Part shown: positions 1-50,051 of the stretch, one piece after another | Layout of the letters: every line of letters begins with the position of its first letter | Position numbering within the stretch: position 1 is the first letter of the stretch | Assembly: GCF_000143415.4 (NCBI RefSeq) | Contig: NW_003314263.1 | Coordinates: 4,413,008 to 4,463,058 of the forward strand | DNA from: Selaginella moellendorffii | Lineage: Eukaryota; Plantae; Lycopodiophyta | Length of the DNA stretch: 50,051 nt | Direction of reading: 5' to 3' | Notes under the pieces: model-generated | What the model saw: the letters and a program-made list of their open reading frames with translations, nothing else | Told to the model about the DNA's origin: nothing | The model's database searches: none | Position numbers and translations under genes: made by a program

Positions 1-605
1 GGGAGGGTGATACACTGCAGTGGTTCGAAGGAGCGAGGGGACCCCCCACGGGACCTGCTTGGAGACGGATCAAATGCTGGGGTCACAATGGGTGGGGGGT
101 ACAAGCTAGGTGGGATCTGACAGGAGCAGAGATCGGGACCATAGTATGGTAGGCAGTGGGTCTTGATAGATGGGTGGTCTGGAGAGCCACGACAATTCAG
201 GAACTTTGGGAAGCGAGGAACCTCCACCACTTTGAAGGCAAGCAGGCACGGGTTTCAGCGATCATCGTGACATGGTGGAGGCTATCACTAGCAGCGGTCA
301 AGTTGAGGGATATGCTACTTAGGGAACAGGATAAATATGCGAGGATCCAGGCATGGCACAACCGGTGGTTCCCCTGCTTTGGACAAGAGGGACCAGAAGG
401 AGTTAAGTGGAAATGGAGGCCACCAGATGGGATTTTACAAGCAGCACGAAGGGGGGACGTGGATCTGGAGGCGATATGACGAAGACAACCGCAGCTGCTT
501 TTACTGCAAGCCTAGTCTCACCTTAGATGAGGGAGATCCCACTAGGTAGCATGCCCAGTTTTTGTATTAGTCCCTACGGGACATTGGAGAATGTACATAC
601 ACGTT
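1..605 (+). mobile_element. 3' end of a diverged LINE related to the telomere-proximal family
   Basis: Translation (..GDTLQWFEGARGP.., LWEARN..FEGKQARVSAIIVTWWRL..WRPPD) parallels the ORF2 C-terminus at 39544-40050. Ends in the family 3' motif TTTTTGTATTAGTCCC..GAATGTACATACACGTT. The 5' part lies outside the window. Confidence 0.85.
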
Positions 606-1049
606 TCATCGAACCTGCATATAGTTGTATGCTCAAACCCTAAACTCTAAATCAGTCTAGTGTGGATTTACAGAATTCCAAGTCGAAGGAGATTCAAATT
701 CTAGGATCTCCAGTCAAAGTGCTAAGATGCATTCTAGCTAAAGTGAATGTGAAGCACGAGTTAGTTGTTATCCTTTCGTCCTCTTTTAGTTCAAGTGAAG
801 AAGTCATACTAGTGTCAGTGCTGAATTCACTAGCTCTAGCTCTAGCTTTAGCAATATTTAAAGCCGTTAACAATACTTTTTAGTTTTCATGCCTCTCAAT
901 CAACATGCACTTGTTTTTGTATAGGCTCATGAGAGAGCTTCCATCCTCCTACAACAACAATATTTTCTTCAAGCTACTACTTCTTATTAGTAGCATAGGT
1001 TCTAAATAAAAGGGGATGGAAACCAAGTAGAATGTTCACAATTGGTGCA

Positions 1050-3680
1050 AGATCAAAACCACACACTTCTAACATTTTGAAGGCACAATATCTATAGTTC
1101 ATTGTGGCAGGCATTTAGATTGCATAAATAAAGCATGCAATTGAGACCGCTATAGAAATTTTATATTTTTCAAAGGGTTTGTAGTCAATCCTTCAACTTG
1201 TGACACCATTGTTGTTGGAGTCAAGTGTCAATTTTACAAAAATGCTCCTCTATGTCGTGTTATATCTGAGGCCAAAATGTACTACTTTCTTCCACGGTAT
1301 GGAGTGCTAGAAGAGCTGTAATGCATGTTGGCACACAAATGCATCCAATGCAGAAAGGGATATAAACAAGTTTTCTTAACCATTTCAAAAATGTTGTGCA
1401 AAAAGAGACTATGAGAAACTCATCTGCAACTCTAAAGAATGTTTAGAAAACCGTCCTTAAGGATTTTATTGCAAACACCTTACTTAATCCGGATTGCCAA
1501 AAGACTCAACTAAATGAGGCTAGCTTACGGGACTTACTATGAGGAGTACAACCTGCTACTAGCCTAAGGAGGTATGTCTGTTATATTTCATACGTTATAA
1601 TAATATCTTTTTCTTACATAATACTATTTAGGATAAAATCTTAGATATGTGAATCTCAAGAGGGAAAGTTGCAATAAAAAATTGACTCCATCCTTGAATT
1701 GAAATGAACCTATCCATATGAGTTCATCCATGGAAGTTTGTTTCCAAACTAAGTTGTGAATGAGCAGAAGTGCCCCTTCTTCTTCAAAATGTGTACCATG
1801 GGCCCTACCTCTGGTGTAGATCTTGTTTCCCAAATGGACATGTTCGAGTCTAGTGACCTTGCAAATGCATGGGTACATTGACCATATGAAGCGCATATTG
1901 GGTTGGATAACTAAAAGAGTTCATGTGTATGATCGAAGTTAATTTTTATTCTCATTATATTGAAATTGTTGTAATATTTGTGTTTTCATAGGTTATGTTG
2001 TAACTTAACAATTGCGACAGCAAAGCTTAAAGTACAAAACCAGACAGCCCAGGAAATATTTTGGAAGTCCCTTTCCAATATTGGACTAGTAAGCTTGCAA
2101 ACTTTTGCAGTTTCATGGTAGATAAGGCTGGTGCAAACTGGAATGGTGTTTGAGCAGTTTTTGGGAAGGGTTAGCTATTGGAAGGTGTGAGAGGATTTGT
2201 GAGTTCCATTGGGCTCAAAGCCTAAACCAGCACTACCACCTTATCAAGCTATAGTTTCAATCAATGTTTAAAGAGTTGTGGCAAGTTGCACCTTCTAAAG
2301 AAGAGCATGAGGCAAAGGCAAATAAGATCCAAATGTGGTAGTGTGAAAATGGCCATACAAACATAAGTTGTCTACCACAACTTGAGTCATGGTTAGGGTG
2401 GTGGGAGGTTAGGATGTTTTAGTGGGGACATCACTCTTTTCATGTTGGTTTCTATTTTTTCTTCATATTTTATTACCTCTTAATATTGCCTTTTCCATTA
2501 AGATCAACCATTTAAGGACCTCACTTACACCCCAACTGTGAATCTCTCTAAAAGTAAGCACTAGAATTTGTGTTCTTCTAAGGCAAGGAAAGGGAAGATG
2601 ACTTTATATGAAGCCTGTCTATCAAATTTTATGTGCTATAGAGCAATCTTCAAAAGTGTTGGCATTTAAGGAAGGAAAATGTATGGGAAGAAGGCGTTTT
2701 GTTGAGATGTTACATGATAGGATGAAGAGAAAATTAACTCTACCTGCCCGAATAGTGGCAACTAAAGTTGAGGAAGTGGTCTGTGGCACAATTATGGAGT
2801 ACACTCCCCGGGCTTCTATTGGTGATATGAAGATTGTCCGTTCAAAGCATCATTTTTCCTTTATTTATGAAGATGTTGGCATGGACCTTGGAGCAAAGTT
2901 CTAACAGTTGAAATTGGTTACCGTAGCATGGAGCCAAAGTAATGGGCAATTCGATGCATGCCAACAAATTCAAATGTAAAGTGTGTATGGGGATGATTTT
3001 AAGGGGCAAGTGTTGGGCCTAGATTCATAGTGACAAATATGCTTTTGTTCCAACCCCATGTTTCTATAGGGAACAAAAGCAAAAGGGATTTTCGAGATGG
3101 TGTTGGCTGTATTGTTGCAACACCAATGCCAACTATATGAAGCAACTTGAAGACACTATAGTGACTAAACTTGATGCAGTACCTAAAGAATGGCCAATTA
3201 CTAATGGGTTTATGCTCACCTTAGATGAGATTGAAAACTTTGAGAAATCTGGTTTCAATCTTGAGAGGAGAGTTGAATACATGAGTGACAGAACCAAGAC
3301 TATTTTTATAGAGGCTAGCAAAAAAAATGTAAGGTAGTTAAATTTATTAGTATTGTCTTCAAGAAGAAGTAGGGTAAAACAAACTTGGCTCAAACACTTG
3401 AGTGTGAGATTCTCTCCACAAAGTACATCACTACTTTCACAAAGGAGTACATAGTTAAAATAGAAGGTGGAAAATACACAATTGCCATTCAAGACTTTCT
3501 TTCTTACATATGTCTAGAGTTTATGAAGCAAGAGGAACATGGGAAGGCATATGCTCCTTGCAAGCATATGTACTACATCTTCATCAACATCTTGCACCAA
3601 GATTCTAAAGTGAATATTCATATACACCAAGCAAGCCTTACTATTGCTAAGTTGCAAGAAACTTTTGGAACTAACTAGAT
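1050..3680 (+). pseudogene. Degenerate MULE/SWIM-type transposase-related remnant
   Basis: Broken frames: CEFHWAQSLNQH near 2200 and a SWIM-like finger (..SYICLEF..PCKHMYYIF) in ORF 3385-3678. Many stops; boundaries approximate. Confidence 0.5.
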
Positions 3681-3849
3681 TTTCCAACACTATCAATATT
3701 TATTCTTTATCAATAATATAAACTTATTATACTTTATATAATTAATAAAAAAACTTTTTTATTCACTTTTCATTTTATATACTTACGAGTGTTCTTTTTG
3801 CAATACTGCCCATACCACTCATATATACTACCCATAGTATCATGTGCAA

Positions 3850-6058
3850 TACCCAATTCAATGCAGGACTCTAGGATAACACCTTGCTCCAAAGGATATG
3901 AACGTCAATCCAGCAGTGGGCTCCTCGGAAACATGGTTTGCCAGCAAGAGTAGTTGTAGCTAGGAGCATCATTCTGCCCAGCATTTGGTACCATCTTTCA
4001 ATCTAGCTTGTCCTCGAACACACTCTCAGAAAGGTACGCACAATGGTTTGTAAGTATGTGTGGTAGGGTGCACTTGTCATAGGTAGGATCATGGCAAAGG
4101 TTGCATGGCAATCAACGTCACGTCCACGAGTCCTAGGAGGACTTGGAGTGATCAATCCGAGTGACATGGCGAAGGCGCTACGGTACAAAATCCTCCTTAT
4201 AGACCTTCAACCAAATAACCAACCTTGGAGGCTCATGTTCAGATAGAGCTTGTTGGCAATCTGGCGGAGGCACAACATTGCTAGATCATGGGAGGAGGAT
4301 CCACATTGGCTTTTTGCTGAAGGGCCAAAGCAAGTAGTCAAGGGCAGCACATTGATCCAAGGGTTTCTCAGGTTATGGAGTGAGTTTCTAGTCAGTAGGG
4401 AAATGCTGGGGCAAGTAGAGGACTGGCTGAACCAGCCCCTTTTCTTCAACGACCTCTTCAAAGTGGACGATAGGACGTTGGGCAGGGAAGACCACTACAC
4501 AATCTGGAGAAAGTTGCATGGTGAAGGCTTTCGAACTCTCAAGCAACTGGTGGGAGTTCTGAACAAGGATAGGAGGAAGACTACGAGGCAAATGTAGGTC
4601 TTTAACCCAAGACGGTGGAGGAAAGTTCACCTTGATCTTCTTCGCATCATTGGAGTGGTTAGTGAGGCGAAGAAGGGGTAGCTCTAGCCTAGGTGCTATC
4701 TCAAGCCTGGAGAGTTTGTGGCTTTGCAATGGGATATGGAGCCAAGCAGGGAATGAGTCAACTTGGGGGCCTGGACACGGGCATTTACAGCCCTGGCACT
4801 AGCTTGGGAGGATGGCAATGTGGAGGTGTGGTTCATTGTGTCTCCCAAATAGAATATCAGATGTCCTTTTCAGGTTATGAGAGGTGACATGCTGTTGCCA
4901 ATAGGAGACGAACAGGCCATGCTGATGGTGATGGATGACGAAGTCAAGGGCAATATTTGAGTAGTACGACAGGCCCTAAGGCAGCTGGTGGAGGTTCAAT
5001 TGATGGCCACACTAGAGGGGGATGGCATTCTCAAATGGTGGTGATAACAACTCATCGAGGATCTGGATTGGGACCTAGTAGCATGGAAACGAGGAATAAA
5101 GAGCTTCTTCTTGTTCAAAGTCAAGGAAGCACGGGATGGTCTCTTGACCAGTAGGGAGGAGTCCTGACGGGAGATCCCCAAGTTGTGAAAGAAATGGATC
5201 GAGCAAGGAGTTGAAGCAAATTAGGTGGTGGATAACACACTGGCATTCTGGAAACTACCGGTACAGGAGAAAGTCAAGGCCACCTCTTGGTTGGTGGCAA
5301 ACAATGGGCTGCCAGTAGGACAGTGGTTTCGGGAGGAAGCATGTTGACGATGCAAAGAGTGTGGCGAGCTGGAGACAGTGTGCCATGCACTTTGGGAATG
5401 TGATGTGGCAAGAAAGGTATGGCGGCAAATCTTCAAGGTGACACAGGAATTATGAGACATTCCGGAGTTCAAGGCTTAGAGCGGGGATATCCTCCACTAG
5501 TTTGAGGGAGATAGAGGTCCAGCCATCGGTCTAGCATGTAGGCGCATTCGTCATCACGGATGACACAGATGGAACATGCGAGTCCGGTGGGATGTGATAG
5601 GGGCTGAAATTGGGATATCAGTCTGGGAGGCAATTGGCCATGACCGCTGCTCCATCTGGAGAGAGATTAGAGAGCAAGCACTTTGGAAGGCACGAAACCA
5701 TATTCACTTCAACGGGCAACAAGCAAGGATATCGGTGGTGGTGGCATCATGGTGGAGACTCACTCTTGCAGTAGTGCGTTTTCATTACACCATCCTGAAA
5801 GAGTAGGCAAAATGGAGACAGCTCGAGGAGTGGAGGTCTAGATGGCTCCCATGCTTTGGTAGAATGGTAGGTGGTGAGATTCGTTGGCAGTGGTGCCCCC
5901 CGGACTCTCTTCTATGTTCAGCTCGTGGGGGAGACTTGGATATCAACACCATTTGACTGAGACGACCATGTCCACTTCTACTCCAAGACTAGGTCTAGCT
6001 ACAACACAAGAGGATCATGTAGAGTAGCTCATTGAGAGGGCGGCATGCTCAGTTTTTA
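3850..6058 (+). mobile_element. 5'-truncated, decayed LINE copy (3' half of ORF2)
   Basis: Colinear with the reverse complement of ~39480-41680, with many in-frame stops (e.g. WEEDPHWLFAEGPKQVVKG, LWKARNH). Confidence 0.92.
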
Positions 6059-6070
6059 TGATCCTTTTGT

Positions 6071-6341
6071 GTCTGGTGTGATTGCTAAATGTGTATGTAT
6101 ATTCCCCATATCCCAATGGGACTAATACAAAACCTGAGCATGTTGCCCTCTCAATGAGTTACTCTACGTGATCCTCTTGTGTCCAGCAAGATAACTGAAT
6201 GTGTATGTACATTCCCCATGTCCCAATGTGACTAATACAATGTAGAGTAGCTCATTGAGAGGGCAACATGCTCAGGTTTTGTATTAGTCCCATTGGGATA
6301 TGGGGAATATACATACACGTTCTGAGATCTCACTGAATTGC
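6071..6341. repeat. Stack of short LINE 3'-end fragments separated by decayed target-site copies
   Basis: 3'-end pieces at ~6086-6180 (-), ~6196-6240 (-) and ~6241-6322 (+). Spacers GTCTGGTGTGATTGC (6071-6085), GTCCAGCAAGATAAC (6181-6195) and GAGATCTCACTGAATTGC (6324-6341) resemble the 17-bp target or its reverse complement. Confidence 0.75.
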
Positions 6342-9300
6342 TGAACGTGTATGTACATTCCCCATGTCCCAATGGGACTAATACAAAAACTGGGTGTGCC
6401 GCCCTCTCAATGAGCTACTCTACGTGATCCTCATATGTCGCAGCTAGACCTAGTCTTGGAGTAGAAGTGGACGTGGTTGTCTCGAGCGAATCATGTCGAT
6501 GTCCAAGTCTCCCCCACGAGCTGACCTTAGAACAGAGTCTGGGGGGCGCCATTGCCAGCAAATCTCGCCACCTCCCAATTTGCCGAAGCATGGGAGCCAC
6601 CTAGATCTCCACTCCTCGAGCTGCCTCGGTTTCGCCCGCTCTTTCAGAATGATGTAGTGAAGACGCACCACTGCAAGAGTGAGTCTCCACCATGATGTCA
6701 CCACTGCCGATATTCTCGCTTGTTGCCCATCAAAGCGACAGTGGTTCCGTGCCTCCCAAAGTGCCTACACTCCTGTTGCCCTCCAAAGGGACCAGCGCTC
6801 CTGGCCCAACACCTTCCAGATGGACATCCCAACTTCAGCCCCTGTCACGTCCCACCAGACTCGCATGCTCCATCGGTGTCGTCCGTAGCAGCAAATACGC
6901 CTCCAAGCTGGACCAATGGCTGGACCTCTAGCTCCCTCAAACCAGTGGAGGATATCCCCACTCCGAGCCTCAAACTCTGGAATGTCTCCGAGTTCCTGTG
7001 TCGCGTTGAAGATCTGTCGCCATACTTCTCTCGCCACGTTGCATTCCCATAGGACATGTCGCGCTATCTCCAGCTCGCCACACTCCTTGCACCATCGGCA
7101 TGCTTCTTCCTAGAACCACTGTCCTACCAGCAGCCCGTTATTTGCCACCAACCAAGAGGTGGCCTTGACTTTCTCCTGTACCGGTAGTTTCCAGAACACA
7201 AGCGTGTTGCTCACCACCTGATTTGCTTCAACTCCTTGCTCGATCCATTTCTTCTAGAGCTTGGGGATCTCCCCTCGGGCCTCCTCCCTGCTGGTCAAGA
7301 GACCATCCCTTGCTTCCTTGACGCCGAAGGAGAAGAAGCTCTTCACTCCTCGTTTCCAACCGGATCCTCGATGAGCTGCTGTCGCCACCATCTAAGAATG
7401 CCATCCCCCTCTAGTGCAGCCAATGATTGAACCACCACTGATTGCTTCGGAGCCTGTCGTATTACTCGAATCCTACCCTTGACTTCATCATCTGTCACCA
7501 TCGGCATGACCTGTTCATCCCCTGCTGGTAGCAGCATGTCGCCTCTCAAGACTTGAAAAGGACGCCCAACATTTTGGTCTAGAGACACAACGAACCATAC
7601 CTCCACATCCTTGTCCTCCCAAGCTAGTGTTGGGGCCGTAAACGCCCGTGTCCAGGCCCCCAGGCTAACTCGTACCCTGTCTGGCTCCATGTCCCGTTGC
7701 AGAGCCACAAAGTCTCCAGACTTGAGACAACGCCTGGGCCAGAGCTGCCCCTTCTTCGCCTCACTCACTACTCTAATAATGCGAAGAAGATCAAGGTGGA
7801 CTTTCCTCCACCGTCCCGGGTTAAAGACTTGCATGTGCCTCGTAGTTTTCCTCCTGTTCTTGTCCAGAACCCACACCAGTTGCTTGAGAGTTCGGAAGCC
7901 TACGCTATGTAGCTTTCTCCAGATTATGTAGTGGTCCTCCTTGCCCAGCGTCCTATCATCCAACTTGAAGAGGTCGTTGAAGAATAGGGGCTGGTTCAGC
8001 CAGTCCTCCACTCGCCCTGGCAATTCCCTACTGACTGGAAATGCGCTCCATAACCGGAGAAACCCCTGGACCAGAATGCCGCCCTTGACTACTTGTTTCG
8101 GCCCCTCGGCAAAGAGCCAACGTGGATCTTCTTCCCACGGTCTTGCAGTGTTGTGCTTGGGCCGGATTGCCAACAAGTTTTGCCTAAACATGAGTCTCCA
8201 AGGTTGATTACCTGGTTGAAGGCCCATGAGGAGGATTTTGTACCGTAGCGCCTTCGCCATGTCGCTCAGATCGGTTACTCCAAGTCCTCCCAAGACTCGC
8301 GGATGTGCTATAGATTGCCACGCAACCTTGGCCATGCTCCTCCCTGTGACCAGAGTGCCCCACCACAAATACTGACGGACCATCATGCGTACCTTTCTAA
8401 GAGTGCATTCTGGGACTGGCCAGATGGAGAGGTGGTACCAGATGCTGGGCAGAATGATGCTCCTGGCGACTACCACTCTTGCTGGCAAGCCGAGTTTCTG
8501 GGGAGCCCATTTCTGGATTGATGTTCGTACCCGTCGGAGCAAGGTGTCATCCTGAAGTGCTACACTGAACCGAGTACCAACCTGGATCCCCAGGTACCTA
8601 GTGTCTTCTCCTGGTTTGAGCCACTGGAAGCCGATGTCCTACCCCCAAGATTCGATGCCTGGTCGCCCCCAATTTATGCCCACTGATTTGTTCTAGTTAA
8701 TTGCTGTGCCAGCTGCGAGGTTGAACGTCTCCAACGCCTTCTTAGCGGCATCCATGTTCTCCTTGGTCGTGACTAGGAACAAGGCAGTGTCATCTGCAAA
8801 AGCTCCATCAAGGAGTTCCCGAGACACCCTTGTGGTTCCCGGAAGTTGTTGTCTTGCAGCCAGTAGTGTAAGTCCTTTAATGCGTCCGCCTTCCGGTAGA
8901 AACGTGCCCAGGGCCTCAGCCACAATCAGAAAAAGATAGGGTGCTAGTGGACACCCTTGGCATACTGAACGTCCCAACTGGAAACTCGGTCCCGTCTCGC
9001 CATTGATTGTGACTCTGCTTGTGGCTCCTCGGTACAGTAATGAGATCCTAACGACCATCTCTCTTGGGATGCCAATCGTATGCATGCACTCCTCCAGGAA
9101 CCTCCAGTCCACCCAATTGTAGGCCTTCTCGAAGTCCAATAGCCATGCTGCAGTTTGTTGGTCAGAGATCTTTGCCCATCTCTGAGCCAGCAGGTACGTC
9201 TAGATGTTTTTTGCAATTTGCCGCCCTAGAACAAACCCTGTCTGCTGTTCCCGGATGATCAGCGGCATGACAGCTTGGAGCTTAAGAGTCATTGCTTTGG

Positions 9301-10221
9301 CGTAGACCTTGTAGGACGTGTTGAGCATGGTGATCGGCCTCCAATTCCTCAGCTCCTGCAGGTCCCCCCTCTTTGGGATAAGTGCGATCTGGCCCTCGAG
9401 GATCTCACGAGGCAAGGTCCCGTCACGTTGAGCATCCCACCATGTTTGTAGCAGCAGCGGGCCTATGGTCTCCCAGTGCTCCTCAAAGAAAATGGGCAAG
9501 AGGCCATCAATACCTGGCTGCTTGTCGTTGCTAAGCTCTATTTTGTTAAAGTGGGATTTATTCAGTAAAATGGGACTAGGTACAAATTTTCAAGTATTTG
9601 AAAATGACGTGAAATTATATGTTTTTTGTCCAGGGGCTAGACATATCTGGGGCATGGTGACTACCGCGGTGACTTTATGTCCAGACTGAGTCCATCTGGT
9701 TGTATAATAAATCTCATTGTCAAGGTGAACAAGCCGAATCTGAAGCTAAAGAAGAGCGATGGCATGCGCGCACACACTATTTGTTTGTTCATTGAGCGTG
9801 TGGTGAGCTTTCCAAGATGAACGTCATTCCTATTAGCCAGACATATAACTTAATGGTGAGAACATTTAGATATTATTCAATGTTATCTTTTTCTAACGAA
9901 TCTAATTGTGAAGGTGTAGCAAGAGGCATTGCTAGTCTGGAGAAGTCATTTAACTCATTTGACCCTTAGTGTATTTTCATGAAACTAAATAACATTCATA
10001 TTATTAAGGAATTTCTCTAGTACCTTTTTTTTACGACATAGAGTCTTGCATTTCTTTCAAAGGTGATTTAGTAAAAGGCCTGAGAGCACATGCCATTCTA
10101 TTTCTCAGACCGGTATTAAGATATACTAGTGCAAAGGGCCACATGCCATCACGCCTCCTCTGATTCAGATTCGGATTGTTCACCTTGAAATAAAATACAT
10201 TAGAAACTTAGTAAAGGAATA

Positions 10222-12651
10222 TTAATGAATCTCACCTTGAACCCGGGTTATGAATGCTCTTGCTGCATCTCTTGCATGGTCTGGCAAGGTGATGGTGGCA
10301 CTCTGCTTCTGCATCCAACCATGCACAACATTATCCACCGATATGCTCATGCTGGGATCCCTTGGATTCAGCACCCATCTCTTTTCTAGGCAATCCTTCG
10401 TATATCCGGAACTTGGCTTGAACCACTCCACAGTTACATTGAAGGAGTTAGTTTCCGCGTCCTCCTCTGCATCAGTGATGCAGCGCCCCACCCATATCAT
10501 TTGTTTTTTATTACTGGGTCTGACAAGCATGACCATTCCTTTGCAGACCTGTACTGGATTGAATGCTGAATCCGGCTTCTTGTTCCTCGGCCCACAATAG
10601 TGATCCTCAACATCGTTATCTGTCACTGCATTTCCAGAGGACATTGTTCCGCTACTATCTGGTGCTCTGGGTTCTGGCCAAAAGGACTCTTCCAATTCTT
10701 CATATACAACCGGCCCATTTTGGATAGCAGATATAATCTTCTCCCAATATTCGAGCAAAGGCTTGCACCTCTTAAAATAGGATTCTCCACCAAACACCAA
10801 CCCCCTCTTCCAGAAGGCAATATGCTGACTAATCCCGGCCACTATACTTTCCTGGTCTTTGAGTCCATCCGGGTGCATCGGCCGTGGGGAACCCTGAGGA
10901 ATCATAGGTTCCCCAGTTATGGGATCTCTCTTGAAGAGTTCAATGCCATCCACTGGCAGCCACACTGTGTCCCATTCTCTCATCTTGTACCTCATCACTG
11001 GAGCACCGTCACGCATGCTGAAATGAAACTGAAGAGGCTTGGAGTGGCCAATCAGCGTTTCGGATCCATCCCTGATGTAGCCTCTTACAAACCCCTTAAA
11101 GTCTGGAACCTCTGTCACAAGTGCAGCTTCAACAGTGCCTTTGATGCAATTTTGGAATTCATCGTAGAGTTGTGGGAGGGTGAGGACATTGGATCGCCGG
11201 AGGGACTCTGCCAGGTGACTGAACATGGCATCGACGTCTTCATGAGTGTGCCCAACCATGAGAAAGCCAAGTGTAACCGTTTCAAATATGCCTTTGGCAA
11301 CAAGCATCGCCTAGTACGCGAAGACGTACATGTTTTTGTTCTCACTGCCAGCATTGTCTGTTTGGAGCAGAAGATGGGGTGGAAGGCCACATCGGCCGCA
11401 AGAACTTCCTTGAGATTCTGCTTCGTTTGGATGAGGCTGTGCATTCACCGGGCGACCAGCCTCGTCGGAATGGCATGAGGCCTCACGTGATAACCCTACA
11501 ATCTGACGGCCAACATATTCACTGGGATGGCATGGGGCCCCACGCGATACTGCAAGCCTTTGCTCCTCCTCCAGCTGAACCCTGTATGGGGTTCGATCGA
11601 CAAGGGCCTTATGCAAGGGTTGGCCGTTCAGCTTAGTCTGCGCACTTTGCAGAGACCTTAAGTGTTTTGCTAGGGACGCAATCATCATGTTTGCACCCCC
11701 GCCACCCCATAGAGGTACAAAGAAGTTCCCATAGTTCTGGGCACCATGCCCATGAGCGATTATGCCAAACAGAGATACAGGCAGCTGCATGGATGAAGAG
11801 ATTGCCTTGGGAGCAGGATTGAGTTGAGGTAAGCACGTCTTTTTCTGGTCCATTTTGTCGTGGATGATGCAGAGGTAAGAGTCAGGTCTCTCCATGGAGA
11901 GAATCCTGTTATGATAATATGCAGTTCTGCAGCTTCTCTGCTTGATGTTGTGGTCGAGCCGCCTTCTAACCAATGTCTCTCGCTCTTGAGCGCTGCAAAA
12001 ATTCTTCGACAAAGCCATTTTGATAGCAGTGCACTCGTCACACTTTGAAAAGCTGGAGTACTTTCCTATACTCACATCCCTGAACCTGTTGCTCCACAAT
12101 CTATTAAATCTAGATTGGCTCAGCTTCCTGTAGCCATTACTCTGGAGTTCCCGATTCACATCTTCCAATATAGCCCCCTTGGTATACATGGAAGGGAGAA
12201 CTCGTTGGGTGTCTCGTGTTCCATCTTCCAAGAGGCGGGTTTTATGTGGTTGCTGCTCGCTACATGTCTCGACAAACCTCTTGAAGATTGCCTCTCCATA
12301 TACAACATGACCCCTGGTTTTGTGCGTACCGTCGTTCCCATGAACTGCCTGTTGAACCCTTTGTTCCTCAAACTCAGTTTTGATTCTGTAGAATGTGGTT
12401 CGAGGGATTCCATAAATGATTCTCCATGCCTTCATGCAGACCAAACCCCTCTGGAAGACCATGCCCCCCACCTGATGTTCTGAAGCATCAACAGATGACC
12501 GTAATGCCTCATACACAAAATTGCGAGCTGCCTTCCAGGACAATGTCTTGTATCTTGCTCTCTCCTCTTCAATAGCATCCCAATCAGCATGTTGACAGCA
12601 CCTCCTCTTGCAACAAGCAACTGTCGAGACCATTCGAACCTCCATCGCCAT
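10222..12651 (-). pseudogene. DDD/E transposase (Sola-like) interrupted by one in-frame TAG at 11311-11313
   Basis: ORFs 11311-12651 and 10222-11307 are in the same frame (..VFAY*AMLV..). Motifs FSKCDEC, IHDKMDQKK, LQTDNAGSENKN and FLMVGHTHEDVDAMF. The superfamily call rests on motif recall plus the 4-bp TSD. Confidence 0.72.
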
Positions 12652-13376
12652 TTTCTGCCTTTTTGGTTCGTTGCTCGATCCCTTTGGCTGCGCTGTAGGA
12701 AGGTGTACTTTCTTTTCCCATGAAGAGATGTTCTGTCATCAGTTGTAGTGGTGTTTGATTGTGAATCCTTCACATTCTCAAACACTAAATGCCTCAATTT
12801 CCACCGCACAATGCTTCCAATAGTCAGACTGTTTTCTTCTGTGTCAACAACCTCTAAAATCGCAACTCCAATATCATCCCAGCCCAATTCTTGATTAGCA
12901 ACCGCATCTCTTGGATCGACAACTGTGGCTAAGCCCTCAGCTACCACCTCCCCTTCGGGGTTGTTTAGAAACACTTTTGCCTGAATCCATGTAGCACGGT
13001 TCTTAAGATCCACGGAGGGAACATGCGTCGCACTTGCGCTGTCCCCAACATCTGCTTTCTTCTGCAGATTTTTCAAGGCAACAACAACATTTACCCCGAC
13101 GACCATCTCTCCTCGTTCAATAGCGACCACATTCCCATCGAAGACAGTCTCTACTGATACAGCAGCATTGCCTTCCCAAGCCTTTGACAGTGTATAACAA
13201 AGTTCCGATCCATAGACACAAGGGTCCCTTTTGCAACTCTCTTCCCACCATTCAAAATGTAAACCTTTTCCCCAACCCTGAAGGCCATTCTGAAAGTGCA
13301 GAAAAGAAGTTAAGACCATACAAAAAATGATTGGAGAATGGCCTAAATCATAACATACCAAATAGCATGAGGCCAC
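12432..13376 (-). CDS. Transposon accessory ORF/exon with a Tnp1/En-Spm-associated-like domain
   Basis: VVAEGLATVVDP..V..QELG..IGVAILEV..IGSIVRW resembles the small domain of plant transposon accessory proteins. It overlaps the transposase start in another frame; the N-terminus is probably intronic. Confidence 0.5.
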   Translation of the reverse strand: MASCYLVCYDLGHSPIIFCMVLTSFLHFQNGLQGWGKGLHFEWWEESCKRDPCVYGSELCYTLSKAWEGNAAVSVETVFDGNVVAIERGEMVVGVNVVVALKNLQKKADVGDSASATHVPSVDLKNRATWIQAKVFLNNPEGEVVAEGLATVVDPRDAVANQELGWDDIGVAILEVVDTEENSLTIGSIVRWKLRHLVFENVKDSQSNTTTTDDRTSLHGKRKYTFLQRSQRDRATNQKGRKWRWRFEWSRQLLVARGGAVNMLIGMLLKRREQDTRHCPGRQLAILCMRHYGHLLMLQNIRWGAWSSRGVWSA

Positions 13377-13639
13377 ATGCCATTATTCAAACATGCTATT
13401 GACACCCACGTGAAATTTCGCATTCACAAAATTGGCATGAGGCCTCATGCCATATTGATATACACACAGCTGCAGGCAAGTAAAAACATACATGACAATA
13501 CGCTAGCCATGAAATTGCAAGGGCCCAAGATGCCATGTGGCCTCATGCCATTTCTAAATGTGGTCTTAAGCCATTCCATGGTGAACATACCAGGAAGCAC
13601 AAGTGCCGAATATCAAGAGGAAGTGGTAGCCACACCAAA

Positions 13640-13775
13640 GAAAGTGCCGCTCGCAACACCGCAACTACTCGTAGTGCCGCTCGCAATACCACAACTGCTC
13701 GTTGTGCCGCTCGCACAAACTGCCACTCGCATAAACTGCCGCTCGCAATGGCGCTCGCAATGCCGCAACCGCTCG
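13640..13775. repeat. Short tandem repeat (GTGCCGCTCGCA-containing units)
   Basis: Three ~30-bp units followed by shorter CGCTCGCA units. Confidence 0.7.
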
Positions 13776-14567
13776 TAGACGCATAAACCACAGCTCACAA
13801 CGCCGCTTACACAAGCAGCGCTCATTATGCTCAGCGGAACCAAGAACACGGCGCACAAAAATGATAGACCTAGGAATGAGTTCGAGAATTCAAAAATAAC
13901 ACACGCTTGAACGTCACATCAAATCCTCTGACAAACTAGATCTTATGATTCCTCTGACAAATTTCAAACAGAGTAGCTTCTAGACTTTGCTGTCGGAGGT
14001 TGAACTTTGTCACATCATGTCCTTGCCTCGATCCAGCTGTGCCATGTCAGTGATTCGAACTTTGCCATGCCGTGTCAGCGATCCGCGCCAAGATTATTCG
14101 CCGTGTAAAGGAATAATTATGCTGTGTGTGTACATCCATTTATGGCAGGCCACACGCCATTCAAAGAATAATGCTAGTCGGGCATATTTTGGTGCATTTT
14201 TGGGTTCAAAATTGCATGAGCCCACACGCTATAAAGTTTACCTGTACCAAAAATAGAAACAGCTTTATTTACTTGGGAATTTAAGTGGTTGAGGCATTTT
14301 TAAACTTACAAACAAATGCCCTACTTACATTCATTTGGTTGCTTAAAATTCAAAAATATTATAAACCTTTCTTTTTGCATTTTCAATGTTTTCAATTATG
14401 GTTTTTGATTTTCGCAGGACCAGCCTAGTAATCTATTTGCATCCCGTCATGTTTATAGCTAGCTTTCGTTTGTCCCCTTCGCTGGCCTGAGATACATCTG
14501 CTCGGAATCTGCCTCTTACGGCATTTGCCCAGAAAGGGCATCTTTCTTCACGCAGCATTTGCCACAT

Positions 14568-14600
14568 GTTTAGGGTTAGGGTTTAGGGTTTAGGGTTTAG
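14568..14600 (+). repeat. Interstitial telomeric tract inside the DNA transposon
   Basis: GTTTAGGGTTAGGGTTTAGGGTTTAGGGTTTAG. Confidence 0.85.
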
Positions 14601-16319
14601 CAATTCAGTAGCTTGATAAACATGCAAATACAGAACTTGATGCAAAATCCTTTGATATGTCACAATGCCCCTAGGACCATAAACACATTTCGATAGAGAG
14701 GGTCCTTTCATTTCACAACTCCTTACGTAGATCTTGGTGAAACCAGAGTTAGTGAAGTTGGTTTCTTGTGATCCCGCATCTGATTATGATGTCCCTTTGC
14801 AGTGTCGATGGAAAGGTCAATGCACACCAAACTGTAGAATCTTGGAGCAAAATAACGGTCGGATCTATAGCAAATGCCCCTGAAACATTGTAAGGCTCGT
14901 GTGGTCTCATGTGGTGTCCGATCGAGATGCTTCTTTTCAGGGTCATCAAGAAGGACATTGTATACCATTCTGTAAAATCTAGTTGCGATCTAACGGTTGG
15001 ATCTCCAGGAAACTCAAAACAATCTCGCGCGTGTCAGAATATTCTAGGAATATACTCCTATGTGCTCCTGAAAATGGCATGCGGTCCCACGCCATTCAAG
15101 AGATAACGCCAGATGACGCCGAGCATTTTTTAGTGCATTTTTTGGGATCAAAATTGCATGAGCCCACATGCTTGAACGTCACATCAAATCCTTTGACAAT
15201 TTATTTAGCTGAACATCTGGCATTTTTGGAAATACAAGATGCTTTGGAATATCCAATCATGCATGGTATAAATATAGCGAGGGTATTAAATGATATCCCA
15301 ATCATGATCTTTCTTTTAGATTTCGCGTGCATGCAGTCCGAGGAATGATGACGTTGCGGATTTCTTTTGGATTTCACGTATGCGCGCGCCGATCCAGAAA
15401 TTAATGGTGGCGCCCAAGTCCGAGAAATGATGACGTGGCGGGATTACCAACCGTTGTGACATTTCGCGCGTGTGAGGTTAGGTTTTGCATTTTGCTTCGT
15501 ACTCGCGCTCGCACACTCGCGCTCACATCGCGCTCCCACTCGCGCTCCCACTTCTCTACAGGTTTCTCGTGTGCATCGGCGTCCACTCGCGCTTGCATCA
15601 CACTCGCGCTCGCATCGCGCTCGTGTGCATCGGCGTCCACTTCAAGACACACCCAATTTGTAACTTCGCCGCCAACTCCGCCGCCCACTCCGCCACCCAC
15701 ACGCAGCCCACTTGGCGTCCCGGGAGATTTCAGCGCCACTCTCCAACTGTAAGTGGCAGAGTAGCCTTGCTGCTACGATCCGCTGCACACACAGTGCACA
15801 TTCGCCAGCGAGTCCGGTTGTCACGCCTCCATTCGGCTTCAAATGGTAAGTCTTTTAGGCCAAGTAGAAAATGGCATGAGGCCACATGCCATTCAGTAGC
15901 AACATTGGCATGCACCGATTGGGCTCTCGAGTGCAGTCCGGTTACAGATGGCGTGTAGCCTTACGCCATCTTAGGATGCAGCCTCAAGACATCTGATGCA
16001 GTGGTGAATGGCGTGTGGCCTCACGTTATTTCCAGCTACTAGCTTTTCATCTGTCAGCTCTAATTGTTGTGCATTTCTGAACAGGCGAGGAATTGCGTTC
16101 TTCTTCCAGCCACTGTCAATGTGGATGCAGAGAAGGGGGAGGAGCTCACCAGTTGGACTTTCGGGATGGAAGGCGAGGATCTGAGGCTGTACAACACAGA
16201 TGGTGGGAGAAAAGAATGCATGGGGATCCTCATCCAAGTGACAGACACTCCATGCAGTTCCATGCAAGAATATGGACTGGCACTTGTGGTAGAGACAGCG
16301 TCTACCTTCAAGATCCACC

Positions 16320-18656
16320 TTGCACATCCTAGCGGCTTTCCGGAGGGGGGCAGCGGCGCAGGAATTCCTAGAGGGAGCTAGGGAGAAGTTGTCCAGGAGG
16401 CCCACAATTTCAAAGATGCTGCGGGTCTATGAAGATCACATGGAATCCACGGACCTCACCTACGACGATGTTCAAAAACTATATTCCAACATTGAGCCGT
16501 TGAGAGTGACTCCAGTTCGCGAAGCAAAGGGGAAGGGGGTCGATCTGGAAACTACCTCGAAGCAGAAAAGGGTGGTCAAGCTCAAGCCGACGTCCGACTC
16601 TCCTGCTCCAAAAAAGAAGCTACTCAGTGATGCCATTGCCTCGGGTTCGAACACTACACCCACCAAAAAGAAGAGCCGCAAAGAGCAGAAAGAGCAAGAA
16701 GAGGCAGCAAAAATCGTCGCAGATAATAGTACTTGTTACTATTCCAACAAAGTATATACAATCGACGTGAGCCGTATCGACATCCAAAGCAAATACAACC
16801 ACAGGCTAGTATCTGATGAGTGGGTGGAGAAACTGAAGCAGAAGATGCTGGCAAGTCCAGTAACACCTGACATCGTAGACGTGATCCCCTACTACCGAAC
16901 AATGAAGGGCGAGACGAGGTTTCCAGACTTGATCAATAGGAAGGTGTTGGACGATCAGAACATCCGGTTCTATGCCGTCTCCGGGCAGCATTCTAGCTTG
17001 GCGATGCAAGAGATAGTTGTGGATATTATGGTGGGCGAGGAGGTGAAGAAAGTCTTCAAGACAAGAGTTGTCCGCCTGATAAAAGGCAACTCGCCCCTCC
17101 GATCTATCATATACATCTCCCACGCACAGAATGTCAAGCAAGAAATGTGCTACAAATCAGGTCTGCACGAGACATTGGCACGAACACGGAAGCTCTGGGT
17201 TCAACTGAAGAAGCCACAAAAACCAGGACAAGGACGTGCACTAGCAACTAGCGCCTGGCAGGTAAGCCTCGTTGCATGTGGCATAGCATGTGGCCTCACG
17301 CCATTTCCATTGCAGGAATTCTCGAGTCTTCTCTCGAAAACACTGGGGGTCAATGACATACTCAGCATCCATAACATTCTACTCGCGACAAAAGTTGTTT
17401 TTGACAAATGGGTAGATGTGCTGAGGAGGTACCATGACGGGGAGTTGCCAAACTCAATGGGTGTGGAGGACGGCTGGAAGCCCAATGATTTGAAGCTCAA
17501 CGCCTTGCGTTTCTCGCGGTCTCTAGACGACGACGACCTTCTGACAGTGGCTAATGCTCTTCTACGTGGTGAGGTAGTCTTCAACAAGACCAAAATGACT
17601 CCCGGCCATATTGTGACATACGAGGACTTGTGCACGACTCTGAGAGCTCGTGCGCTATTGAAGGATTGGATCTTCGAGCAAGTGGCCGTGGAGAGGGTGA
17701 GCATCGACACCACGCAAGAGATGATGGAAGCGCTGGAGTTGTCAAATGAAGACATCGACGAGTACGTGAAGGGGGCCCCCAAGTTCATCGATCTGCTGTG
17801 GGATGCCACGAAAAGTAAAGCTGAGAAGTTGGATCAGTATCCAAATTTCATTAAGATTGATGTCGACCGCCGGCTTCAGAAACAGCTCGACCCCGCAGCA
17901 GAGGCCTATCGAGAACCTTACCGGGTATACTTGAATTCGGATGAGGATCAAAGGTGGAGGAGCATCGTTTCCCGTGGAGATGAGCAGGTCAAGAACATCT
18001 TTTGTGTGATGGACTTCACAAACGAGGAGATCACTCATGCAGACGAAGTCAGCTCCATCATTGACTTAATGGTGGGACTTGCGGAGGTGGAATCTTCAGT
18101 CCACTATATGATCTACGACTCCGAATCCTATCACAAGTTCTGGAAGGCCTTGAACGAGGTGAAGGCTCGGTTGAAAGGCAAGGAGATGCGGGAGATCCAT
18201 GGGATAATGGCTAAGAAGAAGATACCGACGAATGTCCGCATCTTCACACTTGCCCTTGTTATTGGTCCTGCAGCAGAGTGGGACTGGAGTGACTTCCCAG
18301 CTTCGTTCGACAAGGCCAATCGAATTGATCTGAGGGAGGTCAATTTACCCGTGCCTGAGGAACTGAAGACGGCTATGGAGCTTTCGAATCCAAAGAAAGC
18401 TCCAGGTGCAGCATGGGAAATGCTCAGCTGGGTCTTCAATGCAATAGCGGGTGGGTCACCTGCTTCCGACTCCAAGGGCAAATGCGTTGTCGAGTACAAC
18501 TGCGACGGACTATTCTTTCAAGCCGCACTACTCAAGGGTGTCCCGTGTGTTGCGGTGACAAACTCCATTGAAGAGGTGACTTCAATGGAGCATATAATTA
18601 CAGTTGCCAAAGAAAAACAGTATCTTCTCTGCGAACCTGGTGAGTACACACTTTAA
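16320..18656 (+). CDS. Transposon cargo protein: ParB/Srx-like domain plus C-terminal degenerate DNA-methyltransferase-like region (main exons of a spliced gene)
   Basis: 778-codon ORF. NHRLVSDEWVEKLKQKM..FYAVSGQHSSLAM resembles the ParB R..GxHRxxA pattern. VVEYNCDGLFFQAALLKGVPCVAV resembles the motif-I region of N4/N6 MTases. Likely in-frame 54-nt intron at 17262-17315 and a donor GTGAGT near 18640. True start uncertain. Confidence 0.6.
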   Translation: MHILAAFRRGAAAQEFLEGAREKLSRRPTISKMLRVYEDHMESTDLTYDDVQKLYSNIEPLRVTPVREAKGKGVDLETTSKQKRVVKLKPTSDSPAPKKKLLSDAIASGSNTTPTKKKSRKEQKEQEEAAKIVADNSTCYYSNKVYTIDVSRIDIQSKYNHRLVSDEWVEKLKQKMLASPVTPDIVDVIPYYRTMKGETRFPDLINRKVLDDQNIRFYAVSGQHSSLAMQEIVVDIMVGEEVKKVFKTRVVRLIKGNSPLRSIIYISHAQNVKQEMCYKSGLHETLARTRKLWVQLKKPQKPGQGRALATSAWQVSLVACGIACGLTPFPLQEFSSLLSKTLGVNDILSIHNILLATKVVFDKWVDVLRRYHDGELPNSMGVEDGWKPNDLKLNALRFSRSLDDDDLLTVANALLRGEVVFNKTKMTPGHIVTYEDLCTTLRARALLKDWIFEQVAVERVSIDTTQEMMEALELSNEDIDEYVKGAPKFIDLLWDATKSKAEKLDQYPNFIKIDVDRRLQKQLDPAAEAYREPYRVYLNSDEDQRWRSIVSRGDEQVKNIFCVMDFTNEEITHADEVSSIIDLMVGLAEVESSVHYMIYDSESYHKFWKALNEVKARLKGKEMREIHGIMAKKKIPTNVRIFTLALVIGPAAEWDWSDFPASFDKANRIDLREVNLPVPEELKTAMELSNPKKAPGAAWEMLSWVFNAIAGGSPASDSKGKCVVEYNCDGLFFQAALLKGVPCVAVTNSIEEVTSMEHIITVAKEKQYLLCEPGEYTL

Positions 18657-18689
18657 GTTTAAATGTTATCTCACAAGCTCTATATGCAG

Positions 18690-20562
18690 GAGTGTGGCCA
18701 CCCCCAGATGCTGAAAGCGGCGTTAACAGCTACTGTTGCTGAAGAATACCCATGTTGGGCCGAGCTCACAACCTGCACAAGGTAAGGTCACGTGAGGCCT
18801 CACACCATTTTGATTATAGATCGTTGTGAATATTCAGACACGAGGACTGAAAAGCGCACTGGTGGCGCATCGAAGAAGGACAAATAGACAAGCAATAGGA
18901 AAAAAGGAGGTACAAATTATATTTGCAATGGCGTGTGGTCTCATGCCATTCCTTGCAGGAGAAACTTCTTCAAAGGCAAAACAGGCAAGCACCAGCCAAG
19001 CTCAAACTGACAGTGGTCATAAAAAGCGAAAGCACGTTGGACAGTCATCGAGATCAGAGGCATTTGATTCGAAAAGGAAGAAGGGCAACGAAAAGATGAT
19101 AGGTAATGCCTCGCGGTTATGGCGTGTGTGCTCATGCCATTCATTGCAGATCAAGGGCTGAGTGAAAGCAGGCAGTCACCACCTCATTACTCAGATTCCT
19201 ATGGCGGACTCCCCTTCCCCAATCTCAATGGAGAGGTACAATGGATGAGGGAAGCTTTTCAAGGCAGGGCCACGTTTTTCTCATCTCGTCGTCTTCGAAG
19301 GGTGCAAGAACGTGCAGAAACCATGTTAAGACAGTCGGGTGAGGATACGGTCCTAGGTCACGCACTAAAACAGGCTATGGATGTCTTGTATTTTGAGATG
19401 GAGACTCGGCCAGATGATTTTCCCAAGATGGTCCTGGAAGAACAAGCCATCCAGCCTGAGCAGCCTATGGAAGAAATGCAGGAGGGGGATGAGGAGCCAG
19501 AGAAAGATAATGAGCAGGAAGAGCAGAAGGACGAAGAGGAGGACAAAGAAGAGGAGGACGAAGAAGAGGAGGACGAAGAGGACTTGGATGGTCCTCACAA
19601 TGGTGACGATCACAATAATGACGACGACGATGATGACGATGATGGCCAGCCTGAGGTGGCCAAAGAGCAGCGGAGGAAGGTCATACAAGACAAACCATCA
19701 GGTAAATAATAGTACATCCATTCCTAACCTTTTACCATTTCTAACATTGTCCATGTAGGTCGCAAAGCAAATGGTAAGTAGAGATTATTCAGTTGAATTA
19801 AGATACAAACTCTAGCCTTTAGTGTCGAGGAAGGATAGTGCCAAGCAAGGGTCGAAACGTATGTCCAATCCTTCAGAATCAGCAGTGCGCCCAAGTGATA
19901 TCGGTCCTAGTTCCTCAATAGTTGTTGATGGTAAATACAGTATAGTCGATTCAATGTGCTAATGAGTTTGTTTTTAGTAGCACGGGAGGATACCATCTCA
20001 ATCGAAGGGAGATATTTGGACATGCATATGGATCCGCCAGTGGACTCTACTTGGCTGCAAGAGTCATCAGAGCTGGTGGAGGCTACTATCCATATCAACG
20101 CCAAGCAAGTTGACCACGCTCCACTTGATGCTGCCCATACCACTGAGTCAATCTTGTCCACGTATCCAACTGACGGTGACCAGGCGCCATTGGACCCACA
20201 TGAGGCCGCCCCAGCCGCCGAGCCGGTCGTATCCTCATTTCCAACGGACTCAACGTGTGCCCAATCTTCTGACTACGCGCCGTTGGAACCTCCCTACACC
20301 GCCCCTGCTGCCTGTTCGGTCATGTCCACTTTGCCAACGGAGGCACCAGCTGAAATGGCGTGTGATCACATGCCATCGGAACCACCCTATGCCACTGTTG
20401 AGCCAGTTGTACCAGAGTCTACAGCTGAAATGGCATGTGCCCACACGCCATCGGATGCGATTGACCCCACATTGCAGAGGAGAGTATTTCTACCCTTCAC
20501 GTTTCCTCGACCAAAACCCTCTCAACGACCATCGGGAGCAACATTCGCTAATATTGTAGATG
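18690..20562 (+). CDS. Probable small exons encoding a basic/acidic/Pro-rich linker of the cargo gene
   Basis: GT..AG micro-introns (18910-18958, 19103-19149, 20563-20609) separate coding-like stretches, including a long E/D tract (ORF 19119-19709) and a Pro-rich ORF (19956-20594). Confidence 0.5.
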
Positions 20563-20609
20563 GTAAAATTGACTTGTACCATTTTTTATGCTGACGTATT
20601 TCATTTCAG

Positions 20610-21472
20610 AGTCACAGCGAAGGTACTGTATCGTTTTTGATCTGAACGGTGTCCTTTTCTCCCATGAGCGTGGCTCGTCCTCGAATGTCATTGCACCCTC
20701 CAAAGCCTGCGGTCGCAAGTTGGTCAAAAGAGACAGATTCACATTAATCACACGGCAGAAACTGCGGGATCTAATAATGACCATGCGACACTTAAAACAG
20801 AGGGCCGGGTTCAATTTGCAATTGGCAGTTTGGACATCCATGATGCGCCACAATGCATTAACGTTGCTACAGATGATGCACGATCAGACGCGAGTAATAT
20901 TACTATTTGACTTTCTCCTAACGCAGGAGGATTGCTTGACTATGGTCCATGTGAGGGGTAGCAAGCCCATCTTCGTCAAGACAGAGGCTGTAGTGATGAA
21001 CCGGACTGCTAGCTCAAGTGAAATCCTCATCATCAATGACTCGCCGATTAAAACTGTAGCGAACACGCACACATATGCAGTGCACCCCATCTCTTGCAAT
21101 ATGGAAACTAGGGAGAAGAAACCGTATGTTCTAGGGGACCTTGCAAAACGGCTTGGAGCGATGGTGATAGAGAACCGGCCAGTCCAGGAGGTGGCTGCAG
21201 AAATCAACCAAATGGCAGATGGAACGGTATATCAGAAGCCATTTGATCGGACAGACACCAGTCATCATTTATGGCATGTATATTGTCTAGCCAAGCACTA
21301 TCCGCATCTCCATAATCTGCTCAACCAGATGGGTTCTTCGACCACTGAACATGAGCGTGGACGTATTAGAGAAGAGATGGCATTACTATTGGGTTTAAAT
21401 CCTGATAGTGTGGAAAGTGATGAAATTCCAAGATTATTGTATAGGCATTGGAGGCAAAAAATAACAGTCTGA
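20610..21472 (+). CDS. FCP1/NIF-like HAD phosphatase domain (terminal exon)
   Basis: IVFDLNGVL (HAD motif I-like), AVWTSM, ILIINDSPIK. Preceded by acceptor TTTCAG ending at 20609. Confidence 0.72.
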
Positions 21473-21993
21473 GATGGCATGTATTTATTTAAAAATGTAA
21501 CTTATTATGGCATGGGGTTCCATGCCATTGTATTAATATTAAAAGACAATTCTTTGAGAGGATTTCCATTATACTAGAAGTGTTACAGCATGTTATTCGA
21601 AGTCTACGAAGTTGTTTTATTAATAAGGGGAAAGTAAAGATTGAATGGGGACTTGGGCTCCACCTAGACTCGGAGCAACTGAGCCAATATTAAAAGGATG
21701 GAAAGAAATTGGACGACGATGACAAGGAGAAGAGAGAGGTGAAGCAGTGGCAGGGGGAGGAGAAGTGATTGAGTAGACATTTCCTTGTTTAAAATAAAAT
21801 GGCATGTGCCTCAATGCAATTGAATTTTGTTATATTTATATACTATATAAAGGTTTGGAAACCTTATTTTACAAGTGGGATAATGACAATTCCCACTTTA
21901 ACGAAATAGAGCTTTGCTGAGCTTCCCGAGCGCTTCCCGAAGCTCCTTCAGTGTAAAATCCATCTTCAATGAGTCGTGCCACTCATGGGGGAT

Positions 21994-23816
21994 TGTAAGG
22001 AACCAACTCGCTGAAGTGTCGTAGGCTAAAGGAACCCCAAAAGCATGACCAAAATGACAAAGAGTTCATCGGATGGGACCAAGTCGAAGATCGAGTTCAA
22101 GACCGACTCTAGGACCGAGTTCGAGATAGAGTCCGGAATCGAGTCCGAGACCAACTCGGGGACCGAGTTCAAGTCCGAGTTCGAGACCGAGTTCGAGACG
22201 GAGTCCGAGATCCGAAATCGGGTCCGAGACCGAGTCCGAGGTCGAGTCCGAGGTCGGGTCCGAGATCGGGTCCGAGATCGAGTCTGAGATCGAGTCCGAG
22301 ACCGAATCCGAAGTCGGATCCGAAATCGGGTCCAAGATCAAGCCAGAGACTAAGTCCAAATACTAATACGGGTCAAGGGGTGAAAGCCCAAAGCGTGCGT
22401 CTCCCAGGGGGGGGGGGCTGTGGGGGGTTCCAAAAGTATAGTAGGGATAGTGAAGTTTAGGAACTAGTCTTGAAGGAACTCTCCAGTGGTGCTTCCCAAC
22501 TGACTTGAGGTTGAGACTGGGGCCAAGGGGCCTTGGGTGGGAGTGAGCATGGGCTTGAGTGGTGCCGGAGGGGCCACCCAGGGAAGTGCTCAAGAGCAGC
22601 TCCCACTCCCGAAAAGGAAACCGACTGCGGTGCTCCCGGCTCATGTGGAGTGGTGCCCCACTTGAGTACCTTGTGGCTCATTGGTCCTCACCCTTCCTAG
22701 GGGCTTGGGCCTTCCCTTAGGAATGGAAGTGGGGGGGTAGAGGTACCCATACCGGGCCGCTAGGCCATGGTGTTTCGCCAACCTCAAGTCTTGGTGGAGA
22801 ACGATAGAGGCCAACGAAGGACCGGTGGCCACTTGGGAAATGATGAAGGCGAGGATCCGCGCAACTTACGTTCCTCCGAATGCTACTCTGCATCTAAGGG
22901 ACGAGCTGAGTAGGCTGAAGCAGACCGGAACCATTCAGGAGTATGTGAATGGGTTTATGGCAAAGAGGATACTTGTCATAGACATAGGGGATATGGATGC
23001 GTTCCATGCCTTCATATCAGGTTTGCAAACCTGGGCTCGTGGCGAAGTGATGCGGCGGAACCCGACCAACTACAAGGAAGCGTTGGATGCAGCTATCAAG
23101 GTGCATTTCAACGATAACCTGCAAAAGGGGAACACGACTGGGTCGGGATCCACGTTTAGCAAAGGGACCAAACCAAGGGGAACGTTTAGCAGAGGGAAAT
23201 TCAAGAAGAGTTTCTTTAAGAATGAGTCCTCGGGGTTCCGGAAAGGCAGATCCGGTGGCCAGCGAGCGAGTACGTGGGGGAGTCAAGCGAAAAGAGAAAA
23301 ACCCACGGATAAGAAGGTCAAGTCATATAGCAGCATGGAAAACAACGTATGCTACAACTGCGGTGAAGCGGGACACTTCTCGAGGGAATGTCCCTACCCG
23401 AAGAAGGCTAGAGCCAATATGGCCATCAAGTCGGGTGAAGTCCAAACTGAGGTATGTGATCCAGTCCCTAACTCAAAGTTACTCATTACACGAGCAACTT
23501 TGGTAGAGAGTCGTTTGCAACATCTACTAGCCCTCCAAGGGAAGCTCGGAGGTAGCTTTGTTAAGATCCTTATTGACACGGGTGCTTCGGATAATTTTGT
23601 GGTTGCAGACATAGTCCGGCAAGCCGGACTAACGGTGCAGCGGCTAGGCGAACCAAGGACTATAGAGTTTGTTCAAGGTAGCCAAAGCACCGATGAGGTA
23701 CTTCGACAAGCGAGAGTCGAAGTGGGGACTTGGAAGGTGGACATGGATTTCACTGTGTTAGACATGGCGGGATTTGACGTGATCTTCGGAATGGACTGGT
23801 TCAATCGATTCGTGGC
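21994..23816 (+). mobile_element. Truncated Ty3/Gypsy LTR retrotransposon (5' part) nested in LINE copy 2
   Basis: Starts TGTAAGG where LINE homology stops. Contains a gag-protease ORF and is cut off by return to LINE ORF1 sequence. Confidence 0.8.
22075..22360. repeat. 6/12-bp tandem microrepeat (GAGTCC/GAGATC/GAGACC)
   Basis: Directly visible; responsible for spurious low-complexity ORFs. Confidence 0.85.
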
Positions 23817-23835
23817 CGCTCCTGTACTTCTGTGA
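22825..23835 (+). CDS. Gag-aspartic protease (truncated)
   Basis: LSRLKQTGTIQEY (retrotransposon gag), CYNCGEAGHFSREC zinc knuckle, LIDTGASDNF protease site, DVIFGMDW. Confidence 0.9.
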   Translation: MATWEMMKARIRATYVPPNATLHLRDELSRLKQTGTIQEYVNGFMAKRILVIDIGDMDAFHAFISGLQTWARGEVMRRNPTNYKEALDAAIKVHFNDNLQKGNTTGSGSTFSKGTKPRGTFSRGKFKKSFFKNESSGFRKGRSGGQRASTWGSQAKREKPTDKKVKSYSSMENNVCYNCGEAGHFSRECPYPKKARANMAIKSGEVQTEVCDPVPNSKLLITRATLVESRLQHLLALQGKLGGSFVKILIDTGASDNFVVADIVRQAGLTVQRLGEPRTIEFVQGSQSTDEVLRQARVEVGTWKVDMDFTVLDMAGFDVIFGMDWFNRFVAAPVLL

Positions 23836-24558
23836 GACATCCATCCCTGTGAATCCCCTCAACGGCAAAAGTGCTTGGGATAATTCCCCGCAAGCCTTCC
23901 TGACTTGTAACTGGCCCGAGACCCTCACGAAGCTCCTGAACTCCAGCCAATGACCAAGCTAGTGGGTGAGGGGAGGTAGCTTCGTCCTCTCCACCACTCT
24001 CAGTGGGCACCTCGTCTCTGGCTTGGCTTTTACTTCCAGCTTGTTCCAGGACCTAGCCATCCCCCAGCTCTGAAACATCCACCACTTCTATCCCGTGGTT
24101 CTCGTCCTGCTAGGTTGCTTCCTTGCGTGGCTCGCTTGCTGCCTTGCACAGCAATGTTCTGGCCGTTGATACAGAGGGCCCTTTCCTGTCCTGGCTTGCT
24201 GCTGTACATGTGCCAGAACCCTGACCTTGTAACAGGCCTCCTCGTGGGAGTCGAATGCTGAGGCCCCTGCCTCACCCTCCACAACCTTGAGAGCTCAGTT
24301 TGATGGGCGTGGATGCTGTGATTCCCCTGTGGCTGTTCTCCATGCTGCTGACAGGGGAGTGAATACACAGCAGAAGCAAAAAAAGGGGAACAATACTTCC
24401 CTAAATCTCATGGCGGATGCCCCAGCCGACGGAGATTGCATGCTCTCCCCTGGGCACTCTTCTACCTTTGGCTGTGCCTCCGATCACGGCAGCCATGGTA
24501 CTGGGCGCCTTCCTCCACTTCCTCCCCAAAAAACGTCCAACATTAGGGTTTTTTTTTC

Positions 24559-24807
24559 GAGATCTCGCCGGATTGCAGCACCGTGGGGTGTCTTTGACCC
24601 TAAACGCCTAAATGCACCTAAACCCTAAACCCTTTAAACCCTAAAATTTAAACCCTGAACCTACTTAACAACTTAGGGAATGGTTCTTCAATCTGGATAT
24701 ACTCACCATATATATCTACACATTGCTTTAGGGTTTAGGGTTTTGGTTTTATAGTTTTAAGGTTTAGGGTTTACCAGTATAGGGTTTAGTGTTTAGGATT
24801 TAGGCGT
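24559..24807. repeat. Internal inverted partial copy of the telomeric unit plus divergent degenerate telomere tracts
   Basis: 24559-~24625 is the reverse complement of 47159-47222, followed by CCCTAAA variants to ~24660, a ~65-bp spacer, and TTTAGGG variants ending TTTAGGCGT. Confidence 0.88.
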
Positions 24808-24820
24808 GATCCTCTTGTGT

Positions 24821-27130
24821 GGCTTCGGCAAGAGCAAATGTAGACAATCTATGCTATCTCCAACTTGCCTCGAGTCAGTGTAGAGCCTCACCACTGGGGG
24901 CTGTGAGCTAGATCGGGGCCTCACACTTAAGGACCAAGCTGGTGAAGATGGGAGTGAAGCTCTAGGCTTGTTTGTAAGGTCTGACAAGCATCTATGGGCA
25001 AACTTTAGTGTCTGGAGTGGTTGTTCCTTGCTCAGCCCTAGGGCCATGACTTAATGGTCAATGTCCCTGGAGATCTCCTAGCTTGGTTATGACCCTGAGC
25101 AAGGGATTATGGACTCACCTTCCAGTGAGGCCTTCATGTTGATCCCACAGGACAAAAGTGCGTCCATGCTAGGGCCCTGTTCCTTTCTATTCTTGGTTGT
25201 TCTGGGTGGCATAGACTTAAGTTCTCCTGTCTCACACCCTAGCTCTACTGCTGCTGCACGTGCTGCTGCTCTAGTGGTGACTCCTGACGTGACCCTAGTG
25301 TGCCGCTCCTGTGCTTCTGTGAGACATCCATCCCTGCGAATCCCCTCAACTACAAAAGTGCTTGCAATGATTCCCTGTTAGGATTCTATCCCTTACACCC
25401 TAAGCCAACTGGCTAAAGGGGTGATCACTTGATTGTAGGGCCCTTTCCTTATCCTATTATCCTGACCTAGTGCCTAACAATCCTCCCCTCGTCAAGGAAT
25501 GATCGTCCGCAATCATACTTAGGCCACCATCCGGTCACCATGGTCCTTCTCTTAGGGTCTACCAAACCTTGGTTCTCCCTCTAGATCCACCATGTTGAAT
25601 ATTCCTTCAGAATATTCCTGCCCCACTTGTCAGCCACGAGAATCGAACTGGGCTCCAATACCAATGTTATGATCCGGCGCAAAAAGACAGAGATCTAGTC
25701 ACCCTAGACTATACTACGCCACCTCTTGAGGTTCCTCACCACCCAACCACCCCCGAACTACCTCAAAAGCTCCTCAAACTCATCCATGGTAGACACTGGT
25801 GGTTTCTTATCCGCAACATGGGACTCCTCAAGCCAATTCCACCATCGAAGACCCGCATCACGCAAAACCATCGGAATAGCCACTAAAGCCTCTGCATCTG
25901 GAGTTCCTCTAGTAGCCAAGAACTTCTTCACATTGGCTAGCCAAGCGAGACACTCATCCACACCACCATCACCGGAAAAAGTTGGAATCTTGAGTCGATC
26001 TACCAAAGAAGGCTTACTTGGAGCGCTACTCCGTCCAGCCTCGAGTGCCTCGACACACCCACGCATGGTATCCATCATGCCATGCATCTCGTCTTGCATC
26101 TCTTGCTGATTTTTATTAAGGGCTCGCAGCTCATGAACCACATCTTGAATGGTCCAAATTTCTGCAGCTTCGTCGGCACCATCGTCGGCACCACCATCGA
26201 CAATAGGATTCCAGCGTTCAACTTGGTCGGCCATCGCAACCAATGCTCCTAGACTATGCTACACCACCTCTTGAGGTTCCTCACCACCCAACCACCCCCG
26301 AGCTACCTCAAAAGCTCCACTGCGCCGCCGCTCCACTGTGAGCCCTAGGGTAGGTTAAGTCCCCTACCCTAACATGCCTTAATATACCCTTGAGCCTCCC
26401 TTTGACCGATGTTGACCATGTAGTCAAAGCTGGTGCCTAACATTCCCCACAAGCCTTTCTGACTTGTGACTAGCCTGAGACTCTCACAAAGCTCCTATAC
26501 TCCAGCTAGTGACCAGGCAAGTGGGTGAGGAAAGGTAGCTTCGTCCTCTCCTCCACTCTCAGTGGAAACTTCGCTTTTGGTGTGGCTTATACTTCCAGCT
26601 TTTTCCAAGACTTGGCCATCCCCCAACCTAGAAACATCCACCACTTCTATCCCATTGTTTTCATCCTGCTGAGCTGCTGCTTTGCGTGGCTCACTTGCTG
26701 TCTTGTGCAGTAGTGTTCTGGCATTGATACAGAGGCCCCTTTCCCATCCTGGCTTACTGCCGTGTGTGTTCTAGGACCCCGACCTTGTAGCAATCCTCCT
26801 CGTGGGAGCCAAATGCTGAGGCCCCTACCTCGCACTCTATGACTGTGAAAGTTCAGATTGATGGGTGTGGATGCCGTGACTCTATTGCGGCTGTTCTCCA
26901 TGCTTCTGACAAGAGAGTGAGTACACAGCAAAAGCAAAAAAAGGGAAATGATGCTTCCCTGAATCTCACGACAAATGCCCCCACCGACAGTAGCAAGTGT
27001 GGGGAGATTGCATGCTCTCCCCTGTGCGCTCTTCTACCTCTAGTTGCACCTCCTATCACGACAGCCATGGTACTAGGTGCCTTCCACCACTGCCTCCTCA
27101 AAAACTGTCCAATATTAGGGTTTTTTTACC
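24821..27130 (-). mobile_element. LINE copy 3: 5' end/ORF1 fragment, interrupted by an LTR-type insertion
   Basis: 24821-25375 and 26448-27130 match ~45745-46970; decayed. Confidence 0.88.
25376..26442 (-). mobile_element. Small non-autonomous LTR-retroelement derivative (TRIM-like) with a gag fragment
   Basis: Termini TGTTAGG..CCTAACA; 5-bp TSD TTCCC (25371-25375, 26443-26447). tRNA-iMet-like PBS TGGTATTGGAGCC (25651-25663,-), PPT GAGGGGAGGA (25481-25490,-), gag-like LKIPTFSGDG..WL..WW (25758-26243). Confidence 0.8.
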
Positions 27131-27147
27131 CAATCTGGCAAGATCAC

Positions 27148-27525
27148 TGAACGTGTATGTACACCCCCCATATCCCAATGGGACTAATACAAAAATTGGG
27201 TGTGCCACCCTCTCAATGAGCTACTCTACATGATCCTCTTGTGTTGCAGCTGAACCTAGTCCTGGAGTAGAAGTGGATGTGGTCGTCTGAATCAAATCGT
27301 ATCGATATCCAAGTCTCCCCCACGAGCTAAACGTAGAACAAAGTCTAGGGGGCACCACTGCCAGTGAATCTCGCCACCTACCATTCTGCCGAAGCAGGGG
27401 AGCCACCAGGACCTCCACTCCTTGAGTTGCCTCGGTTTTTCCTGCTCTTTCAGGATGGTGTAATGAAAACACACTACTGCAAGAGTGAGTCTCCACCATG
27501 ATGCCACCACCACCGATATCCTCAG
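27148..27525 (-). mobile_element. LINE copy 4: 3'-end fragment in tandem with copy 3
   Basis: Matches 39436-~39810. Separated from the copy 3 5' end only by CAATCTGGCAAGATCAC (27131-27147). Confidence 0.9.
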
Positions 27526-27549
27526 CAAGTGTAGGCAAGTGTAGTAGTA

Positions 27550-27820
27550 AGATGCCAAGGTACAAGAGCTTAATGTGTGCATGGAGCCACCTTTCTCATG
27601 CAATAATGGTTTACTCTTGTATAATGGTAGGGTATGTCTTTCCTAAGTTTATGAGATTATCAACCATTTTCTTTATTATTATTATGACCACCCGAAGGCT
27701 AGTCATTTTAGGGGGAGGAAGATTTAAGAGTTGATCAAGTGTAGATTTTTTTGGAAGAACATGAAAACTAATATTCTCAAATATTGCAAGATATGTAAGA
27801 ATTGTCAGAAGTCAAGGTGC
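27550..27820 (+). pseudogene. Gypsy integrase HHCC zinc-finger fragment
   Basis: Frameshifted NGLLLYNGRVCL..DHPKASHLG..FWKNMKTNILKYCKICKNCQK. Confidence 0.65.
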
Positions 27821-29640
27821 CAAGGTGTAGCACACGTGGTTTTCACCCTTTTATCCTATAGTGATTCACTATAGGATAACCATGAAGCATAACCTAAACC
27901 CTTTATATGCCATGTGTCACATGCCATGGTCCAAGGATAGTGGTGCAGAACCTGAGCTTCAAAGCCTTAAACCACTGAATGAAAGAACAATGCCAAACTG
28001 TAAGCGACTAATTTTTCCATTCTACTTTAATCACTTAACCACACCTCCAACCACTTGGAAGAGTCTCACTCACAACCTCCATAAGTCTTATTTTGGACTT
28101 GGGCTTGCTAGCCCCAAGAATGGCATCCCTGCCACTCAACCTGTGCACTTGGTCCAAGTGCTCCATGTGTCCGATCCCACAACTGACACCCCAAGGTACC
28201 ACTGACATATCAGCCCATTACGCTAAGGCCATTCCCATTCACCTTGGTCACACAGGTGGTTTGACACCACCTACACCACAGTCCCGTCTCGCAAAGATTG
28301 GGCCATCCGTCCATGAGCGATCATCCTAGATCCGCTCCTTAGCATCCTTAAGATGCCTACAGACATGGGGAATAGCCTTCCCCAATATCCCTTTTCCAGT
28401 CCCCACTAAGTCCCTTTCTGTCCATGGCCGTGTTCGTCAACACTGCCACTGGATCAAGGCCCACAAGCCCGACTACTAAGTCCTATGGTCCTTTAGGACT
28501 TCTTCCTCACACAACCGTATCCTTGGTCTCTACACTAGAGGACGGCTCCTCTTCCTTTTCACAGTCTGGGACTTTGGGGCAACATTTCGGAACACCGTGG
28601 CCTTACGCGAGCCTCATGGGTACTCTCCCTGCCTTCTGCTTTTGGGTGCTCTAGCCATGGGCTTAGAGCGAGGTTTCGTTGAGCCACGCCAAGTATCCAA
28701 ATAGGTAGTGCCACCCACACTTGGACTAGGAGCATCAGCCAGTCAATCTCCCGGGGGAATTAGAGCCGGCTCTTGAACACTTCACCAAGCTACCCCACTT
28801 GTCGGTTTGTGTTCACTCTAGTCTTGGATTTCCCAGTGGGTAGCTCATCACCCAACACTGGGTACAACCTTCTTGGGCCAAACTAGCCTTTCCTGGCCAA
28901 ATTGGCTCCACTGCAGTCTTCCCCTTTACTATACTTTTGGAACTCACCAAACCCCCTAGGGTCTGGGAGATGAATGCTTTGGGCTTTCACCCTCTCAGAC
29001 TCGAACTCAGTATGAAGTTTCATATGCCGCTAATACTAATTAGTGGAGTATGGTTTCATATGTTGAACAAGGACAAATATGCAAACAAGAGCTACACTAT
29101 ACCTCAGGTTAATCAACCATGGCCAAGTTTCATTTTGACCCACATTGACCATGGAGTCAAAGCTAGTGTCTAACAAAGAGGGGATATCTAAGCAAAAAAT
29201 TAAGTTATTTCATGTGACCTTTTCCCATTTTATTATAAGCAGCTGCCTTTATTTTGTAATGGGTTAATGCGGCCTTACCTTTTATTGCTCACACCCAAAT
29301 TTTCCTTTTTCTTCTTTTAGCTTTGAGTTGAGATTTCTCACATTCCCTTTTAGGTTTTGAGGTGGCACAGTGAACAATGCACTTTCATTGCTTGGGTGCT
29401 TGAGATCAGTTATCCAGCTCCATTATTCCAAAAGATGGTAGAAGGGATCAAATTAAACATGAACAATACATAGCACAATGGTTGGCATGGTGCATTGCGT
29501 TTTAGCACCCTTTCTAACCGCCCAGCATTTGCACTAGCACAAACATAAGTTCTTACAAAACTTTAAAATAGAAAACTGCCTTTATCCCATGTCCTATTTT
29601 AGTTCTCCGTGCGTTTCACGATAGGGTTTCACTTAGCAAA

Positions 29641-32533
29641 ATGGAGAAGGTGCAGGCTCGAATCGAGCTTCTTGAGCCGCAGATCCAAGCGGCTGGGAAA
29701 TCTTTTCTCTCTGCCCTTCAGAGTGGCAATCAATCTCTGGCGGAATATTGGCTGAAGGAGAAAGAGCGGCTGCAGAAGAAGGAAGAGCAGCTGTGGGAGG
29801 AAAAACTCTTCCTCCTCAAATGTAATGGTAAGTGATTTGGGGCGTTTTGCTGTGTGTTTTGGATATCTGTGGCTATGGCTGCTTTCCGTTGGATCTAGCT
29901 TCAATTCGTTTTTATTTTAGGTTGCTGGCTATGGTGGCTTTTGGCTATGCTGCCGGCTATGGCGGCTCCCTTGTGGATCCTTCTATGGCTGTTGAAACCC
30001 ATGTGTTTTCTGTTGATAGTTTTTTCTTCCAGATCTAATACTTGTTTTGTTCTGAATGTTGCAGTGCCCCATGAAATCGGTGGATATGGTTTGTTTCCTT
30101 GCATGCGCCCCTTGTTTTCTCTTTGATCTGTGCATGCATCCATGTCGGAAGTCCAGTCCTAGTGCGCCATGAAAGCGGCAGATGTCAGCCATGATTTCGT
30201 CACTGTTGGATTTGGTGATTGTGGTTGGTTATTCAATCTTGCGTTCTACTAAGAGTTTCTCTCTGGGTGATCCTCCAAAGTTCCCTTGTTTGTTCCCTTG
30301 CGGCATGTAGATCTTCTGCTTGTCGTTTAAGCCAGATGTTTCTTGCGTTTCCTCTGCTTAAAATCCCCTCGCTTCTCACTGCAGACAGCTCTTGTGTCTT
30401 TTCGTTCATGTAACTAGCGATTTGTTTCCAGGTCCGTCTTTTGCTTTACCTGAGCTAACTTCGAGCGATATGGCAAGTTTGGATTGCTTTCTGGAGGGCA
30501 AGGCTGGCATACCCCGCTATCGTGACACGAATATTCCGCGATTTGGTGACAGGCCGAGCTTGTTGCTGCATGGCCTACTAGCACACGACACTGAAAACTT
30601 CGACAAGTTCGTGAGCAGGGGTAGCAGGTTTTTATTGGTGCCAGGAACAAGTGGAGCAGGAAAAACCAGGACTCTCTATGCTCACCTGGCGAAGAACTTT
30701 GGTTTTTACTTCATTTCCAATGACCTGGGGAATGGCGGGTCTGCAGACTTGAGGGAGGTGATTGGTATACTGGCAACGTATCTGGGCGCGGATCAAGTTA
30801 AGAACTATACTATAACTACCTTTATGGTCACTGTGCTGCTGCTGGTCAGGATAGTGGTCTTCCTCTACTGCAAAGGAAAGGATATAACTCCTGAGAAGTG
30901 GCTCATGTTACAGGTCGGGTGCCAGAGGCTGGAACAGGACATGAAACCATTGAAATTGGATCCTTTCGCTGCTTGCACTCGGTTGGCTCTCGGCAGATAT
31001 GGGCCTGTCCTCCATGGCTCGTTAGTGGGGATTGCAGGTTTACTGGGTCAGGCCAAAAATGCCCTTTCAAAGTTGCTGGGAGGACAGCAGTTACCCCTGT
31101 TGGTAGTTGATGAGGCACAGGAGCTGGTTAAGCTGTATGCCGGACAGTTCCGTACAAATATTGAACCCTTCAAGGACCGACCATTGGCAAAGCCAGTGTT
31201 GGAAACTTTGCTCTACCCAGGCAACGAATCTCCAATTCATCATGTTGTATATGCTGGAACGGGCTTTCTTCTGAGCTTCAGCCGTTTGGAATTCAACAAC
31301 TCGGTGGGGAAACCGTTCGTCAAAGATGACGTGTACGAAGGTCTTGGTAGCTGGACAGATTGGAAGCAGATGGCAGCCTATTCCTGTTGTATTCTTGGGA
31401 CAGCTTGGGATGCTGAAGCTCAGGAGACAGTGAAGAATGAGATATTTCCCTATTTCAGGGGTCGGTTTCGCCCATTTGCGACATTGCTCGAGGAGGTGAT
31501 TAGGAGGGGCAAGCACATCCGATGGGTTTGGAACGACGTTTTTATAGGACTGACAGCTCGCCAAGGAATTCCAGGGATACAAAAGAGCTACTACAGGATA
31601 CTTGCAGAGGTAGCAAGTGGACGAAGAGGGCTGTTGGGGGAGGTGGATATTCATTTCTTTGTGGACTTGCTGCTCAAGGTGACCGTGCAGTACTTCTACT
31701 TTGGGTGGTCGTTCACGTGTCCAGTTTATGGTGATGAGCAGGAGAATGATTTACCTTTGACTCTTTTGGAGGTTGCCATAGGAAGGGTCTACGGAAAGCA
31801 AATGGTTATAATTGACGAGCCTCTTATGCTGGTGGCGATGCACAACTACTTTTTGGACGAAAAGAAGATCACTGGAAATATGCTGGACACCCTTTATGCT
31901 CTGAACAATCCTTCCACAGGCAACTGGTGGGAGCATCTGTTTCCGCTGGAGATAAAGGATTTGTGGGAAAAGCACGAGGGGAAACTGGATCAGTTTGAGC
32001 TGTTTCATGATTTGGACCTGACACAAAATTTGGAGGCTTTGAAGAGCAAGAAGAGTCGTATTATGGAAGGCTCTATCTTTTACTTGGATGGGGCGCCAAT
32101 GCCACCGGTGGTGATCTATAAGGCGAACAAAAACTACACTTGCCATGACTATTTGGCAAGTGATGTGCCTGGTTGCATGTTTTTGGTGGCCGAGCATGCT
32201 GCAGGTTGTGACCTCATGTTCAGAATTCAGTTTGAGGACCATACCATCGTATGGGTTAGTGTGCAACTCAAGCTGAGGAAGATCTTGCCCAATGCTTATG
32301 ATGCTGTTTGCAAGGCAGAACCATCACCAAAATATACTTGCAGGGGAGAGATGTTGTGCCTGTTGGTTGCATATCCAGCATCAGTGAACCATCCACCAGT
32401 GGAGAAACAGAAGATTGATGGGCAGACTAGATCTGTGGTTACAGTAGACAGGAAGAACGCCCACAAGTTTATTTCACTGGACCATTTGAAGAACCTTGAT
32501 ATTTTGAAAGTGGAGGAACGAATGATATTTTGA
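29641..32533 (+). CDS. Crinkler-like protein: helical N-terminal header + P-loop NTPase + restriction-endonuclease-fold domain; join(29641..29827,30432..32533), 762 aa
   Basis: GTAAGT donor at 29828 and TTTCCAG acceptor ending at 30431 join in frame. Walker A GTSGAGKT, Walker B LLVVDEAQ, RGRFRP, IDEPL and a C-terminal CDLMF..VQLK nuclease-like motif. Confidence 0.75.
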
Positions 32534-34129
32534 AGTGGAGGAACGTATGCTAAGCTATAATAATATGAAGACAGTCAGATCTAGCCAATGGCAATTGTTA
32601 GATGGATGATTGTCAAAAGGTACAACTAGCATGTTGCTGTTATGGGAAAAGAAGGAAATTTATTGTTGGCTCCAGCCAAAATAATGTTTAGGGCCTGGGC
32701 ATAATGTTTTGCTTGCTTTTTCCAATTGTCTCATATTTGTCTTAAATCCGTGAATAACCACTATTGGCGACTGGAGCCTCATGTTGTTGCTATGGAGCTT
32801 AGAAACATTCTCATTACGTATGTAGTAGACTTAAACACATCCACTTGAAGCTCACAAATTTGTTTATAGCATGTTCAATTATTGACAAAGTGCCATGGTT
32901 TGAAGGCGGAAAGCTGCAAGTATCTCTAGTGTATTGATTTGCATGCTTACTAATATGTCATATTTTGCTTGCTTTGGTGTTTGCAGAAGTTTTGCAACTT
33001 GATCCTGTACTACAGTTAGTGGAAATTTTTTTGTGGATGGATTTTGAAATGACAAGCAAGAGCAAACAAATGGCATGCAATCTTAAATAGATTGTAATTA
33101 CTTTTTGTTTTTTTTTTTTTTTTTTGTGCAAAAACAGGCCTAGCTAACGATCTGAGTGACAAGCTGATGCTAGACGAGAAGGCTTTGAGTCCAAATGAGA
33201 AGCTGATTGAACACAAGCTGCCCGTTTATGAAACTGATTTATTTTCTGGTAAATCATCACATCTTCATCAGTTCATCATCGCTCTCATTGCTTTAGAGAT
33301 GGTAATCATCGACACTGTAAACTACAAAAGTGAAAATAAGAAAATGAATTGACTTACCAAAAGAATTACCAATCGCAAAAAAAGCTTGTGCTACTTAATC
33401 CACATTCTTCACCATCTAGCTATCCACATCAAGAGTATACTCCATGAATTCTAAATTAGCTCCATGACATTACTCATTGCTTTTACCAATAGGAACATGA
33501 TATGATTTTGTTGAACACTTTGTAGATATACTTCCACCAAGATTGGTATTGCCCAGGCAAATGGTTTATGGAGTGTAGCCAAACTTTAAGTTTAGTATAA
33601 CCTAGAGAGGGGGATTGGAATAAAGTTTGGAATCTGTGAAGAGTTTGCTAACACTCTATTGCTCATGTAGTCAATAGTTGAGCCTAAGTATGACTAAACC
33701 AAAGTTAATATAATATGTGAGAACTTTGGCAAAAGAACTTAGCAAAGGCTAAGGCAAAAGTGGTTGAATAGATAAGGTAAGTTGGCAAATTGGCAAAGAA
33801 CAATTTGTAATTTACACTACCATATGTTTTCACTGTGAAAGCCATCAATGAAGTAAGATTTATTTTGATCTAAATCCTTTGTTGGAATAAGGTTACTCAA
33901 GTGAGGTTCTCTATATAATCTCCGAGCATCATTTTCCCTTACTAAAAATGTCGAAGTTTTATGTAAGCATTTTCCTATCATAACAAGGGGCAAAATGTAA
34001 ACAAAAAGCAATCTAAAACTCATATATGGTAAACATTAGTGGTTTCTTGTCTGCAATACAAAATTCCTTAAAACATTAGTGGTTTTTTGTCGACAACACG
34101 AGATTCCTCAAGATAATTCCACCATCAAA

Positions 34130-35196
34130 GACTTACATCATACAAAACCATTGGAATAGCTATTAAAGCCTTTGCATTTGGAATTCCTTTAGCATCTAAG
34201 AATTTTTCATATTTGCTAGCCAATCTAGACACTTGTTTATGCCACTATCACTGCAAAAAGTTGGAATCTTAGATTGATCCACCAAGGAAGCTTAGCCTCG
34301 AGTGCCTTAATATATATATGTATGGTAGCCATTATATTATGTATCTCATTTTGCATCTTTTATTAATTTTTATTAAGAACTTGCAATTCATGAACAACAT
34401 CATAAATAATCCAAACCTCTTCAGCTCTATCAACACCATAATCAGCACTATCATTGACATTAGAATTCTAACGTTTAACTTAGTCAGCCATTGTAACTAA
34501 CTCCTATAATACTAATGTTATGACACAATGCTAAAAGATAAAAGGTATAGTCTCCCTAAACCATGTAACATGTCCTTTTGAGGTTCCTCACCACCCAATC
34601 ACCCCCAAGATATCTCAAAATCTTAATTATACCTGAGTCTTTAGGGTAAATTAACATTTATCTTAAGACTATGCTTCCATATACCCTTGAGCTTCCTTTT
34701 GACCCACATTGACCATGGAGTGCCTAATAAAGAAGGAATATCTAGACAAAAAAATTGAAATGAGATTTGAATATATTGTCACCATAAATCCTTGGATCCT
34801 TAAAGGATAAATAGGGATAAAATAGCCACTAAGGGCGAACAATTGCCCCTTTTTCAATTAGCAAACTAAGGTTTAGTAAACTCTAATAGAAGGACCATAG
34901 TGACTGAAGGGTGGCCTAAATATGATCCAATTAGGATTCTATCCCTTACATCCTAAACCAACAGACTAAGGGGTGATCACTTGATTCCTATCCTATTAAG
35001 CAACTTCCTATCCTACTATTTTGATCTAATGTTTAACAACCCTCCCCTTGCTAGGGAATAATCATCTGCAATTATATTTAGGCCACCCTCTAGTCACTAT
35101 GGTCCTTCTTTTAGGGCCTACCAAACCTTGATTCTCCCTCTAGATCCACTATGTTAAATATTCCTTTAGAATATTCCTGCTCCACTCATTAGCCAT
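34130..35196 (-). mobile_element. Decayed fragments of the same LTR/TRIM family as 25376-26442
   Basis: Gag remnant ~34130-34500 and LTR-like ~34516-34727; 34931-35196 matches 25378-25636; short inverted piece at ~34865-34925. Confidence 0.7.
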
Positions 35197-35583
35197 TATC
35201 AAGACCCCCAATAAGATCAAGACTGGAAAATGCAAAAGACAAAGAGAAAAGTTAGTGGAAACAAATAAGAAGCTTTAGATTAGCGTTGATTCAGATTGTG
35301 GAGAAATGGAATAAAGCTAACCTATATATACTATAGGTTGATGAAACTCCACCACTCTTGGATCGAGGACGGCCTAAATATAGCTAAGGTCGAGGAGGTG
35401 CCACATCATCATCAGGAATGTGGTTTGAGACTCAAGAATCGTACGGGAAATCAGAGAGTCAAGAATAGGAAAGTGTCTTAAGAGTTAGGAATAGGGAAGT
35501 GTCTCGAGAGTCAGGAATATGGTCTGCAGATCAGGAATCCGGCGAGAGTCAGGAATGTGGCAAGAATTGGGGGATTCCTGATA
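35197..35583 (-). repeat. 3' LTR of chromovirus
   Basis: Follows PPT GAGGAGGGGG (35587-35596,-); decayed inverted termini TATCAGGA..TCTTGATA. Confidence 0.7.
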
Positions 35584-35596
35584 GCACCCCCTCCTC

Positions 35597-38500
35597 AAGA
35601 ACGAGTGGAATGAGGACGTGAATGAGAACGAGGAGGAGGATGAGATGGGAGGCGAGGGACGGGAGATGGAGAAAAAGAATGAGGACTGGGACAAGAAGGA
35701 TAGCGGTGGTGGAAGTTCTGAACAAGGTCAGGAGAATGAATCAGGTTGTCCGCAAGTTCCCAAATGCGTTCTTCAGGTCCATAACCCTTCCAGTCGACCA
35801 GATAGTAGAGTTTAGACCGTGAGATCTTGGAATCAAGGATGTCCTGAACCTCGTACTCAGACCCATCCTTGAGCTGCACTAGTGGAGGTGGAGGAATGAC
35901 CCGATTTGGAATAGGACTAGGAATATAAGGCTCAAGGAGAGAGGAATGAAAAACAGGGTGAATTTGATATGAGGAGGGAAGTGCAAGGCGATAAGTGACA
36001 GGATTAATGATGGCAGTGAAGGGAAAGAATCGAGGTGTTTGAAATTGAGTTTGGGACATGGCCTGGTGGTGCAGATATTTCACCTAAGGAGCCAGACTTT
36101 ATCCCCGATATTGTAAGGGGGACAATCCTGACAATGGACTTTGGCAAATGTTTTGTGAGATTCCTGAGCACGATGGAGGTGGAAGGAGATGGAGTTGTGG
36201 ATTTCCTGGAGGTTAGAGACAAATGCCTCATAGCGGGGATTTGAACAAGAGGATTTGGATGGAGAAGGAAGTGAGAGATTGAATCGGGGATTTCAGCCAG
36301 AGTTTGCAAAGAAGGGGGAAACTCGAAGAGAGGAGTGAACAGAGTTGTTATAGAAGAACTCAGCAAGGGGAAGGATATCAAACCAGTCATCCTGATGATA
36401 GTTGATGAAGCACCTCAGGAATTGTTCCAACGTCTGAATTGTTCGTTCGGACTGTCTATCAGTTTGAGGATGATACGCCGAAGAGAGGTTGGCCTTCACT
36501 CCAAGTAGCTCCAAAAACTTTTGCCAAAAATGAGAGATGAACTAAGGTCCCCGATCCGAAACCACATCTGTAGAAATCCCATGAAGTCGGAAAATTTCCC
36601 TGAATACTAGTTTTGCTATGTCCTCGCCCGAAAACTCCTTGGTACATGGCAGAAATTTGCCATCTTTTTGAAGCGATCCACCACGACTAAAATGCTATTA
36701 AAGCCTTCAGAACTTGGAAGATCACTCAAGAAATCCATGGAGATGGATTCCTAAGGACCTGAAGGGACCAGGAGGGAACGAAGCAAACCTGAAAGAAGGT
36801 GGCAAGATACCTTATTCTAGGCGCAAGTGTCACAGAAGGTAATAAAAGATTTGATGTAGTCATCCATGTGAGGCTACCAAAAGTCTCATGCAACCAGCTC
36901 ATAGGTTTTCACAATGCCAAAGTGACTAGCAGTCGAGCTATCATGGCACGCCATTAGGACCAACCTTCGAGCATCACCTTCAGGAACGTAAAGCTGCTCC
37001 CCACGGTACAACAAGCCATCTATGAACTCGAATTCGTCAAATCGCCGGCAGTCGGGGGTCACTGGGTGTCCAGCCTGAATATGGGGGAAAATGTCGCTAG
37101 CGAGGTCATTGAATTGAAGATCGTTTCTGATCACATCCATCAAGGAGGAGTCCTGAGGGGCCAGGGAAATTGCCATAACTTGAAGCCGATCAGGACCGAG
37201 GATAACCTGCTCCTGTTAATCGAAGGCAGGATTACCAAGCCTGAGACTGAGATAGGAGCGCCTTGAAAGAGCATTAGGAAGGCCTTGAAGTTTTCCAAGT
37301 TTGTACTTGATAACAAAGTCAAACCGACTCAGGAATTGTGCCCACCTTGCTTGATGACAGCTCAAAACTCGGGAAGTGGCAAAGTACTCGAGATTTTTGT
37401 GATCCGTCCAGACTGTTGTTTGATGGCCCACCCCCTCCAAGAAATAGTGCCACTCTCCAAAGGAATCCACGATGGCAAGGAGCTCCTTGTCGTGCATTTC
37501 GTAATTGATCTCTGCAGGCTGGAATTTTTGAGAATGGAAAGCGACTGGATGAAGTTCTTGATCCACTCTGAGTTGAAACAGCATAGCACCGATGGCAAAG
37601 TCGGAGGCATCAGCCTCGATGAAGAAAGGTTGTGAGGGATCAGCGTGCATCAAGACGGGAGCAGAGCTGAAGGCCGCCTTGAGTGTGTCGAAGGCCTACT
37701 GGGCAGCAGCAGACCAAGAGAAGGGAACATCCTTGCGAGTGAGATGCGTAAGAGGAAGGACAATGTCAGAGTAGTGATCAATGAATTTGCGGTAGAAGTT
37801 GGCAAAGCCAAGGAAAACCTGAACATCCGACATTGATTGTGGAGGCTCCCATTCGAGAATAGTCTTGACTTTGGCAGGATCCATCGCGATACCCTCAGGA
37901 GTGACAATGTACCCAAGGAACTCCACAGACTGCTGATCGAAGGAACATTTCTCAAGTTTTGCATATACGCCGTGTTCTCACAGCTTCGCCAGCACCTTGT
38001 GTACATGTTCATCATGATCCTTCTGAGTTTTTTAGTAAATGAGGATGTCGTTGAGGTAGACAATCACCATCTGATCAAGAAACTCCCAAAATATGTCATT
38101 CGCCATGTGTTGGATAACTACTGGAGCATTTGTCAAGCCAAATGGCATGACAGTGTACTCGAAGTGGCTATAGCAGGTTCGGAACGCGGTCTTCCATTCA
38201 TCACCAGACCGGATCCAGATCAGGTTGTATGCTCCACGGAGGTCGATCTTGGTGAAGAAGCGGGCACCGCCGAGGCATTCCAACAGGTCCGAGATCAGGG
38301 GTAGCGGATAACGGTTCCGAATAGTCACCTTGTTCAAACCTCGGTAGTCGATGACTAGCCGCAAACTCCCATCCTTCTTCTTGACAAAGAAGACAGGCGC
38401 TCCTGCCGGGGACTGCGAATGCTGAATGTGCCCCGAGGCAAGGTTCTCCTCCACGTACTCTTTGATGGCCTTAAGCTTGGACAGGGATAACCCGTAAATA

Positions 38501-38630
38501 GGCCCCCACAGAGGTGACGCTCCTTCCTGTAAATCAATGGGACAGTCATAAGGTCAATGAATAGGCAGTACACTAGCTTTTTTCTTGTCAAACACATCCT
38601 CAAAATCATGATACTTTTCAGGAAGACTAA
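35597..38630 (-). pseudogene. Ty3/Gypsy chromovirus pol (RT-RNaseH-integrase-chromodomain), multiple stops
   Basis: [59 protein letters not shown] and EYEVQDILD..YLVDWKGYG. Confidence 0.95.
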
Positions 38631-38994
38631 GGAGAAACATGCAAAGCAAAAAGGAAAATAAGTTCTTCATGAAGGAGTTCTTTCATAGTGATTGTGGAGA
38701 TAGGAGGTGGTGTATGACTAAATGGAATGATGAGACGAGGATACTGTCCAGTGAAAGATGGAAGAGAGGAAAAAAAAGAGGGTGAAAACTTCGGTTGATT
38801 GTGTTTTTATTTTATTTTTTGCTTTCAAACAATCAAAATGAGCTAAAGCAAAAAATAAAATAAAAACACAATCAATGCATGATGTATCAATATAGTCCCT
38901 CAGTGTCATTTTCCATTTTATTTTTTGCTTTAGCTCATTTTGATTGTTTGACTACCTTTGCCTATTTTCCCCCTTTTTTCTTTCTTCTTTGCCG

Positions 38995-39282
38995 ATGGAG
39001 TCTCCAAGCCATCCTGATTTCTTTGCCGAAGTCCTTACAAGCATCCAGTCTGAGAATACCGAGCTGAAGGCAACCCTTCTTCGCATGCAGCAGGAGCTTG
39101 CTTCACTTTCAGCTCAAGGATCCAATAAAGTTTCTGAACCAAAGGTGAGTTTCTTGGTGAAACTTTCAGGCAAGCCTTCGGAGCTTCGCAGATTCCTGAA
39201 CCAGATGGAGCTGATCTTTGCACTTCAACATCAGTGGTACCCCACTCCCGAGTCTCAAATTGGCACAATTGGGACGTTGCTC
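38995..39282 (+). pseudogene. Gypsy gag N-terminus truncated by telomeric repeats
   Basis: EPKVSF..KLSGKPSELRRFLNQMELIF..YPT..IGTLL runs directly into AAACCCTAAA; opposite strand to the adjacent pol. Confidence 0.75.
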
Positions 39283-39371
39283 AAACCCTAAACCCTAAAC
39301 CGATATCTGACGTGTTTAGGGTTTAGGGTTTAGGGTTTAGGGTTTTAGGGTTTAGGGTTTAGGGTTTAGGG
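39283..39371. repeat. Interstitial telomeric tract with inverted start
   Basis: AAACCCTAAACCCTAAAC, 13-nt spacer CGATATCTGACGT, then about 8 TTTAGGG units. Confidence 0.92.
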
Positions 39372-39543
39372 TTTAGGCGCGTTTAGGCGTTTAGGGTCAA
39401 AGGCACCCCGTGGTGCTGCAATCCGGCGAGATCGCTGAACGTGTATGTACATTCCCCATGTCCCAATGGGACTAATACAAAAAATTGGCGTGCCGCCCTC
39501 TCAATGAGCTACTCTACGTGATCCTCATATGCCGCAGCTAGAC

Positions 39544-42500
39544 CTAGTCCTGGAGTAGAAGTGGACGTGGTCGTCTCGAGCGAATCATGTCGATGTCCAA
39601 GTCTCCCCCATGAGCTGATCTTAGAACAGAGTCTGGGGGGCGCCACTGCCAGCGAATCTCGCCACCTCCCAATTTGCCGAAGCATGGGAGCCACCTAGAT
39701 CTCCGCTCCTCGAGCTGCCTCGGTTTCGCCTGCTCTTTCAGGATGGTGTAGTGAAGACGCACCGCTGCAAGAGTGAGTCTCCACCATGATACCACCACTG
39801 CCGATATTCTCGCTTGCTACCCATCAAAGCGACAGTGGTTCCGTGCCTCCCAAAGTGCCTGCAGTCCTGTTGCCCTCCAAATGGACCAGCGCTCATGGCC
39901 CAACGCCTCCCAGATGGACATCCCAACTTCAGCCCCTGTCACGTCCCACCGGACTCGCATGTTCCATCGGTGCCGTCCGTAGCAGCGGATACGCCTCCAA
40001 GCTGGACCAATGGCTGGGCCTCTAGCTCCCTCAAACCAGTGGAGGATATCCCCACTCCGAGCCTCAAACTCTGGAATGTCGCCGAGTTCCTGCGTCGCCT
40101 TGAAGATCTGTCGCCAAACTTCTCTTGCCACGTCACATTCCCATAGGACATGTCGCGTTGTCTCCAGCTCGCCACACTCCTTACACCGTCGGCATGCTTC
40201 TTCCTGGAACCGCTGTCCTACCGGCAGCCCGTTATTTGCCACCAACCAAGAGGTGGCCTTGACTTTCTCCTGTACCGGTAGTTTCCAGAACGCAAGCGTG
40301 TTGCCCACCACCTGATTAGCTTCAACTCCTTGCTCGATCCATTTCTTCCAGAGCTTGGGGATCTCCCCTCGGGCCTCCTCCCTGCCGGTCAAGAGACCAT
40401 CCCTTGCTTCCTTGACGCCGAAGGAGAAGAAGCTTCTCGCTCCTCGTTTCCATGCTGCGGGGTCCCAATCTAGATCCTCGATGAGCTGCTGTCGCCACCA
40501 TCTAAGAATGCCTTCCCCCTCTAGTGCTGCCAACGATTGAACCACCACCGACTGCTTCGGAGCCTGTCGTATTACTCGAATCCTACCCTTGACCTCGTCA
40601 TCCGTCACCATCGGCATGACCTGTTCGTCCCCTGCTGGCAACAGCATGTCGCCTCTCAAGACTCGAAAAGGACGCCCAACATTTTGGTCTGGAGACACAA
40701 CGAACCATACCTCCACATCCCTGTCCTCCCAAGCTGGTGTTGGGGCCGTAAACGCCCGTGTCCAGGCCCCCAAGCTAACTCGTTCCCTATCTGGCTCCAC
40801 GTCCCGTTGCAGAGCCACAAAGTCTCCAGATTTGAGACAACGCCTAGGCCAGAGCTGCCCCTGCTTCGCCTCACTCACAGCTCTGATAATGCGAAGAAGA
40901 TCAAGGTGGACTTTCCTCCACCGTCCCGGGTTAAAGACCTGCATATGCCTCGTAGTCTTCCTCCTGTCCTTGTCCAGAACCCGCACCAGTTGCTTGAGAG
41001 TTCGGAAGCCTGCGCTATGTAGCTTTCTCCAGATTGTGTAGTGGTCCTCCCTGCCCAGCGTCCTGTCATCCAGTTTGAAGAGGTCGTTGAAGAACAGGGG
41101 CTGGTTCAGCCAGTCCTCCGCTCGCCCTAGCAATTCCCTGCTGACTGGAAACGCGCTCCATAACCGGAGAAACCCCTGGACTAGAGTGCCGCCCTTGACT
41201 ACTTGTTTCGGCCCCTCGGCAAAGAGCCAACGTGGATCTTCTTCCCACGGTCTTGCAGTGTTGTGCTTGGGCCGGATTGCCAACAAGTTCTGCCTAAACA
41301 TGAGTCTCCAAGGTTGATTACCTGGTTGAAGGCCCATGAGGAGGATTTTGTACCGTAGCGCCTTCGCCATGTTGCTTGGATCGATTACTCCAAGTCCTCC
41401 CAAGACTCGCGGACATGCTGTAGATTGCCACGCGACCTTGGCCATGCTCCTCCCTGTGACCAGAGCGCCCCGCCACAAATACTGACGGACCATCGTGCGT
41501 ACCTTTCTAAGAGTGCGTTCTGGAACAGGCCAGATGGAGAGGTGGTACCAGATGCCGGGCAGAATGATGCTCCTAGCGACCACCACTCTCGCTGGCAAGC
41601 CGAGTTTCCGGGGAGCCCACTTCTGGATTGACGTTCGTACCCGTCGGAGCAAGGTGTCATCCTGAAGTGCTGCACTGAACCGAGTACCAACCTGGATCCC
41701 CAGGTACCTAGCGTCTTCTCCTGGTTTGAGCCACTGGAAGCCGATGTCCTGCCCCCAAGATTCAATGCCTGGTCGCCCCCAATTTATGCCCACTGATTTG
41801 TTCCAGTTAATTGCTGCACCAGCCGCGAGGTTGAACGTCTCCAATGCCTTCTTAGCTGCATCCATGTTCTCCTTAGTCGCAAGTAGGAACAAGGCAGTGT
41901 CGTCCGCAAAAGCACCATCAAGGAGTTCCCGAGACACCCTTGTGGTTCCCGGAAGTTGCTGTCTCGCAGCTGGCAGTGTGAGTCCTTTAATGCGTCCGCC
42001 TTCCGCTAGAAACGTGCCCAGGGCCTCAGCCACAATCAGAAAAAGATAGGGTGCTAGTGGACACCCTTGGCGTACTGAACGTCCCAGCTGGAAACTCGGT
42101 CCCGTCTCTCCATTGATTGTGACTCTGCTTGCGGCTCCTCGGTACAGTAACGAAATCCTAGCGACCATCTCTCTCGGGATGCCGATCGTGTTCATGCACT
42201 CCTCTAGGAACCTCCAGTCCACCCGATCGTAGGCCTTCTCGAAGTCCAATAGCCATGCTGCAGTTTGTTGGTTAGAGATCTCTGCCCATCTCTGAGCCAG
42301 CAGGTACGTCCAGATGTTTTCTGCGATTTGCCGCCCTGGAACAAACCCTGTCTGCTGCTCCCGGATGATCAGCGGCATGACAGCTTGGAGCTTGAGGGTC
42401 ATTGCTTTGGCATAGACCTTGTAGGACGTGTTGAGCATGGTGATTGGCCTCCAATTCTTCAGCTCCTGCAGGTCCCCCCTCTTTGGAATAAGCGCAATCT

Positions 42501-43383
42501 GGCCCTCAAGGATCTCACGGGGCAAGGTCCCATCACGTTGAGCATCCCACCATGCTTGTAGCAGCAGCGGGCCTATGGTCTCCCAGTGCTCCTCGAAGAA
42601 AATGGGCAAGAGGCCATCGATACCTGGCTGCTTGTCATTGCTGAGCTTCCTGAGCGCTTCCCGAAGCTCCTCCAGTGTGAAGTCCGTCTTCAGTGAGTCG
42701 TGCCACTCATGCCGTATGCGAGATGAGGCGTAAATCCGGTCCAGTCTCGACTGGGAGGATACTGTCTGTCGCCTTGTAAAAGGGTGAGTGTGAGGTGCGA
42801 ATCCCGCAGCATGCTGAAGGTCCATGAGCCCCAGTATGTCCATGAGCTGACTCCATTGCTTCTGTTCACGTGGCTGAATTGTTACCTGCATACCCCTGCG
42901 ATCACAGACGTCCTCGACCATGTTGAAATCTCCCAGGACCAGCCATTCATCTGCTTGCCCCTGGGCAGACTGTAGCACACTCAGCCAGAATTCTGCACGT
43001 CTCCCTTTCTTCGTTGGTGCATAGACGTTGATTATCCCCACCCGTCCAAAGTGGAGGTGAAGGACAAGCAATTGAGCCTTTCCTGGGACGAGGACAAGGT
43101 GGTTTCGTACCTGAGCAGACCATTTGGTTGAGACTACCACTGCTGTGCCCCCTCCTGGTCTGGCCACTGCTTGCGTGGCCGGGTTCCACCAGAGCCGTCC
43201 CCTCATTCCAAAGGTGTAGTCTGGGGCCACAGTCATTTTGTGCTCTTGCAAGCATAGGATGTCGATATCTCCTTCTAAGCTGATCTCCCGGATGTGGGAC
43301 TTGAGCTGCGCCCTTTTGTTGAGTCAACTGCCGGTCCAGCTGAGTCCCCGGCAGTTCCAGGTGACGAGCGTGAGGGTTGTCAT
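39544..43383 (-). pseudogene. LINE ORF2: APE endonuclease - reverse transcriptase - zf-RVT, with two premature stops and an internal deletion
   Basis: ATG at 43383; TWNCRG, LCLQE, NVYAP, GDFN, SRLDR; WRPITMLN, DFEKAYD, RQGCPLAP, FADD; CRRC..H..W.C. TGA at 43324-43326 and TAG at 39817-39819 (a Gln codon in copy 2). Confidence 0.93.
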
Positions 43384-46300
43384 GGAGCCACGTACTTCCA
43401 AGAAAGTGAGGAGTTACGGGGTCTCGCCCTCCATTCTGTGGAGATGGTCCACACCGCAGTCATCTTCCCCCTGTGCTTCGTCCAGGAGAAGCCACGGACA
43501 GTGTACTTCGCAAAGCCCGTCCACTCAGTGATAGCACTCTCCATGCGTGTGTGGTAGTCTCCAATAGTGACGACCTCTGGGAAGGCTGTGATCCCGCGGC
43601 ACATCAGCCAGTCTCCCGCCTCTGTGGGACTTAATTCCCGCTTAGGGGGAATCCACCTGACCGCCATTCCTACTGTTCGAGGGAGGACCGGCTGGAAGCC
43701 ATCTCCTTCGACATCCGTAATAGGTCCCTCGAACAGTTTGGGCTGTGAGGATGAGCCCAAGAGTGGTGGGGCGACCGGGAAGCGAATGTGGGGAGCTTGG
43801 TCCGAAGGGCGTGCCTTCAAGATCCGCTCCTGCTCTGCAGGTAGCTCAAACGGCTTCTGGGATGCCAACCTGTTCCGCTTGACTGAGCAGGCCTCCTCCC
43901 GGTGTCCAGCACGCTGACAAAAGTTGCATCTAGGTTCTGAGTTCTCCGTTTGGATCCTGATATACTGGCCTAGCACTGCGATCTCTGTCGGGATTTCCGC
44001 CGGGGCTGACACGAAAACTTTGAGGCGGATGGGACCTAGAACACCCTCTGCTTCTACAGTGTCGAGGCCGGCCGCTATCTGGCCGATACTTCCTTCAACC
44101 AGCTCCTGTATCACCAATGTGATCCGCATTTCCATGGGAACGTCCCACAATGCAATGTTCACTGGAAAGCTCCCGCCCTTGAGACGAGCCTGGTCCTCTG
44201 CGGTGAACCTTGGGATCCATGGGTGGAATGACACCGCCCAATTCTCGTCAATGAGGCCATGCATGGCCTCCGCCTGAGACCGTGCCTCCTCTGTCTCAAA
44301 GACGACTGTGTAGCAGCCCTTTCCATGTGGCAGCATCATCTTCATGAGGATTCCCTGGCCTAGCGTTGCATTGATCCAATCGTTAGCCATGCGACCTGTT
44401 GGAAACTTCCCTCTGAAAACAGCGATCAGGGCCTTCTTGCGGAGTTCCTCTTCCTTCTCTGCTACTGCTCTTTGCAGAGTCTCAGCCAGCTTGACAGGGA
44501 CTGCCTTTCCTCTTGTGTCGTCGTGGATCAAGTCACTTCCGCCTTCCCCTGCTGCTGCCACCTTGTGGACTTCGGCCTGACCAGGTGTTCCCCAGTTCAC
44601 GTTATGTGAGGTGTGCTCCTTGTTAACATCACTGTTCCCGTCCGAGGAGTGCAGCGCTTCCACCACCTTTCTGCAGCCCCGAGTCTTCCTCACTCTCGAT
44701 TGGGCTTTTGCCACTTGCTCCGGGGTGTCAACCTCCTGGTTCTGGTGCACCCGAGACTCTGTCCTCTTGTCTGGCAGAGCGTGCTCCTCCTCGAGAAAGG
44801 CTTCAACTGTGTTTGTCCAGGCCGGGTCCTCCTTGGCAAGTCTCAGAGTTTTAAGCTTCCGCCGCGTTGCTCGCTTCACTTTCTTCTTCTCACGTTTGGT
44901 CTTCCTCTTGTTGAAGGCATCACGGTCCTGGAACTGAAGTGTGCCATCTGACTGTTCCTCCAGTGAGCGCTCCGTCTCTGGCTCCGTTTCTGGCTCTTCG
45001 AGTCCCTCTTCAACTGTTGGTGTTGGCATGGTATCCAACTTGCCACCTTGCTCTTGCGCCCATGCATCAAAGAGATCCGCTTGCTGTGTGACCACTGCCT
45101 TCGTGATTAACTCTTGAGCTTGACGCAGTGCAGGTCCCAACACGAGGTCCTCCCCCAAAGGGTTCAGGTCCAGCTCTCTGATTGTGCACATCAATGTTGA
45201 CTGGAGTTCTTTGCGTACTGGAAGCGGAGAACTTTGGATCCTTTCCTCAAAGTGGCGAGGGTCCCAGACCAGCATCCCTGCCTTGTCGAGTCGTGGGAAT
45301 GGAGAGGGAAGCGACTCCTTCTGCTCCTCATGTGGTGTTGTGGGAGAGTCCGGATCTGATTTCCTCACTTGTTGCAAGTGCGCAGGGTCCACCTGGTGTG
45401 TTTCCTCCTGTACTCTCGCATGTACTGGATCAGGGATGAGCCCAGCCACGTCTGCAAGAGTTTCAGGGTGGGACGAGGGGTTCCCACCAGCTGGGCATGA
45501 ACTTGATGCATTCCCATAAGCAGGGAGTGTGCCAGCTGCCCAGTCCTTCCGAGTCCTGAGGTTCTCTGTTAGAATTGCGAGAGCTGCACGACGTGCATCC
45601 CACAGAGAGATGTTCTCCACGTCTACCCCATCCTCTAGTTGGTGAGTTAGCTGCGAGACTTCTTGCTGGATTCGCTGTGCCGACTCTCGACACACCTGTT
45701 CCGTGAACTGCTCACTGTTCCAAAAGACTATACCACCGCTTGCAGGCTTCGGCAAGACCAAGTGTAGACAATCTGTGCTATCTCCACCCTGTCTCAAGTC
45801 CGTGCAGCGCCTCGTCACTGGGGGCTGTGGGCTGGATCGGGGCCTCACACTTGAGGAACGAGCTGGTGAGGCTGGGAGTGAAGCTCTGGGCTTGTTTGTC
45901 AGGTCCGACAAGCATCTGTGGGCAAACTTCAGTGTCCGAAGCGGCAGCTCCTTGTTCAGTCCTAGGACCACGGCTGAACGATCTGGCTCTCTGGAGATCT
46001 CTTGGCTTGGTTGTGCCTCTGAATGGGGGATTGTGAACTCACCTTCTAGTGAGGCTTCCATGTTGAGCCTGCAGGACAGAAGTGCACCGTCCTGTTTCCC
46101 TCTGTTTTTGGACGTTCTGGGTGGGGCAGACTTGAGTTCTCCTGTCCCACGTCCTGGCTTTGCTGCTGCTGCACGTGCTGCTGCTCTAGTGGTGACGCCT
46201 GCCCTGACCCTGGTGTGGCGCTCCTGTACTTCTGTGAGACATCCATCCCTGTGAGTCCCCTCGACGGCGAAAGTGCTTGGGATAATTCCCCGCAAGCCTT

Positions 46301-46781
46301 CCTGACTTGTAACTGGCCCGAGACCCTCACGAAGCTCCTGAACTCCAGCCAATGACCAAGCAAGTGGGTGAGGGGAGGTAGCTTCGTCCTCTCCACCACT
46401 CTCAATGGGCACCTCGTCTCTGGCTTGGCTTTTGCTTCCAGCTTGTTCCAGGACCTGGCCATCCCCCAGCCCTGAAACATCCACCACTTCTATCCCGTGG
46501 TTCTCATCTTGCTGGGTTGCTTCCTTGCGTGGCTTGCTTGCTGCCTTGCACAGCAATGTTCTGGCCGTTGATACAGAGGGCCCTTTCCTGTCCTGGCTTG
46601 CTGCTATACGTGTGCCAGAACCCCGACCTTGTAACAGGCCTCCTCGCGGGAGTCGAATGCTGAGGCCCCTACCTCGCCCTCCACGACCTTGAGAGCTCAG
46701 TTTGATGGGCGTGGATGCTGTGATTCCCCTGCGGCTGTTCTCCATGCTGCTGACAGGGGAGTGAGTACACAGCAGAAGCAA
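43380..46781 (-). CDS. LINE ORF1 (long disordered N-terminus, RRM-like region, CCHC knuckle)
   Basis: Open for 1133 codons; CNFCQRAGHREEAC; its stop overlaps the ORF2 start (ATGA). First in-frame ATG is at 46745. Confidence 0.85.
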   Translation of the reverse strand: MLLLCTHSPVSSMENSRRGITASTPIKLSSQGRGGRGRGLSIRLPRGGLLQGRGSGTRIAASQDRKGPSVSTARTLLCKAASKPRKEATQQDENHGIEVVDVSGLGDGQVLEQAGSKSQARDEVPIESGGEDEATSPHPLAWSLAGVQELREGLGPVTSQEGLRGIIPSTFAVEGTHRDGCLTEVQERHTRVRAGVTTRAAARAAAAKPGRGTGELKSAPPRTSKNRGKQDGALLSCRLNMEASLEGEFTIPHSEAQPSQEISREPDRSAVVLGLNKELPLRTLKFAHRCLSDLTNKPRASLPASPARSSSVRPRSSPQPPVTRRCTDLRQGGDSTDCLHLVLPKPASGGIVFWNSEQFTEQVCRESAQRIQQEVSQLTHQLEDGVDVENISLWDARRAALAILTENLRTRKDWAAGTLPAYGNASSSCPAGGNPSSHPETLADVAGLIPDPVHARVQEETHQVDPAHLQQVRKSDPDSPTTPHEEQKESLPSPFPRLDKAGMLVWDPRHFEERIQSSPLPVRKELQSTLMCTIRELDLNPLGEDLVLGPALRQAQELITKAVVTQQADLFDAWAQEQGGKLDTMPTPTVEEGLEEPETEPETERSLEEQSDGTLQFQDRDAFNKRKTKREKKKVKRATRRKLKTLRLAKEDPAWTNTVEAFLEEEHALPDKRTESRVHQNQEVDTPEQVAKAQSRVRKTRGCRKVVEALHSSDGNSDVNKEHTSHNVNWGTPGQAEVHKVAAAGEGGSDLIHDDTRGKAVPVKLAETLQRAVAEKEEELRKKALIAVFRGKFPTGRMANDWINATLGQGILMKMMLPHGKGCYTVVFETEEARSQAEAMHGLIDENWAVSFHPWIPRFTAEDQARLKGGSFPVNIALWDVPMEMRITLVIQELVEGSIGQIAAGLDTVEAEGVLGPIRLKVFVSAPAEIPTEIAVLGQYIRIQTENSEPRCNFCQRAGHREEACSVKRNRLASQKPFELPAEQERILKARPSDQAPHIRFPVAPPLLGSSSQPKLFEGPITDVEGDGFQPVLPRTVGMAVRWIPPKRELSPTEAGDWLMCRGITAFPEVVTIGDYHTRMESAITEWTGFAKYTVRGFSWTKHRGKMTAVWTISTEWRARPRNSSLSWKYVAP

Positions 46782-47342
46782 AAAAGGGGAACAATACTTC
46801 CCTGAATCTCACGGCGGATGCCCCCGCCGACGGTAGCAAGTGTGGGGAGATTGCACGCTCTCCCCTAAGCGCTCTTCTACCTCTGGCTGCGCCTCCGATC
46901 ACGGCAGCCATGGTATTGGGCGCTTTCCTCCACGTCCTCCCCAAAAAACGTCCAACATTAGGGTTTTTTGCGCGCGCGCACACAATATACAATCCGGCGA
47001 GATCGCGGCGCCACTTTGTGCAATCCACATTCTCCGTGTGCTGTTGTCGAGACGGCGTGATCGAGAGCAAGGAGAGGAGGCAAGAGAATGAATTTTCATT
47101 CATTCGCGAGCGAGGGAGACGACAAGAGACAACCCGGTTTAGGGTTTAGGGTTTAGGGTTTAGGCGCGTTTAGGCGTTTAGGGTCAAAGACACCCCGCGG
47201 TGTTGCAATCCGGCGAGATCGCGGCACCACTTTGCGCAATCCACATTCTCCATGTGCCGTTGTCGAAACGGCGTGATCGAGAGCAAGTAGAGGAGGCAAG
47301 AGAATGAATTTTCATTCATTCGCGAGCGAGGGAGAAGACAAG

Positions 47343-47400
47343 AGACAACCCGAGACCGGTTTCGTCCTTTTTGGGACTCATCAGCCGGGTGTAGTCGTCT
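47343..47400 (-). ncRNA. Type I hammerhead ribozyme (minimal, palindromic stem III)
   Basis: RNA ACCCGG-CUGAUGA-GUCC CAAAAA GGAC-GAAA-CCGG-UC^UCGGGU: full catalytic core, 6-bp stem I, 4-bp stem II, GUC cleavage triplet (cut between 47354 and 47353). Confidence 0.92.
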
Positions 47401-47434
47401 AACGTCTACCCTAACCCTAGCTCGGCGCCGGCTC

Positions 47435-47462
47435 TACTTATATTCTGGCTCTGTCACGTGGC
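47435..47462 (-). promoter_or_regulatory. Candidate promoter of the telomeric unit (G-box + TATA)
   Basis: GCCACGTGAC (47453-47462) and TATAAGTA (47435-47442) lie upstream of the ribozyme on the same strand; motif evidence only. Confidence 0.35.
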
Positions 47463-47539
47463 GCGAGTCCGAGTGGCAGCCATGCGAAGTGCATGGCGGC
47501 GTTGGCTCGCGAGTATGCGAACGTAGCACAGCTGGTGTT

Positions 47540-50046
47540 GGGTTTAGGGTTTAGGGTTTAGGGTTTAGGGTTTTAGGGTTTAGGGTTTAGGGTTTAGGGT
47601 TTAGGCGCGTTTAGGCGTTTAGGGTCAAAGACACCCCGCAGTGCTGCAATCCGGCGAGATCGCGGCTTTAGGGTTTAGGGTTTACCGGTTTAGGGTTTAG
47701 GGTTTAGGGTTTACGGGTTTAGGGTTTAGGGTTTAGGGTTTAGGGTTTAGGGGTTTAGGGTTTAGGGTTTAGGGTTTAGGGTTTAGGGTTTAGGGTTTCC
47801 GGTTTAGGGTTTAGGGTTTAGGGTTTAGGGTTTAGGGTTTAGGGTTTAGGGTTTAGGGTTTAGGGTTTAGGGTTTAGGGTTTTAGGGTTTAGGGTTTAGG
47901 GTTTAGGGTTTAGGGTTTAGGGTTTAGGGTTTAGGGTTTAGGGTTTAGGGTATAGGGTTTAGGGTTATAGGGTTTAGGGTTTTAGGGTTTAGGGTTTAGG
48001 GTTTAGGGTTTAGGGTTTAGGGTTTTAGGGTTTAGGGTTTAGGGTTTAGGGTTTAGGGTTTAGGGTTTAGGTTTTAGGGTTTAGGGTTTAGGGGTTAAGG
48101 GTTTAGGGTTTAGGGTTTAGGGTTTAGGGTTTAGGGTTTAGGGTTTAGGGTTTAGGGTTTAAAGACACCCCGCAGTGCTGCAATCCGGCGAGATCGCGGC
48201 TTTAGGGTTTAGGGTTTCCCGGTTTAGGGTTTAGGGTTTAGGGTTTACGGGTTTAGGGTTTAGGGTTTAGGGTTTAGGGTTTAGGGGTTTAGGGTTTAGG
48301 GTTTAGGGTTTAGGGTTTAGGGTTTAGGGTTTCCGGTTTAGGGTTTAGGGTTTAGGGTTTAGGGTTTAGGGTTTAGGGTTTAGGGTTTAGGGTTTAGGGT
48401 TTAGGGTTTAGGGTTTTAGGGTTTAGGGTTTAGGGTTTAGGGTTTAGGGTTTAGGGTTTAGGGTATAGGGTATAGGGTATAGGGTTTAGGGTATAGGGTT
48501 TAGGGTTTTAGGGTTTAGGGTTTTAGGGTTTAGGGTTTAGGGTTTAGGGTTTAGGGTCTAGGGTTTTAGGGTTTAGGGTTTAGGGTTTAGGGTTTAGGGT
48601 TTAGGGTTTAGGTTTTAGGGTTTAGGGTTTAGGGGTTTAGGGTTTAGGGTTTAGGGTTTAGGGTTTAGGGTTTAGGGTTTAGGGTTTAGGGTTTAGGGTT
48701 TAGGGTTTGGGGGTTTAGGTTTAAGGGTTTAGGGTTTAGGGTTTAGGGTTTAGGGTTTAGGGTTTAGGGTTTAGGGTTTAGGGTTTAGGGTTTAGGGTTT
48801 AGGGTTTAGGGTTTAGGGTTTAGGGTTTAGGGTTTAGGGTTTAGGGTTTAGGGTTTAGGGTTTAGGGTTTAGGGTTTAGGGTTTAGGGTTTAGGGTTTAG
48901 GGTTTAGGGTTTAGGGTTTAGGGTTTAGGGTTTAGGGTTTAGGGTTTAGGGTTTAGGGTTTAGGGTTTAGGGTTTAGGGTTTCAGGGTTTAGGGTTTAGG
49001 GTTTAGGGTTTAGGGTTTCAGGGTTTAGGGTTTAGGGTTTAGGGTTTAGGGTTTAGGGTTTAGGGTTTAGGGTTTAGGGTTTAGGGTTTAGGGTTTAGGG
49101 TTTAGGGTTTAGGGTTTAGGGTTTAGGGTTTAGGGTTTAGGGTTTAGGGTTTAGGGTTTAGGGTTTAGGGTTTAGGGTTTAGGGTTTAGGGTTTAGGGTT
49201 TAGGGTTTAGGGTTTAGGGTTTAGGGTTTAGGTTTAGGGTTTAGGGTTTAGGGTTTAGGGTTTAGGGTTTAGGGTTTAGGGTTTAGGGTTTAGGGTTTAG
49301 GGTTTAGGGTTTAGGGTTTAGGGTTTAGGGTTTAGGGTTTAGGGTTTAGGGTTTAGGGTTTAGGGTTTAGGGTTTAGGGTTTAGGGTTTAGGGTTTAGGG
49401 TTTAGGGTTTAGGGCCTAGGGTTTAGGGTTTAGGGTTTAGGGTTTTAGGGTTTAGGGTTTAGGGTTTAGGGTTTAGGGTTTAGGGTTTAGGGTTTAGGGT
49501 TTAGGGTTTAGGGTTTAGGGTTTAGGGTTTAGGTTTAGGGTTTAGGGTTTAGGGTTTAGGGTTTAGGGTTTAGGGTTTAGGGTTTAGGGTTTAGGGTTTA
49601 GGGTTTAGGGTTTAGGGTTTAGGGTTTAGGGTTTAGGGTTTAGGGTTTAGGGTTTAGGGTTTAGGTTTAGGGTTTAGGGTTTAGGGTTTAGGGTTTAGGG
49701 TTTAGGGTTTAGGGTTTAGGGTTTAGGGTTTAGGGTTTAGGGTTTAGGGTTTAGGGTTTAGGGTTTAGGGTTTAGGGTTTAGGGTTTAGGGTTTAGGGTT
49801 TAGGGTTTAGGGTTTAGGGGGGGGGGTTTAGGGTTTAGGGTTTAGGGTTTAGGGTTTAGGGTTTAGGGTTTAGGGTTTAGGGTTTAGGGTTTAGGGTTTA
49901 GGGTTTAGGGTTTAGGGTTTAGGGTTTAGGGTTTAGGGTTTAGGGTTTAGGGTTTAGGGTTTAGGGTTTAGGGTTTAGGGTTTAGGGTTTAGGGTTTAGG
50001 GTTTAGGGTTTAGGCCTTAGGGTTTAGGGTTTAGGGTTTAGGGTTT
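47540..50046 (+). repeat. Telomere (TTTAGGG)n, variant-rich proximally
   Basis: About 2.5 kb of TTTAGGG running to the end of the sequence. Confidence 0.99.
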
Positions 50047-50051
50047 AACAT

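What the first reader, a model, noticed from the sequence alone, without database searches (positions are those of the whole stretch)
39419..47006. Sequence-specific LINE that targets a 17-bp site inside the telomeric ribozyme unit
Seen: copy 1 has a perfect TSD CAATCCGGCGAGATCGC, and the uninterrupted site lies just distal (47206-47222). The same 17-18-mer borders independent copies at 6324-6341, 24559-24576 and 27131-27147, and probably at 6071 and 6181. Known: Tx1/L1-clade APE elements can be specific for multicopy RNA genes, microsatellites or other transposons. Inference: this family parasitises a telomeric element rather than TTTAGGG itself, gaining a renewable safe site. I do not recognise this target.
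Basis: partly seen in the sequence, partly recalled or inferred. Interest (0 to 1): 0.88.

Follow-up and report, generated by a model that had tools for sequence, protein, structure and literature searches.

The report
Spikemoss LINE targeting a telomeric retroelement
In the spikemoss Selaginella, an L1-type jumping gene has landed again and again at one exact spot in the tail of another, chromosome-end jumping gene, a precision so far described mainly for animal elements; the copy in this window is itself broken.

Summary
Confirmed, with corrections. Copy 1 (39436-46989, minus strand) is an APE-type L1 element without poly(A), flanked by a perfect 17-nt duplication inside a hammerhead-bearing, telomere-primed unit (most likely the 3' tail of the published Selaginella telomeric Penelope-like elements). 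Copy 1 is dead: a stop at ORF2 codon 20 and a 663-nt deletion through the endonuclease. I count 13 on-target insertions plus one non-coding companion (5 in the window; 8 in 4 of 7 published S. moellendorffii loci picked blind to flank) against 3 off-target. All 5' junctions differ and copies are 81-98% identical, so segmental duplication is excluded. The target is an imperfect palindrome carrying one 15-nt motif on each strand. This explains the inverted insertion, the age order in tandem arrays, and two off-target sites that match the motif 13/15. The endonuclease probably reads this motif (inferred, not assayed). Nearest relatives are dispersed, poly(A)-tailed moss L1s; Tx1 membership could not be tested. 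I found no paper on it, but two key papers and Repbase were unavailable. The scan has noted this family before on other pieces of this genome.

The parts
39314..39418 (-). 3' tail of the target unit: degenerate C-rich telomeric repeats plus linker up to the target
   Evidence: 97% to 47542-47663
39419..39435 (.). Target-site duplication, proximal copy (17 nt)
39436..46989 (-). LINE copy 1, 7554 nt, full-length ends, no poly(A), defective
39436..39816 (-). 3' UTR, 381 nt, abuts the target directly
39817..43383 (-). ORF2 (APE endonuclease, RT, zf-RVT); ATG overlaps the ORF1 stop; premature stop at codon 20 (43324-43326)
42707..42711 (-). Junction of a 663-nt deletion private to copy 1; removes the last catalytic motif (SDH) of the endonuclease and the linker
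43380..46781 (-). ORF1, 1133 aa, no Pfam hit; its distant relatives carry DUF4283 and a zinc knuckle
46951..46989 (-). 5' end: conserved CCCTAATGTTGGA core, short A run, and a variable, probably untemplated stretch
46990..47006 (.). Target-site duplication, distal copy
47007..47136 (-). Rest of the interrupted unit; ends within 1 nt of the predicted hammerhead cut, followed by telomere repeats
47159..47539 (-). Uninterrupted unit (probable 3' tail of a telomeric Penelope-like element), transcribed
47200..47227 (.). Imperfect 28-nt palindrome holding the empty target (47206-47222) and one motif copy per strand; inferred first nicks at 47222/47223 (+) and 47205/47204 (-)
47348..47390 (-). Type I hammerhead ribozyme, 40.5 bits
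47540..50047 (+). Telomere array with two unit stubs cut 3 nt past the first-nick site (targets at 47647 and 48181)
6324..6341 (.). 18-nt duplication of the inverted copy 2 (3' side); also 3' flank of the older plus-strand copy
6342..24558 (-). Copy 2, opposite orientation; pieces 6342-9537, 21914-21993, 23812-24554, split by a DNA transposon and an LTR fragment
24559..24576 (.). 18-nt duplication of copy 2 (5' side), followed by the unit tail and telomeric repeats
3857..6323 (+). Older copy (83%), 3' end at 6323 on target; 6058-6240 rearranged, with two 13-nt target remnants (6073-6085, 6183-6195)
24821..27126 (-). Copy 3 (81-84%), 5' end intact, internally deleted and interrupted
27131..27147 (.). 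Target copy between tandem copies 3 and 4
27148..27523 (-). Copy 4, 3' end fragment (87%)

Best explanation
A Selaginella L1-type LINE family inserts by target-primed reverse transcription at one site in the 3' tail of a telomere-attaching, hammerhead-bearing Penelope-like element. Shown: precise 3' junction, 16-18 nt duplications (up to 23), variable 5' junctions, tandem arrays, one inverted copy, an intact APE active site in the family, no poly(A). Inferred: the endonuclease reads about 15 bp, GYGGTGYY|GCRATCY in element-sense letters, and nicks the opposite strand at the bar; the freed 3' end primes on an RNA that probably reads through into the target; the second nick falls loosely 16-23 nt away. 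The target palindrome carries the motif once per strand. Each insertion keeps the motif intact only on the hammerhead side, so new copies stack there and push older ones toward the telomeric-repeat tail; the last target copy keeps only the reverse motif and can take an inverted copy. A 1.7-kb non-coding companion sharing the 3' end uses the same machinery. Inferred benefit: the Penelope-like element keeps making fresh, gene-free targets at chromosome ends.
For: 8 of 9 scoreable 3' ends are followed by the target; 13 on-target events against 3 off. All 5' junctions differ. Copies 81-98.5% identical to a young natural copy. The motif was drawn from the two target orientations only, yet off-target L127 (position fixed by a 16-nt duplication) and L129 (boundary fixed by an empty homolog) match 13/15; background 3-6e-5 per position. 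Their left halves match 7/8 (background 0.002) and lie outside anything a 3' read-through RNA could pair with. Array-internal targets match only 10/15. The hammerhead-side copy is the younger in L128 (93 vs 85%), L130 (94 vs 89-91%), L132 and the window (87 vs 81-84%); L131 ties. All APE catalytic residues are intact in L127. Endonucleases set target choice in TRAS1, SART1, R1 and Tx1L (PMC1919474).
Against: No nicking assay. The motif test rests on three off-target sites; L133 matches only the right half (6/7; left 3/8). Age comparisons partly use different regions of the element. Read contigs show several 3' ends with other flanks and most rows were hidden, so no genome-wide fraction. I did not find a Penelope RT next to any unit copy; that identity rests on anatomy and literature. 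No LINE RNA seen in 12% of one run.
Confidence: 0.7

Rival explanations
1. Targeting comes mainly from the RNA: lacking poly(A), the transcript ends in read-through target letters that pair with any suitable nick, while the endonuclease is only weakly selective.
For: No poly(A); the first 4-7 nt after the 3' end resemble the target in all three off-target copies. L127 carries 11 nt of a 3' end plus the target at its 5' end, so the RNA is contiguous with target sequence.
Against: The left half of the motif, which such RNA cannot pair with, is kept 7/8 in two of three off-target sites; array-internal targets, with a perfect right half and a broken left half, seem not to be the ones reused. May act together with the best explanation.
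Confidence: 0.17
2. The enzyme recognises a hairpin or cruciform at the palindrome, or is carried there by the Penelope-like particle at chromosome ends, rather than reading bases.
For: The target folds as a hairpin (z only -1.75). L129's site is also palindromic. All 7 published loci lie 2.5-160 kb from a scaffold end with the 5' end pointing outward.
Against: Reinsertion occurred where the outer arm was already lost (L130); L127's site has the motif but no good hairpin; off-target sites are inside LTR elements.
Confidence: 0.09
3. One or a few insertions were multiplied by segmental duplication, or by Penelope-driven recopying of a tail that already held the LINE.
For: Subtelomeres duplicate readily; the unit holding copy 1 ends at the hammerhead cut, as a recopied RNA would; the 6073/6183 remnants look duplicated.
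Against: Every 5' junction differs, truncation points differ, ages span 81-98%, one copy is inverted, and an unrelated companion uses the same nucleotide. It may explain single copies, not the pattern.
Confidence: 0.04

Closest known systems
Tx1L of Xenopus laevis (Tx1 clade)
   Same: APE-type LINE that inserts at a fixed site in another mobile element, Tx1D; endonuclease reads about 10 bp (PMC1919474)
   Different: Animal; target is a DNA transposon. Here a land plant, a retroelement tail as target, both orientations used. Kinship untested.
R1 clade: R1Bm, TRAS1, SART1
   Same: Endonuclease-defined site, fixed 3' junction; TRAS and SART live at telomeres in opposite orientations
   Different: They cut rDNA or the telomere repeat itself; this family avoids the repeat. 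Its RT is closest to L1 (E 1e-44 to human L1 ORF2p).
Moss, fern and conifer L1 elements (P0002-P0120)
   Same: Nearest RT relatives, 33-43% identity; same two-ORF layout with abutting ORFs and zf-RVT
   Different: They end in poly(A); L123 and L124 are one element with unrelated flanks. Their endonuclease hairpin loop is longer and unlike this family's.
Endonuclease-less Penelope-like elements (Coprina/Athena type) of S. moellendorffii
   Same: The target unit has their anatomy: hammerhead, then C-rich telomeric repeats at the 3' end, 5' end toward the chromosome tip (PMC4209133, PMC8557442)
   Different: This is the host of the LINE, not the LINE; no Penelope RT was found beside the unit in my loci.
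Spikemoss PLE-X elements in 28S rDNA
   Same: Site-specific retroelements in the same genus, called the first rDNA-targeting elements of plants (PMC8557442)
   Different: Penelope-like, no endonuclease, rDNA target.
Zepp of Chlorella (from memory, not checked)
   Same: Green-lineage L1-related element forming nested clusters, some at chromosome ends
   Different: Inserts into its own copies, not into another element's tail.

Membership tests
L1-type APE LINE | ORF2 with N-terminal APE endonuclease, RT and C-terminal zinc motif | tested here: met
   Pfam on copy 1 and L127; catalytic residues intact in L127
L1-type APE LINE | RT closest to L1 among references | tested here: met
   human L1 ORF2p E 1.6e-44, R2 5e-16; few references available
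L1-type APE LINE | TPRT marks: fixed 3' end, 5' truncation, target duplication | tested here: met
plant L1 | ORF1 with DUF4283 and zinc knuckle | tested here: inconclusive
   no direct hit; weak homologs P0348 and P0349 carry both
plant L1 | poly(A) tail and dispersed insertion | tested here: not met
   3' end abuts the target in all copies; moss relatives do have poly(A)
Tx1 clade | RT groups with Tx1L, Keno, Kibi, Koshi, Dewa | not testable with these tools
   no Tx1 sequence retrievable; tree of plant relatives leaves copy 1 on a long, unsure branch
Tx1 clade | sequence-specific insertion in a multicopy target | tested here: met
   13 on target, 3 off
Tx1 clade | endonuclease alone cuts the target | not testable with these tools
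   needs an assay; motif conservation at off-target sites is indirect support
R1 clade (TRAS/SART) | inserts within the telomere repeat or rDNA | tested here: not met
   site is about 20 nt outside the repeats, in the unit
Telomeric Penelope-like element tail (the target) | hammerhead upstream of C-rich telomeric repeats, 5' end toward the tip, 5'-truncated copies capped by repeats | tested here: met
Telomeric Penelope-like element tail (the target) | joined to a Penelope RT gene | tested here: inconclusive
   none in the window, L128 or L130, where the unit is truncated

The most novel reading that the evidence does not exclude
A land-plant L1 lineage evolved a sequence-reading endonuclease independently of the animal Tx1 and R1 clades, lost poly(A), and now forms a four-level chain (telomere, Penelope-like element, LINE, non-coding companion); with the rDNA-targeting L1s noted elsewhere in this genome it would be an undescribed plant radiation of site-specific LINEs whose nearest non-specific relatives are at hand for comparison.
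Probability: 0.45. Interest if true: 0.8.

Novelty: new variant of a known kind. Interest (0 to 1): 0.63.

Why it matters
Target-specific APE LINEs are reported from the Tx1 and R1 clades (PMC4640811); I found none for land-plant L1s. This family would be a separate origin, with a new class of target: the docking tail of a telomeric retroelement. Dispersed poly(A) relatives at about 40% identity allow a direct test of how an L1 endonuclease gains specificity, for example by comparing the hairpin loop. The two-strand motif predicts where inverted and off-target copies fall and the age order in arrays, so it is testable on one good assembly. A plant LINE with a 15-bp preference is also of interest for site-directed insertion in plants.

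Tried and rejected
Search with the ORF2 C-terminal 200 aa found nothing. The shorter RT search found no further Selaginella copies. L001 (68% sister family) cannot be scored: a DNA transposon hides its 3' end. RT tree had no Tx1 or flowering-plant references and a long branch for copy 1, so no clade call. Rfam on moss relatives' flanks: nothing. Idea that the LINE RNA is made by the unit's hammerhead cut: rejected as the rule, since no array-internal 5' end carries the 130-nt stretch from cut site to target. Telomerase healing at LINE nicks for the stubs at 47666 and 48200: not decidable. Gladyshev and Arkhipova 2007, Arkhipova 2017, the Tx1L endonuclease paper, Smyshlyaev 2013 and de la Pena 2010 were not held; Repbase is not available. 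Five paper searches returned no description of this pairing.
Full report
Setting. The window is the right end of a plant chromosome; the telomere array runs 47540-50047. The closest protein match to the element is from Selaginella moellendorffii (78%), and ORF1 matches of 72-96% all map to that species' published assembly. The genome is that species or a very close one.

Observation. The 17-mer is exact at 39419, 46990, 47206, 47647 and 48181, and decayed at 24559 and 27131; 0.05 matches are expected by chance. Between 39436 and 46989 lies a minus-strand LINE: ORF1 of 1133 aa, ORF2 with APE endonuclease, RT and zf-RVT, a 381-nt 3' UTR and no poly(A). The true ORF2 start overlaps the ORF1 stop at 43383 and has a stop at codon 20. 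All other copies hold 663 nt that copy 1 lacks; read contigs from three runs break at the same point. The deletion removes the SDH motif, so copy 1 is dead. L127 shows the family's endonuclease intact.

The target. The site lies in a unit read on the minus strand: hammerhead (47348-47390), about 130 nt, the target, a short linker, then C-rich telomeric repeats. The unit copy that holds copy 1 ends within 1 nt of the predicted ribozyme cut and is followed by telomere repeats. Thirteen RNA reads cover the empty site, in the direction expected for this strand if the library is of the common stranded kind; no LINE reads were seen. This is the anatomy published for endonuclease-less Penelope-like elements, which dock on the telomere overhang by such repeats next to a hammerhead (PMC8557442), and S. 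moellendorffii ones carry canonical type I hammerheads (PMC4209133). I found no Penelope RT beside the unit in my loci, so this identity is likely, not proven.

Independent insertions. In the window there are five on-target events: copy 1; an older plus-strand copy ending at 6323; copy 2, inserted the other way round, with an 18-nt duplication at 6324-6341 and 24559-24576 whose halves share a private transversion; and tandem copies 3 and 4 around 27131-27147. The remnants at 6073 and 6183 keep 13 nt of target and look like one duplicated piece. Seven published loci were picked by ORF1 similarity alone. L128, L130, L131 and L132 are head-to-tail arrays with the target between members, two of them still inside the hammerhead unit: eight LINE insertions and a 1.68-kb non-coding companion. 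L127, L129 and L133 are off target, the first two inside LTR elements. Total 13 on, 3 off; 8 of 9 scoreable 3' ends are on target. All 5' junctions differ and identities span 81-98.5%, which excludes multiplication of one event. In run X5 the main contig runs from target into LINE at the depth of the element body (21 against 18-20), while X5 and X14 also show a few 3' ends with other flanks; most rows were hidden, so no genome-wide fraction can be given. The published loci may over-represent dispersed copies, since telomeric arrays assemble badly.

Mechanism. The target sits in an imperfect 28-nt palindrome (47200-47227; hairpin fold, z -1.75). The 3' junctions of normal and inverted copies fall at mirror positions. 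Written in element-sense letters, both fit GYGGTGYY|GCRATCY. This motif, built from the unit alone, matches L127's site 13/15 with the bar exactly at the start of its 16-nt duplication, and L129's site 13/15 exactly 16 nt before the boundary fixed by an empty homolog in L128; background is 3-6e-5 per position. The left halves match 7/8 (background 0.002) and cannot be explained by pairing with a read-through RNA, so I infer base reading by the endonuclease, as shown for TRAS1, SART1, R1 and Tx1L (PMC1919474). L133 keeps only the right half, a real exception. The model makes two predictions that hold. First, a target preceded by a LINE 3' end loses its left half (5 mismatches), so new copies should enter on the hammerhead side: that copy is the less diverged in L128, L130, L132 and the window, with a tie in L131 (regions only partly matched, and L132's younger piece is 45 nt). 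Second, the last target of an array keeps only the reverse motif, and that is where the inverted copy 2 sits. The second nick is loose: duplications of 16-18 nt, up to 22-23 in L128 and L132. L127 carries 11 nt of a 3' end plus the target at its 5' end, by 5' transduction from an array or by a template jump onto a read-through RNA; either way LINE RNA can be contiguous with the target, so RNA pairing may assist priming. No array-internal 5' end carries the stretch from ribozyme cut to target, so the LINE does not normally borrow the ribozyme.

Comparison. It works like Tx1L in Tx1D. Membership in Tx1 could not be tested. The nearest relatives are moss, fern and conifer L1s at 33-43%; those examined end in poly(A), and two copies of one element have unrelated flanks. 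Their endonuclease hairpin loop is longer and differs from this family's, a candidate determinant. ORF1's weak homologs carry DUF4283, the plant L1 marker (PMC5203782). Target-specific APE elements are reported for Tx1 and R1 clades (PMC4640811); the known site-specific spikemoss elements are rDNA-targeting Penelope-like ones. I found no paper on this pairing, but the 2007 paper describing the Selaginella elements and Repbase could not be read, so prior description is not excluded.

Earlier scan notes. The same family was noted on other pieces of this genome. I used them as leads; counts and motif tests above are my own. The species name and the Penelope-tail reading also appeared in those notes.

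Verdict. New variant of a known kind: a sequence-specific LINE in a plant L1 lineage with a new class of target. Interest 0.63. Confidence that targeting is real about 0.95; that the endonuclease reads the motif about 0.7.

Noticed in passing
window 9538-21913: 12.4-kb DNA transposon with 19-nt terminal inverted repeats and a 4-nt duplication (AGCT) inside LINE copy 2; the same ends occur in or near this LINE in L001, L127, L130, L131 and L132. Carries DUF7869 and NIF-like ORFs.
   Followed up: partly
L131:8068-9748: 1.68-kb non-coding companion between two targets; shares about 36 nt of the LINE 3' end and a similar 5' start; absent from the window.
   Followed up: partly
L127-L133: All seven published loci lie 2.5-160 kb from a scaffold end with the LINE 5' end pointing to it, even the off-target ones (orientation p 0.008). 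Scaffold ends need not be chromosome ends. Unexplained for off-target copies.
   Followed up: partly
L127:9908-9947: Off-target copy carries 11 nt of a LINE 3' end plus a full target at its 5' end.
   Followed up: yes
window 47647-47666 and 48181-48200: Two unit stubs inside the telomere array end 3 nt past the inferred first nick; they look like one event duplicated within a ~530-nt block.
   Followed up: partly
window 24558-24820: Two old telomere tracts point away from each other around a spacer of about 57 nt, each attached to a unit tail or LINE remnant.
   Followed up: no
window 2-608: Sister LINE (about 65% nucleotide identity) with a similar poly(A)-less 3' end but a different flank, with telomere-like repeats 30 nt further on.
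   Followed up: no
window 46951-46970: The LINE 5' end begins with a telo-box-like motif (A run plus CCCTAA), kept in all ten full 5' ends seen; possible internal promoter.
   Followed up: no
window 21994-23815: LTR retrotransposon fragment (gag, protease, 12/24-nt repeat array) replaces about 3.5 kb of copy 2; the same family interrupts L128 and L131.
   Followed up: no
window 41087-41123: Twelve RNA reads share only this 36-nt stretch and differ on both sides; probably another transcript with a short similarity.
   Followed up: no
window 30392-32533: 713-aa ORF with a weak AAA_22 hit; not examined.
   Followed up: no

What the first reader, a model, noticed from the sequence alone, without database searches (positions are those of the whole stretch)
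47159..47539. Hammerhead-ribozyme RNA unit built into the telomere: a candidate non-autonomous terminal retroelement
Seen: the minus strand reads G-box/TATA, then a complete hammerhead (ACCCGG CUGAUGA GUCC-CAAAAA-GGAC GAAA CCGG UC^UCGGGU), then ~195 nt ending GACCCUAAACGCCUAAACGCGCCUAAACCCUAAA. Copies share this 3' end, are variably 5'-truncated and are capped by TTTAGGG. Known: minimal type I hammerheads with a palindromic stem III occur in Penelope-like elements and retrozymes, and endonuclease-less Penelope-like elements attach to chromosome ends through C-strand telomeric repeats at the RNA 3' end. Inference: this small ORF-less RNA self-cleaves, anneals to the G-overhang and is copied onto the end by an RT encoded elsewhere.
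Basis: partly seen in the sequence, partly recalled or inferred. Interest (0 to 1): 0.95.

Follow-up and report, generated by a model that had tools for sequence, protein, structure and literature searches.

The report
Hammerhead module of telomeric Penelope-like retroelement
A real self-cleaving hammerhead RNA motif sits in a short retro-copied module at a chromosome end of the spikemoss Selaginella moellendorffii, but it is most likely the tail end of the telomere-attaching Penelope-like elements already published for this species, not a new independent small element.

Summary
Rfam finds one type I hammerhead at 47390-47348 (minus strand), 40.5 bits against a cutoff of 34. It is followed by 195 nt ending in imperfect C-strand telomere repeats, and the module lies inside the TTTAGGG telomere of scaffold GL377567.1 of S. 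moellendorffii.

Three independent copies share the 3' tail and point it towards the centromere. One starts within 1 nt of the predicted cleavage site and is capped directly by telomere repeats.

- The 381-nt "unit" has no 5' boundary of its own. Contigs from four public runs show diverged copies that continue into the same non-telomeric sequence upstream of 47541 and downstream of the tail.
- The copy carries its own putative TATA, so its template RNA began further upstream.
- The adjacent 7.6-kb element is an L1-type LINE inserted into copy 2 with a 17-bp duplication. An independent LINE copy elsewhere ends without the telomeric tail, so the LINE is not the partner.
- Endonuclease-less Penelope-like elements at telomeres, with type I hammerheads in their terminal repeats, are already published for this species.
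- I could not reach the Penelope reverse transcriptase or any RNA data.

Earlier notes of this scan report the same kind of module on other pieces of this genome.

The parts
47546..50051 (+). Terminal (TTTAGGG)n telomere tract at the scaffold and chromosome end, holding the short copies T1 and T2.
   Evidence: L002 shows the window is the end of GL377567.1.
48128..48200 (-). T2: a 5'-truncated tail-only copy starting GCCGCGATC. Its imperfect repeats are replaced by perfect ones.
   Evidence: It lies in a duplicated ~534-bp block.
47591..47666 (-). T1: a 5'-truncated tail-only copy with the same start as T2. T1 and T2 are one event, later duplicated.
47159..47541 (-). Copy 1: the 5'-truncated module, made of an upstream region, the hammerhead, the body and the imperfect C-strand tail. 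Three CCCTAAA repeats follow at 47158-47138.
   Evidence: Other genomic copies continue beyond both ends.
47437..47460 (-). CACGTG and TATAAG motifs 52-70 nt upstream of the ribozyme, a putative promoter.
   Evidence: Read from the sequence. Function not tested.
47348..47390 (-). Type I hammerhead ribozyme. Cleavage is predicted between 47354 and 47353. An extended stem I spans 47402-47335.
   Evidence: Rfam RF00163, 40.5 bits. HH9 alignment. Dimer fold. No variant in 7 contig pieces.
47206..47222 (-). The 17-nt site GCGATCTCGCCGGATTG in the 3' hairpin region of the module, uninterrupted here. This is the LINE's insertion site.
46990..47136 (-). Copy 2, 5' part. It starts at CGGGTTG, 1 nt from the cleavage site, is capped directly by telomere repeats, and ends at the 17-nt site.
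   Evidence: 95.2% identity to copy 1.
39436..46989 (-). L1-type LINE inserted into copy 2, including 20 extra nt at its 5' junction. ORF1 is 46745-43380. ORF2 is 43251-39817 and carries APE, RVT_1 and zf-RVT domains.
   Evidence: The 17-bp duplication is at 46990-47006 and 39419-39435.
39315..39435 (-). Copy 2, 3' part: the second copy of the 17-bp duplication, the rest of the hairpin, the imperfect tail and about eight CCCTAAA repeats of the older telomere.
24558..24645 (+). Interstitial tail copy in the inverted orientation, abutting the 5' end of a second, nested LINE copy.

Best explanation
The segment is the 3'-terminal hammerhead and telomere-tail module of a telomere-attaching retroelement family of Selaginella moellendorffii. 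That family is most likely the published endonuclease-less Penelope-like (Coprina-type) elements, whose terminal repeats carry type I hammerheads.

Proposed mechanism:
- An RNA carrying imperfect C-strand repeats (CCUAAACGCCUAAACGCGCCUAAACCCUAAA) pairs with the G-rich overhang.
- The overhang's 3' OH primes reverse transcription by an element-encoded RT.
- The cDNA stops either where the enzyme falls off (copy 1, T1/T2) or at the RNA's 5' end made by hammerhead self-cleavage (copy 2).
- Telomerase then re-caps the end with TTTAGGG.

Because the tail lies about 165-195 nt downstream of the cleavage site, any hammerhead-processed RNA primed at the tail yields a ~195-nt stub. The short copies are therefore expected by-products of the longer element rather than a separate replicating small element.

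Shown: the motif, the architecture, the orientation, the ends, and the existence of longer copies. Inferred: cleavage in vivo, the priming mechanism, and the identity of the RT. An L1-type LINE later inserted into copy 2.
For: - The hammerhead passes the Rfam cutoff.
- The window is a true scaffold end of S. moellendorffii with 2.5 kb of TTTAGGG repeats.
- Three independent copies share the tail and its orientation.
- Copy 2 begins 1 nt from the cleavage site. The chance of that is roughly 3 in 390 for a random truncation point within the module.
- Contigs of at least two diverged copies per side continue into the same non-telomeric sequence, both upstream of 47541 and downstream of 47151, and a second organism label shows a diverged homologue of the upstream extension.
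- The hammerhead shows no variant across 7 contig pieces, while the pieces carry 37 variants in the 1288 nt laid, all outside the hammerhead. If sites were independent, P is about 1e-3.
- Literature: telomeric EN-deficient PLEs occur in this species, with type I hammerheads in their pLTRs that resemble the Schistosoma and human ones (PMC4209133). C-strand repeats plus a hammerhead at the 3' end are the attachment device of Athena and Coprina elements (PMC8557442, PMC6431247). Repbase holds Coprina Sm1 and Sm2 (PMC13159263).
Against: - No Penelope-type RT lies in this 50-kb window, and I could not fetch one from the genome. The link to the PLE therefore rests on the literature and on unchecked notes of this scan.
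- No run on record is RNA and all runs were contigs, so transcription, RNA ends and cleavage are untested.
- The longer form seen in contigs could itself be a longer non-coding element.
- The published paper calls the Selaginella helix III 'typical', whereas here it is a 2-bp palindromic stub. I could not compare the sequences directly.
Confidence: 0.65

Rival explanations
1. One reading: a distinct non-autonomous small retroelement, like a telomeric retrozyme. A short ORF-less hammerhead RNA with its own promoter replicates as a lineage and is copied onto chromosome ends in trans by a Penelope-type RT.
For: - Copy 2 has no ORF, so whichever RT copied it acted on an ORF-less template.
- Putative G-box and TATA motifs sit 52 nt upstream of the ribozyme.
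- Animal non-LTR retrozymes are proposed non-autonomous derivatives of PLE pLTRs (PMC7229834; bioRxiv 10.64898/2026.07.22.740005).
- Unchecked notes mention a ~355-bp unit and a 1.2-unit tandem on other pieces of this genome.
Against: - Copy 1 is truncated relative to longer copies, and the tail is internal in other copies.
- The window holds only one hammerhead and no tandem units.
- Cleaved copies lose both promoter and ribozyme.
- Copy 1 includes its own TATA, so its template began upstream of it.
Confidence: 0.2
2. The module is a partner or internal-deletion derivative of the adjacent LINE. The two share a 3' tail, and the LINE's RT mobilises the unit in a SINE/LINE-style relationship.
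For: - The sequence GCGATCTCGCCGGATTG plus the tail follows the LINE at 39435-39363 and also occurs in the unit.
- An earlier follow-up note read it as a shared tail.
Against: - An independent LINE copy (L001, 97.5% identity) sits in a gypsy-like gene with its own 15-bp duplication CGAACTATATCTGTT and ends at ...ACGTTCAG with no tail.
- In the window the 17 nt flank the LINE on both sides as a target-site duplication, and copy 1 carries the site uninterrupted.
Confidence: 0.03
3. The module is a subtelomeric repeat that spread by recombination or break-induced replication, and the hammerhead is an inert relic. There was no RNA-mediated addition.
For: - A ~534-bp telomeric block carrying T1/T2 was clearly duplicated at the DNA level.
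- Head-to-head telomere repeats at 39283-39338 and 24600-24790 show rearrangement.
Against: - The copies have a common 3' end that grades into telomere repeats, and different 5' ends each capped directly by telomere repeats.
- One 5' end lies at the ribozyme cleavage site, and orientation is uniform.
- The hammerhead is invariant among diverged copies.
Confidence: 0.07

Closest known systems
Coprina-type endonuclease-deficient Penelope-like elements of Selaginella moellendorffii (Gladyshev & Arkhipova 2007; hammerheads in Cervera & de la Pena 2014, PMC4209133; Repbase Sm1/Sm2 named in PMC13159263)
   Same: Same species and the same assembly. Both lie at chromosome ends, carry a type I hammerhead resembling the Schistosoma and human ones, have C-strand telomere repeats at the 3' side, and have 5' ends capped by telomere repeats.
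   Different: No RT is present in this window, and direct sequence identity to Sm1/Sm2 could not be tested. Helix III here is a 2-bp palindromic stub, whereas the paper describes a typical helix III.
Athena elements and Terminons of bdelloid rotifers (PMC6431247, PMC8557442)
   Same: The hammerhead lies upstream of short reverse-complement telomere repeats at the 3' end. Both form head-to-tail chains interleaved with telomere repeats, with 5' truncation by telomere repeats.
   Different: In rotifers the repeats lie immediately downstream of the hammerhead. Here about 165 nt of structured body separates them. The host is a plant with TTTAGGG repeats.
Animal non-LTR retrozymes (PMC7229834; bioRxiv 10.64898/2026.07.22.740005)
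   Same: Small ORF-less sequences with a type I hammerhead that has a weak or palindromic helix III and is thought to act as a dimer. They are related to PLE pLTRs and proposed to use the PLE RT in trans.
   Different: Retrozymes are tandem arrays with one hammerhead per unit and give circular RNAs. This window has one hammerhead, no tandem units and no RNA evidence. Telomere attachment is not a retrozyme feature.
Drosophila HeT-A/TART/TAHRE telomeric non-LTR elements (PMC5537684)
   Same: Head-to-tail retro-additions at chromosome ends with 3' ends facing the centromere and variable 5' truncation.
   Different: They have no ribozyme and no telomerase repeats, and they are LINE-class elements with poly(A) tails.
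HDV-like ribozymes at the 5' ends of R2 and other non-LTR elements (cited in PMC4209133)
   Same: A self-cleaving ribozyme defines the 5' end of a retroelement RNA.
   Different: A different ribozyme class, which stays on the downstream product. The type I hammerhead here is lost from the downstream product.

Membership tests
Hammerhead ribozyme type I (Rfam RF00163) | Score at or above the curated gathering threshold of the covariance model | tested here: met
   40.5 bits against 34, E 6e-7, full-length match to model positions 1-45.
Hammerhead ribozyme type I (Rfam RF00163) | Conserved core CUGANGA / GAAA / cleavage triplet NUH, with stems I and II | tested here: met
   CUGAUGA, GAAA and GUC are present, with stem I of 6 bp and stem II of 4 bp.
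Hammerhead ribozyme type I (Rfam RF00163) | A helix III able to form | tested here: inconclusive
   As a monomer it has only 2 bp with a 2-nt loop. The palindrome ACCGGU gives 6 bp in a double hammerhead, at -31.1 against -22.2 kcal/mol. The window holds only one hammerhead copy.
Hammerhead ribozyme type I (Rfam RF00163) | Self-cleavage activity | not testable with these tools
   The only indirect evidence is copy 2 starting 1 nt from the predicted site.
Endonuclease-deficient Penelope-like elements (Coprina/Athena) | PLE-clade reverse transcriptase without a GIY-YIG endonuclease | tested here: inconclusive
   None in the 50-kb window. The rest of the genome could not be searched. The only RT present belongs to an APE-type LINE.
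Endonuclease-deficient Penelope-like elements (Coprina/Athena) | Location at chromosome ends, 3' end towards the centromere, units separated by telomere repeats | tested here: met
Endonuclease-deficient Penelope-like elements (Coprina/Athena) | Short reverse-complement telomere repeats at the 3' end, downstream of a hammerhead | tested here: met
   The hammerhead at 47390-47348 is followed by the tail at 47185-47159. The spacing is about 165 nt, not adjacent.
Endonuclease-deficient Penelope-like elements (Coprina/Athena) | The module is a pseudo-LTR flanking the ORF | tested here: inconclusive
   Contigs show the module internal to longer sequence on both sides, but only 30 nt of each extension were visible.
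Non-LTR retrozymes | Tandem head-to-tail units, each with a type I hammerhead | tested here: not met
   There is one hammerhead in the window, and copy 2 lacks it.
Non-LTR retrozymes | Unit-length circular RNA | not testable with these tools
   No RNA run is on record.
SINE-like partner of the adjacent LINE | A 3' end shared with the LINE's own 3' end | tested here: not met
   The LINE copy in L001 ends ...ACGTTCAG followed by its own duplication, with no tail.

The most novel reading that the evidence does not exclude
The module is the working part of a self-sustaining, ORF-less telomeric retrozyme in a plant. Chains such as copy 1 followed by copy 2 would be transcribed from the module's own promoter and processed by double hammerheads into ~200-400-nt linear or circular RNAs. 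A Penelope-type RT would copy these onto G-overhangs in trans, so a non-coding ribozyme RNA would contribute to building chromosome ends alongside telomerase.
Probability: 0.2. Interest if true: 0.65.

Novelty: already known. Interest (0 to 1): 0.35.

Why it matters
Telomere-attaching Penelope-like elements are the closest retroelement relatives of telomerase. How their RNAs are processed and docked on chromosome ends is still inferred mostly from sequence. This locus is a clean example of the published Selaginella case.

One detail is worth keeping: a copy whose 5' end sits within 1 nt of the predicted hammerhead cleavage site and is capped by telomerase repeats. If that recurs at other ends, as unchecked notes of this scan suggest, it would be a genomic footprint of in vivo self-cleavage in the PLE life cycle. 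The 2014 paper said such in vivo evidence was lacking.

The claim of a new small non-autonomous element is not established here.

Tried and rejected
1. LINE as the mobilising partner or parent of the unit. Rejected: L001 shows the LINE's 3' end lacks the tail, and the 17 nt are a target-site duplication.
2. Using the LINE as a handle to reach other copies of the module or the PLE. ORF1 and ORF2 homologue searches gave only L001, L002 (which is this window) and L003. None carried another module or either extension 30-mer.
3. RNA evidence. No holder run is on record as RNA and all runs are contigs. No starts, ends or joints were reported. Contig ends at 47366 and 47401 coincide with k-mer branch points at variant sites, so they are not RNA ends.
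4. Stem covariation. This could not be tested, because the hammerhead is invariant in all pieces. Differences between copies in the body and hairpin are non-compensatory transitions.
5. Searching the window for the two extension 30-mers. Both are absent.
6. Earlier findings looked up by sequence. The result was blank.
7. Gladyshev & Arkhipova 2007 and Arkhipova et al. 2017 are not held in the library, and the 2014 paper's supplements are not held. The published hammerhead sequence could therefore not be compared letter by letter.
8. Scan for a PLE RT among the window's long ORFs. None was found.

Full report
**What is there**

Read on the minus strand from the window's end, about 2.5 kb of CCCTAAA repeats lead into a chain of related pieces. 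A search of the whole window against Rfam gives a single hit at gathering threshold. It is a type I hammerhead at 47390-47348 on the minus strand, at 40.5 bits against a cutoff of 34, E 6e-7. A permissive scan also aligns 47402-47335, with an extended stem I, to the human/Schistosoma-like HH9 model at 42 bits, below its cutoff of 52.

The catalytic core is intact, and cleavage is predicted after GUC, between 47354 and 47353. The downstream RNA would be 195 nt, ending in imperfect C-strand repeats and followed by three perfect CCCTAAA units. Helix III is only ACCGGU, which cannot close as a monomer. Written as a double hammerhead, the fold evaluates at -31.1 kcal/mol, against -22.2 for two canonical monomers.

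**Organism and place**

LINE ORF1 is 100% identical to SELMODRAFT_404777 of Selaginella moellendorffii. The locus fetched for that protein is this window, at the end of scaffold GL377567.1 of GCA_000143415.2. This is a real assembled chromosome end.

**Copies of the module** (BLAST and alignment)

| Copy | Coordinates | Features |
|---|---|---|
| Copy 1 | 47541-47159 | Upstream region, hammerhead, body and tail |
| Copy 2 | 47136-46990, continuing at 39435-39372 after a 7.6-kb insertion | Begins at CGGGTTG, 1 nt from the cleavage site, directly after telomere repeats |
| T1 and T2 | 47666-47591 and 48200-48128 | About 75-nt tail-only copies with the same start |
| Interstitial copy | 24558-24645 | Inverted orientation |

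T1 and T2 lie in a ~534-bp telomeric block that is duplicated at 96.7% identity and shares marker variant repeats, so they represent one event. That leaves three independent telomere-embedded additions. All have the tail towards the centromere, and each has a different 5' end capped by telomere repeats. This is the geometry expected when the G-overhang primes reverse transcription of an RNA carrying C-strand repeats and telomerase then re-caps the end.

**The neighbouring 7.6-kb element is a LINE inserted into the module, not its partner**

ORF2 (43251-39817) has APE endonuclease, RVT_1 and zf-RVT domains. ORF1 has no Pfam match. The 17 nt GCGATCTCGCCGGATTG flank the LINE on both sides, and copy 1 carries the same 17 nt uninterrupted.

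The decisive test is L001. This independent LINE copy, 97.5% identical, lies in a gypsy-like gene on another scaffold. It has its own 15-bp duplication, CGAACTATATCTGTT, and its 3' end is ...ACGTTCAG with no telomeric tail. The tail therefore belongs to the hammerhead module. This contradicts one earlier follow-up note that the LINE shares the tail and agrees with another that the LINE inserts near the tail of telomeric Penelope-like elements.

**The 381-nt 'unit' is not a complete element**

I laid contigs from four public runs on 46500-47560.
- Pieces with different internal variants all continue upstream of 47541 into the same non-telomeric sequence, for at least 165-195 nt. A second organism label shows a diverged homologue of that extension.
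- Pieces also continue beyond the tail at 47151 into another shared sequence, for at least 151-335 nt.
- Neither extension occurs in this window or in the fetched loci.

Copy 1 is therefore a 5'-truncated piece of a longer element, and in some copies the tail is internal. Copy 1 also contains the putative TATA that would drive it, so its template RNA must have started further upstream. Tandem or pLTR-bearing Penelope-like elements allow exactly this.

Because the tail lies about 165-195 nt downstream of the cleavage site, any hammerhead-processed RNA primed at the tail gives a ~195-nt stub like copy 2. That stub has lost both promoter and ribozyme.

**Conservation**

Across the seven contig pieces, 37 variant positions fall in the 1288 nt laid, and none falls in the hammerhead. 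If sites were independent, P would be about 1e-3. They are not fully independent. No covariation can be scored, because the motif does not vary.

**What is known**

- Cervera and de la Pena 2014 found type I hammerheads in their pLTRs and compared them with the Schistosoma and human motifs.
- Reviews describe C-strand repeats next to a hammerhead as the docking device of Athena and Coprina elements.
- Repbase lists Coprina Sm1 and Sm2.
- Non-autonomous hammerhead derivatives of PLE pLTRs are proposed for animals.

**Limits**

- No Penelope-type RT lies in the window, and I could not fetch one from elsewhere in the genome.
- No run is on record as RNA, and contigs cannot show RNA ends.
- The two key papers and the 2014 supplements are not held.
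- The identification with the published PLE family therefore rests on species, location, architecture and motif type, not on a direct alignment.

**Verdict**

The most likely reading (0.65) is the terminal hammerhead and tail module of the known telomeric Penelope-like elements, present here as truncated and ribozyme-cleaved retro-copies that were later hit by a LINE. A separate replicating small element remains possible (0.2). The most useful new detail is the copy whose 5' end marks the cleavage site.

Noticed in passing
L001:9905-9950 and window 27126-27150: The LINE copy in L001 carries, ahead of its 5' end, the last 12 nt of a LINE 3' end plus the 16-nt module site. Its template RNA therefore began inside an upstream LINE of a tandem LINE-site-LINE array like the one at 27131 in the window. 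This hints at promoter activity in the LINE 3' end, or at read-through transcription.
   Followed up: partly
window 47566-48700: A ~534-bp block of telomere repeats is tandemly duplicated at 96.7% identity. It carries marker variant repeats (CCGGAAA, CCCGTAAA, CCGGTAAA/CCGGGAAA, CCCTATA) and the short tail copy. This is DNA-level duplication inside a telomere.
   Followed up: yes
window 39283-39338 and 24600-24790: Both interior tail copies are followed by C-strand repeats and then, after a short spacer, by G-strand repeats. These head-to-head telomere repeats suggest old end-fusion or fold-back events.
   Followed up: no
window 6057-6341: Tail-to-tail inverted LINE 3' ends form a near-palindrome around CAATTCAGTGAGATCTC, with extra short repeats of the LINE 3' UTR.
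   Followed up: no
window 24554-6337: A second LINE copy (93-94% identity to the first) appears split by about 14 kb of nested insertions, including a Ty3/gypsy gag-protease fragment (22825-23835). Its 5' end abuts the module's 17-nt site in the opposite orientation.
   Followed up: partly
window 10222-12651 (minus strand): Two adjacent ORFs match DUF7869 (E 2e-26 and 1e-7), inside the region another note calls a ParB-like transposon.
   Followed up: no
window 46970-46989: Twenty extra nucleotides, TATATTGTGTGCGCGCGCGC, lie between the target site and the LINE 5' end. L001 has CGTGCGTG at the same junction, so the LINE 5' junction carries variable GC/GT-rich filler.
   Followed up: no
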